Positions 1 through 64,000 of a stretch of 64,000 nt of DNA are shown piece after piece. Where the stretch lies: positions 48,608,001-48,672,000 of the forward strand of contig CM114271.1 of assembly GCA_050084515.1 (NCBI GenBank). The letters are read 5' to 3'. Both the position numbers and the translations under genes were made by a program. Source of the DNA: Blasia pusilla (taxonomy: Eukaryota). The notes under the pieces are model-generated. The model did no database searches, had not been told where the DNA came from, and worked only from the letters and a program-made list of their open reading frames with translations. The stretch's first letter is position 1, and each line of letters opens with the position of its first letter.

Positions 1-350
1 AAGGTACTTCCAGAGGTAGTGTGAGGGCTTGGGGATGAGAGAGTTGGTGGAGAGTGAGGAGTTGACGATCGTGGTGATAGGGTTCCATCACCAATCAAAG
101 GAGACGGAGGACAGGTACCTCATGCAGTGCTCCTTGCTCGCATCGATGAGTTGGAGTAGAGGATTGTTGCTATGACAATGATGCATCTAGTGACAAGCAC
201 GGAGCCGAGAGTAGCTAGTGTGGCTCCAACCTCCAAGCCGTATCAGGATACGAGGGAGGATTATGCGGGTTATGTATAGTACGGCTCAAGTAGAGGATGT
301 TGCATTGGTAACTCATACTGCTAAGAGAGTGATCAAGCCATCAAGAGGTG
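1..350 (+). mobile_element. Degenerate fragment of the Gypsy gag C-terminal/linker region
   Basis: Aligns by eye with 19340-19710 and 9420-9650 (e.g. gagcagaggattgttgccatgac-like and aagccatcaagaggtgggg segments). Confidence 0.7.
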
Positions 351-351
351 G

Positions 352-605
352 GGTACTACTCTATACACATCTAGCATTGTGGGTGGTGTCATCCCTCCAA
401 TATCTCCCAATACATGCTTGTCCGCTGATCCATCTGATCTATCTCCACCTAGAGATATTGATGTATCTAGATGTCATCTTGCAACACTGCAACTACCCGC
501 AGTATTAATTCCTCTAAAGAGATCCAACACTCTTGCACCCTCCTCCAGACAGTGCCACACAACATGTGTGGTATCCAAAGACATCAAGTCTCCACTCCAA
601 ATGCA
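352..605 (-). mobile_element. Inverted fragment of a deleted DNMT-Gypsy derivative (methyltransferase motifs I-II joined to the 3' end of pol)
   Basis: Reverse complement reads VVWHCLEEGARVLDLFRGINT and aligns with 10866-11030. It then reaches tgctagatgtgtatagagtagta, which resembles 15218-15240. Confidence 0.7.
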
Positions 606-607
606 TG

Positions 608-1077
608 ACTATGTCACATCTTATTTCGACGTAGGTAGAGTTCTATCACGTCGACAACATAGAGCGTCAATAGGTTGTTCGGTTGTAACTTTGTTCCGAG
701 ATGTCGGATGAGGTTAGCAACATGTCTGTTGTGTTGCGAACGTCATTTATTGTGATTTACCTATTTTGGTTTAGTCCGTCAGGTGACCCGTAGACCGAGT
801 CAATGGTCACCCGATAACTTGTGCACGCAGGTTACTGTTGGTAGGGCTATTTTTGGCTCTTTCCAAAAGGTATAAGAGGGAGGAAGATGGCTTTCCCAAG
901 CCATCTTTCTCATGTTGGGCCGTTGGAGCACCTCTCTTGTTGTGTGTGAGATAGGACGAGGGTGCTAGCATCTGGATTTCCTGAGAGCACAGGGTGGACG
1001 AGGCTTGATTTGCCGATGTAGATTCATGAGTGGAGTTTTAAGCTGGATGTGCCATTTTTACTACTCTTTATTTTACA
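608..1077 (+). repeat. Partial LTR (3' portion) of the Gypsy group
   Basis: Closely matches 21008-21452 (cacatcttatttcgacgtaggtagag ... ctactctttatttt) and ends in ...ttttaCA. Confidence 0.7.
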
Positions 1078-1592
1078 TGAGAAAGATGCAAGGGGGCAGG
1101 GATTTCGTTGTTTGCAGGTAGGCACATGAGTTGCCTCGGCTGGAAGCCCGTGGAGACGCTAGTTGGCGTTGTGTTTTTTTTTTTTTTCCGTTCAGAAGGC
1201 CGTGGGCGGAAGCGCTGTCCATTTTTTTGCAGATTTTCTTGGTGTGGATTGACGGGGAACAGCAGCAAAGTGTATCGCGCGGTCTGGCAGGAGTGTATTG
1301 ATGGTAGTAGCAGGAAACGTGGGGGAATCGAGAGAGAATTTGAGGTTGAGAAATTGCAGTTGTTCCAAAGGCGACTAGGTATAGGGCGAAGTTGGGCAAG
1401 ATAAGGGCACGAGCACTTTTAGGGTCGCCGCCCTGATTAGGTTGGGGTAGAGTCGCCGGGGTTGATGGAAGTATGGGAGTCAAAGTAGGACAAGGTCACA
1501 AGCCTCGTTAGACGTAGTAGGGCTAGGGGAGGCCAGCTAGGGAGGCGCGCCTTAGGGTCGAATGTGACCAAATTTGCAAAGAAGGAGCAAAG

Positions 1593-4500
1593 TAGCCTCC
1601 CTAACCCCAAACTAAGGAACGGGGAGATCCGGGGTTACAAGTAATCCCGGCCGGTCATTTTTAGAAATTTCCGACTACAGCTAAAAGTTCCCTCGCTGGG
1701 TTTCCGGTGGGTTGGGGACACGTTCAAAATCCTCCTGAACTGGCTGCTTAGGTCGGCTTTGGTCCGGATACCCCACGGCGTGAACGGCAACGGACCTTGG
1801 GCCCTATATCACGTCGGATTTAAATCGTCTCCTCACTACATTTGGAGGAAATCTACGGACGTCCTTTCTAGGTGTCAGAAAACGGGGGCTGGGTGATCTT
1901 TTAATCTGAACCGCCCATGTTACATCCCTAAATATCTTTAGGGATGGGCTACAGCTACTACACCGCTGCGGCTCTCATGAGTCCCGCAGACTCCCGCTTT
2001 TGCATCACTCGGGAGTCGGGGCAGGCGGCAGGCCTGGCAGGGGCCCTACGGAGGGGTGGACGGTGTGGAGACCCCACTCCAGCCCACATTCGAGAAAGAT
2101 TCACATTCGCTCCCGCTGCCTGCAGCCCCGCTCGCGCTCCTTGTTCCGTCGCGTTCAGACTTCTTTGTTCCATCTCGTTCGGCGCTCCGCTGAGGCCGCT
2201 CACCCCCGCTCGTGTTTGTGCACCTTTGCTAGAACCTGCAGCCCCGCTCGTGATTCTCTCTCGCTCCTCCTCCCACTACTCGCCGTTGTTACACCGTTGA
2301 CAGATTTTTGCTGCTCCACATCAGACCCGCCAATTCTTCATTTAGTCGAGCTGAGTTATCTTGGAGATTCTGGACTCTGAAGTGTCTCCGCTCTTGATTG
2401 CCTCACCCTCGCTGCCCGTGGCTCCGTCTTCTTCTTCAAGTCTTGCATTGCTTATGTTTGATGTCGTGCAACCTGCTGTTGTGCAACATTCTAGTCATGC
2501 ATACTCGTGTGGAAGCTTGCGTTCTTGTGATTTCATATTTCGTGAGCCTTGGTGATTTGGAGCCGCTCTTACTATGCGGGTAGAACTCTCTCATAACTAC
2601 TTTGCAGATCAAACTCCCTCACTTAGTCATTGCGATTCTAATCACGCAGATTTTTGCGGGTTCTCGTTTTGGTTGTGTGGCCGATTGGCACCTTGGTGGG
2701 CCTCTCTCTCGCTCTTGCTGCGTAGTCGTGAGGCAGCTCACCCGCACATTGGCTTGCTGTTTTCCTCTTAACCCGTATTTCAGTTTCCTGCTCTCAAGGG
2801 CTTCACATTGAAAGGGCCTTCGCGGTTTTATTCTATTGCTTTTGTGCAGTGGCATTTCTTCCCTTGCATTTGGTTCACAGCAGGGCAGAAATCTTAGGGT
2901 GTTGAGGCTTCGATTTCTGTACTCAGTTGTATACCTCAATGTAGCTCTACACCTATTGTATGAACATATGTGATTCACAACCGCTTGCAAGAAATTATCC
3001 AGAAAGCTCTCATATTCGCTTTCAAGCCATTAACTGTCTACCTTTTACCTTTGTAGTTGTAGCAATGGCCAAAAGACAGAGAACTATGAATGAATTGTTG
3101 TGCAAGGAGGTTCCCCAGGAACTTCCAGAGGTTATAGCTCTGTCAGGATCATCAGACGAGAGGGAAGAACATAGTACATTGGGCAGCAATACATCCTTAC
3201 CTACAAAAAACCGGCAAGATTGGAAAGATGTTTGGTACACGATGTATGATTGGATCACATTTGATTCTTCCACAGGAAAAATCCATTGTAAGATTTGTAG
3301 GGCAGGAAAAGGCAAGAGTGTCTTTGCTAGGGATGGTGTTGTAAACTGTAAGGTCTCTGATTTTACAGATCATGCAAAGTCAAACGAGCATGTAAAGCTC
3401 TCTTGGGCAGCTAACGGAGGTAAGAAATCCATGGCCAAGGCCATAGCTGCATCTAATCAAACCTGTGAGGTAGCTCTCCTCACTTTATTTAGGTGTGCAT
3501 ATTTTCTTGCCAAGGAGGCCATGCCTTTCTCTAAGTTCACAGGTATTCGCAAGTTGATGCTTTCTGTAAATACACCTATTACTAGAGATCTTTACCAAGA
3601 TGAGAAAAGTTGCAGTGAGATGTGTTTTTTCATAAGTCAGGTTTTGCTCAAAAGAACCCTTGCTAGGGTTCAAGCCTCACCATTCTTTGGAATTATGATT
3701 GATGAATCTACTGATATATCCGTGACAGGGCATCTAGTGGTCTTTGCAACCTTCATAGAAGATGGTCAAGCAGAGTGTTGTTTTTTAGGATTGCTTCGGT
3801 GTGAGTCTAAGTGTTCTAATGCTATCACAAGTAGTTTGCTCGAACTACTAAAAGATGGGGGCTAAGACTTTTCTAGAATGGTAGCTTTTGGGTCGGATGG
3901 AGCCTCCTCTATGGTAGGGAGCCAAAACGGGGTTGCTTCACAATTGAAGCTAAAGGTAAATCCATTCATTCTTTCAGTGCATTGTGTTGCTCATAGGACA
4001 AACCTTGCAGCTCTCACAGCTGCTAAAGCAACTAATTGCAAATCCATTTCCATAGAAGTAGATTCCATTTTGAATGCAATAGTAGGATATTTCAAGAGGT
4101 CTTCCAAGAGAAAAGCTGTTCTAGCTTCTCTGCAGGAGAGGTTGAATGACTCCCAAAGAATCATGAAATGATACCACAAGATCCGCTGGTTGTCGCGATG
4201 GCAAGCCGTATCCACCTTATGTGATTCACTAGAATCTGTTTTAATCTACTTTAGGAACATTTCACCTTCTGAAGATTATGGGAATGCTACAAATTTTTTT
4301 GAAAAGTTAAGGTCATTCCAAATGATCTATCAATTATACTTCTTGGCTGATATTCTTTCTATGTTGGCAAACTTGAGCAAGATTTTTCAGTACAAATTTG
4401 TTGATGTAAGTACCATAGGCAATATTGTTAGTTCTGAGATTCCTGCTATTACTATGAATTTTGTGATGGAAACACATGATTTGAATGCATCTACTTTTTC

Positions 4501-5835
4501 AGAGGATACAGGGTATCACATTCTGCTAGACTTTGGACCTCCAGACGGCTATCTAAGACGCTTACAATCCGAAATTAGAGGGAGGAAGTTCCATAGTATC
4601 GACATGATTTGGGACCGCACAGGCAGGGATTTGGAGGCTGCTTTGTTGTTTCAGAAGAGTTATTCTGAGAGTTTTTGTATAGCGCTACAAGATAGATTTA
4701 GAGACAATAATCTTATGGGTGCAATGAAAATCCTGAACCCCTTACACATGCCTTCTAGACAAGTAGGACTCGTAAGTTGGGGATGTAAGGAAATAGAAGA
4801 GTTGTGTGCATATTTTGGATCCGAGTTACCATTGAAGGGGCATTTGCAACCTTCTGTCATAAATTCTGCTGTTGTCAAGCAAGAATTTCAGTCCTTCAAG
4901 TTGATGGCAACAACTGAGTGGAAGGACCGTAACTTCAGGGATCTATCGGCAACGGTGAGTTGGAGTCCATCTTTACAATGTAAGTTTGGAAACTTGCTGG
5001 TGTTGGCCAATGTCGCAAGGGTTCAATGTGTAAGCACTGCAATTTGTGAGAGAGCATTCTCAATTCAGAACATGATAAAGACCAAGTGTAGGAATAGACT
5101 AGGTAGTAAACATTTGGATGATGTTCTCAGAATTGCCTTAGAAGGCCCTACTGTTGATTATGAGGACATGCTTGCTAAATCTGTAGTTCTCTGGAAAACC
5201 TCTGCTAGCTTTAGATACCTGTACGCTAATCCAGAAAGATATCTCTGCCTTCAAGCAAAAGCTGATGATACACCTTCGATTGACTTGTCTTCCTGAAATA
5301 ATCTTTGCATTTTGTTGTAGACTTAGAGCCCCTTCATAATACTTCGAAGTTTGAGATGCCCAAGTATTATAAAGGGGCAAAATCCTTGGCTCCCAACTGG
5401 TTGAGAGGCATGGCCAGGTTCAACTCCTGCCAAGGATTCCTTGAATGTGTATTTTAGTTCTGAAGGTTTAGTTTAGAGGGTAATACTTAAAGGGAGAAGT
5501 CATGAAAAAAAAAGATTGGGAAAGAAGGAGAGTTTTTTTTACCGGTAGTTTTCAAATCAGCCGATTATTGGCCAGACTATTTTTCGGATTTCCAGATAAA
5601 GAACCGCGTAAAATTATAAATATCGGATTTTATCGGACTGAAAAAAAATTACTCTTATTTTTACTCCTCTTTTTAAATCTAAACGGCCACAGCCAAAGAT
5701 CTGTTTTAAAAATCCGAACTGATTTAATATTATCTGGATATTATATGAATAAATTAAAAAAACTCCCCGGACCTTGCCCCAAACTCACATGCATAGGGCC
5801 AGCCCTTGCATGTGAGTTCGGGGTTAGGAAGGCTG
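1593..5835 (+). mobile_element. hAT-superfamily DNA transposon
   Basis: Imperfect 21-bp terminal inverted repeats: tagcctccctaaccccaaact (1593-1613) versus reverse complement cagccttcctaaccccgaact (5815-5835). They flank a hAT transposase. No intact 8-bp TSD (gagcaaag vs cgccatag). Confidence 0.7.
3065..5296 (+). pseudogene. hAT transposase (ZNF862/C17orf113-like) with two in-frame stops
   Basis: N-terminal CxxC..H..H zinc finger (HCKIC), IDESTD, GSDGAS, HCVAH (CxxH), IRWLS and CERAFS motifs. The three ORFs share one frame, broken by TAA at 3863-3865 and TGA at 4169-4171. Confidence 0.9.
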
Positions 5836-5874
5836 CGCCATAGGGACGCAAGTGGTTCCTGTCATAAGGAAAGA

Positions 5875-7287
5875 TGTCGTGCGCATACATATCGCTACAC
5901 AACATACATCGCTCGTCACATCTACACCACACAACACCGATCTTCCCCACAGACGGTGTCGTGTCGAGAGTCTTTCTTCGAGCAAGGGCGGGCCTTCTAG
6001 CTGCGGTAGATGCGGTCGATGCAAGGTGAACTCTCTAATAAGTTCTCCTTTTTCAATACAAAATTATGATGTACACTCTCCATTCTCTCACGACAGGTAT
6101 CACAAATGGAAGTGCCGAGGCGATCACTTCTTCGTAACATCGGACCCCGAAATTCCTAACTATAAAATCCCTATAAACTATTTTACGTTTATACACGAGG
6201 AAGATAGCACAACTAGTGTTAAACCCTACTTGACCAGGCCTATTGACATCCATGGATCGCTATATAAGGACATACAAAGTACAATCCCATGTCCTTCCAT
6301 ATGTGACGATAGGAAGAATCACCGGAGTTGGAGATTGCATGACCTGATTCATGAACGCCTCCCCAAAGTGATAAACTAAATAGCGAGTGAACCAGTGCCT
6401 ATCTACAAAGAGTACCTTGACATGGTAAGGATTGAGGAAAGGAAAGTCGGGCACAGCTCGTGCTCCACCCTTATCCATGCTTGACACACATTCTCTACTC
6501 TCCTCAAGAATGGGTTTTGGCGGAGTTATTCTCCCAAGAGGGGTAATCCACTCTCATTGGGGAAGTAACAAGCCAAAACATCAACTATTTTTGTATGACT
6601 AAACTCCTCTACGGTGACAAACCTCTCATCCCCACACACACACACCACACTCTAGAAATCTCTCATAGAATAGACCATAGTCAAGTTACTCTCCCAAGAG
6701 GGGTAATCCACTCTCATTGGAAGAGCAAGCAATCCCAAAGCCATACACTCAAGAGAGACACGAGAGACTCAAGATGTGGAATAGAAGATGATGAACCCTT
6801 GAAGGTCCCTCCTCTTTATATACTCACAAGGGATCCACAAGAGTACGAAATAGAGCTTATCTTATCTTGTGCCACATGGCTTCCTCTCAAGGCTTAGCCA
6901 ATCATATTTTGAGACAAGTAGATTTTCTCTTATCTCTTCCAAAATATCCTCTTTTACCCACATGATATTTTCCAAATTACCCCAACTAACCTAGCCACCA
7001 ACCAAGATTACTTTTGTTTTTCATTAAAGCAACTACTTTACTTTTATAAAGTCATCTTTTATTTATTACCTCCTTTTCCTAAAGTTGGGCCCGCATAAAA
7101 GAGGCACCATAAAGAGGTTTAAACATAAGAATTTTGTTTTTCTAAGCCAATTTACTTAATACTAATGAAACTCTATCTAACACTTAATGACAAAGGAGTT
7201 TACACATTGGTTGATTTTACTATACGATAACGGGTCGATCCACACATGTACAAAAATAAACTCATACATATACATGGAGATCACACA
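5875..7287 (-). repeat. Inverted copy of the first ~136 bp of the DNMT-Gypsy LTR, split by a solo-LTR insertion
   Basis: 5875-5956 plus 7230-7287 form the reverse complement of 15309-15444, with about 3 mismatches. Confidence 0.85.
5957..7229. mobile_element. Solo LTR (~1.27 kb) of an unrelated family
   Basis: Termini TGTCGT...ACGATA (ACGACA expected). The site acgg is duplicated at 5953-5956 and 7230-7233, and the insertion cleanly interrupts the repeat above. It has an internal direct repeat ctcccaagaggggtaatccactctcattgg at about 6530 and 6690. Confidence 0.75.
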
Positions 7288-8054
7288 ACTCAGCTAAGGA
7301 GTGGGGAGTGTGCGCACGGATCAAGGAAGTACTTGGCAGGTCCAAGGAAGTGGGGTGGAGTGAAGGTGCATAGGGCACCGTGCAAAGAAGGAACCTAGTA
7401 GAGTTGGGACAGAGTAAGCCCAGTTACCAGGTTGGGAGGCGGATGTGGTGGAACTGCTTACGTAGTTGGGAAAGCTGAGTTACGCCAAGAGTTTGCAACG
7501 GGATGTTGCTGATGGAGTATGAGTATGATGAGGCCGATGGGTGGTCTATATCTATTGACGGGGGGTTTGACGTGTGTTCAAGGAGGGTGTCATTTTACGG
7601 AGGTTGCTGTACCACATGGAGGAGTGAGTGCTGACGATACAGCAGGTTGGAGGGCGTGATCAGGTTACCCATTCGAGTCCCTTTTCCCGCACTTGTCGTG
7701 TGTGATTGAGAGTGCTGGGTATCGGGTAGTAGCTGGTGCTAGATGGGTGCAGTGATGGTGACGAGTGTAGATTCTTTTCATGTGTAGCATGTTGGTGGAT
7801 ATCTGGCGGTTGCCGAGTAGGGGTCGCGTGTATGACCCGAGAGTGTGTCGCTAGGTTAGGTGAGTGTTGGGGAGGCTCATGGTGAGCCCGAGTGTTGAGC
7901 GTCGTGAGGCCGGGTATGTCATCACGGGATTGACGTTAGCATAGGTGAGCTAGTGAGGCGTGTGGGAGACTCTCGGTGAGTCTGAGTGCTTGAGTGGGTG
8001 AGACAGGGTTTGTCATCACGGCGTTCTTCCAGGGTTCGGAAGAACGGGGTAGTG

Positions 8055-9500
8055 CGAGCAGTAGTAGTGGTGGTGTGACATGCAGTGGAGTAAGATACCG
8101 AGGGGTTACCAGTGAGGAGCTCTCGCGATATCCATCCGTGACTGGATCATCATCATCGACACGGTCCGAGTGACGAGATCACCGATGAGACAGAGATGAG
8201 TACTTGGCGGTGAGATGGACGACATGGGCCATCGGGGCATGCGTCGTTTCTCGGGTGCAGTGGGCACCATCGACTAAGATGATTTCATCCAAGAGTTCGA
8301 CACATGGTGCGACTTCCAGGAGATACGAACCCCGACACGGTTCAACCTTTCATGGCATGGAAGGGGTTGTTCCAGCACTTGGAGGGTCCTCCAATGGATG
8401 ACTACATGGAGTTTTGATCACTATATTCAGTAGAGATCGATACCTGGAGGATGTATTGGGCTCCAGGGTATGTGTCCACTAGTGGTCGCGAGGCATATGA
8501 TGGGATTGTGAGAGGAGAGAGACCCACACCATCAGCCCGGAGACTAGATGGAGAGGAGGACAGTGACATAGGCGATGTGGTAGAGACCTCTGGTGGTAGA
8601 GGGCCACCCAGCTTCAGCCTCACAGTGGAGTTCTTCCGACAGTTGGGGAAGAGCTATCAGGGCGTACGCACCGACAAGCTGAAGAGTCTACAGGATTTTC
8701 AGCGACAATCGGGTGAGAGTCTGAGAGAGGCCTACACATGCATGAGGAGGCTGATTATTGCTACGTTTGGAGTGAGTGAGGCGCACTCAGTCCAGTATTG
8801 GTACGGGGTTCTGGACCGAGAACTACGGAGGAGAGTCCGAGATGGAGTGCTGATTCACACAACGAAGCCCACATTGAAGGTGGTCTTTGAGTTGTCTGAG
8901 CGTATTGAGCTCAACATGAGTGAGGAGCAGGTAGTGACCGCTGGATTTTCTCGAGAGTCGACGGGTCCACGAGCGGCGGTGACCCCACCGGTGCCACAGC
9001 GAGCACCAGTACCACGGGAGCGGGCCAGTGTGCCTAGAGAGCAGGGCGTGTACCGTGAGCCTATGAGGCAACGACCCGCACCTACATATTTTGCCCAGCA
9101 GGGACCGATATGGTCTTGTTGGACGTGTGGAGGGGCCCATAGGCGAGAGAGCGCCCACAAAGATGGGAGAGGACCACGGCGCCTCCGATTGCGCGCAGAC
9201 CCACAGAGGATGGCCCTCACTCATAAGACCGGTGTGACCATTGCCACGTAAATGGTCACACTAGGGATAGATGTTTTGACCTTCGCCGAGGGGCACGTCA
9301 GGTAGGCCGAGGGCCTGGGGCGGCCGCCCCGGGAGGAGGTGGGGAGTTCTTCCGGGCGTGGTGGTAGAGGACCACCACCGGCCGAGGAGATGGAGCAGAG
9401 CACCGAGCCGGGCGCTTCTCTCACACGATCGATCGGGTTGAGCAGAGGATTGCCGCCATGACGATGATGCGGCTTAGGAAGGCACGGAGCTGCGAGCAGC
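8055..9500 (+). pseudogene. gag: gag, frameshifted, with two zinc knuckles
   Basis: Capsid-like FQRQSGESLREAY segment, CWTCGGAH knuckle near 9117, and CDHCHVNGHTRDRC near 9233-9275. Start is approximate, inferred from the second copy (ATG near 18115). Confidence 0.8.
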
Positions 9501-10099
9501 TAGTGTGACTCCAGTCTCTACCTCTTACCCTGACCCGGGTGAGGATCTCTCCAATATGGGATTCATGTGTAGTGGAGCCCAGGTTGAGGCAGCTGGAGTG
9601 GTGACTCGGGGTGCTGCGAGAGGCATCGAGCCATCGAGAGGTGGAGTTGAGATTGACCCACAAGAGGGGACCGATGGGCGGCAGGCCAGGGTTCCACAAT
9701 CGTTCACATTGTCGGAGGCACTACACACACCATCGATGGTGCCTCGACGACCAGCGGTGCCTACAGATCAGGCACCTACGTCGACGTCACAAGGAGTTGG
9801 AGTGACAACTCCTATGCCGGCTCGGGTGGATTCAATGTCGACTATAGTGTTGGAGGTGGCCACTAGAGTGAGTCAGACTCCGCTATTTTCCGCCTTAGAG
9901 TTGGCGATGTTGGGAGTTGGACCAGCTTGAGGTGTTCCGGTTGGCCGCCACGTTGTGTGAGCGTGGAGAGATGACTGCTTCTTGTTCAGAGGTAGTTGAG
10001 GAGATGGTGGACTTGTCCTCAGAGCCGTTGCTTGGAAGGTTCCCCACAGAGTCATGGCATGCGGCGGCGGCAAAGTTGGTAGATATGCCAGCTCGACCG

Positions 10100-10560
10100 G
10101 CCATAGAGCGAGCAGTGGTGACACCTGGAGTAGTGTTACTGGATAACCGAGCTGGAGTATTTCACTTGGTTAGTCCGACGGGGATAGTATACCACCCGCA
10201 GCGCGTCCTACTTGATTCGGGAGCGCAACCCTTGATGTTAGGGAAGGCGGCGTGTTTAGCGTTGGGGTTATGGAAGGCCGACATTGAGCCTTGTCCCTTC
10301 CAGATAAAGACCTCGATTGGGGGCGTATCACCCACTCAGTATATGACTCGACAGGAGATTGTTGTGAGAGTTCAGCCAGAGCATGCGACGGATAGTGCTA
10401 TGGTGCGTACACATGCAATTACGACACCAGCTGAGTACGATGTGTTGGTGGGGAGTACAGTGTTATATCCCCTAGGATTCATCCTTGACTTATGGGAGGA
10501 GACCGTTGCTTATCGGCCAGGATGGCGGTCAGGTGACGGTCGGATGAGTCAATTACCCGT
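10100..10560 (+). pseudogene. Retropepsin aspartic protease domain
   Basis: VLLDSGAQPLML active site near 10205-10240 and YDVLVG downstream motif. Confidence 0.9.
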
Positions 10561-10930
10561 GCAGTTTGCGGGACGAGATAGTCGATCACGAGGCGAATGT
10601 GTGACCACGTTGGCGGCTTTCACAGGTAGTGTTAGCTGGCCAGGAGAGTTGTTGGAGGGGAACGCACATGCGGAGGATGTCCCAGTAGCGGATAGTCCCA
10701 CGGAGAGATTGGCCATGACGGGTGTCTCTTCCCATGTTAGCGATGCCTCTTCACCATTATGGGGTACGACTCGAGAGCTACAGAGGAGTGTCGACGACCT
10801 CGTGAGGCAGGTGTGGAGTCATGTTTTTATCCCAGAGCAGCGAGAGTCACGTGGCGATCGGGCTCTTGGAGTGGAGACGATGACCCCACTAGATACCACA
10901 CCGGTTGTGTGGCAGTGCCCAGAGGAGGGT

Positions 10931-11880
10931 GTTAGGGTGTTAGATCTCTTTGGAGGGATTAGCACCGGATTGGCTGCAGTATTGCAGGCGGGCATACGGG
11001 TGCATCAGTACCTTTATGTGGAGAGAGATGAGACCGCGCGGCGAGTATCATTACGTCACATGGCGAGATTGGTCTAGAGGTATCCTGAGTTGTTGTCGGT
11101 ATCTGCAGTACGGGGATACCAGCATATGCTACCCGTCGACATATCTTTGTGGGGGCGCAGAATCTGGATAGAGTTGGCACCATTCATTTGGTGATTGCTG
11201 GATGGCCATGTCAGGGTCATTCATCTGCTGGCCGAGGATTTGGATTGCAGGATCCGAGGTCAGGGATGTTTTGGGAGATGCTGCGAGTAGTACGACACTT
11301 GCAGCAGAGTCAGATATGTTCTCCTGCTAACATTTTGGAGAACGTGCCGTTGTTGGGAGATACTCGTGCACGTGTGATGATGAGTGTACATCAGGTGAGG
11401 TCCTGGTGGGGACAGGCTGTGTTGTTAGATGCAGCGAGAGTTGGGTCACGTGCCCATTGTCCACGACTGTCGTGGACGAACTTGATACCATCAGAGGTAC
11501 TGAGTCGAGCCTACAGTGGAGTCCAGAGAGCACCACATGTCACGGTGGATGTTATTTTGGACTCAGGGCGTCGATCTCAAGTGGTGACACGCGATGATAG
11601 ACCACCGTTGGCCATGGCCAATAGGGTGGGGGAGTTGAGGGCAGCCTTACCTACGTTGGTGAGCTTCCCAGCATCCCATGCCTTTCGTCAAGGAGGGCCA
11701 GGCATGATTTGGGATGAGGTGACCGGAGTATTGGAGGAGCCTACAGCAGATGAGCGCGAGCGCGCCATGGGGTTCACTACCGGTACTACGGCGGTGCCAG
11801 GGATGACTGAGGCATCACGGAGACAGGTGTTGGGGCAGGCAATGGACCTCTACTGTCTCACATGGATAGTCGGCCTAGGT
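10931..11880 (+). pseudogene. DNMT3-like C5-cytosine DNA methyltransferase domain within the Gypsy pol region
   Basis: Ordered motifs: I VRVLDLFGGISTG, II YLYVERD, IV LVIAGWPCQGHS, VI ILENV, VIII SRAHCPRLSWTNL, IX ERERAMGF, X RRQVLGQAMD. One TAG at 11075-11077 and one frameshift near 11150. Confidence 0.93.
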
Positions 11881-12289
11881 ATGGTGAAAGCAGAGACGGA
11901 TGATGAGTGTCATCCATGCCGTCACGCCCACGAAGTTGGACCACCTTGCCCTGTGGTCAGACATGCATTGGTCGGGGCGAGACGAGGAGAGATAGGCACC
12001 CATGGACTTCCTGGGACGTCGTTCGAGCAGAGAGTGCGAAGGCGGCTAGAGTAGCACATGTTCATTTTTTGGATGTGGAGCATGGTGTAGGAGGTCAGAG
12101 TGGAGTGGCTGTTGCGGAGGTGGCTAGGGTTGCTACATAGCAACCAAAGCCAGAGGTTGCGTCCTCTCCGAGTGAGGTCACGATGGAGACTTGGGAGCAT
12201 GTGATAGGTCTCAAGTTGATAGGAGTAGAGCGACGGCGAGTTCATAGGTTTCTAAGAGGGCATGTCAGTTGTTTTTCCTTCAGTATGAG

Positions 12290-13000
12290 AGACTTAGGTA
12301 CGCTGAAGGGTCCCGCGATACGGATTGAGTTGGCTAGTGATACGCCGATCTTTCGTCGACCCTACAGGTATTCTGATATGGAACGAGCCTTGATTGAGAG
12401 CAGGTGTCAGGACTTTGGAGACAGGACTTGTGGAGTTGTCACATGGGGAGTATGCATCTGCCACAGTCATGCCGGCAAAGAAGGATATGTATGGCAATTG
12501 GACGAATAGGCGGATGTGTGGAGATTACCGTCCTATCAACCCTGCAGACGAGGTCGATCGGTATGCCATGGTTACTCTGAGGAGATCTTTGATGCGGTAG
12601 GGCATGCAAAGATCTTGATTTTTAGATCTCCCGTCTTTGGCTATCATCGCCTTCCTATCAAAGTTGGAGGACAAGGAGAAGACAACATTCTCGGGGATAG
12701 ATCGGTTTGGGAGAGATTGCTTGTATCGGTGGCGGTTCTTACCATTTGGGTTGAAGAACGCGCTGCAGAGTTTCGTAGAGTGATGGATAGGATTATGGTG
12801 GCTTGGATTTTTGTGCGATGTTACATAGATGATATTCTTATCTTGATTCCACGGTTGAGGAGCATGAGCGACACTTGGAGGAGGTGTTTGGCGATTGCGA
12901 TTACATGGACCAAGTTACATCCAGCAAGTGCAGATTCTTTCAGAGCAGATTGAGTACTTGGGACACACCATATACCCGAGTGGGTTAGGCGTTCAGCAGA
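12290..13000 (+). pseudogene. Gypsy reverse transcriptase with multiple frameshifts
   Basis: PIFRRPYRY, RMCGDYRPIN, LPFGLKN and CYIDDIL (about 12819-12840), followed by IEYLGH. Confidence 0.93.
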
Positions 13001-13204
13001 CGAAGGTAGAGGCTATTGCGCAGATTCCACGCCCCTACAGATGTGAGTCGAGTCCGAGCATTTCTTGGACAGGCGAACTTCTATCGACGGTTTGTCAAGG
13101 GTTTTAGTGCGATCGCAAAGTCTTTGACCTTGTTGACGAGACTTGATCAGGTGTGGTTGTGGGGAGATGATCAGGAGCGAGCATTTTAGGAGCTCAAGGA
13201 CAGG

Positions 13205-13615
13205 TTGACGTCCTCACCCATTTTACAGAGACCGGTTAGGGGTCGCCCATTCCAGTTACATACGGATTGGAGCATGTTGGGTCTAGGAGCAGTGCTTACT
13301 CAGAGGGATGACGAGGAGAGGGAGTTTGTTGTGGCTTACGCGAGTCGATCGAACAACATTGCAGAGGCGAAGTACATCTCCTACGAGGGAGAGTGCTTGG
13401 CTGCAGTGTGGGCGGTGGCACATTTTAGGTGCTATTTATTTGGCAACCCTTTCACACTTATCACTGATCATCAGCCGTTGAAGTGGTTGATGGAGTCCGA
13501 CAAGCTTACGGGAAAGCTTGCCAGGTGGGCTCTATTACTACAGGAGTATGAGTTTGAGGTGGTTCATAGGCCAGGTCGGCTGAACCAGGATGCGGATGGG
13601 TTGAGTCGTAACCCA
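13205..13615 (+). pseudogene. Gypsy RNase H domain
   Basis: FQLHTDWS, LGAVLTQ, VAYASRS, ECLAAVWAV, ITDHQPL, LARWALLLQEY and NQDADGLSR. Confidence 0.93.
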
Positions 13616-13999
13616 TGTCCGAGTCAGAGAGACGTCACGGGAGCTCGATGGCACGGAGAGAGTGATGAGGAGATGGTGCCCGGTTGGCATGCATCTACCT
13701 ATCTTTGTTGGTTGACTATGGGTGTCACCCACAGCGATGACTCCAGTGGTGGGGTTGGATGATGAGTCTTTGGATCCGGAGGTTAGTGAGGAGGCGACAG
13801 GTGGTCGTGATATCCATGACGATGTGGAGGTTGTGGACTTCTTGCGCACTGGCGTCATTGCGAGTACAGTGAGTGCTAGGGAGCGGGATCGGATCCTACA
13901 GAGAGCCAAGAGGTTCACGTGGGAGGGGACTCACATTTTGCGGGTATGGGGAGATGGTAGGATACGAGTGGTACCTCATCCTTCCCAAATGAGCACGTA

Positions 14000-15040
14000 G
14001 TGCGACATGCCCATGAGGAGTTGGGACATTTCGAGTAAAGCGATTTACGACTTACTCCATGTTCGTGATTGGTGGCGCGTCATGCATACCTTGGGGTATA
14101 GCGATTTGGGCGATATATGGTATGTAACAGAGTGCGAGCATCCTTCAATGCTCCCACTCCGCAGTTACATCCTTTGCCGATTATGGGTTTAGGTTATCGG
14201 TGGAGTTTAGACTTTGCGGGACCTTTGCCATTGACAGGGCGTCATCATAGGTACGTGTTAGTCATGGTGGAGCATTTCTCCAAGTGGATAGAGTTGGTGG
14301 CACTACCGAGACAAAGCAGCGAGGGAACAAATTTTATGCGTTTCTAGATCGTGTGCTTAGTCACTTTGGTGCACCGGCGGAGGTGTTGACTGACCAGGGT
14401 ACCGAGTTCAGGGGAGAGTTTCAGGCCTTGTGTGATCAGGCGCTGATAGATCACCGCACCACGTCCAGGGATCATTGGATTGGCGGAGAGAGCGGTACAG
14501 ACGGTGAAGAGAGGATTGCGCAAGTATGGCTTGCAGCGGGGAAAGTTGAGGGAGTGGGACCTACAATTGCCATGGTTGGCTATGGGTTATCGCTTTAGTC
14601 GGCAGGCATCCTTGGCGTCATTTTCACCGTACTTTTTGCTCTTTGGGAGAGAGCCAAATTTACCTGCAGCAATTCGACGTGACATGGCGGAGGTGTTAGA
14701 TCTTGATGATCCAGATGTGTGGGTGCAAGCATGTTCTCAGAGGGCAGAAGTTTGTCGTAGAGTTATGCCTATGGCCTTTGAGAACTTAGCTATTGCCCAA
14801 CATAGAGATACATTGAGGTACGCGACCATTCGTGGAGGAGGTTATTGTCCAGGGATTAGGAGGTTTCATCCCGGAGATTACGTGTATTTACAGCAGGCGA
14901 CATCCACGACGCTAGATGTCACTGCAGGGCGCACTATCCTACGTGTGTGCGAGGTATTACCGACCGGAGTCCTCATGTTGGAGGGACGAGATGGTATGGT
15001 TTGGAAGGATCATGTGCGCAATTGTGCGCCATGTCATCTT
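14000..15040 (+). pseudogene. Gypsy DDE integrase
   Basis: H..H..CxxC remnant, WSLDFAGPLP, EHFSKW, LTDQGTEF, GLAERAVQTVK and FSPYFLLFGR, with frameshifts. Confidence 0.93.
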
Positions 15041-15094
15041 CCGAACATAGATGGGACGGTGGATCCAAGCTTGGCGTGGTACTGCAGCTTGAGG

Positions 15095-15233
15095 TGTATG
15101 TTGTGCGGATCTGCGAGGGGTGGCCACCATGTTGGTATGTGATGGTTGTTCTCGAGGGTGGCATATGTCATGTCCTGACCCCCTCTTGATGTGGTTCCCA
15201 CGGGGACGATGGATGTGTGCGAGATGTGTATAG
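15095..15233 (+). pseudogene. PHD finger at the integrase C-terminus
   Basis: Across two frameshifts it reads CMLC...MLVCDGCSRGWHMSCLTPPLDVVP..RWMCARC, a C4-H-C3 pattern. Confidence 0.85.
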
Positions 15234-16115
15234 GGTAGTAGGTCATGTCGAGAGATGTGATATTTTCTATCTCGGAGTTAGGGGATCCAACCGCCACTAG
15301 GGGGCGGTTGTGTGATCTCCATGTATATGTATGAGTTTATTTTTGTACATGTGTGGATCGACCCGTGTGTGGGGAAGATCGGTGTTGTGTGGTATAGATG
15401 TGACAAGCGATGTATGTTGTGTAGCGATATGTATGCGCACGACAACTGTCACATCTGAGTAGCCGATAGGCCGAGATCTATCGTGGATAGGGCGTAGGAG
15501 CCAGCCGACTATCTTGAGTGTAACTTTGTCCCACAGTGTCGGATGAGGTTGAGGATAGGTCCATTGTGTCAGGAACGTCGTTTATGACGACTTTTATGTT
15601 GAGGTCTTTTACATCCGGGTGACTTGTTGACCAGGTCACCAGCCGGAGAAGCAGGGTTACTCAAGCATAAGGAGATACAGTTAATGAGGGGTGAAGTGCC
15701 GGAAGCAGCGAAGCTGAGGTGGGGGATGCGGTTGCATAGGGCGTCGTGCCCTCGGACGGAGTATAGGAAGGGAGTGACGGGTTTAGGAGTGGTATGGATA
15801 GTAGGGTCGGGCTACGTGGTGAGACGAGACGGGTTGGGACGGATGTGGTAAGGGTTGAATGTGGTGAGCAGCTACATGGTTGGTAGACCACCACAGATGT
15901 AGTTAGACATGGACTATAGTAGGAAGTTGGTAACTATGGTTGTTGAGATACATGGTTGATTCATGCTATGTAGTTGAAACGTTTTTCGAGAGACTTGATG
16001 TATTCGCAAGCTAGCGTGGTGAGATTCACGATGAGCGTGGCTAGTACTTTGTTGACTGGGGGCGGGACGAATGATCCACATCGATAGTCTACGACAGATT
16101 GGTAGTATGTCGATG

Positions 16116-17592
16116 TGTAATGTACGACTCTAGGAAAAGAGTACTCTTTCTATCACAAAGTACAAATTTTGTTCCGAAGAGACCACCATTTCCTGAGTAA
16201 AGAGAGGTTTTATAAGAAATAACAAGAATAAATCCTTCTTCAATGATTTTACTCACTAACTAGAATGACACTGTCTTTACAGGTGCAAAAGAATAAAAGG
16301 ATTTTCTTCCCTCTTGGAAAAGACAAGTGCACACGAAGACTCTTGCGAATCTTGAATAACAAAGCTCCATGAAGACCTCAAAGAGACCTCAAGAATGGTG
16401 GATCACCCTACTTTTAGAACTGAATCTGTCCTCGCAGTTTACTCATTGTCTAACAACTTACCTACGCTCTTCCTGATTATCTTATGGAAATCCAAAATCA
16501 CAAGACTCAACTCTCATCTCTACTGCAGCCCAATAGTATCCGCATTCAATTCCACACATAAGAAAGCATGAGAGAAGACTCTTCTTCTACATCAAAGAGT
16601 GGAAAGACTAGAAAGTGTACCAAGCTTCAGAGCACATAAGACTCTTTGGCTTGGATCATCCCCAAGTAACTCCTTACCCAATTCACCAAGACTACTAAGA
16701 AAACTTCTCACATAAAAGAATGACTCTGACCAATAGTATTGGAGAATTTGCGACACAAGGGAATGATCCCTTCTTCTATTAATTTATTATTGAAATAGTC
16801 TTTTATAACTCTGATTGATCTTCCTATTCTAATCTAGATTTCTAACTGTTAATCCTAATTCCTCTATTCAGATTCACCAACTCTTCATCTTCCTAAGACT
16901 TTTTGTTGCCCTGGCGATTTATTTCCGCTCTTTGAACTGCCACGCCGCTCCAATTCTGGTTTCCGAAACCACCACGACGGTTCAGTCTTCACGGTCTTTG
17001 CGCTCTTCATAGTCTTATCTTTGCGCAAAGACTCTGATCCTTCTGTCACCGCGAAGAGTCCTCCTTTCTACTTTCTTTCCATCCAGTGTCTTCAAAGCAT
17101 TTCCTATTCTTAATACACCTTTCCGCTTTTGTGAAGACTCTTTGACTTGTTTTGCTTCTTCCTCTTCCTTCTCTGAGTTCTTGGTCTTTGCTCTGGAGTC
17201 TTCGTTCTTCATTCTTTGTACGCAATCTTTGCACAAAGACTACCTTCATTCCTCTTTACAAAGAAGCTAGTCTTCAATGATAGTCTTTTACATTGTTCTT
17301 ACTGTGGTCTTTTCTTACGAAGCACCCGCGCTTCTTCTTCTAACTTCTTTTCCAGTCTTTTCCTACTTTTACACAATTCTCACTCTTCCAAGACAATCCT
17401 TAATCTCTTAACATATCATGTCCTCTCATCAGAGTTCTGTCAGTCACTCTTTCACACAATTTCAGTTAAGTAAGACTCTTTACTTCCGGTATTGAGTCTT
17501 AAGGAATACTTCCGGACTAAGTATTTCGGTTAAGGAAGACTTCTTTACAAAAGTTGGTCTTCTGTCAAAATTCAAAAAACGTCGGCACTACA
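16116..17592. mobile_element. Solo LTR (1477 bp)
   Basis: Termini TGTAATGTACGAC...GTCGGCACTACA and a perfect 5-bp TSD CGATG (16111-16115 and 17593-17597). The interior is rich in aagact/agtctt motifs. Confidence 0.88.
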
Positions 17593-17599
17593 CGATGCC

Positions 17600-20500
17600 A
17601 ACGGGAAGTTTGCATGACGAGAGGTTTGACATGAGGTCGAGGAGAGTGTTGTGTTGTGGAGGTGTCATACCACATGGAGGAGTGAGTGTTGACGGTGCAC
17701 TAGATTAATGGTTGGCATGATCAGGTTATCCATTCGAGTCCCTTTTCCCGCACTTGTCTTGTATGATTGAGAGTGTTGGGTATCGGGTAGTTGTTCATGG
17801 TAGATGGGTGTAGTGATGGTGATAAGTGTAGACTCCTTTTATGTGTATCATGTTGGTGGATATACGACGGTTTCTGAGTAGGGATCGTGTGTATGACCTG
17901 AGAGTATGTCAGTAGTTTAGGTGAGTTAGTGGGAGGCTCATGGTGAGCTCGAGTGTTGAGTGTGCGTGAGGCTAGGTGTGTCATCACGGGATCCACATTA
18001 GCGTAGGTGAGCTAGTGAGGAGTGTGGGAGACTCTCGGTGAGTCTGAGTGCTTGAGCGGGTAAGACAGGGTTGTCATCACGGCGTTCTTCCAAGGTTTGG
18101 AAGAACGGGGTAGTATGAGCAGTAATAGTGGTGTGACACGGAGTGGTGTGAGGTTTCGAGAGGTTTTGAGCAAGGAACCACCCCGACTCCCATCAGTGGT
18201 TGGATCGTCATCACTAGATAGTGGGTCTGGTGATGAGATTGTAACCGGGACGGTGATACGTGGAGAAAGATGGACGGCATGGGCCATTGGGGCATGCATC
18301 GTTTCTCGGGTGCGGTAGGCACCATAGATTTAGATGACTTACTCCAAGAGTTCGACACGTAAGATACGGATCCCTACACAGTTCAACCCTTTTATGGCAT
18401 GGAAGGGGTTGTTCCAGCACTTGGAGGGTCCGCTGATGGATGACTACATGGAGTTTCGATCTTTATACTCTATAGAGATCGATGCCTAGAGGGTGTATTG
18501 GGCTCCAAGGTATGTGTCCACTAATGGCCGCAAGGCGTATAATGGGATAGTGAGAGCAGAGAGACCTTCACCATCAGCCCGAGGACTAGATGGAGCGGAT
18601 GGTAGTGAGAGTGGTGAGGTGGTAGAGACCTCTCATGGTAGAGGACCACCGAGTTTCAATCCTACAATGGAGTTCTTCTAACAGTTGGGGAGGAGCTACC
18701 AGGGCGTGCGGACCGACAGGTTGAAGAGTCTACAAGATTTTCAGCGGAGATCAAGTGAGAGTCTGAGGGAGGCGTTCATGCACATGCGATGGCTCATCAT
18801 TGCCACATATGGGGTGATTGAGGCACAATCAATGTAGTAATGGTACGGGGTGCTAGATGAGGAGCTACATAGGAGAGTTGGGGATGCGATGTTGCTTCAC
18901 ACGGCAAAGCCCACATTGAAGGTGGTCTTCGAGTTGTCTAAGCGGGTATAGCTCAACATGAGTGAGGAGAAGGTGGTGACCACGGGATTTTTACGGGATT
19001 TGACGGGTTGACGAGTAGGAGTAGACCCACAAGTGTCCTAACATGCACCATTACCACGGGAGCGGGTCGATGGGCCCAAAGAGCAGAGCGGGTATCGTGA
19101 GCCGATGAGGCAACAACCCGTATCGACATATGTTTCCCAGCAAGGACCAGGGTTGGCTTGTTGGACGTGTGGTGGGTCACATAGGCAGAGGGACTGCCCA
19201 CCACATGGGAGAGGGTCACGGACGCCTCCGATTCCTCAGGAACCATAGAGGACCACGACCACATGGTCCACCACAGTTGCTGTGTGAGCATTGTCACCGA
19301 TATGGTCACACTAGGGATAGGTGTTACGATCTTTGCCGGGAGGTACGTCCAGAGGTAGGCAGAGGACTTGGGGGCAAGAGAGTTGGTGGAGATCGAGTGG
19401 TGGATGATCGTGGTGGTAGAGTGCCGTCGCTTGTCATAAGAGATGGAGGACATGCACCTGATGCAACGCTCCTACGCGCGTCAATCAGTTGGAGCAGAGG
19501 ATTGTTGCCATGACGATGATGTAGTTGCAGGCAAGCGCAGAGCTGAGAGTGGCAAGTGTGGTGCTAGCCTCCATATCTTACCATAATGCTAGTGAGGATT
19601 TTGCGGGGATGGGATTTATGTGTAGTGCGGCTTAGGTTAAGGCTAGTGCGGTGGTGATTCAGGGTGCTACGAGAGTAACCAAGCCATCAAGAGGTGGGGT
19701 CGAGATTGACCCACAGGAGGGGACCGATGGGCGGGTTCCCCAGTCGTTCATATTTTTGGAGGCACTTCATACACCGTCGATGGTGCCTCGACGACCGGTA
19801 GTACCCACGGATGGGACAAGTGCCTCGACGTCACGAGGAGTTGGAGAGACAACTCCTATGTCGGCTTGGGAGGAGCCAATGTCGACCATGTTGTTGGAGG
19901 TGGCCACTAGGGTCAGCCATGCTCCATTGTTTTCTGCCATGGAGTTGGCGACATTGGGAGTTGGACCAGTGAAGGTGTTCCGGCTGGCCGCCACATTGTG
20001 TGAGCGTGGAGAGGTGACTGCCTCTTGTTCAGAGGTAATTGAGGAGGTGGTGGACTTGCCCTCGGAGCATGTGCTCGGGACGTTTCCCACTCAATCATGG
20101 CATGTTGCGGCGGCAAAGTTGGTAGATATGCCAGCTAGGCCAACGATAGAGCGAGCTATAATCACACTAGGTGTTGTGTTGTTGGATAACCGAGCAGGTG
20201 TTTTTTGCTTGGTTAGTTCCACATGTACGGTGTACCACTCACTGTGCGTCTTACTTGATTCAAGAGTGCAACCCTTGATGTTAGGGAAGGCGGAGTGTTT
20301 GGCGTTGGGTTTACGGAAAGGCGACGTTGAGCGTTGTCCCTTTCAGAAATTTTCATATCGGCCAGGGTGGCCATCAGGTGATGGATAGGTGAGCCATCTA
20401 CCGGTGCACTTTGCAAGAGTTGGCGGTGGTCGACCACGTGAGGATGCGGTGACCACGTTCGCAGCATTCACAAGTGGTGTTCGCTGATGAGGAGGGTTTG

Positions 20501-21452
20501 GGGAGAGGAGCACACATTTGGAGGATATTCCTGTAGCGGATAGTCCCACGGAGAGACATGCCAGGGTGGGTGTCTCTTCCCATGGTGCAAAGCTTCTTTA
20601 TTGTTTTCGGGGATGAGCGTTTTGATGCGTGGAATGCAGACGAGCTTGTGAGGCATGTGCGGAGCAGTGTCTATGTTTGGAGCAGGGTATGAGAGTGTTA
20701 GATCTCTTCAGAGGGATCAACACCATGGTTTGCTATAGTGTGGCGTTGTTGCGAGGATGATGGCACTGATGGTGCTAGATGTGTACATGATAAGAGATCT
20801 TGTTGGGGACATATGTGTGTGCTATCTAGAGTTAAGGGGACCCAACTGCGAGGTAGGGGGGCGGTTGTGGGGTTCCAATGTATATGCGTGAGTATGTTTC
20901 ATTTATGTGTGGATCGACCCATATGTTGGGGAAGATCAGTGTTGTGTGGTATATAGATGTGACCAGCGATGTGGGTTGTGTAGCGATGTGTATGCGCATG
21001 ACAACTATCACATCTTATTTTGACGTAGGTAGAGTTCTATCGCGTTGACGACGTAGAGCGTCAACGTGCTGTTCGGGTGTAACTTCGTCCCGAGATGTCG
21101 GATGAGGTTGGCAACAGGTCTGTTGGGTCGGGAACATTGTTTATGGCAATTTCCCTATTTTGGTTTTAGTCCGTCAGGGGATCCGTTGACCGAGTCAACG
21201 GTCACCCGATAACTTGTGCACGCAGGTTATCGTTGGTAGGGCTATTTTTGGGGGAAGAGCCTTTTGGCTCTTTCCAAGCCATCTTTCTCATGTTGGGTTG
21301 TTGGAGCACCTCTCTTGTTGTGTGTGAGATAGGACGAGGGTGATAGCGTCTAGATTTCGTGAGAGCACAGGATGGACGAGGCTTGATATGCCGATGAAGA
21401 TTCACGAGTGGAGTTTTAGGCTACGTGTGCCGTTTTTACTACTCTTTATTTT
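17600..21452 (+). mobile_element. Second, internally deleted non-autonomous copy of the DNMT-Gypsy group
   Basis: 17610-20345 is colinear with 7555-10303 (leader, gag, protease; many stops). It keeps only DNMT motif I (GMRVLDLFRGINT, about 20686-20725), then jumps to the 3' UTR, PPT (about 20855-20865) and LTR (20866-21452). Confidence 0.88.
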
Positions 21453-21454
21453 GT

Positions 21455-21600
21455 TGTGGGGTCCCAGTGTATATGCATGAGTATGTTTCATTTATGTGTG
21501 GATCTATCCGTATGTTGGAGAAGATCGGTGTTGTGTGGTATGTAGACATGACCAGCGATGCGGGTTCTGTAACGATGTGTATGCGCACGACAACTATCAT
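21455..21600 (+). repeat. Additional LTR 5' segment in tandem after the LTR
   Basis: Diverged repeat of 20866-21010. Confidence 0.8.
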
Positions 21601-21609
21601 CTGACTATG

Positions 21610-22040
21610 TCTGCTCCAAGACACAAGCATTCCTCCACGCGTGCTTCACGAGCTTGTCGAACTCCTATGCAAATCAATGCTCGTACCCAAAATGGTAAAG
21701 AGGCCTCTACACCATGAGAATAGACACCCACCTTGGCATGTCTCTCCGTGGGACTATCCGCTACCAAGATGTCCTCCGCATGGGTGCTAGTGCTCCTCTC
21801 CAACAACTCTCCTCACCAAATAATCACTACGTGTGAATGGTGCCAACATGATCACGACATCACCTCGTGAACCACCACTACGCCTTGCAAACCGCACAAG
21901 TAAATAACTCACTCTTCCATCACGTGATCGCCATCCTAGCTGATAAGAAACCGCCTCCTCCTAGAAATCAAGGATGAAACCCAGGGGGTACAACATCGTA
22001 CTCCCTGCCAACATATCATACGGCTCTATTGATGTAGTAA
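21610..22040 (-). mobile_element. Inverted degenerate fragment of the protease-DNMT linker
   Basis: Reverse complement encodes HAEDILVADSPTERHAKVG and matches about 10430-10820. Confidence 0.75.
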
Positions 22041-24792
22041 TCACTTTTTGGGAGGGCTAAGAAGAGCCCCCCCCTCCCCTCCCTTTCCCCAAGGGGATGA
22101 TCATAGACAACGAGCAACCTTGCCTTTTAGGAACTTTCATAATTCTACTCTTGTAACTGATAGAATTTCACACACATAGGCAAATATTTGCGGGTGTCTA
22201 GCGACTATGGAGATTTGCAAACAACGTACGATTATGGGAAGTTGCAATCAAGACCGTAGTCGTATGACAACCGCACGATATTCACTCTCAAATTACAATT
22301 GCATGAAGGCCAAAAATTTGAAAATTTTGCTCACAAGACATAAAAAAACCCTTTTTAGTGGTTTTTGCAAGATTGACACTTGTTGTAATCCAATTGATTC
22401 ATGTTGCTTTTGTCATACTCTCAAGATTTCATCTATCATTTTTGAATTCATCCAAACAAAACTCATCACAACAATCACACCTCACGACAAAGACATGTAG
22501 AGATTGTGAAATTTACAAAGTTTATAGTTCATGGCAATTACTTCATCCCATTTTTTCATATATGTGCCTTATCTAGTAAGTTCAGCTTGTTGTGCAAACA
22601 TCCTTTGCATATCTACACAAGGTCTTACTACCATTGTTGCCTTTGTCAATATCTTTTTTCACGGATTTTTGTCATGTGAAAAACATTATTTACATAGCTT
22701 GCTTACATTGCGCATGGAACTGTGTAATGTCACACTATATACCACTATTTGGTTGACATCACTTACACTGCGTCCCATATCTATCTATTCATAAAGATAC
22801 TTCCCATTTCCATGTTAAATCATGTTGGTTGCTCCACCGGTTTGTAAAACATGATAGATAGGTAAAATCACTCATTTTGCATTTAGTGCAACAAGTTCAA
22901 AAGATCAGTGTATTTGTAAAATATGCACTTCATTATAAAACAATAGTGTGTGCCTAGGCCGTGCATGGGTTGAAATGACTAATATTTAATTAACTCCCTA
23001 TATTATTATGTGACATTCCAATTTAGAATAATTGTATTGATTGGAAGATCGAGTGGTCCTCTTGGTGGAGAGGGCGAGAGTGAAAAGAGAAATTGAAAGA
23101 TGAAAGGGCACTCCTCTCCATAGATTTAGGTGAGTGCATTTGGACATAGGTCTTGCGAGGTCTCCAAAGCCATTGATTGTAAAGGACGATCCCTTTCTAT
23201 GTTAGAGGGTATGTTATTAAATCATGTGTGGTATTTTCTACATCGTGTGAACTAAATACATGTGGAGTGTATCTCTACGTCCGGACATAAGAGTTGTGCA
23301 TCTACCTCTTCGTGCACCCCACAACCAACTTTTTTTTGATAAATCCATAAAAAAATGGAGAGTTCTATGGACAAAAATTCGAGAAACCCCGATAGGTGTG
23401 CAATAACTATCGCCAACTGCGTTCCAACTACGCACCTCGTGCTTTTTGAGCGGAATATTAGGCACGCATACTAGTTTTAGAGGATGCATAATTACGGCCC
23501 CTACATGTATGCTTTGTTGTGCTTCTCGATTGTGTATCAGTTTTGTGTTTCTATCTACTGTGGATCCATGTAACCCGATTCGTGTGACTTAAATTCATGT
23601 GATTAATAATATTTGTGTGATTTTAACAACCTCCTACTAATTCCATCCCATTCGTATATGATTAATGATATTTGTGACTTTAACAACCTTCGTGTCCATG
23701 ATGGTTCCTTTTCAGTGTATCCTCTCCCGTAATGGTTGTATACTTTGTAAACAAACTTGTTTGTATATGGGCATTTTTTCTCCATAACTTTTCCTCCTCG
23801 TATTCTCTCCTCTCCGAGCGATTATTCTATTTTGGTTTGTATTTCTGTCTCATCTGTCTTAGTCTTTCATGTCCATCTATACTATAATGCGAGGAGGGGG
23901 GGGTTACCTCTTATGGTTATTTTTTTTCCCAAAGAAGTGAAGCCCTCCATAAGCAATCATCTTGAAATGGCCGCTTTGAAGAAAAAGTTAAAACAAATTG
24001 AAAAAAAAAACCAAATCTATGGGAAAGTTCGGAGGGGGTTTCTTCTTATCTCACACGAGAGAAAGAGTTAAAAATTGGATATGAGCGTATATTTGGAGGG
24101 GATGTTATTTCACGAAAGAGTTAAAATTTCTAGACGATTTGAATAGACAACCTTATATTTGGAGGGGTCCTATTTCACGAAGATTTTATTTGATCGGAAA
24201 GTTGTCACACCCTTTTGAACTAACGAGCCGTAATATGACACCTATTAGCTCACTAGACGAGTAGAGAAATTTAGAATGGCCCATAAAATATGCGCTCTCT
24301 CTAAGTTGGAGCAGTCTTCACACTATTGCACACAGAGGATCTGAACAACGTGACATAGGAGGTGGGGAAAAGGCATTGAAGGTGGTGAAACTCTGCGCAA
24401 GGTGGTGAAATTGCGGCAAAGGGGCGAAGGGAATTTCAAGGTAAAATTCCGTTGTTTCTATCAAGTATTTCGAGGTACAGCTTCGCTCTCTCATTCTCTC
24501 GACTCTCAGATATTGATGGTGGGCGAAGCCCGCTTCTAGGACTTGAAATGGTTCAGTGGATCTTGTGTTTCCTTTGGCTGAGCTGCGAGTGAGTTTCACT
24601 TGAGGTTTTCGGTTCTACAATAGAGATCGCATTTTTGGGACGAAACGCAAAGCATGCGTTTCGTCCCAGAAATTCTGCATTTCATCCCAGAAATTCTGCC
24701 AATTGATTGCCCAAACCCATGAGATTGAAGACCTGGCGAGCGTTTTGGCATATTCTATTTGTACCATCTTTATCTCCTCTTTCTCTTTTCTC

Positions 24793-24819
24793 TTTGCCTC
24801 TCTCTCTCTTTATCTCTCT

Positions 24820-24898
<79 letters not shown>
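24793..24898. repeat. (TC)n microsatellite
   Basis: Direct reading. Confidence 0.95.
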
Positions 24899-24900
<2 letters not shown>

Positions 24901-24969
24901 CCATGGAACCTGAATGACCAGGATTGAGGGCCAGGAATGGTGGTTCTTCTCATTCTTGTGGAATGTAAG

Positions 24970-25971
24970 TGTCGCGCCCCTACTCTCCTTGAACGTCAAT
25001 CTTTAGTGTTGCGGAAGCGTGCGTTCAGTAGGTCACGAACTCATCGCCGATCTGCACCCAAACACGTACTCTCGTTAGTCGGGTTTGGCCAACCGGTGTT
25101 CCAACCCACCGAGTCCTAAACTCGGCGTCTCATCAAGCTCAACCTTCCTTAGTTCCTAGCTCCCAACACATGGCAAGTCCTTCAAGACCTGGAACAGACT
25201 TCCTGGTTAGTCCAGGGATCTGAAATGGCACTTGCACGCCTAGCGATCCCAACTGTTCAACGGTCCTCGTGTGAGTTCCGAACCGAGACCCAAGTAATTG
25301 AGTCGCGGCATGAAATCCAAGAGGGATGTCTAAAATCGCCTCAATGGACTTGGTGCAGGTTTTCCAACCCAACGCCCAAACTCGCGTTCCGTTCCATGGC
25401 CTTGAGCCGCCCCGCGGCGCCCAAAGTGGGGTTTGGGTTCCAAGCACTCTCGGAGACCTTCCCCCTTACTAGTACTTCTGGGGTTCTCCAATAACCCCTA
25501 CCCTTTGGGAAAAGAGGTTCGGGCCCTTCATTGTGGCCCTCAACCCGACTCCACTTACAGTCGTTTTCGGGTTGTATCTCGGCCGCTGCTTATGCGTTTT
25601 CAGCGATCTTTGGTGTGTTTGAACCGGATTTTCATAGGCTTTCCAACGCACTCTTATTTGCTCCAAACGCATCTCAGCGCTAAAAGTTATGGCCATAAAT
25701 ACAGTCGGAAACTCTCAAACGCAAGTGGCGTTCCAAATCCGGATCTTTCCTTTGGCAACCCACTTCCTAGACTCGACTTCTTTCAAGTCTCATTCCGCGT
25801 TTGGTCCAGGTTTTTGAGTTGCGACCATCACATCTGAAACGCGACTTCTCGCTCGCGTCTCGTCTCTTGTCTCCTCTTTGAGACAACTCCAACACGCAAA
25901 CCATCTTAGCGTGAGCCCGCTAATGTTCCGATGTTCCGCTTGGCACTTGTTTGGTCATGAGGGTCGCGACA
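24970..25971. mobile_element. Solo LTR, 1002 bp (family copy 1)
   Basis: Termini TGTCGCG...CGCGACA, TSD gtaag/ctaag (1 mismatch). Reverse-complement homolog of 62546-63547. Confidence 0.9.
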
Positions 25972-28393
25972 CTAAGCCATCACCGATGATCTTCTTTGCT
26001 CAATTTCCTTGCATGAGGCTGCTAAATCTCGTCGGTTGTCTGTGCGACTGTTGACAATCAAGTCTTTAGACAAGAGGATTTCAAAAATCTGCAGACAGAG
26101 GACAAGCTTAACCTCCAAACCCCTATCGTTTCACTTGGTTGTGCCCATAGATTGGAGAACTGGAATGCTGGAATTCCCCTCTTGTGCTCCTGGTGAGCCT
26201 CAAGCCTCAATACAATGCTCTTGAGAGTTGTACAGTTGGGCAAGTACAATCGCTTTTCAAAAGGCCATTTCAGATCCTCTGTGTGATATTGTAGGAATGA
26301 GTTCCGACTGGTCCTATCCCCTCACAGACCCAATGCATTCATCCTCCCTTTCTTGCAAATCTACTTGCTTCGCTGTACTATGGGGCCTTGGATGTACGTT
26401 TGGCGTTCCAGTGTCATGAATTTAGACGCCATGAGTGCTCGTCGATAGATTGCATGTCAAATTGACATGCAATCTATCGACGTTTAGACAATCAGCATAA
26501 GTATGATGGACGGGTTCTCCCAGCTAATCGAGTATGCTTCGTGTGAACTGAGAGGCCTGAGTTGCCTTGATCGCTTATACACTTCTCGGAGTCTGGGCTG
26601 GGGATGGACTCTTCTAAAAGCCGTTTCCAAATGTATATCTGTCTAGATTAGGTGTGTATGCGGAATGGCGCAATTCCGATAGTACGCGGCATATACCCAA
26701 GTCAATTACAGAAGAATTCCATGTCATATTTTCCGGGGAAATTGTAGGAGTCCATTTCTGTCTGCTACGATTTCACCTTTCTCTCTCTGGTTCACCCTCC
26801 ACAGTGGGAGTCGACGTTTCATGAGACTGGATCCTATCTTTCACTCAGTGATTGTGAGAATGGGTGGGAGGCGAGATGTGGTTGGTAGAGAACCATTCGC
26901 AAGATTTTGCAGCCTATCACGGTCCACCGATGGGAAATATGCTGCCGAGATCTGAAGAACAGTCGCCCGATCCTACCTCCACTTAAACGCGCCAAACTTT
27001 GCCGATCGAGATCGCCAGTCATGAAATCCTGGCGTCGATCCACACTTCATGGCGGTTCTCATGGCCCCTGCCACTTCAAAGGTCAAGGAATGCGCTACCT
27101 ACTTCATGACTAAATTACACCGGACCGCTCTTGCACGACGTTCACATGTATATGTCTCACCAGGTAATACATGGCTAGCACACAACCCAGGTGAAAATGT
27201 TGCTAGTTCCACCAGTTCGGTCCCATGTAAGAGCTTAGGGCCAGATCAGAAGATCAAGATCTACAAGATGTACTCCTTAACTACTATAAACCCCACCTCT
27301 TTACCCGAAGAAATTTTGGAGGAACTCTCTCCACTTCAGTATCACAATCCTATCCTCACCCTACTTACCAAAACTCCTTCCTTCCTCTCGAGTGCTTTGA
27401 GTGGAGTGGCCAGTGGAACCCAACAAGCACACTCTACTTAGAATTCACAGTCAAGGATGACCAGGGCAGCATAAGGTCCTCCAATGTGCTGCCTTGGACT
27501 AGTTGAATGTACCAAGGCATCCTCTAAAGTACACCCAACTCCTAACCGATCAGGTAGTGCAATCACCTTCTTCTTCTCCTCGTACCTTGCTGATCATTTG
27601 TTCTCCCTTCTCGTTCGGGTAGTAGGGGACTTAATGAGGCTAAGCCCATGGTCTTCTACCTATAGGGAGCTCAAGCATGACCCTCTCTCTCTCCACTCAC
27701 TAACTCTTATCACTTACCAGACACGGAAGTCCACGTTGTCACACCCTGGAAGTAATCATGTGATTGGTGTCAAAGGCCAAGCTTAGGTGGGGCGAGCAGC
27801 AAGTTTTCCAAGCACACCTTGATGGAGCACAATCTTGGAACCCAAGCTTGCCTCCCCTCTCGGGTACAGACCTCTTGTCCTCTCCCTGCACTTTTGAATG
27901 ATTAGTTGAATCATCTCCAAGAATCTCCCTTCATCAAGCCCTCCCCAACTCATCACTCAATCATGCACATACTCGAGATCAGGGCAATGGTGTGAACTCA
28001 TTTCACAGGGCTACCTCCTGTGTATCACAAAATCATAGAGTACATGAGAGACCTTCTTCTTCTCAACCCCTTCAAGCACACTACACACTACCTAGACACT
28101 GGGAGCACATAACTCTTTGGTTAGCTTGGCTCAAGAGATCAGTGTCTACTAGCCAACAACATGTCTATGCCCGCCTTCAAGCAAACCCACCAGAGTATTT
28201 ATAAGTGAAGTTGAGAGCCCTCTTCTTCCTTGGGCTTCTCTGGTACTCTGGGTTCCTACCTTCCTACAAATCTACCTCCCCCTAAGCATCTACTCCAAGG
28301 CATCTACTGCCTGAAATTTTGACCTCATCTACTTCTAAACCTGTTCTAACTAGCATTTCCCAAGCTTGCTTCTTCTCAAACTGGTTCCCTTGG

Positions 28394-28543
28394 ATGCTCC
28401 TCACCTGATTTCACCTGATCTCACCTGATCTCCCTACTGCTCCTCACCTCCTCATTACTTCCCTGCTACTCCTCACCTGATCTCACCTGATCTCCCTGCT
28501 GCTCCTCACCTCCTCATTACTTCCCTGCTGCTCCTCACCTGAT
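28394..28543. repeat. Compound minisatellite
   Basis: Repeated tgctcctcacct and tctcacctga units with a higher-order repeat of about 60 bp. Confidence 0.85.
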
Positions 28544-28544
28544 A

Positions 28545-28980
28545 AGGCCTAAGTAGTCGAATGTGTAGCTTTCCTGGAAACTTTTGGGGTCGATTATCAT
28601 ACATCAGCACCATGTCCCCCTCCTTCACTTTGGATCATCTTTGTATTCGGTTATCAAACCTCATCTTCCTTTGTTGCTGAACGGCCTTGGTCTTCTCTAA
28701 TGTTGCCTTTCTCTCCTCCTCTAGGGCATCAATCATATCCAGCCTGCTATCTATGCCACCTTCAGGTTGGAAGTGCCCTTCTAGAGTATGATCAGTCTTC
28801 AACTCCAACTCTACTACCGAGAGAGGGTTCTGCCCATACACCAAGAAGTAGGGACTTTTCCTGTGGTGCTCTTCTCAACTGTGTTGTAAGCATGGACAGC
28901 TGAAGCTAATTTCCTATCCCAATCTGATGTGTGAGCTGCCACCATCTTGGTCCGAATGGCACCAATAATCCCATTTAAAT
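28545..28980 (-). mobile_element. Degenerate Gypsy integrase C-terminal fragment of a different family
   Basis: DWDRKLASAVHAYNT, VYGQNP, QQQRKMRFD and VKEGDMVLMYD...FPGKL. The 24.2-28.5 kb region is probably the decayed remainder of this element. Confidence 0.75.
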
Positions 28981-29157
28981 TGCAGATTGTTGTTCTAGCT
29001 CCTTCTACTCACCTAATTAGCATTATGATTATAGAATGATATCGTAACCATATCTGCACACTCTAGATTTGTTGTGTGACTTTAATATCTTTCATGTTTG
29101 TGATGTAGACTTCCAAATCCATCGAACCCGAAACGATTACGTGATATACATCAAATT

Positions 29158-32100
29158 GTGAGAGCTCAAGGACAAAAGCGAAGACATGCTAAATTAGTTG
29201 AATTGAGATCTATTGAAGTTGTTGTGAATGTTCCATTGATGGAAGAATTACAACCATCCATCATCGATGGCTCACCAGGCGTAAATACTAGAAGGTATTT
29301 ATTTATGTATAACATTTCTACTTTTTATTATAATAATAGTTATAATTTTTTTTCGTATTATGACTTTTTTTACTCTTTGTTCAGGTTGGTAGCAACATCT
29401 TCCAATGGAAATCTTCATGCTTTAATAGACTCTACATTGTCTCCAATATACGTTTCATCCATTCATTAATTTCTTTCTTTTTATTGGTTTTTTAAAATTT
29501 AATTATTTTGACTTGATTTTTATTAATATTGTTTTTCTCAGTCTTCCACTTCCGTCCAACCCTCGGGTATTACATGCTATGCTTCAAGTTGCACGAGCAT
29601 AAGGCCAGAGAAGAAGGCACCATAATTTGGCCCAAGCGAATATTTATCAATTGTCTGTGAATCTTCTTCCTAGAAAGAAAGTCGAGGCTATGACTACTAA
29701 TGACTTTCATACTCAAGCTAATACAAGGTATGATTTACATACTTTTATTATTGATGCTTCCTACTTGGTCTTAAATTTGTATGAATGATTTCTAATAACA
29801 AATTTTTTTGCATGCCAATTATGGTACATCATGAAGTTGAAGCTATTCCAAACTCTGGGATTGTGATCTTTCCATCTCTAATGTATATTTCTAAACTATA
29901 TACTCAAATTTAATAGAGATATGTTTGTATGTATATTTATTCTTATTATAATCATATATATTAATTTCTTAACCTCTCGCTTAGTCTTCGATTCCTACCA
30001 ATCCTCTACGATTATCTCACATGCTTCAAGTTGCTCGAGCTGAGGGCCAAAGAAGAAGACATGCTCATTTGGATGAAGTACATGAGATTGCACATGTTGG
30101 CGATTCGTTGATAAGGAATGATGCCAATGGACCTAATCGTGAAGGCCACATGGAAGTGAATGAAGAAAATGTATCTGCCTCGATTCCAAATGTGGGATCA
30201 CATTTGGATGAAGTACATGAGATTGCACATGTTTGTGATCCGTTGATAAGGAGCGATGCCAATGCAGCCAATCGTGAAGGCCACAGGAAAGAAAATGAAG
30301 ACAATGTACATGACTCGATTCCAAATGTGGGATCTATAAGGGTTGTGAACTTGAAAAAGTTGCTCAATATTGCACGTATTCCTAACTTTGAAGAGAATCA
30401 CATACGAACTCTTAGGTTGGGAGATTGTATTGATAGTATGATTGGCCATTTTAGTGTTGGACTTATGAATGTTGTTTGTCCGACTTGCAATGCTCTACAT
30501 TGGAAGTGTGAGAGAGTGAAGTATACTAGGTTTATAAGCTCGCCTTTTAGTATGTGTTGTGGGCATGGTAAGATTCAATTACCATATTTGACAGCTTCAC
30601 CTTCTATACTAGCAGAATTACTTTCTGGTATGAGTTCAAATAGTCTTCATTTTTTGCGTAAGACACGTGCCTATAATAGTGCTCTTCAATTGGCATCTAC
30701 TGGGGCACATGTGACAGAGCAACGAGGCGGTATAGGAAACTTCAGGATTCAAGGTGGTGTATATCATTCTATTGGACCTCTTCATGCTGGAAGTGGTGCT
30801 CCTCCACAATTTGCGCAAATTTATATTCATGATGATGAGCATCAGATGGAACATAGAAGAAGGATTATGAGTGGAGATTATCGGGATCAATTGAGGCCAG
30901 AGATCTTAAGGGGATTACAAGATATGTTACATGCCCATAATCCATACGTGGCTTTATTTCGAAATGTGGCTATTGATCCATGTAATTCTGACTTTCATAT
31001 TGTTCTTAAGGGTAGTAAGCGAGGTCTCGATGCAAAACAATACACCTTGCCTGTTGCTTCAGAGATTGCAGCTATCTTGCCTGGAGATGGGAGTGAGCTA
31101 GTAGAAGGACGTGATATTATTGTTCGCTTACATGGAGGAGGGATTCGTCGTCTGTCAGACTTGAATCAAGCATATAACCCATTGCACTTTGTTTTGCCTT
31201 TTGTTTATGGTGAAGCAGGTTGGCATCCTGGGATACCTTTGCAAGGGCAACATGATCATAGAGATGATCTGCCGTTAAGAGGGGATGCTATGATGGACGA
31301 AGATAGAGATGATATTGTATAAGGAGAAATTCAAGGTGAGGTTACCACTCATGAGGCGAGTTCAAAGACGATTACAACTTTACAATTTGCTTCATTCAGA
31401 CTTCAAATGCAAGCTAACGCTATGGATAATAATCTGTTGTTGAGGTTTGGTCGCCTTACTCAAGAAAATATGGTGGATATGTATGCGACTATCAAAATGC
31501 AACGGCTAACTTGGATACGATTGCATCAAAAAGAGTTGAGAGCTGATTTATACCAAGGTGTCAGAGATGCCATGACTCGGCATGATGTGAACGGTCAAGG
31601 CATAGGGAGACGTATTATCTTACCTTCGTCTTTCATAGGAGGACCCTGTCACATGCATCAATTGTACCATGATGCTATGGCCATTGTGAGACATTTTGGG
31701 AAGCCTGACTACTTTTTGACAATGACTTGCAAACCTAAATGGCCGGAGATTACCTCTACTCTGTTGCATGGTCAACCAACGTCTGATCGTCCTGACTTGG
31801 TTGTACCTGTTTTCCAACAAAAGAAGAAGGATTTGTTGAGACTTATATTGGATAAGCATATTTTGGGTCGAGTGGTAGGATGGATTCATGTGGTCGAGTT
31901 CCAAAAGAGAGGGCTACCACATGTGCATATCCTAATTATTCTTGCTTCTGAGAATAAGCCAAGGACAACTTCTGATTTTGACGATATTATATTTGCTGAG
32001 ATTCCGAATCCCATGACTCATCCTAGGCTACATTCTACTGTAAGAAATTGTATGATTCATGGTCCATATGGAGGAGCACATCCAACTGCACCTTGCAAAG

Positions 32101-35100
32101 ATAAAACGACAAAAAAATGTTCCAAAGGATACCCAATGCCCTTTGCATCAATGACAATGGAGAATGAGGATGGATATCCTATTTATAAGAGGTAATTCAT
32201 TGGTTTTGTTGTTTATTTTGTCATTTGATGTTCTTCTATTAGTGTGCTATATTTTTTCCCCAACTATTAACATACTTCTATATGTGTTTATACAGGCGTG
32301 ATAATGGCAGATTGATAAATAAGTCAAATCATGACTTTGATAATCGTTGGGTGGTTCCATACAATCCAATGTTATGTACTTTATTTGATTGTCATATCAA
32401 TCTGGAGATAACAAATAGCATCTTGGCAGTAAAGTACTTTTATAAGTATGTGTACAAAGGATCTGATGCCATATCATATACCTTGGCAAATACTACATAA
32501 GGAGAGGATACTATTGATGAGACATCATTATATCTTGATGCAAGGTATTTTGATCCCTTCTATCTTTCAAGATCTCCCAATTTTTCCTAAGATATTATGT
32601 GGGAGTCTAACAATATTTATATTGTATGGTATGAAGCTACGTTTCTTCTTCAGAAGCATGTTGGCGAATCTTCAAGTTTAGTCTACATGCAGAGCAACCA
32701 AGTATTGTGAGATTGATTGTTCATCTTCCAGACAGTCAAATGGTATATTTTCATGGGCAAGATTCATTGGGTAATATTTTGGAGCGAAGTAAGGAAACCA
32801 CTCTTACTCAATGGTTTGCAACAAATGTTTCTGATTCGACTGCGCGACAATATCTTTATTTGGAGTTCCCTTCTCATTACTCTTGGAATAAGAAGCAATG
32901 GCATCCGTGTAAACGTGCGCGAAAAGGATGTGGACATCCTATTGGACGTCTGTATATGACAAATCCATGTAAACTTTCTATACTTTGTTAAGATACCATT
33001 ATTAAGGAAAAATTTGAGTTAATGTTAAAATCATATTCATGCTTCCTTCCTAATACTTTTTTTTTCGCTAATCCTAGTCGAAGGGGAGCGTCATTGGTTA
33101 CGATTACTTCTCCATCATGTGAGAGGATCTCAATCATATCAAGATTTGAGAACCATCGATGGTGTAGTTTATCCTACCTTCAAAGAGACCGCTATTCAGA
33201 TGGGACTTTTGGAGGACGATAGAGAGATATTTTCTTGCTTTGAAGAGGCGGTTGTCATTTGTACTGGCTATTCATTACGTCTACTCTTTAACATTTGTCT
33301 TCTATATAATACACCTTCCCTTCCGGCTATGGTGTGGGAACATTTTTTGGTTCCATTGACAGAAGATCTTCTACATCAAAGGCGTGAGGTAATATGCATG
33401 GCTTTTGTTGAGTTATTTTTTTTCTTATTTCTCTTATGAATATTTTAGGTACTTTATTTACGTTTTAACTTCTATATTTGTTGCTTGTAATAGAGAATTG
33501 GTATTCCGACCCTTCCATTGGATGTTCATATTATTAATCTTGCGTTATTGGAGGTCCATTACCATCTTCAAGATCATGGTAAAAGTATGGTGGACTTCCC
33601 CGACATGCCTCAACAAGATTTCCAAGCTATTGATTTATCTATTTCGCGTCTAGAAGAGGAAGAGCTCTCCTACGAGCATGATATTCTTTGTGAACGTGTG
33701 AGAGCAGGAGAGATGTCTTTAAATGATGGACAACGCGCAATTTGGGAAGTTATTTGTAATGCTTTTCGCGATATCTTACAGGATGCGCCACCTTCTGTAA
33801 GTGGATATTATGTATAGTATATTTTATTATTATTTTCTTACACTTTTTATTTATTTAAGTTTTATTCTTTTAACGTGCTTTTCTGTAACAAAAGATATGG
33901 ATTTTTCAAGCAAAACTTTTCTTTATCGATGGTCCTGGCGGAACAAGAAAAACATTTTTGTACAACCTTCTTCTTGCAATGGTACAGAGCGAGGGTCATA
34001 TAGCTCTTGCAGTTGCATCTTCGGGGATTGCCGCTTTATTATTGGATGGAGGTCGTACTGCTTATTCTCGATTCAAGATTCCTATCCAAGTACATGAAAG
34101 TTCCACTTGCAAGTAAGTCTAGATTTAAGATTTCTTTTTCTTTTATGGCATGCATATTATTGTTTTATTCTTTGATTATCCTTCATAAATGTTCCTCAGA
34201 TATTGTTTTGTTATCGATTTTCCAGCCTATCGGTCAATAGTCATATGGCCCGCCTTATACAAAAGGCGAAGTTGATCATGTGGGATGAAGCTCCTATGAC
34301 CCATCGTCACGCATTTGAGGCTGTTAATCGTACTTTCCAAGATATCATGGGTTTGATGGATCCTCGATTACGAGATTTGCCTTTTGGGGGGAAGATCATT
34401 TTATTTGGTGGTGACTTTCGACAACTTCTTCCAGTTGTTCGTCGTGGAGATCGTGCCACAGTTGTGCGTGCAACACTTAGGAGATCTCTTATTTGGTTTG
34501 ACGTGAGATTATTGAAACTCACTACCAACATGAGAGTTAATACTGTACAAGGTATTGAAGAATAAATCTAATATTTCACCTTTTTCATTTCATGTGGTTT
34601 TTGTTTATTTTTAATATTTACTTATTCCTTCATCTTATATTTATTATCAGGATATGCACGAGAAGAGCAAGAATCGTTTGCAACGTGGTTATTAGAGGTA
34701 GGAGAGGGTCGTGTAGCGTTACATTTGGACCTTGGAGAGGATTTTATACAAGTTCCGGATGCGAGAATTGTTAAAACCACAAGGATCAATGATTTCATTG
34801 ACATTGTTTATGGACACGATGTTCATAAGTGGAGTGACATTGATTTCTTGAGGGGTACATCCATTTTGTCAACCAAGAATACTACTGTGGATATTATAAA
34901 CGGAGAAATCATGTCTCGATTTCCAGGAGAGGTAATATTTATATTCTTGAATATCATTATTCTATTTTGATTGTTCTACTGCTATATTTTTCTCTCATCT
35001 CTCTTATTATTAATGATTTATTTTGTTTTTGCAAGAGCATACTTTCTTGAGTGCTGATTCTGTTTCCGACGATGAGATGAGACTTGTTTATCCAACAGAA

Positions 35101-35592
35101 TTTTTGAATACATGTTTACCATCTGGATTGCTAGCTCATTGTTTGACTTTGAAGATTGGAGCTCCGATAATGCTATTACGAAATATGAATGGAGCAAAGG
35201 GACAAGCAAACGAGACTCGACTGGTGATAACTGGCTTTAGTCGACATCTTATAGATGCAACAATTATCACGGGAAAAAACATTGGAGCTCGAGTTTTCAT
35301 TCCACGCATTTCATTGATTGCTTCTGATTCCGGCCTACCATTTGATTTACGACGATTTCAATTTCCTATCTGTCCTGCTTTTGCAATGTCTATTAATAAG
35401 TCTCAAGGTCAAACATTAGATAGAGTTGATATTTACTTGCCCAATCCAATATTTTCTCATGGGCAATTGTATGTTGTCTTGTCAAGAGTAAGCTCAAAGA
35501 ATTCTATTCATATTATGACAGATAATGAAAATGCTACTAACAAAATAAATATTTACACTAGGAATATTATATATAATGAAGTGCTAAATTAA
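29158..35592 (+). mobile_element. Helitron Rep/helicase pseudogene with multiple introns
   Basis: CPTCNALHW...CCGHGK zinc finger. Rep motifs YFLTMTC, VEFQKRGLPHVHIL and KYFYKYVYKG. PIF1 motifs GPGGTRKTF, WDEAPM, GGDFRQLLPV, SINKSQGQTL and SHGQLYVVLSRV. AT-rich GT-AG introns (e.g. 32192-32295, 34552-34650). Stops at 31320 and 32498 and a mutated Walker A. Termini not found. Confidence 0.93.
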
Positions 35593-36463
35593 ATTAAAAT
35601 AACATTATATACGTAAAGTTTTATATTGGCATTCATTTTCTAGATTTTGTAATACTTCATTTATTAATTTTGCATATGCTAGATTTCGATGCTTCAGTGT
35701 GACATTCATGTCCATTCCCATAACTATGTACCTCTTACCTGTGGTTTGTACAACCTACAAATTGGTTAAGGACCCATAATACGGTCGTAAACTCGGTTGC
35801 CGTGAGTGATGTAAGGAGAACGACGGCTACCTCCTTGCGTACGAGATCGCCCTCTACGCGACCTCGTGCGCAAAAGTGTTTTGAAGTTCGAAAGTCTCTT
35901 TGAGACGAGTCAGGAGTGCGCATCAGCCGCTAGCAAATACGAGCGAGCGAAAGAGCATCAGAGCGAGAGCCGGGGCGGCGGAGAAGGTGGAGTTGTTGTG
36001 TCCCACGGGACAAATTCTCGGACGCTCAGAACAAAGCAATCCTCGTATGGCGGGCGATTCGCGAGCTCAGATGAAGCGTTTATACCGAATTTTCCATCCT
36101 CTACGCAACTCCTGGGCAACGACCACAACGAAGAGTAGCGTAGAGTAGATTTCATAAAGAATATAAGAGTGGTTGGTTGATTGGAGGTCGGAAGTGGGCG
36201 TGGAGCCGGAGGTGAAGAGGAGAGTGCGGGGAGATCACGAATTGTGAGTGTGGGGACGGAGGCGGGGAAGGGAGGCGCGGTGGGAGTTGGTTTGTTTGCG
36301 TGGGAGTGCAATGGGACACGTTCTGCACCGCTTCTCAGGGCGATTGCCTGTTGCCTGCATATCGCAGATGCGTAATCATATGCTTGCTGCCTTCGCTTCG
36401 TCCTCTTCCAATCTCCTCGTGCCGCCGTCTCCCTATCGGCACATCTGGTCGTCTCGGATATCA

Positions 36464-36502
<39 letters not shown>

Positions 36503-38060
36503 CCTTTCATGTGTGCCTTGACTATGGTCCCGGGTCAGAAAAATCTGGATAAAAAGAAATTCCAGGCCTTATAAAAAAAAAACAAAACCAAACACCAAAT
36601 CTCCTCAGTGAGAACCCCGAACAGGAATCTAGCTGTGAAGGTGCCTGTCGCGGATGCGATGTCAATATCACATATGCATATGTGGAAGGGGTCCGATAAG
36701 CCAGATAGGCTTCCCGTGGATATTAGATTGCCCTCTCTCTCTCTGGGATCCCCGTGGACATTAAATTGCCCCATTCATTCTCTCCTCGATTGCTATTGTC
36801 GTGGGGTGTAGGGCATGCGTAACACGATCTCTTCCGCTCCTCCATCGTCTGGAAGTCTAATCTGTAGGTAGTGGGAGGCCCCGGTTTTGTTTTACAGCGT
36901 AGAATACTGCCCTTGACGCCGAGCTTCCAAAGTTACAATTGATCAAATCCAGTAGGTTAATGTTACTTGTTTTTCGATGGCAGTAGAGCAGTGGTTGTAT
37001 TTCCCGATGTAGTCTTGCTGGGAGTCGCGAGCTTGAAGTGTATCACATTGGATCTAATTCCCTCATCTGGAGTTTAGGAGGGATTTTGCTGGTCGCAGGT
37101 CCATGGAATAAAAGGGTTTTAAAAAAATCTCTCCTACTAGACCTATCGGTCTACGGAGGAGGCCTCGAGCAATTTGAGTCTACAGAATGGTTCAATTCTA
37201 TTAGGTAGTTCCGTGGGCAGGAGCAAGAATCCGTCAATTGTCGGCCGTCGATTATGCTTTCTTAGTCCTTCCTCATCTGCAAATTATGCGAGGTTTGTCA
37301 TCGCCTGGTACCCAATGAATCAGCCGGCTTGATTTGCTGCACGGAATTCTGTGAGGCATTCCTGCGGCATTTCCAGCATATCAAAGTTTCGAGATTGTTT
37401 GAGATTGCGATCAGGTGATGGTCCAATTACGTCCAATTAGGATAGCGTCGAACAATTTTAGGTGTCAGGATTTGTCTAGTCTATTCAGTTCACCAGTTGA
37501 GCTTCCAATTCTTCTTAGAATTATACACTGCACGAACAAGACGGTTCTCGTTTCTAATCACTTTCCCGCCTCCAAAAAATGGATGATTTGGCTGTCAAGG
37601 TTTTAACTATCAGACAGTCTGCAAGGTTTGTGTCATTGTTGTTGCAAGTGGATGTATTCTTCGTCTCCACCCGCCAAAATAGTTTAATGTCAAAGGAGTG
37701 GTATTAACCTACATGAAGGTCTGTAGGTTGGGGTGTTTAAAATTCCTTCTATTTGTGTGGAGGGGCGTCTGTTATTTACTTGCTGAGAGGAAAGCTGTGA
37801 TTGGTTTCAAATTTCTCTTCACAATTCTGTTTTGCCTCAAGAGATGAATAGGAAGTCAATAGAAACGTATGTATTGGTCAGTGGAAGGTTTAAGAAATGG
37901 ATGCTTACAAGGGTGTTGAGTTCTAGTGGAATCCTCACATCTTTCCTTTGTTGATGTTGCTCCATGATTGAATTTCGAATCAGGGAATTTGGGAGTTTTG
38001 AAATTGGCAATCTCTTTTCACAGGGCTTGTGAACTAAACTTTGTTGGTCGGTGCACGCAG

Positions 38061-41000
38061 ATCTGCGGAAGCAAGTGGCACATTACTTGCATCTTCAGAA
38101 TCATCCGATGGTCCAGCACCACAGTCTAATGGATTACCGACAGGTGCCCTGTTTGAATTGGAGAAATGAAAAATTACTGAAATGCCCAGTTGTTTTGGTT
38201 GGTCATAATGTTTTGTATCATGTAGTTTATGTTTGCAATCATCATTCACAGCTGGGATGAACCAAGCTATGGAACAGTTGCACGTATTTTGGTTGATTGG
38301 CAGATGACCAAGAAGCAGAGGCTCTGACGCCTGCTAAAGTGGTGGAGATGCTGGACCGCTATATTGTTGGGCAAATGGAAGCTAAACGGGCTGTGGCTGT
38401 GGCTCTGCGTATGCGCTCACCAGCCTTGCTGCTGCCTCTTGTCTGATCCACTCCACAACTGGTGGGCTAATGTTGTGTGGGGCAAATGTTTGTATGATCT
38501 CTGCTGTATTTCAAACCCCTTAGGATTCAGTGGATCTTCACCTTGCTTTGACAGTGTGGATAGAAGACTTACGTTTGTGTAGGCCTATCCAGGAAGAGGG
38601 AAAAGGTTGTAGCAGAGGCACTTCTAGTGCCAGGACCATCTTACTGAAGTGACACAGTGATTGTTGTGGATAGATTTTGTTGTTAATAATCTGAGTGTGT
38701 TCCTGCAGCTCAAATATTTCTGGCTTCGAAAGTCCTTCCAACCTTCAATGTTTTCGTGTCTGAATTATGTATTCCTTTGGAAAGGAAATGCCTTGGACTT
38801 TTGGTTCAAGGCAACCCTACTCAAAGTTTGGTCTTAAGTTTGCTATGTTTGTGTAAGAATTTTTTTGGGTGTGTATTACATTGTGACAACCTGTTAAGCT
38901 GTTGGTGCATGAATGTGATTGTTGAATGGCCTGGAATATCTCAGCATGTCCAGAAACGGTCGAATCATTGGAAGTGAACTCTTATTGTTATCTTGGCTGT
39001 ACATGGTAACTGTCTTCTGGAGCAAGTGCTGTTGTTATGCTTTGAGGGCATTATTGTGGATGGCCATTGTTATGACTTTTTTCTCTGGGTTTCTCTGGAC
39101 AGGAAATAGATGGCGACGACATCGAATACCCACAGCATTACGAACTGAAATAGTTCCCAAGAATATTCTTATGATTGGTCCCACTGGTTGTGGGAAAACA
39201 GAAATAGCCCGGCGTTTAGCAAAGCTTGCATATGCTCCGTTTGTTAAGGTATGTTTGTCATAACTACGTATTTTTGTGGTTAGGTGAGGGTAGTTGTGTG
39301 AACCTTGTGTTTTTGAATCCTCATCAGTGCTAACAGAATTTTGTTGTTGTAGGTTGAAGCGACCAAGTTCACTGAAGTAGGATTTCATGGTCGAGATGTT
39401 GACCAAATTATCAGAGACCTAGTTGACAATGCTATACTGCTGCAGCGACAGAAGGTTGTATCTGGTTATGTGTCTCTTTGTGGTATCCAGAAATGGCCTT
39501 AGGTATTCAAGAGTGGCTTGAGCTCTTTGCTGTAAAGTTGGGCATAGATGATGCTGTTTAAGACTGTTTTTGACTCATCATGCAAACTGGTACTTTATCT
39601 CAATTTGTTGTGGAATTTCTTTGCAGGTAAGAACTAGAGTTGTGAAATTAGTTGAGCGCAACGTGGAAACTCGCATTCTAGATGTTCTACTTGGTGAACA
39701 ACACCCTGTGGAGGTGAATTCCATTGTCCACTACTTCAGATGGTTTTTGGGAGAGAATTTATGTCCTTACAGAAACAGTCTGTGGTATGTCATTTTACTT
39801 CTTGGAGAGTTGCCTCTTATTCTGACATGGCACTGTTCGTTTTAAAACCCAAGCAGGGGGAGGGTTCCGTACCAGATACAGTTGAAATGTTCAAGAAGCT
39901 TTACAGAGAGGGCGCGATGGACAATCGCAAAATTCAACTTGACATACCTGATGGACGGGCTCGCCTTCCTGTGGACATTGTCAGCGGTGGTGGTTTTGCT
40001 GTAAACGAGCTCATCTATCGGGTAAGATGGAATCAACTTCTGTGGTACGAGTGGGGATTGATTGTGCAAAGCAGCTCATGATAGTTCTTATGCGATGTGT
40101 TGGTTAGAACAGAGAAGAGTGCACAAGACCTCCTTTTACTTGAAAAAGAAGAAGTGAAGCTGTTTTGCTCTTCCTGTATGTCAATCTTTATGAAGATTTG
40201 TACGTGTTCTTTTCTACTAAAAGATTAAGACTACTGTGTTCTGCATTTATGAGCCAATTGTTTAGCTATTTTTTATGAGTATTGGGGAGTAAGGGCTTTT
40301 ACTTCTTGAGGTTTAATCTCTCGAAGTGGACTTTCTCCAGACATCGGAGGATAATAATCACTTTGTTTCCGGAGATGTACGTCATATTCAAGCACATGAA
40401 CTCTATTTTTCAATCTGGATATGAATCTTTGAGCAGATGGAGAAGGTATTCAAATCTCAAAAGATGGAGCGGCGGGAGATCACCATTGGTGAGGCAAGAC
40501 CTTTACTGACAGAGTCAGAAATGGAAAAACATCTTAATTCGGATAAAATTACTAAGGATGCAATTGAGGTGGGTGTTTATCTGATGTCTCTGCTGATTTG
40601 GACGTTTTGTCATGTGGCACATGTGGACTGAGAAAGTTGCCCGTCCAGTTCATGTTACTTGATGATGAAGGGTTGTAAATGATTATCCTATTGTCTGTAT
40701 GAGGTTACTTCAATGAATTCTTATATGGCTTCTCTGCCTTCTTTGTGGCAGCTTGCAGAATCAGATGGCATTGTCTTTATTGACGAGATTGACAAGATTG
40801 TGACAAGTAATGATTCTAGACATGGTGCTGATGCTAGTTCTGAAGGTGTCCAACGGGACCTGCTACCAATAATAGAGGGATGGTAAGTCCGTGGCTGATG
40901 TCCTCTGATTCTCAAACATCCCCCCCTTCCGAATGTTTGCTTTTGCAATTTGCATAGACTTTGGGTTTTGTATGCTTGGAGCATGCAAGGAAGGATTGCT

Positions 41001-42366
41001 ATTATGAATAAGCTAAAGCATTCCTTTTCAGAACCTCTGACATGGTTTGTGACTTGGAATATGTGCTTGATGCAGTACGGTGAGCACAAAGTATGGCAAC
41101 GTCAACACTGATCACATGCTTTTCATCTGCAGTGGTGCATTTCATGCCTGTAAACCAAGTGATATGTTAGCTGAGTTGCAAGGAAGGCTACCTATTCGTG
41201 TTGAGCTTAAGGGGCTTACTCGTGAGGTAAAAGATACTTGATCAGGCAGACTAGCTCTATGGGAACAAGTCAATTTTTGCTCATAGATTGGTACTCATTA
41301 AGGTTGCGTCGTCCACATTTTTTTCATCATCATAGTGACATGAAACTTGTGGAGCAGAAATTTTTGTGACACCTGATGACCGTCATGCTGTTGCAGGATC
41401 TGTATCGGATACTCACAGAACCTGAAACGAATATGATCAAACAGCAGCAATTGCTTATGAAAACTGAGAACATTGACCTGGTGTTCACAGATGAAGCAAT
41501 TGATGAACTTGCAGCTGTAGCAGCAGAGGTAAGATTAGGATGTATAATTTGTCTCTACACATAGCCCTGAATATGACACATGACCTTGGTTGCACATGTT
41601 AGTTAACCATGACATGCAAGGAAATGCTTGTGCTTTCAGGTGAAGAACTTCTAAGCTAACTCATTTTTTCCTGTCAATAACAGGTGAACAGGTATCTTGA
41701 TAATATTGGTGCAAGAAGACTACACACTGTAAGTTTCCGCATTAGCTATGTCAATACGGGATTGATGTGAGCTGTGCTGGATTGATTGATTAATATGAGA
41801 TGTAGATTGAACCTCTAAATTGTAAAAATCTTATCTGACTTATTGTTTAAAGAGGGTGGCCACTAAGGTATGGTTGTAAGCAAGACAGTATACTGCATTA
41901 ATTGATTAGACCGCTTACTGTGCACACCCCTGTTCAAGTAGTTTTAGTGTGCTTTCCACCTCAGTGTACCTTGTTTCCACCTTATTTTGGACTCTGAAAG
42001 ATATACCTGGTTGAGTGATTACAGGTGATTGAAAGAGTTGTCGAAGAGATAAGCTTCCATGCTCCTGAAAGAGCTGGACAGACCTACATAATTGATAAGG
42101 AGGTTTGTCCAGTCTCATGGCATTTTAAGTACTTGTAGTTTACCTCATGTGTGTTTATATAGGAGGTCTTCAGGTCTGCTCCTATCAGTAAATCATGTGC
42201 CAAATAACACGTATACCTCTGGTGCATGTAGCTACTTCATGCAGTGCTCTTGAGGTTTGTATTTGGTGGTACCTAATTTACAATGTAAACTTGATATGTG
42301 CAGAAAGTAAGAAATTCCATGGGTGATCTCCTTCAGAAGACTGATCTTTCAAAGTTCGTGCTGTAG
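38061..42366 (+). CDS. hslU: ATP-dependent protease ATPase subunit HslU/ClpY (organellar, probably mitochondrial); 5' coding exons unresolved
   Basis: Exons 38061-38143, 38304-38408, 39103-39248, 39353-39454, 39627-39713, 39857-40021, 40437-40568, 40752-40882, 41076-41226, 41397-41528, 41684-41728, 42025-42102 and 42304-42366 splice in frame. Motifs: [82 protein letters not shown] and terminal DLSKFVL. A further candidate exon lies at about 37141-37292. Confidence 0.95.
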
Positions 42367-42484
42367 TTGGAGTGTCATGTTACGATGTAAACTTGATATG
42401 TGCAGAAAGTAAGAAATTCCATGGGTGATCTCCTTCACAAGACTGATCTTTCAAAGTTCGTGCTGTAGTTGGAGTGTCATGTTA
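42280..42484 (+). repeat. 102-bp tandem duplication containing the last hslU exon and its splice acceptor
   Basis: tgcag-aaagtaagaaattcc...gtgctgtag occurs at 42299-42366 and 42401-42468. Confidence 0.95.
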
Positions 42485-44044
42485 TGCCAATACAATCTAG
42501 AGTAACACATGTGTTGATGACCAAATTTGGGTCATATAAAGCTTAATACCTGCCTCCTAGAATTCATTTGTGTATAAGGTAAAATGTAAATGAGGGATTT
42601 CACATTGCAGCATGCGGAATGAGTGCAGTTTGCTTTTATGAGAAATGTCCATTATGAAGTGTTGCTAGCAGGAGAGTTTTGGCATGTGAGTTGACCTTAC
42701 TCTCTGTGAGAAGTTGCAATTTGTGTGAGCCTAGGTACAGAAGACTGCATGTGAAATTTGGGAACCATCAGGTCGTCCTGCAAATATAATAAAGAAATTT
42801 GCAAGAAATCTGGATCTCTTGGCCTGAAGAGTCGCTTCTGGAAATGAGTTGGGATGAATTATTAGGTGGCGTGAAGGTTTGCCTTTTGACAATGCCTGCC
42901 TTATTGACTATACTCCTGACCACTACTCCTCTGCCTCATTGACACTGCTGTCATTTAGCTCACTCCACTAACTCATAATTAGTCATAAGAATTTAGATGT
43001 ACCTGTAGCAAGGGCTTAATGGTAAACCCTAAACCCTCCCAACCTAATGCAATGCAAGAATGGACAGTTGTCTTAATGAGTGCTCTGCAACATTAGGGCC
43101 ACTCATTTCTGGGTCTCGAGGTAGTCTTGTTTGGAGAAATTGCTAACTCTATTGGTATGGAAGAGGATTTTGTCGCCTTTCAGATGATGCTGAATATTAG
43201 TTTTAAAATAGTTCATTACTATTTAATTTCCACACATGTGGACCAGAGGGGTTTCCTTCCTACCCTGGACTTATCCATTATCCGAGAGAAACAAGAAGCC
43301 ATAGTAGCTTCCTCCATTTGCCCACAATCCTTTGGATTTGTTGCAATAGGTGTCATGTGTTCTCTTTGAATTCTGGATGTAAGACAGGTTGTATAGACTA
43401 CTAACATCTTGCAGGAGTGGTGATGGGTTCCAAACTTGCTTCCTTTTGAATGTAGAGAGATTTAACCCTAAGTTGCCCATCATGCCATTTATGGTGTTTT
43501 TGGATAGATTCTAGGAAGTAATTGTTTTGGAGGGTTAGGTTTTCGATAGCTTGATCATGGCATCAAGGTTCCTCCGAGGAAATGTATCTATCTTGATCAA
43601 ATATGTCGGTGTTGACCTGTTACTTCCGTCCAGTGCTAGACAAACCATTGCCATCGGCTTTTGTAACCAACCGATGGAACACATTGATTGCACTTATTCC
43701 ACTCCCACCTACGGCGACCAATCGAGTAGGGCATCTCAAACAACCTCCCATGGAAAAATCTGCTGGTTTCATACATGTTGGCCGGACGTCCACAAGAGGT
43801 CAATTTTGTCCATGGTCAGGTATAGGGTTTCTGATGAGGAACTTGTTTGGCTCTAGAATCTCTACCCGCTCTATTCTCTATGGCAAAGACTGGAAAAATT
43901 TGACAAGATGCTTTGTAAGATGTCATATTAAGCTCCTTGATTGCCCAATTGCACCTCGATCTGCTCGTCTACACAACCCACATTTTGAACCTATGGGTTT
44001 GTCATTGGTCGACTAGCCTAGCTGCCAGTAGTGACCCTTCACGA

Positions 44045-44118
44045 TGTCGCGCACATACACATTGTTGATCACAACACACAACACCGATTTTCCTAACACG
44101 CGGATAGATCCACACACC
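44045..44118 (-). repeat. Short degenerate remnant related to the Gypsy LTR 5' segment
   Basis: tgtcgcgcacatacacat...acaacaccgattttcctaacacgcggatagatccacaca resembles 5875-5956 plus 7230-7245. Confidence 0.55.
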
Positions 44119-44159
44119 TCTCCTCAAAATGCGGATCTCTCTCTCTCTCTCTCTCTCCC

Positions 44160-47100
44160 CGGAGATGACCCGTGAGATCAAATGGCTCACTGAGATTGAT
44201 CGCACCAAACTCTCGCCACTATGTCAGGAAAAAATGAGGCAGTGTGACAAGGAATGACTCCATGCAGTTGTCTCACATTCAACAGAGGTTATACCATATC
44301 TGGAAGTGGCATCCATCACCGGACGGTTCTCTGAACTAGAAGGAAAATGGGAAAGCTTTTAGGCCAACCAGATGTTGGCATGGAATACAATGATGTAGGC
44401 AGCAAAAGAAAAGCATGGATGCAAGATGGATACGAAGTGGAATTAGCTGGTCGCTTTGGAAAACATGCAATTGAAGAAGGAAATCCTTCAAAGAGGATAG
44501 AACTCGGCTTGGGAAAGCAATGCAAGAATGCAGTTTAAGCGGGAAGCAAATAGTAGGGCAAGTGGGCACACGACCACAACACAAATCACACAGGTTGCAA
44601 CACACGTAGCCAAAGAGGTAGCAAAGGAGGAAGCAGATAGGGTCCTAGAAATCCAGGATAGGAAAACCAGAGAACTCAATTTAGTTATCATGGGACTGCA
44701 CTTTTCCAAGGAAGAAGATTGTAATTCAGTTTTGCAAGAGAAGGTCTTCACAACTCTCGGGGTCACACCAACAGTCACCTTCACAGGGATCAGACTTGGG
44801 AAAGGAACATGGGACCGACCAGCACCAATGTTGGTACAATTTGATCCCTCACAACGGGGACCAGCGATGGAAACGAGGTTGGCCATCCTCAAGAAAGCGA
44901 TCTGGAAGGATCTGCTATCCGTATCTTCCCAGATCTGACCACCAAGCAAAGAGCAACACTCCCTATTGAAAGGGAGAAGGTTCTGGCTGCCAGCAACAAC
45001 GGTCTTTGGAAAGGCCACGACACCAGTACCTAGGAGAAACAAAAATATGCACCAACACGACAAACAGGAGGGGCAATGAGCGAAAACTCGGATTCCAACC
45101 AGGGAATTAGCAATTCTACAACTCGGAACCAAGACTTGGAGGTGACAAACCTCCATAACAAGACCTCCTTATAGGGAATGGAGGATGGGAAGGATATTAC
45201 CAACCCATCCATTCAAGCAATTTTTCACAATTGTGGAGGACCATTCTGGTCCAGAGGCAATGGCATTACATATTTGGGCACAAAATTGGACCTTATCTTT
45301 TTTGCTAAAACACGTGAACATGATTCCAACCGCATTCCCAACACAGAGGACTTCCAGGTTTTTGCTACCCACAACCCACTCACAAACAGCAAAAGCAAAG
45401 GACACGGTGGCCTGGCATGCTTGGTAGCACCATGGTTATAACCTTTTGTCTCCATAGCCGACATTGATGAGGAGAAACACTTCCTCTGGATCAAGGTCAA
45501 CAAAGAAGTGGGGTTATCGAAAGATCTCCTCATTGCTGTTTGCTACTTCAGTCCCACTGTGCTCAAAAGAGAATTTCCGTATGAGGCTCTCTCTACATCT
45601 ATTGAGCACCACATGCACTGGGGAAATATCCTCCTAGTAGGAGATTTCAACGGGAGAACGACCAACACTCAAGCTCCAATCTACATGTCAAACAACACCA
45701 ACATGGAAGGGATTGATACTCAATCGATTGATGGGTCTCTCAGAGAAGTATTCTTCCCACACATGCAGTGCAACTTTGTGGACAAGGAAAAAAGAGCCAA
45801 TGGAGAGAAACTTCTCCAACTTTTCTCAACACATTTTTTGGTACTCGCCAATAGCATGGCTATGTGGCCACAATCAGGAGGTCGCACTTCCATTGGACAC
45901 TCTGACTCCAACAGAGAAACCTCAATATCAGTGGTTGACTACCTGATTGGGGAAGTAGGTCCCTTTCAGGTAGGCGGGTAATATGGGCCCTCTGACTTCC
46001 TAGGGATAAAAGCGACCCCTAGGACCTCACCGTTGTTTCCTACACGGCTCGTCCAAAAACCTTTGTTTTTGAATGAGCACATCTAGTTGCCAATGTGCAG
46101 GTCACACCCGTTCTAGAATCTGATCATGAACCACTATACTTTGACATCATGGTCTCCAAAACCATCCCAGAGGCTGCAAAAAAATTAACCTTGCCGACCA
46201 AATGTCAATACACTTTCCTTCAGGAAAAGAAAGATGAACTCATCACACTCGTCAACAAGGCTTTGACAGAGTGCTCACCCACAGTGAACACGACTGAGTT
46301 CAGCGACATCCTACATCAATGTTGCAAAAAAGTCCTACCTTTCCAACTGTCTGGAGGCAAACACATTAGATCCACTTCTACCTTCTTCTCCCAAACCTGG
46401 TTTGACAAGGACTGCAAAGAGGCCCGCATGGAGCTAAATCACCGGCTGAGGGAGGATCCACACTCTCCACAAAGTCGATTGTTGCAGAAAACTTACAAAC
46501 GATTGGTACGTAGGAAGAAACAAAAATACATTGCCATCAAGATCACAGAGTTCACAGAACAGATGAAATACCAATCGGCCAAATTCTGGAGAATACTCAG
46601 GAATAGACAGAACATCATTCCACTCCAGGATCTACAGATCTGGACCACATATGGTACCCAACTATACCACTCCAACACTCCCGCTCCCACCGACCCCTGT
46701 CCGAATTGGCTTCAGGATCTACCGGACCTCTTCACCATTGACAATGTCACATCAGGAATCAAAAGGCTACATAACAAACCAGAGGATGTCCTGGGCTGCT
46801 AGGCTCGAATGTTCAAATTCGCAAGTGAGGCAATTGGCCCAACCCTCACCAGAATGTTCAATATTGCAGTTCAACAAGGCTTCCCACTAGAATGGCAAAT
46901 GAATAGGATCTACCCACTCTTCAAGGCTGGAGACCCAATGATACCATCCAACTACAGAATGATCATGGTGAGCTCCCTCATGGCCAAGTTGTATGGGCTA
47001 CTGCTGGAAAGGAAAATCAGCGATTGGGCTGAAGAAAAGAAGGTGCGAGCTAGAGGACAAGCAGGTTTCCGACACTCACATAGCACCCTGGATCACCTTC

Positions 47101-48818
47101 TCACACTCTGGGTACTGATTGAAGAAACTTCCAAGTCAATAATTGGTCACAAGCTCGGTAAATTGTTCTGCTGTTTTGTAGACTTCAAGAAGGCCTTTGA
47201 CACAGTCCCAAGGGCGCTCCTTTGGAAACGACTTGAAGAGTTGGGTGTCCCACCACAACAACTTACAGCAATCAAGGTCTTATATGCTCAGGTGTTTGCA
47301 CAGATTGCCACTAAGAGGGGCAGATCTGAAACTTTATCTTCCAACACCGGAGTCAAACAAGGATGCCCCCTCTCACCTACATTGTTTGGGCTCTACATTG
47401 ACGAACTTGAAGAGGTGCTTTGTGGAGTGAATGGAGATCCACCAGAGCTAGCACACTGCCTCATCCCCCAGCTCCTATATGCAGATGATATAGTTCTGAT
47501 GTCTAGAATAGCACATGGGCTCCAACTTTACCTGAATGCACTTTCAAGCTTCTACAACAAATCGGGCATGGAAGTCAACTTGCTGAAAACGAAGATAATT
47601 ATCTTTGGATCACAGCTCCCTACGGCGCAGCGGTCACACACTTTCACCTTCAGCCGGGGAATGAGAAGGGAGATCATTGGGATTGTGGGTGAGTACATAT
47701 ACTTCGGGATGCAACTCAAACCCAACAACCAATGGAGAGCCAATTGGAGTCGCAACAAGATCAATGCAGGCTTGAGGGATCTACACCTGCTACAATCCAA
47801 TTGCAGAAGAATGGAACTCTAGCATATTCCATAGAAACTCCATCTCTTATAAGCTATGGTGATCCCAACCACACTCTATGCATCTAAGGTGTGGGGCCCC
47901 AGCTCCAAGGCTTGGCCCCAGGGCCTTGAGGCCCCCCAGAAACTCTTCATGCGTCAGAGTTTGGGCATTAGGAAAACCACTCCCCACGACATTCTACTCG
48001 CTGAGTTTGGGGAGGTACCAATGGAGATCCATGCTGTTAAAAATCTGATCACATTTCTCCAACACCTTGAGGATATCTACGAGGACGATCCAAATCGTCT
48101 ATCCGCCAGGGCCTACGTGGTTTCAAAAAGTAGTGCCACCCTTGGGGCTAAAAATTGGTACTATGACTGCACGGAGTGGCTCATGAAATGGGGAATATCC
48201 ATCGGTGACCTACCTACGGCCACCCACCAGGACCATGCTGAACAATTACACAACAATTACATTGCCATCAACTAGGGCCGACACCAGCGTCTCTGGGAAA
48301 GCAGGGGGAATTCCTCTCACAAAAATGGTGAAAGAATGAGGTGCTACCACATCCTCATGAACAACTGCAGATCCATGCAGCAAGCCTCCTACATCTCTGA
48401 CCCCATTCCCACTAAGCTACGTCATATATTAGCGAGATTAAGATGTGGCTCTACTAACCAGGAGATTGAGAAAGGAAAATTCTCAGAGAAGAAAAGGGAG
48501 GACACATTATGTAGATTTTGCAAATCGGGGCTTGTTGATGATGAACATCACTACCTCTTCGACTACACCTTTCACGATCACATTAGGCTTGACTTCCCGG
48601 ATCTCTTTGTTCACCGAGCTCCCAAGGTCCTCCCGTTCATGACTAGACAGAATCAGACTCATATTGCTAAATTCTTGCATAGTTGTGTGAAGACCAGGGA
48701 CACTCAACTAGCTCTGAGGATCCCTTAGGCCCTCCCGGGTGCTTGCTCTCTCTCCAAAATTGTTGTTAAGTCTCAATACAAAGTCCCATGGCCCTGTGGG
48801 ATCCCCGTGGCCAATAAA

Positions 48819-48870
<52 letters not shown>
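44160..48870 (+). mobile_element. Non-LTR retrotransposon (LINE), near full-length and inactivated
   Basis: ORF1 remnant at about 44350-45170. ORF2 at about 45178-48728 has an APE endonuclease (LLVGDFNGR, VVDYL, SDHEP), RT (QAGFR, FVDFKKAFD, GVKQGCPLSP, LLYADD) and a C-terminal CRFC..EHH knuckle. Stops at 45439, 45979, 46800, 47820 and 48273. AATAAA near 48813 is followed by a (TC)n tail. Confidence 0.92.
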
Positions 48871-48874
<4 letters not shown>

Positions 48875-49549
48875 CCTCCCTACCTCATTCCGCTACTTGC
48901 AAAATTCAATGAAACAATAAGCAACGCTTTTTTGCACATGCTTTTGAATAAAAAAAAAAAACAAAATACGTGCATACAAACATCTCTACAAGCACTCTAG
49001 CAAGGAAGCTTGGTTTCCTACTTACATACAAAAAATTCCCTATGCCCCCTAAGTTGTTTTATATCACATGTGACACCTCAAGACAAGGTTACGCTCGTAT
49101 AACTTGCTAACTCTTTACATCGTCAACATGGTAGAACTCTACCCATCAACTAACTAAGATGTAACAATGGTATGAATTCGCAACTTAACTCATTAGAAAT
49201 AACATTATGTTTCCTAATCTTGTAGCGCCAAGGTATCATACCATCATAGTTTTCTTGGTGTAAAACGATCGTGTATCTTAAAACACACAAGCAATATGTT
49301 ATCAGTGTACACCCAAGTTTGATGAAGCCCCAAATAATGGTGCCACTAGCTTCCTCTAACAAAGAACGAATGCATGTAGCTCTTTCTCATGAGTAAGCCA
49401 TTTGTGTTCCGTATGTCTAAGCTTTGTGCTTTTGTACACTATAGGTATCCCTTCTTGCACCAACATTCTTGCAATAACATAGTCACCTTGAACAATTTGT
49501 CAAACGTCGGTAGCATTTGGAAGAGGGCCTTTTCAACACTTAATTTATT

Positions 49550-50100
49550 AGAGTTCACTAAAGAAAATAATCTTGTTCACAAATTCATCCATCTTAGGCA
49601 ATGAGTTTCACTTTGAGCAAAACTCATGCACATAAGTGCTTAGGGATCCTGCTTGCCTTAAATGCACAATTAAACTTCACACCATCCTGCAACTCTTGGT
49701 ACTCCATAGTGAATCGATTGCGATCAACTATTTCAACTCCTCCTAACTCAAAAAAAGAAACGATGCCTGAAAATATTCCTCGCGATGGACCGTCGATTAT
49801 TAGAGAGCATGATACTTCACGAACGTGATTGCCACTGTAACATTTTCCTCCTTGGCCCATTTCGCTTCAAAGTAAAGCTCGTGTTTGATGAGAAACTCCT
49901 TGACCTTAAGTGAACATCCCATTTTTGTAAATGGAATGGGAAATTTTGTCTTACAAAGTTTCTTGGTAGAGATAGATGCTCTATCCATCTCCAGTTTGGC
50001 AATCCAAATACTCTGTTGGATCATTTGTTCCGACATGATCTTCATGAGGCCCATCATTTGAACATAGAGAGCCGAGTCATTTGAATTTGGAATCAAAGGC
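49550..50100 (-). mobile_element. Probable decayed retrotransposon gag remnant
   Basis: Frameshifted ORFs with a gag-like pattern (KFPIPF...VKEFLIKHELYFEA...VAITFVKYHAL). No diagnostic catalytic motif. Confidence 0.4.
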
Positions 50101-51171
50101 CCCCCTAAGGATTCACATCTAGGATATCCTCATGCATAGAGCTTGATGGTGTGTTGGGAGCCCTAGTCTCCTTCTATAGCTCTTGGTCGGGTAAGGATTC
50201 GTCGCTTGGTCTTTGCTGTTTGTGTTGACATTTTAGTGAGATCCACCCATCTTCACCGTCTTCAAGCCTTGGTCTATTCAAATCCTTTCCTCGCCTCTTG
50301 CATCCCTCCTTAAGTACCCAAGCCTCAACTGCAACCTTATGTTCTCACAAGCGCCCATTCTCTACTTGCGACCCCGAGTTCATGTTCACCATTTTAGACT
50401 TCCATCCCGCATTCTATGGCTCACTCATTGTTTGTGAAACTCTAAGATGTTTCCATCCTAATAGGAGCTCACTAGAGTTTTGAAGTTCCACACCCTTGCG
50501 GGCTTGGTCATGAAGTTTGTTATAGATAATATCAATGGCTTTGTCAATTTTTTCCATCAAAATTATTTTGGAGTTTTGTTTTGATTTTTCGTAGCCAAAA
50601 TTTTCTATTATTTGTTTATTGTCCGATTGGGATTTTTTCACTCCCTAGTGCTATTTTTTAAAATTCAGGTATCCTAAGAACTCATCTACCTAGATACTTC
50701 CCTCATGTACGTATTTCCATATCTCTAAGGAGGGATGAGATTATCTAAGGAGATGCTCGGCATTTCTAGACATCATAGAACTACGCAAAGAGTATAACAT
50801 ATAGGTATAGGGGACAAACACGGATGAGAAAGGGATCCCGATAGAGGGGTTCAAGAGGAAGGGAGAAGTCGAGTAAGAATGGAATTAGACTCTTACAATT
50901 ATGGAAGGGAAGTCATGGGGTAAGATAGGAAGAAAAGAGAGAAATGGGAAAATAAGAGACTACTTCTACCACCTACGAAGGCAACTATGCCCCCCTATCA
51001 ATCAATAGATAATAGAGAGCTTTATTGATTTTAAGGGCTTCTCTTTGAGACAACAATATTTGCGATATTGTTGTCCACACATTCTTCGATCTACACATAA
51101 TGGAGAACAAACCTTAATCACAAATGGATATAATCATAAACACAACAATATCAATGGCTCATACTTGAAAG

Positions 51172-51329
51172 TACCCACAAGAACAAATACATATCCTACA
51201 TTCAACTATACAAACAATTTCTCACAGATCAATTGGCCTAGTTATGTCTCTACCCACAAGGACAAGTACATATCCGACATTCAACTATACAAACACTTTC
51301 TCACAGATCAATTGACCTAGTTATGTCTC
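51172..51329. repeat. ~79-bp tandem duplication
   Basis: tacccacaag.acaa.tacatatcc.acattcaactatacaaaca...ctagttatgtctc occurs twice. Confidence 0.9.
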
Positions 51330-52092
51330 GAGATTACTTGTATCTACTAAATGATGTGGTTGCCAATCCTACACATTACACTTAGTCTGTCAAGCTACTC
51401 AACATCCTGAAAGAAAATTCTGGAACTGATGCAACACTAAACAGAGAAATTAAAGAGTGAAAAGACGTGCAGATGATGACTTCAATCCTGAAGTTTTTAA
51501 GAACTCTCATGTCTGATAGGTGCAGCACAGAAGAGGAACTATGATGTCAAAGGCTCTGTGAAGAGCTTTCCCACCAAGCTTCTCACCCTTTATTTCTGAT
51601 CTTAAAAAGAGTGATGTTACAGGTTGATGATTGCTGGAGTTGGACTTCATGCTACTTAACTGAAGATACTACATTCACATGAAAGAGAGGCACATAATTG
51701 TAGAAACATACGTACATGAGAGTCTCTTCTCGGAGCACAGGGGGTGAGTTGACAAATTTTGGGTTGAATTTGTTTGCATAGGGGCCCATTTTCTAGGCTT
51801 CACTCACGAGCCACTTAAATAGGGGAGATCACATGACAGACAAGGGATTCAGAGCTGCCAAGCTTCTCCCACTTTACATTTTGACATATGTACAGGTTTT
51901 TGATGAATAATCCATTATTCCTAATAACACAGGCCATCTTGCTTGACTTGAAAATAGCCAATTCAAAAGGTGTCTACGGAAAGTCTCGAGGAAAGCAAGT
52001 ACCCAACACATCTCAATCCACAGTTACTGAAAGTCTGTCTCAGAAAATGACCGCAAACCCTGCAGAGGCTTGGACGAGAGATGCCAATCTCC

Positions 52093-55000
52093 TTAGACGT
52101 TCTCGCTGAAGATCATTTCCTGAACAAGGGGACAAGTACAAGAACAAACCAGTCAATCCATGCCCCACAAACAGTTTCTCAGTTAAAGTTGCGTAACATG
52201 GCAATTTCTCCAGCCACTGATCCAAAGATCATTATGACAACCAGTTTGAGTACACTTCCTCGTTTAGAGTGTGGCTTTGAGGGGGTGCTGGCTGTCAAGA
52301 TGAAGCTACATGTGATCGTGAGTCACTTGACCACATTTTATCTGGCAGGAATGACAAGCTCCAGATTTCCAATACCTTGCTAGGAGTTGAGTTCACCTCA
52401 TCCTATCTGGCAGCCTGTGTCCAGCTGCAGTTTGCTGGAACATGTTCTCTACACAGGGCCAGAAAGTACATCTCCTTTGTTTGGAAATGCCATACTCCAG
52501 GCCACTACCCAGAGGTGTAGTGACTTACAACATCACTAAACTTGACTGGATTGAAGACATGATCTAAAACCAAAATGGAACAGAAAGTTGTGAGAAGCAA
52601 ATACCTGTTTGGTTTCTTTTGAGTGAGTACCTTCTATACTTGCCGGCATGGATGAAATTGAATATTACAAAAGAGTTGCCTTTCGGCTTGAAGAGGTGTG
52701 GGTGTGATAACACTACTAGGAGCAAAATGATCAAATACCTTGTCACAGATTGGGCATCTTTTACTTCTTTCCGCCCACTCATAAATACAGCCAAGATGGA
52801 AATGATGTCCACAGGCAGTGGGTATTTTTGGATTTTCCTTCGTATACTCTGCACAGACAACAGCAAGCAGCAGATTTTGAGAACATTCAAACCATATCAG
52901 TGTTGTCAATCTCACATGGCAGGCCACAAGGATGGAGCAATTCAGCAGGCACAAATCATACAGCAATGAGTGGTAAATCAGCACATTCTCAAGAGCCTTC
53001 ATAGCCAGATTTAACTAGTATATCAGTGACTAGAACTCTCAGAAAGTCTATGCTGTCCATGCCCAGCACAGCTCTGAAGTACCATGTATTGATGACAAGA
53101 CTATGGCCTGCTCTGCTGAATTCCAAACACCGACTCTTGTTTCCTTGATTTGAAACATCTTTGCTTCAGGATCTCTGATACCATCATTCTGTATGTATCA
53201 CCTATTTAGTCAGTTTGAACCAACGTACTCAATTTCTTTTAGAAACTCTACCTGAATCTGGAATTCTGAATACTGGGAATACTGGAAACATCCATTACAA
53301 CCATGCATTTAATGTTTTCTCCAACAAATTCCTTAAGACGAAACCTTAAGTATACCTGTACAAAAAGAAAAAATATACAACCCTTTGCATCCGTCCAATT
53401 TTTCTCTAGATTTGTAAAAGAAAATATGTTCATGAATAGTGCCTTGTACTGGAATCTAAGGCTCCCACTGCTAAAGAGAGTCTCTTCTCTCACTCACTCA
53501 CTCACTCACTCACTCAACAATGGACTGAGACAAAACAGCAACTAAGGGTCCCCCTCCTTGGTTTAGAGTATGATTCCTTATAACAAGGTATTTCATTTCA
53601 TTGTAACAGGATATTTCTCTGCAATCATGCTTCGTCACTGCATTTTACATCGTGTTTTTTCTCGATGAGCATCCCTTGGGTCGTACAACTCATGGCTTTT
53701 CTGTGCTCCTGGCTATGCTATCAGCCCCCAATAATCAATGAAAACTCTTCCGCATGGACAGCCTGAACAGCATTGCCATGTTAATCGGTACAAGCCATAT
53801 GTCATTCCCTGATAAGCAATGTGGATGACTCCAAAAAGACTGACATCCACCACATCCATGATATCTTCAGTCTTTGATGCTTACAGCTTCCACCAAAAGG
53901 AATAAGTTTACAAAGATTCCACTCTCTGGATGGTGGACTGAGGATCACCAAAATTGACATTCGAAAGGAAAGGAGAACAGTGCAGACCACAAGTGCAATC
54001 TATTCTTGGATGGATGCATCTATTTCACAGGTTACAATTTCTAGAAGTGGGCTATTCAGGTACGTCTCTTGGCCAATTGGTCAGGAAAAAAATGACCAGT
54101 GTCCAGATATGGTGTAATACGTGATTGGACTGAGAATGGGCCCAAACTCAATTCCTTCCTAAAGCAGTGAGTACCAACCCAATAGTTTCAACAGAACAGT
54201 AAATGGAACACTAACCGCTGTTGCTCTTAGAAACTTCTCCCCTTAACTTGGCATTAGCTTCCTTTGACTAATGTACAAGCTGGAAGGAGACACGTTGGGG
54301 CAACCTGAGCTTCCTACCACAGCCAGCCCACAAGACTGCAGTGGAGACTTTGCTGTCTTCCTTCATTGGAAGGGGTATTTTACATTCCGGCATCCGTGCA
54401 AAACCCACTGACACTGAACGTATAGCTGCTTCTCAAGTTTTACACACTACAAAAGACCAAATCATGTGTACAGCAGAGCAAATTCTGTACACTTTGAGTA
54501 CCAACAGGCATGGCCACAACTGACTCTTGTTATCTGATGATCCAACTAAAAAAAATGTTAATAATAAGATAGAACTGGTAATTGGCATCCATCAGAGCAT
54601 TGCAATTCCAGTGAATGGAACTCAGGACAGTCATATTAGAGAGTCTTTCCCTTGAGCACCAGGCAACTTCTTAGAGGTGCCATTGCAACTCGTTTCTGCA
54701 CCTGCTCAGAAAGTGCATCACACAACACTCACGGGCATGCAGAACATCGTCTTTCAAGTTCGCATTAAGACAGAGACTTGTGTCCTCACTCACAGAGACC
54801 CAACAAACCCATTTCAATCTAAAAACATGTTCTTAGGCAACTACCTGAAATTGCTATCAAAGAAAACTCTATTGGGACACAATCACATGATTGTGTCCCA
54901 ATAGAGACAGAAATAGCACAACTTTGGATACAAGAAAAAAGGGTTCACCAACTGAAAAGAGTATAAAGGCACTTAGAGGTGCCTAATCCCAACGAGCAGA

Positions 55001-56593
55001 CGAAGTTCCCAGCCAGAAGAGCCCTTATATGTGGGACGCATGCAGAGTAAACACAACAATCAGCTGGAAAAGATTGATGGATCCAATCACCCGACCAAAC
55101 ACGTGCCATTGGCATGCCAGTAACGCCTCATCAAGAATGGCAACATCCAAAAGAGAAGAACCTTACATTCGGATGTACAAGGCTGAAATGTCCAAGTTTG
55201 GTAGGTCAGTGATTAGGAATTACCATCCAGACAAGTTGGGCAGGCATCCTCATCATCAACAAGTGAAGGCATAGGCTCAACCCTTTTTGGAGACTGGCGC
55301 TTTCCGGGTGAGTCTGGTCTATATCCCTGTGAGGGTTCATCAAAATCACCCGGGCCTGGGCCTGCACGTCTCGGCAACTGGGTCAACACCTCGCCCCCTC
55401 CATCACCACCATTACTGCTCCTTCGCAAAGGTTCAGTTTCTACACCATGCAAATGACTCATACCACTCTTGTCACGCCTTGAAACCAAACCATCACGAGG
55501 TGTGCGAAGGTATCTGGGGTCTATGTCATAGGGTAAGGGTCTCGGAGGAGCCCGAAATGTATCAGGAAGAGAACTACCTAAGGATGTTGTACCTAAGAGC
55601 CCTGCAGCTGGGGATGCCGTAGCCCCTTGACTTGCGTTTGGCGAATCCCTCCCTTCTCCACGTTCAAACCATGGCGCGTACTGAACAAACCATCCCTGTG
55701 CAGAGGCCAGTCACATAGTGAGGCTCACGAATTTTCAGTACCCAAGGACTCCGTCAGGAGTTCGATCGACACGGTGAACCAAGCCCATTGCAATTAAAAC
55801 CACAAAAGAACCTCTCTCCCTCCACACCCCGGTGAACAGTTCAGAGAGAAGCACAACGCCGATAGACTGAGGATTTCTTCCCGCTTTCCTGGATGATCTG
55901 GGATCCCAGATATCTTTTAGAAATCAAGAAATGGGCTGGGACAATATGCGATCCGAAGACCTTAAATTATCGCCAGACAGCCAAAGAGCTAGTGCACTCA
56001 CGGACGGAGCCACCCGGAGGCTCCGTCCGCACCTGATATGATTCTAGCTGATAACTTTCGGGGTTGGAAGCAAATCCTGAACCCAATTCTTTCAGAGCCG
56101 GATCGGGTCCGACGCAGGAACCGTGCCCGAATTACAAAGCGCATTAAGGCCGGAAAATGGCGAACGTTCTAGTTTTCCCAGCCCCGCAGAGTTCTGCTTC
56201 CTCGACAATTTACCCAGCGCTCAATTGAGAGAACGCCCAACCGAAGAATACGACCAACTGGATCTCGTACTATCCGAGGAAATATGGCTATCAATGTCAT
56301 GCTACACTACGCAGCCAGATAAGAATCCTGGACTGCCTCATTCTCCACTCATCACCAAGCCGTAAACGAATGTTCACGACATCATCAGAAACTCCTAACC
56401 GACCACTGACCCAAAATATCGACAGCGTGTCGTGAATGACATAATTAGATTCACTTTTCGACAAAGCTCAGACACGTACCACACGCAAACACCAGCGCGC
56501 GCAGCAACGTATGCAGACGCAGTTCTGGAAGATGGGATACGCTACGTACTCCTCCAACTCCTCTCGCCCCGGGCAACAACACAGTCCCCCCAT
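52093..56593 (-). CDS. RING-H2 (C3H2C3) E3 ubiquitin ligase, At3g02290-like, 235 aa
   Basis: Exons 56593-56480, 55680-55224, 52848-52739 and 52119-52093 total 708 nt with GT-AG introns. Protein: MGGLCCC...CVCIRCC, PDTFRAPPRPLPYD, DACPTCLDEYTKENPKIPTACGHHFHLGCIYEWAERSKRCPICDKEMIF. The N-terminus fits a myristoylation/palmitoylation pattern. Confidence 0.93.
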
Positions 56594-56599
56594 AAGGAA

Positions 56600-56648
56600 C
56601 TTGCGGTGCTAGTGAAAGTGGTGGAGGCGGTAATGTTCGCAGTTTCTC

Positions 56649-56693
<45 letters not shown>

Positions 56694-56704
56694 CCCTCTC
56701 CCTC

Positions 56705-56735
<31 letters not shown>

Positions 56736-58900
56736 CCTGGTCCTCCCACAAAAAGGGAAACTTCAGTTCCCAAAAAAGTGGTGGAAGGCACCCAGAGTAC
56801 TGAAGCCTTAGAGCTTCCGAATTGCGAGAGAGTGGTCTTTCATCATGGCAATTTCAGAGATTCTCCCGGTTGCATCGTCATGTTTGCACCCCCTCCGAGT
56901 CCTGCTGATCCCCGATTTCCTTCCCCACCAAAGCTCCTCATGACCCTCGGCGAAAGAATCTAACCACTCGCAGTGACAGTTGATTGAATTGCCATATAGA
57001 TCCTTGTTCTTCTTCAATATCAACTTCGTTAGGCCGCTGATGATGGGGCGAGTGCTGGAGGGGCTGTGGATGGAACTCTGCGTTGCAAGACCTAGGTAGT
57101 ACAGAAATATGTCTTCCATAAACAAGACCAAACCCGACCAGACCAGACCTGTTTGCTGGTAACCTAGCTCTCTACCTCCTCCAACTTCTGCGCGTTCTTC
57201 CTCGTTCCTCCGGCTGTTGGAGAATTAGTGGTGTAATCAATCAATTGCTAGAGAGAATGAATCAGAAAACAAGTCGGAGTGGCGGGGTTGCCCCGTCCAG
57301 TGCCATCGTCGCCCGCAACTACAGTGTTCCCTTGACGCTAAAGCACATGAAACCAGTCCCCGAATGTAGGATTCCGCCACAATATGCTCGCCTCCAATTA
57401 CGACCACCGAAACGCTCACAAGGTGCCCCCCACGCCCACATTAACAACACCTCCCCACCAATTGCCCATCCCACAGAGCTTCTCTCCTACTCAGCCGCTT
57501 TCACATCATCTCGTCATTTCCCCAACCAGATATAAAATTAAAATCACTCCGCTTCCTCCTCTCCTTTCCTGCTCTCCGCTTCCACTTCTAGTCCCTTGTT
57601 CGTTCTCCGCCCCTAAATTTAAAAAAATAAAAATGAAAACAACGCCACGGGCTAATTGCCCCCCGCACACATCAGGCGACGACTCTCTGATTCGTTCGAG
57701 TACGTTGTCTCTGTACCTTCTTTCCCCTTCCTCAGCACACCCTTGTCCCGCGCTCACGCCCCACTCTCTACCTCCCTTCCTGTTCCGGCCCTCGGCGGAA
57801 CTCGGACCAAGCACCACAGGTGATCTAATAACTAGTCCTGCCGCTCCCTGTGCTGTGCTGCCCGGGCCTTGTCTTGTTCTTCCGCTTCCGCGTGTGCGAG
57901 AGAATCTTAGAGAAGTAAGGAAGGAAGGAATTCTTCTTCGGTGTGTGTGTACAAGGGGGAGGGGGTGGGGGACGGACGGACGGACGGAGAGGTACGAGGT
58001 CGGGGGCGATTCACTAGTGGGCCGCTGCCGCTCTCCCGTCCACCACGCGCCACGCTAAAGCAGACCAAGGATTCCCGCGTTGCTCGCTGCTGCTCCGGCT
58101 TTGTCCCCAGCAAAGCCCGAGCCAAACAATCAATGCCAGGCCGGCGGCCGTATCTCCGCAAACAAGAGCTGCGAATTCGTCCATCCCCACAACCTCGGAG
58201 GCAACGCAGCAACGCATCGCAGATGAGCAAACCATCGACGGGTGATAGATAGATACCTCTTTCCTATTCGGGCTCGTCTACCTCCTCTTCCCCCTTCCCT
58301 CCTTATTCTCGCGTTGCTCAACAATACGACGACAAAGAACAAGTCCTTCCGCAGAAAAAGGAAGGGAGCCTGTCCTGGACCACAGGAGATGATCCTGGGT
58401 CGCTCCACATGGGGCCTGATGCAGCGTCGATTCCAGATCCACGGCGGAGCTTCATGGACAGCATGCAGCCATGGGAATGAGGACATCCGGTTTCCACCCC
58501 AGGTACGGTCGCGGTAACGGACGGGACGACCAGCCGACTTATGACGGCCTTGTACGCCCCGAGTGATCGTCGTGACTCGTGAATGCCCACCATGACTCGA
58601 GTCACTCGACCACTCCTCCCTCTCGCTGTCCCCGCGACTACTTCCGCGGCCTCTGCCATGCGTCGCCGATCCCAGCCCGATACGCCATTCACAACCCGCG
58701 CTGCTCGCCATGCTGCCCAATGAATGTCCTCCCGCCCTATGTATGCGCATGCTATGGGGCATCCTGCCTGCCATGGGCGCCTAAGTTGCTTCATGGCCAT
58801 GGTCCGAGAAGCCTATAACATGGGATGCGACAGAGCGGAAGTCTGTCCTTTCCTGCAACAGGAGGAAATCCATTCATCTGCTCCGGGCAGGATCCGTTTA
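56600..58900 (-). promoter_or_regulatory. Probable 5' UTR/promoter region of the RING-H2 gene
   Basis: GC- and CpG-rich non-repetitive sequence with (TC)n/(TATC)n at 56645-56735, directly upstream of the ATG. Limits are approximate. Confidence 0.4.
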
Positions 58901-59273
58901 CGTTTTGATGAAATTTCTTTTCAGTGTAAATACGGTGGCAAGAAAATATTTTTTATTCAAAAACAATTTGATAAAATTTTATGTAGGATATGATTAAATT
59001 TTTTTCTTTGTATGACACGGACTGTCCATTAATAAGAAAAAATAATTATATCCTTAATATGTTTGAATCAATTCTGTCTCTCATTTATATAAGATAGATA
59101 GAACAAATAAATCAAAAAATATTATTAATAAAAAATTCAATTAATTTATATTATAATAGATGATTTTTAGTGTATAATATAAAATAATGAGATAATTGAG
59201 AAAATTACAAAAAAATTGTATTTTTATCCCTTAAGTTATATTTGATGGGATAAAAAAATAAGTTTTAAATAAT

Positions 59274-60545
59274 TCTCAAAGGTGTACATTCTCTCTCATG
59301 TCAAACCAAACCCACTCTCCTAATGAGAGGTTTGGGTTACATTCACAAGACAAGGGACCATAGCTCTTCCGCCTCATGCCAAGAGGTTCAACAAAGAGAG
59401 AATGAGCTCTCAAGCTCTCTTTCCTTGAGGTATACCACTCCCCTCTCCCAAACTCTCTCCATGGTAACATATTCTCCCAAGTCACCTTCTTGGCTCTGGA
59501 CTTGATGTAGGAGGTCAAGGGTCATTTACCAAAAATAGAAGGTCGATCATATACTCAAACTGGAACTTGCCTAAAATAATTACCGCTCCTAGGAAACCTG
59601 AGAGAGCAGGTTTCCCCTTTGTTTCGGCTGTGGCGTATCGGGCTCCAAATGAGCCGAAACGAAGGGGAAACCTGCTCTCTCAGGTTTCCTAGGGCCTCAA
59701 CAGATCATCCTCGACCTACTGAGTCTCTCCTCTACTACTCACGAAGGCGTTCTACTACATCTCACCGATCTATCCTAAAAGACGTGATAGGTGTCGTGCA
59801 CATATACATCGCTACACAACATACATCGTTGTCATCGAATACACAAACACACACGATCCCATGCTAACTCATGGCATCCATACACTGAGGCAAGAAGTAC
59901 CAAAATATCTCCAATTAAAGTAAGATCCAAGCTCTCTCTACACCATCTCACACCATAGCTCTCAAAGGTGTGCACTCTCTCTCATTTCAAACAAAACCCA
60001 CTCTTCTAATGAGAGGCTTGAGTTACACTCACAAGGCAAGGGACCATAGTTCCGCTGCCTCATGCCAAGAGGTTTAACAAAAAGAGAATGAGCTCTCAAG
60101 CTCTCTCTCCTTGAGGTATACCCCTCCCCTCTCCCAATCTCTCTCCACGGTAACCTATGCTCCCAAGTACCTCCTTGGCTATTGACCTGATGTAGGAGAT
60201 CAAGGGCCACTTACCAAAAATATAAAGTGAACTATCCCCAACATGGAAACTTACCCAAAATAGTAAGTTTCTCTATATGGCTCAAAATGAGCCGAAACGA
60301 AGGGAAAACCTGCTCTCTCAGGTTTCCCGGGGCCTCAACATGTCATTCTCAAACTCTTGGGCATGTCCTCCACTACTCGTGAAGACGCTCTGCTAGATCC
60401 CACCGATCTATCATAACAGTCGTGACATCATACACATCGCTACACAACATACATTGTTGTCACCAAACACACACACAAACACGCACAATCTCATGCTAAC
60501 TCATGGCATCCAAACAAAAAGACAAGAAGTACTAAAATATCTCCA
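59274..60545 (-). repeat. Two tandem LTR copies (59274-59913 and about 59916-60545)
   Basis: Both run tctcaaaggtg...aaaatatctcca and share the catcgctacacaacatacat core with the other LTRs of the group. The PPT (reverse complement ggggggcgat) abuts 60545. Confidence 0.85.
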
Positions 60546-63500
60546 ATCGCCCCCCTAGCTGGTGGTTAGGTCCCTCTAACTCCGGATAGCCATCTATCCC
60601 TACCTACCACGACATACATCTCTAGGACGCTAAGAGCATAAAGGCCGGGTGCTCATGTGGCCCCATCGTTAGTCGCCTTCCTGTCATCCATGTCATGGAA
60701 AAGTTTGGAATCGAAATCTACCTAGTATCTCCTCTATATACGTCCGGGACACATCCATCGTCCCCGAGGAACCCTAGTGAGAGGTGGCGTCAGACATACC
60801 ATTTGCCAACCTCTCGAACATCCATCACAGACTAGCATCGTGGCTGCACTACGGGTAGAACCACACAACATACAACGCAAGCCTGCAAGAACTACGTTGA
60901 ACAACATACAACGTATGAGCCTGCATGAATAGTCGCATACCTCAACATATCACGATGTTACGCAATCGCCAAGTTCTCGAGCGCCATGGGCATCACTCTC
61001 CGAAACAACTCAACCCTCTGAGAACATGTTCGCATCCATACATCTGGGTCATCGAGGTCCAGCACCTCATCAGCATCTCGACGAATGGCCGCCGGTAAAT
61101 CTGGCTCTCGGCCATAAAGTAGCAAGTACGGTGAAAAAGACGCTAAGGATGTCTGCCTGCTGAATCTGTATCCCATCGCCAACCATGGCAACTGGAGGTC
61201 CCAATCTCCTAGGTGACCTCTCTGCAAGCCATACTTGCGTAAATCCCTCTTCACCGTCTGCATAACTCTCTCCGCTAATCCATCCGCCTCGGGATGATCT
61301 CGCAAAGTCGTGCGGTGGCCGATCACACTTGATCACACAAGGCTTGGAACTCACCGCAAAAGTCGGTACCCTGGTCTGTCAAAACCTCAGTCGGTGCGCC
61401 ATAATGACTCAGCACTATGTCAAGGAAGGCATAAGCTACTCCCTCATTTGCTTTGTCAGCAATGCAACCAACTCGATCCACTTCGAGAAGTGCTCGATCA
61501 TCACCAACACATAACGATTGTGACGCTTTGTCAAAGGCAAAGGTCCTGCAAAATCCAAACTCCATCTATATCCTATCCCAATAAGCTTGTCGGACTTCAT
61601 CAACCACTTAAGTGGTTGATGATCAGTGATGATGGTAAAGGGGTTGCCAAATAAGTTACACTTGAAATGCGTGACAGCCCACACCACGACCAAGCACTCA
61701 CCCTCATACAAGTTGTACTTCACCTCTGAAATACAGTGTTGTTCGAGCGGCTAGCGTAAGCCACCATCAACTCTCGACCCTCATCATCATGTTGGGTGAG
61801 CACCGCTCCAAGCCCCAAAATGCTCCAATCTGTGTTTAATTGGAAAGGACGCCTCCTGATCGGTCTCCTCAAGATGGGCGCCGACGTCAATCTGTCCTTG
61901 AGCAACTAAAATGCTCTCTCCAGCTCATCCCCCCAGTGCCACTCGTGATCCACCTTGGTCAGAAAGGTTAGCGGCTTTGCAATCGAACTGAATTCCTTGA
62001 CGTTCTACCAATAGAAGTTTGCCAATCCCATGAATGCGCGAACACGGCTCATATCTGTAGGGCATAAAATGCGTGAGATAGCCTTTACCTTCGTCTGCTA
62101 GACACCAAGGTCCCCTGGGTATATCGTATGACCCAAGTACTCAATCTGGTCATAGAATAACTTGCACTTGCCTGGATATAGCTTCAGCCCATGTAATTGC
62201 AATCGTCGAAACACCTCCTCTAGATGTCGATCATGCTCCTCAACCGTGGCGCTAAACTCTACGATATCATCAATATAACACCTAGCAAAATCCAGACCAA
62301 CCAATATCCTATCCATGACCCTCTGGAACTCAGCCGGGGTGTTCTTTAACCCAAATGGTAAGAACCGCCACTAGTACAAACAATCCTTCCAGTGAGGATC
62401 GATGCCCCAAAATGTCGTCTTCTGCCTGTCCTCCAATCTGATAGGTAGCTGATGGTATCCGGCTCGCAAATCAAATGAACTGAAGACCTTTGCATGACCA
62501 ATCGCATCAAAGATCTCCTCAGGGGTGGGCATGGCATACCCATCGTGTCGCGACCCTCATGACCAAACAAGTGCCAAGCGGAACATCGGAACATTAGCGG
62601 GCTCACGCTAAGATGGTTTGCGCGTTGGAGTTGTCTCAAAGAGGAGACAAGAGATGAGACGCGAGCGAGGAGTCGCGTTTCAGATGTTATGGTCGCGATT
62701 GAGAAACCTGGACCAAACACGGAATGAGACTTGAAAGAAGTCGAGTCTAGGAAGTGGGTTGCCAAAGGAAAGATCCGGATTTGGAACGCCACTAGCGTTT
62801 GAGAGTTTCCGACTGTATTTATGGCCATAACTTTTATCTCCAAGATGCGTTTGGAACAAATAAGGATGCGTTGGAAAGCCTATGGAGAGCCAATCCAAAC
62901 GCATTAAAGATCGCTCCAAACGCATAAGCAGCGGCTGAGAAACAACCCAAAAACGATTGTAAGTGGAGTCGGGTTGAGGGCCACAATGAAGGGCCCGACC
63001 CTCTTTTCCCAAAGGGGAGGGGTTATTGGAGAACCCCAGAAGTACTAGTAAGGGGGAAGGTCTCCGAGAGTGCTTGGAACCCAAACCCCACTTTGGGCGC
63101 CGCGAGGCGGCTCAAGGGCATGGAACGAACGCGAGTTTGGGGGTTGGGTTGGAAAACCTGCACCAAGTCCATTAAAGGGATTTTAGACATCCCTCTTGGA
63201 TTCCACCCCGCGACTCAATTACTTGGGTCTCGGTTCGGAACTCACCCGAGAACCGTTGAACAGTTGGGATCGCTAGGCGCGCAAGTGCCGTTTCAGATCC
63301 CTGGACTAACCAGGAAGTCTGTTCCAAGTCTTGAAGGACTTGCCATGTGTTGGAAACTAGGAACTAAGGAAGGTTGAGCTTGATGAGACGCCAAGTTGAG
63401 GACCCGGTGGGTTGGAACGCTGGTTGGCCCAGACCCGACTAACGAGAGTGCGTGTTTGGGTGCAGATCGGCGATGAGTTCGTGACCTACTGAACGTATGT

Positions 63501-64000
63501 TTCCGCAACACTAAAGATTGACATTCAAGGAGAGTAGGGGCGCGACACATCGGACTTCGTCTGCCGATTGATGGGTCGGTAATCTCCACACATCCGCCTA
63601 TCCGTCCAGTTGCCATGCACATCCTTCTTGGCGGGCATGACTATGTCAGATGCATACTCCCCATGCGACATCTCCACTAGTCTTGCTCCGACCAAGTCCT
63701 GGCTCCTACTCGGAATTAGTGCCCTCTCCATATCACTATACCTGTAGGGTCGTCGGAAGATCGGCGTATCACTCAACAACTCAATGCAGATCCTCGGTCC
63801 CTTTGGCGTACCCAAATCCTCCATTCTAAACGCAAAGCAGCTCCTATAAACCAGAGGAACTCATATATTCGGCGCCGCTCTCCTCCTATCAACTTAGGGC
63901 CCATATCTGGCTTCCAAGTCTCCATCGTGACTACGGTAGGACTCTCCTGCGCGGATATTGGTTGTTGCTATGGTGCAACCCCATTTCGAACAACGACACT
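60546..64000 (-). mobile_element. Third Gypsy copy (RT-RH-IN-PHD portion), degenerate, running off the window end
   Basis: PIFRRPYRYSDMER, RMCGDYRPIN, CYIDDIV, FQLNTDWS, WSLDFAGPLP, ADGLAERV, and a PHD remnant CMLC..MLVCDGCSRGW at about 60740-60875. An internal deletion near 61580 fuses RNase H to the integrase core. Confidence 0.9.
62546..63547. mobile_element. Solo LTR, 1002 bp (family copy 2), inserted in the RT of the third Gypsy copy
   Basis: Termini TGTCGCG...CGCGACA and a perfect TSD CATCG (62541-62545 and 63548-63552). The RT frame resumes on both sides. Confidence 0.93.

Follow-up and report, generated by a model that had tools for sequence, protein, structure and literature searches.

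The window analysed here, 64,000 nucleotides of the Blasia pusilla contig CM114271.1, contains at 7556-15586 a dead copy (copy A) of a Gypsy-type retrotransposon that belongs with the streptophyte Gypsy-DNMT3 elements, an assignment that we regard as practically secure for both identity and architecture. Tblastn searches with intact relatives gave the domain order gag, aspartic protease (PR), DNMT, reverse transcriptase (RT), RNase H (RH), integrase (IN) and PHD finger (Table 1). The closest named relatives, at 65-80% identity in protein matches, come from the liverworts Marchantia and Calypogeia, and an IN-PHD protein of Klebsormidium nitens (P0087), 51% identical to the window, belongs to the same clade.

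Table 1. Features of the element family (window coordinates)
Feature	Position	Strand	Basis
Further family fragment: gag end, inverted PR/DNMT-linker piece, 3' region	2..1074	+	self-BLAST
3' 'B' repeat, reverse-complement copy, left part	5869..5961	-	93.5% to reverse complement of 15359-15450; in alignment A3
'B' repeat, reverse-complement copy, right part	7230..7289	-	60/60 nt identical to reverse complement of 15307-15366
Copy A 5' leader, common to copy B	7556..8214	+	self-BLAST
gag-like region	8215..9283	+	tblastn with Marchantia P0003 residues 1-350
Aspartic protease region and linker	10070..10900	+	tblastn with P0003, P0025, L001 ORF1
DNMT3-like C5 cytosine methyltransferase	~10940..11890	+	PF00145, solved relatives, motif coordinates
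In-frame TAG and CAACCA, between DNMT ORF and RT ORF	12138..12146	+	same site in L001-L004
Reverse transcriptase, over three frames; YIDD 12822-12839	12144..13035	+	tblastn with P0079, P0076, L001 ORF2
RNase H	13190..13762	+	PF17917 E 2.1e-35, PF17919 E 7.3e-27
Integrase zinc-binding and DDE core, frameshifted	13997..14600	+	partial rve matches 14102-14347, 14251-14598; tblastn with P0073
Integrase C-terminal region: beta-rich SH3-like domain and linker	14600..15094	+	P0073 likeness, P0080 model
PHD finger (C4HC3) and pol stop codon	15095..15233	+	PF00628, translations
Purine run (TAGGGGGCGG), then ~150-nt 'B' repeat	15295..15453	+	seven-copy alignment A3
3' region common to copy B	15454..15586	+	15212-15586 vs 20768-21145, 75.5%
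Copy B, internally deleted	17615..21607	+	self-BLAST, tblastn
Inverted PR/linker fragment of another copy	21602..22047	-	10435-10849 vs 22021-21602; P0003 residues 705-778
Copy C: RT-RH-IN-PHD, past window end	60734..63931	-	self-BLAST, tblastn, PF00628

An earlier note had drawn the element from 7290 to 15444. The PHD finger as the end of pol stands, but the start is less clear than was drawn: homology to copy B begins at 7556 (self-BLAST), and position 7289 marks the limit of a reverse-complement copy of the 3' repeat of the element itself. That repeat spans 15307-15453, begins with TGTGTGAT and finishes with TGTCACA, and its reverse-complement copy is in two parts, with unrelated DNA of 1.27 kb (5962-7229) between them. 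Copies A and B are 77.7% identical over 7556-10304 and 17615-20347 (self-BLAST), and 80.7% identical over 7556-8300 and 17615-18355 in a higher-sensitivity self-comparison. The gag region of copy A has a decayed CCHC knuckle at 9117-9134 (motif position), a motif for which the relative P0025 has a Pfam match. The protease motif LLDSGAQ lies at 10208-10228, Asp_protease_2 being found by Pfam in P0025 and in ORF1 of the related locus L001, and the ORF at 14450-15142 is 78% identical to P0073 across 97% of the query.

Copy B runs from gag-PR straight to the 3' end, without DNMT, RT, IN or PHD, and holds the B repeat twice (20864-21010 and 21453-21607); an insertion of 1 kb (62545-63548) interrupts copy C. 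Copy A is the only one in the window to show both DNMT and PHD, because copy B has its internal deletion and copy C leaves the window before its DNMT. The copies are about 75% identical and frameshifted (self-BLAST); all of them are dead, and their identity marks them as old. The dense clustering of copies, which the earlier note took to fit a choice of chromatin context by the element, lends that idea no support: besides these old copies, the same 64 kb contains a Helitron, a further reverse-transcriptase element and a zf-C17orf113 zinc-finger ORF, and the window as a whole is a graveyard of transposons in general, which makes the clustering non-specific. For related copies, sense-strand RNA-seq reads were found in runs labelled with the same species.

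The DNMT of copy A is recognised through the ORF at 11089-12054, which scores 35.8 bits against PF00145 (E = 7.8e-9), and through its motifs (motif I at 10940, PCQ at 11200, ENV at 11332, RERAMGF at 11755 and QVLGQAMD at 11824); the domain is broken by a shift of frame near 11078-11088, and RAHCPRL at 11449 is what is left of a decayed RxR motif. Its closest solved relatives are DNMT3A, 3B and 3C (E = 1.7e-8, versus 2.6e-3 for DRM). Of 156 DNMT regions, 153 retain the catalytic Cys and 155 the motif VI Glu-Asn. Pfam scans of relatives gave no ADD or PWWP domain on the DNMT itself.

The C4HC3 finger that the earlier note placed at the end of pol, and again in a minus-strand copy at about 60740-60875, was found at both sites. 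In copy A the translation of 15093-15230 scores 29.3 bits against PF00628 (E = 9e-7; gathering cut-off 24 bits), and a frameshift splits the first Cys pair (CMLC, from 15095) from the remainder (CDGC..WH..C...WMCARC at 15138-15233, in another frame, with the stop at 15231-15233). The finger of copy C (60737-60874) scores 35.4 bits (E = 1.1e-8, translation of 60737-60949); it has Gln in place of the His, and its final Cys is missing. Of 126 PHD-bearing matches, 117 have the canonical pattern, with its 'P.G.W.C..C' end, intact, and in a replicate set C4HC3 is intact in 98 of 108; the finger of the relative P0037 is degenerate and fails Pfam, with the Cys/His spacing kept. Matches to bona fide histone-binding fingers reach E values down to 2e-16. 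The best 60 PDB matches include MLL3/4, CHD4, DPF2/3, KDM5A/B PHD1, WSTF, KAT6A/B and ATXR5, together with PHF12, PHF21A, UHRF1, BAZ2A/B, AIRE and RCO1, and no ING, BPTF or TAF3 finger is among these 60. The fingers in that list (MLL3/4, CHD4, KDM5A/B PHD1 and so on) are binders of the unmodified H3 tail, and by sequence the element's finger groups with such readers; we take it to have no cage Trp at the position two residues ahead of the His. Streptophyte-type fingers have no acidic cluster before 'MLLCD', whereas chlorophyte-type fingers have one, so that the specificities of the two types may differ.

In the integrase model of P0080, which aligns with the PFV and Ty3 integrases over about 370 columns, strands at 309-359 are followed by a low-confidence linker (361-380), and on this model the PHD is an additional C-terminal appendage of the integrase, past the linker. 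The finger had been proposed to sit at the chromodomain position of chromoviruses; consistent with this, it ends the integrase, and chromodomain PF00385 was absent from Pfam scans of the window and relatives and from the precomputed domain rows of the relatives.

In intact relatives of the window's lineage, ORF1 encodes gag-PR-DNMT, and ORF2 encodes RT-RH-IN (a three-domain DDE integrase), a linker and the PHD, in frame with ORF1 after a single TAG in a CARYYA context. At L001, ORF1 (1369 aa) carries Asp protease and PF00145, and ORF2 (1047 aa) carries RVT_1, RNase H, Integrase_H2C2, rve and, at residues 990-1034, PHD. L001-L004 have TAG-CARYYA at the corresponding site, as does copy A; these four loci are among 61 locus rows, of which the others are mostly decayed copies. 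UAG-CARYYA is a type I read-through context, according to passages of PMC5382211, and the stop would, from its context, be of the leaky type. P0093 and P0235 have a single continuous ORF with no stop between; P0235 (2811 aa) has the DNMT at 1380-1481 and the PHD at 2765-2808. More than 1300 codons separate the two domains in the window's lineage, and since the DNMT closes ORF1 and the PHD follows the leaky-type stop, reader and writer are not a single fused unit. The chlorophyte-type branch has the order RT-RH-DNMT-IN-PHD (77 of 126 complete pols). Between the streptophyte- and chlorophyte-type branches the DNMT changes place, and the PHD stays on the integrase.

That PHD and DNMT sit on one retroelement, as the earlier note had it, was borne out; the element is of Gypsy type, and the two domains occur together in intact relatives, L001 and P0235 each carrying both. 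When two IN-PHD queries consisting of the integrase tail alone were used, 101 of the 104 judgeable polyproteins found had a DNMT, as did 37 of 38 judgeable new representatives from an exhaustive HMMER search. Among 40 evaluable metagenome loci, 25 had both domains, nine DNMT only, five PHD only and one neither; several are near-duplicates, so that the 25 are not 25 independent elements, and most of the 15 loci missing one or both domains appear rearranged or truncated. Between L001 and L002, dN/dS was 0.12 for the DNMT and 0.059 for ORF2, and the PHD had a pN of 0.10 with pS saturated; in six pairs, pN/pS was 0.10-0.44 for the PHD versus 0.11-0.46 for the whole of ORF2. Purifying selection acts on both DNMT and PHD.

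Overall, the best explanation, and in our view a fairly probable one, is that the element makes separate DNMT and IN-PHD products, that the PHD tethers the integrase, and that both domains are co-selected. Most ribosomes would stop at the TAG to give Gag-PR-DNMT and a minority would read through to the full polyprotein, so that DNMT would be made in Gag-like amounts and IN-PHD in small amounts. The PHD would serve as a chromatin tether of the integrase, in the place of the chromovirus chromodomain, a role towards which we lean slightly. Judged by sequence class and by known reader specificities, its most likely ligand would be the H3 N-terminal tail without K4 trimethylation, a tentative assignment that we hold with a little more doubt than belief; such binding would steer insertions off active promoters. 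Because its catalytic residues are kept and it is under selection, the DNMT would be expected to methylate cytosines during the life cycle of the element, with the new cDNA or insertion, or host DNA, as candidate targets. The two domains would thus be co-selected across the clade, yet be separate proteins in the window's lineage.

The earlier note had pointed to the pairing of animal DNMT3 with an ADD domain; by that analogy, the PHD might guide the element's own DNMT. Both domains are real and co-occurring, and as in animal DNMT3 a DNMT3-type catalytic domain is accompanied by a PHD-type zinc finger of the non-K4me3 class, to which ADD functionally belongs. What fails is the fused unit: in the window's lineage the domains lie in different translation products, with a stop codon between and with PR, RT, RH and IN lying beside and between them, and such domains are normally separated through protease processing. 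The finger is, moreover, a plain single PHD rather than an ADD, and is on the integrase rather than beside the methyltransferase; a DNMT that shifts between branches while the PHD remains fixed fits an integrase role of the finger. Coupling could act in an uncleaved read-through polyprotein or via a complex, and methylation by the element would then fall on DNA at the binding sites of the finger, e.g., on the element's own fresh insertion. The near-constant pairing could imply a link tighter than separate proteins allow, the DNMT itself lacks ADD and PWWP domains, and the chlorophyte-type DNMT directly precedes IN-PHD, which makes a DNMT-IN-PHD fusion protein conceivable. On balance we consider coupling, in either form, unlikely.

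About equally improbable is that the finger does not read histones at all, being instead a zinc module with a structural part in integrase multimerisation or a binder of a host factor or nucleic acid, with the DNMT independent of it. Some PHD-like fingers do have non-histone partners, and both the missing acidic cluster of streptophyte-type fingers and the degenerate P0037 finger would be in keeping with this; the conserved C4HC3 pattern and its end, the matches to histone-binding fingers and the location at the place of the chromovirus targeting chromodomain argue against it. There is next to no chance that the PHD and DNMT matches are accidental or are pieces of neighbouring host genes outside the retroelement, even though the pieces are annotated in Marchantia as distinct 'genes' (P0003, P0074 and P0078). 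We rejected this origin because uninterrupted ORFs of relatives hold the domains in frame with PR or IN, and because Marchantia P0074 by itself matches copy A in the DNMT as well as in the IN-PHD portion; the Pfam scores also exceed gathering cut-offs, and a second copy in the window has the finger.

Gypsy elements with a DNMT have already been published (de Mendoza 2018, PMC5890265), and the near-constant pairing of DNMT with PHD is a modest new detail. As described in portions of that paper, streptophyte Gypsy-DNMT3 elements, including KnitGypsy-Dnmt3, share with the present family a Gypsy-type pol with a non-rearranged DNMT3-like domain in the coding region, purifying selection on the DNMT, and split direct repeats in the order A-coding-B-A-B, seen here in related loci L021 and L008. 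K. nitens, the host of KnitGypsy-Dnmt3, also has P0087, the comparison being via this IN-PHD protein only, whereas the present element is liverwort-like by its best named matches. A PHD is not named in the main text or one text supplement of PMC5890265 (text as distinct from figures), and a literature search of sources other than de Mendoza 2018 gave no retrotransposon case of CARYYA read-through, nor a TAG-CARYYA junction between DNMT and RT.

PHD fingers are common as accessory domains in retrotransposons, Chlamydomonas Gypsy elements among them (PMC9940879, PMC8557442, 10.1101/2021.11.30.470311); excerpts of these three sources do not describe DNMT with PHD together, and the legend to figure 6 of PMC9940879 gives Gypsy-7a_cRei with PHD before INT and gives no DNMT. 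Chromovirus chromodomains direct integration (PMC6673714), and a putative histone reader at the integrase C-terminus, with presumed chromatin tethering, is common to those elements and ours (PMC6673714; preprint 10.64898/2026.05.21.726589). They differ in having a chromodomain where ours has a PHD and no PF00385, and in recognising H3K9me, versus the unmodified or non-K4me3 H3 tail predicted here. EpiLTRs, which are LTR elements of Cymbomonas and Euglena with DAM, DNMT and chromodomain (preprint 10.64898/2026.05.21.726589), likewise place a DNA methyltransferase and a histone reader on one LTR element, as an 'epigenetic toolkit'. Their DNMT is DNMT4-like and at the 3' end of pol, and their reader is a chromodomain, whereas in the present family the DNMT, located in ORF1 or else between RH and IN, is DNMT3-like, and the reader is a PHD, a finger not mentioned in the preprint text. 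The chlorophyte-type relatives share with EpiLTRs an extra third domain, which here has a class I SAM-methyltransferase fold and follows the PHD.

Stop-to-stop ORFs of 7290-15444 were scanned with Pfam, and copy A was aligned with intact relatives by tblastn (the features are collected in the table). Together these searches identified a protease (PR), reverse transcriptase (RT), RNase H (RH) and a DDE integrase (IN), i.e., a pol region in Gypsy order, and the nearest integrases to one of the window type were those of Ty3 and PFV. We assign the element, which is dead, to the known Gypsy-DNMT3 kind as a liverwort-type member. That copy A is dead shows in its sequence: the nine tblastn HSPs obtained with L001, an intact two-ORF relative from a metagenome, fell in frames 1, 3, 2, 1, 3, 1, 2, 3 and 3, and the RxR motif of its DNMT was degraded to RAHCPRL. 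Copy B lacks all that lies between protease region and 3' end, DNMT, RT, IN and PHD included, and copy C exits the window ahead of its DNMT. Because B and C have no DNMT inside the window, copy A is the only copy there with DNMT and PHD together. The earlier note had placed the two domains on one retroelement, and they do occur together, both in copy A and in the intact relatives L001 and P0235. Inverted pieces of the protease/DNMT linker at 433-600 and 21602-22047 adjoin 3' repeats of other copies, an arrangement suggesting that members of this family inserted into one another or were rearranged.

The PHD finger noticed at the end of pol (15095-15233) matched PF00628 with 29.3 bits on 15093-15230, and its counterpart in the minus-strand copy C matched with 35.4 bits on 60737-60949, the Pfam gathering cut-off being 24 bits. 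The C4HC3 ligand pattern and the score above that cut-off place the finger in PF00628. Both window fingers are damaged, that of copy A by a frameshift between the first Cys pair and the remaining ligands and that of copy C by replacement of the His with Gln and loss of the last Cys.

Features of the Gypsy-type family and its surroundings (window positions unless a locus is named)
Feature	Position	Strand	Basis	Detail
zf-C17orf113 zinc finger	2945-3862			306-aa ORF, E 1.9e-11
Gag, copy A	8215-9283	+	tblastn with intact relatives	
Protease, copy A	10208	+	tblastn with intact relatives	DSG
DNMT, copy A	10940; 11200; 11332	+		motif I; PCQ; ENV
C5 DNA methylase	11089-12054	+	Pfam	PF00145, 35.8 bits, position of ORF
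TAG-CARYYA junction, window	12138-12146			
TAG-CARYYA junction, L001	5083-5091 of L001			
TAG-CARYYA junction, L002	4661-4669 of L002			
RT, copy A	12822	+	tblastn	YIDD, followed by RNase H, integrase and PHD
RNase H	13190-13762	+	Pfam	PF17917, E 2e-35
Integrase core	14102-14598	+	Pfam	two partial matches
First Cys pair of copy A finger	starts 15095	+	translation	CMLC
Rest of copy A finger	15138-15233	+		CDGCSRGWH..C...WMCARC then stop, in a different frame from CMLC
Copy B	17615-21607	+		77.7% identity to copy A across 2785 nt
Copy C	60734-63931	-		RT-RH-IN-PHD, ~75% identity, carries 1-kb insertion
Further family fragments	2-1074; 21602-22047			
Helitron remnant	29985-35589		Pfam	Helitron_like_N E 3e-56, PIF1 helicase, Pif1 2B; several ORFs
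Reverse-transcriptase element	45442-48725	+		run of ORFs; RVT_1 E 1e-28 at 46803-47819

When the DNMT ORF was used as query, 72 longer proteins were retrieved, with the top matches in Marchantia polymorpha and Calypogeia fissa (65-70% identity) and others in Sphagnum and Closterium. The integrase tail (14450-15142) matched 292 proteins; among the 120 of these that were listed, 112 carried PF00628 and none carried a chromodomain. The top matches were P0073 (78%) and Marchantia proteins (75-80% identity), and there were also matches in Klebsormidium nitens, Haematococcus, Chromochloris and Volvox. An IN-PHD protein of Klebsormidium nitens (P0087) was 51% identical to the window integrase tail; no DNMT polyprotein of that species was among the proteins retrieved. 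A 1083-aa RT-RH-IN-PHD ORF from the Coleochaete scutata transcriptome (P0076) was 70% identical, and in copy A the Marchantia protein P0074 aligned with the DNMT as well as with IN-PHD. P0235 is a single ORF of 2811 aa with DNMT (1380-1481), RT, RH, IN and PHD (2765-2808), and L001 has protease and DNMT on ORF1 (976-5082, 1369 aa) and RT-RH-IN-PHD on ORF2 (5086-8226, 1047 aa). A metagenome scan with the protein P0093 as query gave no relatives; a scan with an alignment as query gave 80 loci. DNMT lay upstream and PHD downstream of RT in 25 of the 40 loci with sufficient flank, the rest having DNMT only (9), PHD only (5) or neither (1), in a set where several loci are near-duplicates of each other and many are decayed or rearranged.

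Every protein retrieved was assigned an architecture by means of phmmer domain probes, and two types were distinguished. In type 1, which includes the window and has ORF2-like RT-RH-IN-PHD products, the DNMT precedes RT; type 2 has the order RT-RH-DNMT-IN-PHD, often with a further ~250 residues. With two IN-PHD queries, neither of which favours DNMT carriers, 104 judgeable polyproteins were obtained, i.e., 97 of type 2, four of type 1 and three without DNMT, with 30 further ORF2-like proteins outside the judgeable set. When the integrase tail was run exhaustively with HMMER against 1.84 billion representatives, 1606 matches reached E <= 1e-3, of which 779 reached <= 1e-10 and 265 reached <= 1e-30; the new proteins among them had the finger in 108 of 115 cases and DNMT in 37 of 38 judgeable ones. 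In these sequences, the DNMT is almost constantly paired with an integrase-borne PHD of predicted non-K4me3 type across a green-lineage clade.

A tree of the IN-to-PHD region (FastTree, 196 rows; a quick, unrooted tree without a Gypsy outgroup) contained one clade, with SH-like support of 93, that held 39 of the 45 type-1 or ORF2-like rows and none of the 111 type-2 rows. Coleochaete and Calypogeia fell within it, and Monoraphidium, Chromochloris, Tetrabaena, Pleodorina, Volvox and Haematococcus outside; the three DNMT-less polyproteins were placed on the type-2 side. By these sequence placements, the position of the DNMT differs between a streptophyte and a chlorophyte branch.

In the intact loci L001 and L002 both ORFs are in the same frame, with a lone TAG between gag-PR-DNMT and RT-RH-IN-PHD. 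The two codons past this TAG are CAG TTA in L001, CAA TCA in L002, CAA CCA in L003, CAA CTA in L004 and CAA CCA in the window, so that all five fit UAG-CARYYA, a type I read-through context, at a conserved ORF junction; CARYYA is expected by chance once in 512 at equal base frequencies. In the passages covered of PMC5382211, tobamoviruses are described as using this context as their type I read-through signal. Of the 61 locus rows, the remaining 57 lack it, most of them being decayed or from other subfamilies, and eleven locus rows had TAG or TAA followed by CCATCA adjoining RT. The fold of the RNA downstream of the TAG was unexceptional (z -0.93), and in P0093 and P0235 the ORF runs on uninterrupted. 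We infer read-through at the TAG-CARYYA junction; if it occurs, the DNMT would be made in bulk with Gag and protease, and IN-PHD only in the read-through fraction. The literature passages covered held no description of such a junction in retrotransposon DNMT elements.

Comparison of L001 with L002 by the Nei-Gojobori method gave dN/dS values of 0.059 for ORF2, 0.12 for the DNMT (332 codons) and 0.027 for the integrase core. For the finger, pN was 0.10 with synonymous sites saturated, and over six pairs from four loci its raw pN/pS was 0.10-0.44 versus 0.11-0.46 for the whole of ORF2, ratios that are upper bounds because pS was saturated (0.6-0.95). C4HC3 was intact in 117 of 126 finger-bearing proteins. 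In P0037, a type-1 polyprotein, the C-terminal finger fails Pfam PHD and keeps the Cys/His spacing, i.e., it is a diverged finger. The catalytic Cys of the DNMT was kept in 153 of 156 regions (the other three being gaps) and the Glu-Asn of motif VI in 155 of 156; motifs I, IV, VI, VIII, IX and X occur in that non-rearranged order. Among the type-2 DNMT domains, 63 of 101 have Glu-Cys (GWECQDL) for the Pro-Cys of motif IV, with the catalytic Cys retained. The DNMT is in frame with the protease in L001 ORF1 and P0235, and is decayed in the window copy. Against solved structures, the Marchantia protein P0003 matched DNMT3A, 3B and 3C best (E 1.7e-8), with NtDRM at 2.6e-3 and HaeIII at 1e-3. Members of the DNMT3 family have PWWP/ADD N-terminal to the catalytic domain, whereas the element's DNMT has neither, there being no Pfam match to PWWP or ADD in P0003, P0004 or L001 ORF1.

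The finger of P0073, used as a query, matched (E 2e-16 to 1e-6, best 60 shown) those of MLL3/4, CHD4, DPF2/3, KDM5A/B PHD1, WSTF, KAT6A/B, ATXR5, PHF12, PHF21A, UHRF1, BAZ2A/B, AIRE and RCO1, and no ING-, BPTF- or TAF3-type finger was among these best 60. Most of the fingers it resembles recognise an H3 tail whose K4 or R2 is unmodified. K4me3 readers have a cage Trp two residues before the His, and this Trp is missing from the family motif, C..GWH..CL.PPL..P.G.W.C..C. As a lead, the finger is predicted to belong to a class that does not read K4me3.

In the AlphaFold model of the type-1 protein P0080 (mean pLDDT 62.5), the integrase domains lead into a beta-rich C-terminal domain (309-359), and a low-confidence linker (361-380) connects this to the finger. 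Foldseek aligned ~370 columns of the model to the PFV and Ty3 integrases, so that in this model the finger would be an extra appendage; with the type-1 integrase model it returned integrases only and no match informative on the finger. When model m5657bce35c29 was searched, the integrase C-terminal barrel plus finger was nearest to the Tudor-PHD cassettes of PHF1 and MTF2 and to UHRF1, and a structural analogy with a two-part reader is possible on this modelled fold.

Some relatives carried further domains. In the chlorophyte-type proteins P0051, P0056, P0123, P0145 (Volvox), P0120 (Chromochloris) and P0114, RT-RH-DNMT-IN-PHD is followed by a C-terminal domain of ~230 aa, modelled with pLDDT 86-95. 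Its Foldseek matches were class I SAM-dependent methyltransferases (MnmM, FtsJ, METTL5, KsgA and a type I R-M subunit; E ~1e-4), and it had a sub-threshold Pfam match to D12 N6-adenine methylase (E 0.014) and DPxxGxG / SPWF-like motifs; on its modelled fold it is a candidate for a second DNA methyltransferase of the element. A G-patch domain lies between DNMT and integrase in the chlorophyte-type polyproteins P0062 and P0045. P0066 (1053 aa) has an N-terminal PHD, PCIF1_WW and a DNMT 36% identical to that of the window, with no RT or IN; it is possibly a PHD-DNMT gene of the host, or a domesticated one, with kinship to the element's DNMT.

Other identities for the element were considered. Chromoviruses have a chromodomain at the integrase C-terminus, whereas the window family has a PHD finger there, and PF00385 was absent from the window ORFs and the relatives. 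A DIRS element is contradicted by the DDE integrase (rve, Integrase_H2C2), with no match to a phage integrase, and an assembly of host-gene fragments by the domains being in frame within intact relatives. For the Gypsy-DNMT3 assignment itself there is precedent: DNMT3 in streptophyte Gypsy elements has already been published (de Mendoza 2018, PMC5890265) and is restated in PMC12344493 and in the preprint 10.64898/2026.05.21.726589, as far as the parts of these sources covered extend. In the parts covered, PHD is likewise described as an accessory domain of transposons, including Chlamydomonas Gypsy (PMC9940879, PMC8557442, 10.1101/2021.11.30.470311), and the preprint 10.64898/2026.05.21.726589 presents 'EpiLTRs' with DAM, DNMT and chromodomain as new. 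Literature searches for DNMT and PHD on one element found no text within the passages covered; the main text of de Mendoza 2018 (figures apart) does not mention PHD, and PHD, PF00628, KnitGypsy and Marchantia gave 0 matches in one supplement file of PMC5890265 (the other supplements apart). The almost constant DNMT-PHD pairing, the branch-specific DNMT position and the streptophyte TAG-CARYYA junction between DNMT and RT go beyond the texts covered.

The earlier note had proposed that the element chooses its chromatin context through the PHD and sets its own methylation through the DNMT; the observation behind this was confirmed, and the interpretation is supported only in part, its functional side being one that we still infer. 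Read jointly, the results might reflect an ancient, co-selected read-and-write module of PHD and DNMT in one Gypsy clade spanning the green lineage, a reading that we consider improbable as it stands. The streptophyte branch has gag-PR-DNMT, a putatively leaky TAG and RT-RH-IN-PHD, and the chlorophyte branch has RT-RH-DNMT-IN-PHD, often with the methyltransferase-fold domain. Under this reading, chromatin unmethylated at H3K4 would be selected by the integrase finger, and the fresh insertion or the DNA around it would be methylated by the element's DNMT; among chlorophyte-type elements a single DNMT-IN-PHD protein could act at the integration site. If this were true, the element would write its own chromatin state without waiting for the host. 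Retrotransposon-encoded DNMTs have lately been recognised as a means by which transposons engage the host epigenome, and the points that would matter, if true, are the pairing of DNMT with an integrase PHD, the production of DNMT from an abundant Gag-type ORF and the non-K4me3 class of the finger. Together the three give testable hypotheses on safe-haven integration and self-imposed methylation. These questions are experimentally approachable because Marchantia, which hosts the nearest named relatives, is a genetic model for which chromatin maps exist.

The window itself is ordinary, with old, dead copies in a transposon-rich stretch. In self-comparison neither copy A nor copy B had an LTR pair, no direct repeat linking the two ends of either copy. 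No primer-binding motif of the tRNA-iMet type occurred near the element, with 2 matches elsewhere versus 5.6 expected. Past the PHD, after a purine run, lies a segment of ~150 nt (15307-15453), here called B, which begins TGTGTGAT and finishes TGTCACA. Copies B and C each have two such segments in direct orientation; within the window only B...B was seen, and the split layout A-coding-B-A-B was found in the related metagenome loci L021 and L008. The repeats of KnitGypsy-Dnmt3 have this same arrangement in the passages covered of de Mendoza 2018 (PMC5890265). Upstream of copy A, 7230-7289 is identical at 60 of 60 positions to the reverse complement of 15307-15366, and 5869-5961 is 93.5% identical to the next part of the reverse-complement segment. 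Between the two pieces lie 1.27 kb of unrelated DNA, in which clear terminal inverted repeats were not found, ~8 nt are common to both junctions, and the segment ends 266 nt upstream of the start of copy A homology. The left boundary previously set at 7290 matches the end of this reverse-complement piece, but homology with copy B begins only at 7556.

The surroundings are a general transposon graveyard. The ORF run at 45442-48725 has no LTR-type domains nearby, is probably a non-LTR retrotransposon and has the lowest CpG o/e of the window (0.38); the zf-C17orf113 ORF is possibly transposase-derived. A 1-kb repeat with no Pfam match occurs at 24969-25972 and, in opposite orientation with 94% identity, at 62545-63548, where it splits the RT of copy C. 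The dense clustering of family copies, which the earlier note saw as fitting its proposal, does not count as evidence of targeting in surroundings that also contain a Helitron, another RT element and the zf-C17orf113 ORF. CpG o/e of the family copies was 0.75-0.82, above that of neighbouring repeats (0.38-0.68). On the coding strand the copies are G-rich and C-poor, with GC skews of +0.22 in A (8215-15233), +0.29 in B (17615-21450) and +0.09 in C (60737-63931); the skew was +0.11 to +0.17 in the intact relatives L001, L002 and L014 and ~0 in L021 and L067.

RNA-seq reads from three runs with the same species label (~6-12% of each run) were compared with 7200-15700. Per run, 215-249 reads matched, most being 95-99% alike with fixed differences and only partial overlap, and depth reached ~9 over 12.9-15.7 kb. 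We read them as low-level transcripts of related copies, and not as proof that copy A is expressed. Nearly all matched reads had the first mate on the minus strand, which in the usual stranded libraries corresponds to sense RNA.

Follow-up and report, generated by a model that had tools for sequence, protein, structure and literature searches.

A decayed Ty3/Gypsy-type retrotransposon with a DNMT3-like cytosine methyltransferase domain and a PHD-finger remnant, from a lineage found in liverworts and mosses

The 64,000-nucleotide stretch of Blasia pusilla DNA analysed here (the window) almost certainly holds a decayed Ty3/Gypsy-type copy, named copy B, composed of gag, protease, a DNMT3-like C5 methyltransferase, reverse transcriptase (RT), RNase H, a DDE integrase and a PHD finger, in which the methyltransferase is a long-standing constituent of a lineage spanning liverworts and mosses and, more distantly, Closterium and green algae, and whose complete relatives end in an A-coding-B-A-B arrangement, the layout published for KnitGypsy-Dnmt3 of Klebsormidium nitens. 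Gypsy elements with a DNMT3 domain have been known as a kind since 2018; what is added here is the bryophyte host range and the PHD finger. Taken together as the best explanation, this identity of copy B and the pre-methylation mechanism proposed below are likely to be right.

Copy B occupies 7556..15586 on the + strand and is near full-length. Its similarity to copy C, an internally deleted sister in the same window, begins at 7556 on the 5' side, and its last portion (15212-15586) matches the 3' region of copy C. A gag-like region (8215..9283) contains a CCHC-type knuckle, CWTCGG (9117-9134), and shows 51-60% identity to residues 1-350 of the Marchantia protein P0118. It is followed by the protease region (9496..10900) with the active site LLDSGAQ (10208-10228), which was placed by tblastn to P0118 and P0122; the Pfam search returned no protease match on the window ORF itself, and the relative P0190 carries Asp_protease_2 at the corresponding place. 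The broken methyltransferase domain comes next (10922..11925, Pfam PF00145), with 66-69% identity to Marchantia proteins. RT follows at 12150..13035, with YIDDIL at 12822-12839 (tblastn to P0122 and P0152), then RNase H at about 13034..13762, seen both by tblastn and by a Pfam RT_RNaseH match on ORF 13190-13762 (E 2.1e-35). The DDE-type integrase, at about 13773..15173, is 44% identical to P0152 over 321 residues and 59% identical over 361 residues to the integrase ORF of the metagenome locus L070. Two window ORFs give Pfam rve scores of 22.8 and 26.9 bits, under the cut-off of 32.6, and the integrase to which the region is 59% identical passes that cut-off; the relatives' integrases combine rve with an Integrase_H2C2 zinc domain, which is the DDE type. 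In L070 a PHD finger stands after the integrase (Pfam PHD, 34.2 bits, cut-off 24). Comparison with that finger reveals PHD remnants in copy B, at the integrase C-terminus (15102..15230, 51% identity over 43 residues), and in a further window copy, copy E. The B-type terminal repeat of copy B (15307..15461) is 79% identical to 21453-21607 of copy C. Hence protease, RT, RNase H and a DDE integrase lie in the Ty3/Gypsy order, as the initial annotation had proposed in calling the element Gypsy-type. When gag to integrase was mapped by tblastn with the relatives' polyproteins, the frame changed at least nine times from one matched piece to the next, and copy B is therefore decayed throughout.

The methyltransferase domain is distributed over two ORFs of the + strand. 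ORF 9899-11077 contains the protease site LLDSGAQ and, near its end, motif I VRVLDLFGGISTGL (10931-10972) followed by YLYVERDE (11009-11032), so that motifs I and II share a reading frame with the protease, as had been noticed initially. ORF 11089-12054 holds motif IV LVIAGWPCQGHS (11188-11223, catalytic Cys codon 11209-11211), motif VI ILENVP (11332-11349), motif VIII GSRAHCPRLSWTNL (11443-11484), motif IX ADERERAMGF (11746-11775) and motif X RRQVLGQAMD (11818-11847). The series I, II, IV, VI, VIII, IX and X is thus found in order, at 10931-11847, in agreement with the earlier reading. The Pfam check which that reading had called for gives a DNA_methylase (PF00145) match on ORF 11089-12054 with E 7.8e-9 and 35.8 bits over a cut-off of 22, and since the best homologues of the window ORF reach E values down to 1e-104, this match is not due to chance. 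The five motif strings quoted in the initial annotation (IRVLSLFDGI and others) are absent from the window; they are the wording of DNMT3A and are seen in the aligned DNMT3A chains.

The suspicion that this copy is inactive proved well founded. An in-frame TAG stop lies between motifs II and IV (11075..11077, from the ORF listing and translation), beyond which the homologous reading (RYPELL...LPVDISL) is kept as far as 11149. A frame change follows within 11146..11155, where tblastn matches in frame 2, reaching 11155/11224, overlap those in frame 1, which start at 11146; the translation confirms it. In motif VIII a Cys codon (11458..11460) stands at a position occupied by Arg in 290 of 311 aligned domains of the family and by Cys in five. 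The window domain thus has neither an uninterrupted frame nor the conserved motif VIII Arg, and because of the stop, the frame change and the Arg-to-Cys replacement the window copy is, as read from its sequence, a pseudogene unable to make the enzyme.

When window and Marchantia are compared, the methyltransferase is the best conserved part, with 68.5% identity versus 44-64% for the other parts. Residue counts were taken from 373 domain matches across 349 proteins. Of 282 aligned domains, 281 have the catalytic Cys, and 299 of 310 have the Glu of ENV. In 104 of 282 a Glu stands in place of the Pro of the Pro-Cys motif, so a large share of the wider family may differ in catalysis; Pro is retained in the window and in its bryophyte relatives. 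Among metagenome methyltransferase stretches, 2 out of 39 are free of stops and frameshifts. Pairwise Nei-Gojobori estimates were made for nine metagenome stretches with at most two stops and for the window part after the frameshift. Seven close copies show dN/dS of 0.41-0.93 at dS 0.06-0.31. The ratio falls to 0.09-0.13 for the window against eight loci and to 0.15-0.21 for locus L026 against seven loci, values which are rough because dS is saturated there (1.7-3.1); nine pairs involving locus L040 were too saturated for a ratio. Purifying selection has also been described for the Klebsormidium elements (PMC5890265). The dN/dS values of the present family form the usual transposon pattern, in which the active lineage is constrained and individual insertions decay neutrally.

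As to function, we propose by analogy that in intact copies the enzyme would be made within Pol and travel with RT and integrase. It would methylate cytosines de novo, most likely in CG context, on the new cDNA or at the new insertion, and the new copy would then enter the genome already bearing a self-like mark. The PHD finger of the integrase would probably read the state of histone tails and steer insertion. We infer here the catalytic activity, its substrate, its sequence context and the benefit to the element, and we hold this mechanism to be a little short of an even chance. Pre-methylation of cDNA is a hypothesis already published by de Mendoza et al. 2018 (PMC5890265). In the same work the SymbioDIRS-Dnmt3 domain of Symbiodinium produced CG methylation in yeast, and the Klebsormidium domain, the sole Gypsy-borne enzyme tested, produced none, an outcome its authors do not take as decisive. 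The missing methylation is in keeping with a different role, which we consider unlikely but the most serious of the alternatives: the domain might serve self-restraint, with methylation keeping copy number tolerable, which is one option raised by de Mendoza et al. (PMC5890265), or might act with the PHD finger as a DNA- or chromatin-binding module, with no pre-methylation aiding spread. The Glu in motif IV of the 104 domains counted above and the presence of a PHD reader on the integrase point the same way. However, human DNMT3B failed in the same yeast test (PMC5890265), and more than 93% of aligned domains keep the catalytic Cys, the ENV motif and the arginines of motif VIII, which would be superfluous for a pure binding module.

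The class of the domain was examined with a family profile, since a PDB search with one sequence had been too weak and equivocal to settle this point. The profile was built from 28 aligned family sequences and matched 59 PDB sequences at E <= 1. The best 29 of these 59 are all DNMT3A, DNMT3B or DNMT3C (E 5.6e-24 to 4.8e-18), followed by DRM (1.7e-11 to 5.5e-10), M.HhaI/HaeIII (from 4e-7) and DNMT2 (from 3e-5), and there is no DNMT1 or chromomethylase chain among the 59. An AlphaFold2 model was made for the relative P0001, whose identity to the window ORF is 69% (pLDDT 88.5, pTM 0.88). In a Foldseek search with this model the rows listed down to rank 50 are all DNMT3A/B/C, with target TM values of 0.78-0.84 for catalytic-domain chains. 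Furthermore, the motif order is canonical, motif I lying ahead of IV-X, and DRM chains align only over the C-terminal half. Judged against solved structures only, profile and predicted fold support the assignment of the domain METHYLTRANSFERASE as DNMT3-like and unpermuted, and on this point the earlier reading, which had set it apart from the permuted DRM type, holds. Host DNMT3 enzymes (mammalian DNMT3A/B/C and plant DNMT3 with DUF3444) offer the best match in sequence and fold, with agreement in the wording of motifs I, IV, VI, VIII, IX and X. The element domain differs from them in lacking PWWP, ADD or DUF3444 partners, in sitting within a retroelement polyprotein and in having a longer motif VIII-IX stretch with a conserved wording of its own, ALPTLVS.

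Capture of the methyltransferase from a bacterium or virus, with mere resemblance to DNMT3, is by comparison very improbable. The single-sequence PDB search does rank M.HhaI first (E 0.0019), through motif IV alone, but the profile puts DNMT3A/B/C 12 orders of magnitude ahead of DRM and at least 16 ahead of M.HhaI over motifs I-VIII and IX-X, and the fold search lists DNMT3 chains only down to rank 50. One relative, P0030, carries the label of an Obscuribacterales genome bin; in the tree described below it is tightly grouped with the 1330-residue polyprotein P0130, and for this reason it is probably a mis-binned eukaryote contig. A feature search of a protein atlas returned generic methylase clusters only, with phage methylase clusters scoring equal to the streptophyte cluster.

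The DNMT3-like domain of copy B has numerous relatives. With the window ORF as query, 115 hits of similar length and 72 longer hits were obtained. The named rows belong to Marchantia polymorpha, M. paleacea, Riccia sorocarpa, Calypogeia fissa and three Sphagnum species, with Closterium more distant. M. polymorpha contributes 24 rows, which stand for fewer loci because they come from three annotation series. An exhaustive profile search collected 15284 proteins at E <= 0.001, and 611 representatives of 50%-identity clusters at E <= 1e-30; of 20 clusters looked up, three bore an organism name, Scenedesmus sp. PABB004 in one case and Closterium in two. A further profile search with at least 46 hits includes Haematococcus and, weakly, Symbiodinium kawagutii (P0205, E 5e-7). 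No seed-plant name occurs among the matches listed, which is weak evidence of absence. Neither do Klebsormidium-named rows occur among the 115 and 72 hits of the window ORF, the profile hits listed (at least 46) or the 20 clusters, three of them named, so kinship to the Klebsormidium family is drawn from architecture only. A tree was computed from 48 rows picked by hand out of about 350 proteins and 80 loci. The window domain falls inside a 25-row clade (SH-aLRT 98) that takes in all 17 named liverwort and moss rows, which fits the land-plant host suggested at first. It lies near the base of this clade, outside Marchantia and Sphagnum, and Closterium and the green algae lie outside the clade. 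The position points most likely to a bryophyte host belonging to neither genus.

The architecture is shared as well. Marchantia P0118 joins gag, protease and methyltransferase in a single protein, Marchantia P0122 joins protease, methyltransferase, RT and RNase H, and P0190 shows CCHC at 517, protease at 784, the methyltransferase at 966, RVT at 1412, RNase H at 1629 and integrase at 1885-2051. At L070 a single frame spans gag through the methyltransferase. Gene models from Marchantia, Calypogeia, Sphagnum and Closterium repeat the order gag, protease, methyltransferase, RT, RNase H, integrase, as do dozens of further contigs. This recurrence of order and frame in the relatives' polyproteins supports the methyltransferase as a heritable, long-standing part of the element lineage and not a neighbouring host gene, as the initial annotation had argued. 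The window is a pile of nested, rearranged transposon pieces, in which a host DNMT3 gene or retrocopy could have come by chance to lie inside one Gypsy copy, but since order and frame recur across several named genera and dozens of contigs, and since motifs I-II are in one ORF with the protease, such nesting has a negligible probability and, barring artefactual records, is refuted by the P0118, P0122 and P0190 polyproteins and the single frame of L070.

Regarding the ends of the element, repeat searches within the window found no direct LTR pair, the Ty3/Gypsy hallmark, for the window copies, and neither a 5' A-type repeat nor an LTR at copies B and C. Four of 11 long metagenome loci (L070, L054, L005 and L036) have their coding region between two A repeats, and in L070 and L054 short B repeats flank the second A, giving A-coding-B-A-B. 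In L070, A1 (6000-6336) precedes gag, which begins at 7490, and the integrase runs to 14464, followed by B1 (14634-14748), A2 (14753-15089) and B2 (15089-15203). This DIRS-like arrangement is complete in relatives and represented in the window only by the B-A-B of copy C, in which B1 (20864-21010), A (21010-21452) and B2 (21453-21599) follow one another and B1 and B2 are 90% identical over 147 bases. A tyrosine recombinase, which is characteristic of DIRS elements, was not seen in the relatives, where rve and Integrase_H2C2 are found instead.

Copy C (17615..21607, + strand) retains gag, protease and a motif I remnant ahead of this B-A-B and shares 78% identity with copy B across 2785 bases. 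The remnant (20680-20724) is 45 bases long, reads RVLDLFRGINT and then jumps to the 3' region of the element, the stretch equivalent to 10966-15212 of copy B being missing. A motif I-II fragment of another copy lies inverted at 433..600 (- strand), with 74% identity over 169 bases to 10866-11033. Hence motif I is present in sister copies, as initially claimed, but as this 45-base remnant and a 169-base minus-strand match it is thinner there than had been implied. Next to the fragment, an A-type repeat of another copy (603..1074, + strand) is 84% identical over 475 bases to 20996-21452, and an inverted protease-region fragment at 21602..22021 (- strand) is 74% identical over 423 bases to 10435-10849. 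Copy E (59274..63916, - strand, by tblastn) comprises RT, RNase H, integrase, the PHD remnant (60895-60746) and a 3' tandem repeat (59274-59915 and 59960-60547, 77% identical over 647 bases); its methyltransferase part would fall past the end of the window. The window as a whole is rich in transposons, nested and rearranged: besides a hAT element, a Helitron and one more reverse transcriptase, it contains the methyltransferase-bearing family in several copies. Pfam searches on 20 further window ORFs returned transposon domains only (hAT, Helitron, Pif1, RVT_1). A multi-exon HslU-like gene is located at about 39.1-41.6 kb.

Retrotransposons bearing a DNMT were described in the alga Klebsormidium and the dinoflagellate Symbiodinium by de Mendoza et al. 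2018 (PMC5890265), and two later papers citing that work speak of 'streptophytes'. KnitGypsy-Dnmt3 of K. nitens shares with the present family an unpermuted, intron-less DNMT3-type domain in the Pol ORF, Gypsy domain content, DIRS-type A-coding-B-A-B repeats and signs of purifying selection on the DNMT (PMC5890265). The two are likened by architecture, not by sequence, and differ in host, a charophyte alga there and a liverwort/moss clade here, and in the PHD finger after the integrase, of which the main text of the 2018 paper makes no mention (PMC5890265). SymbioDIRS-Dnmt3 likewise has a DNMT3-type domain in Pol and a split-repeat layout, but it uses a tyrosine recombinase, whereas the family described here has a DDE integrase (rve) with an H2C2 zinc domain. 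Chromoviruses, which are Gypsy elements with a chromodomain on the integrase, also place a histone-reader module at the integrase C-terminus; the present family has a PHD finger in place of the chromodomain and carries a DNA methyltransferase in addition. EpiLTRs (bioRxiv 10.64898/2026.05.21.726589) are LTR-type elements uniting a DNMT with a chromatin reader. As they are described there, their DNMT is sister to DNMT4 and, together with a Dam adenine methylase and a chromodomain, occupies the 3' end of pol, in contrast to the DNMT3-like domain between protease and RT of copy B.

In the literature consulted we found no account of retrotransposons with a DNMT from any land plant, liverworts and mosses included, although the supplements of PMC5890265 and PMC12344493 may list cases. 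The words methyltransferase, methylase and Marchantia are all absent from Neumann et al. 2019, and nothing relevant was found in the literature seen on PHD fingers at integrase C-termini. The suggestion that such elements are new to land plants therefore stands in so far as no describing paper was found, but the family is already present, uncharacterised, in the annotations of Marchantia polymorpha, Calypogeia, Riccia and Sphagnum and shares the Klebsormidium repeat layout.

We also looked at transcripts. Reads of three RNA-seq runs (X19, X20 and X21) carrying the same species label as the best-matching DNA runs were aligned to 7500-16000. Fitting reads numbered 227 among about 10.1 million records in X19, 215 among about 12.0 million in X20 and 249 among about 11.1 million in X21; they are mostly 95-99% alike, and 47, 45 and 50 respectively are at least 99% alike. 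Between 59 and 71% of the aligned RNA pieces continue into unlike sequence, and most reads consequently come from sibling copies and are uninformative on copy B. In nearly all of them the first mate is on the minus strand, which in the usual stranded library corresponds to sense RNA. Twelve reads of X20 and nine of X21 fit only 11186-11220, across motif IV, with flanks that, read by eye in frame, are open and family-like on both sides; hence a sibling methyltransferase copy is transcribed. In the DNA run X1, 3505 short pieces cover 29 of 30 bins, as for a repeated family, with a depth that is not a copy number.

What a retrotransposon gains from its own de novo DNA methyltransferase has been a question since 2018. 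Should the database matches be a fair guide to how common the family is in liverworts and mosses, this question moves into plants, since in liverworts and mosses genetics is well developed, methylomes have been published and the host DNMT3, DRM, CMT and MET enzymes are known. In a methylome paper Marchantia is said to have five DNA methyltransferases (PMC5784723); its annotations hold many more PF00145 models than five, and counts of bryophyte methyltransferase genes include transposon copies. The broadest reading, that a Gypsy lineage equipped with both a DNMT3 writer and a PHD reader has survived from green algae into land plants, is still transcribed in bryophytes, methylates new cDNA or insertion sites and contributes to land-plant methylomes, is speculative and on balance doubtful. 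If true, such a persistent lineage uniting writer and reader would be testable in the tractable liverwort Marchantia.

Upstream of copy B, the decayed Gypsy-type retroelement that carries the DNMT3-like domain, the B-type repeat is represented by two fragments in inverted orientation, at 7230-7289 and 5869-5961, about 1.27 kb apart, both identified by their similarity to 15307-15450. One of these inverted pieces matches 15307-15366 with 100% identity over 60 bases, while copy B overall is old. This exact match could be due to recent conversion, to a rearrangement or to an assembly effect. Furthermore, fragments of the element adjoin its repeats nearly base to base at two places: at junction 600/603 a minus-strand motif I-II fragment meets a plus-strand A repeat, and at junction 21599/21602 a minus-strand protease-region fragment meets a plus-strand B repeat. 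These junctions are a hint that recombination took place in the element's terminal repeats.

In each of the three RNA runs, 40-49 reads match the 32-base stretch at 14000-14031 and nowhere else along themselves, and continue on both sides into unrelated sequence. This short stretch also occurs in an abundant unrelated transcript.

The sole clear host gene seen in the window is an HslU-like AAA ATPase gene on the plus strand, with exons at about 39100-41564. In the ORF translations, a Walker A (15 residues) and a Walker B (10 residues) motif can be made out by eye. Other transposons are also present, namely a hAT-type element at 2945-5296, in which a C17orf113 zinc finger is accompanied by a hAT dimerisation domain that scores under its cut-off, a Helitron at 29985-35592, with Helitron_like_N and Pif1 2B domains, and a separate reverse transcriptase (RVT_1) at 46803-47822.

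Among the relatives of the window's DNMT domain, the protein P0030 displays 50% identity to it, and its label gives a Candidatus Obscuribacterales genome bin as its origin. Its source is probably a mis-binned eukaryote contig, because the tree clusters P0030 with P0130, a retroelement polyprotein of 1330 residues.

The catalytic Pro-Cys pair was compared across the family in an alignment of 373 domains. The Cys is conserved in 281 of 282 domains, and Glu stands in place of the Pro in 104 of the 282, as exemplified by GWECQG in Closterium. Two further relatives differ in the domains that accompany the methylase. P0202 has both PF00145 and PF05869, the latter a Dam adenine methylase domain, and in P0181 the DNMT is joined to a PHD finger and PF12237, followed by C-terminal residues that look RNase H-like on inspection by eye. 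Both proteins are alternative architectures built round the same methylase.
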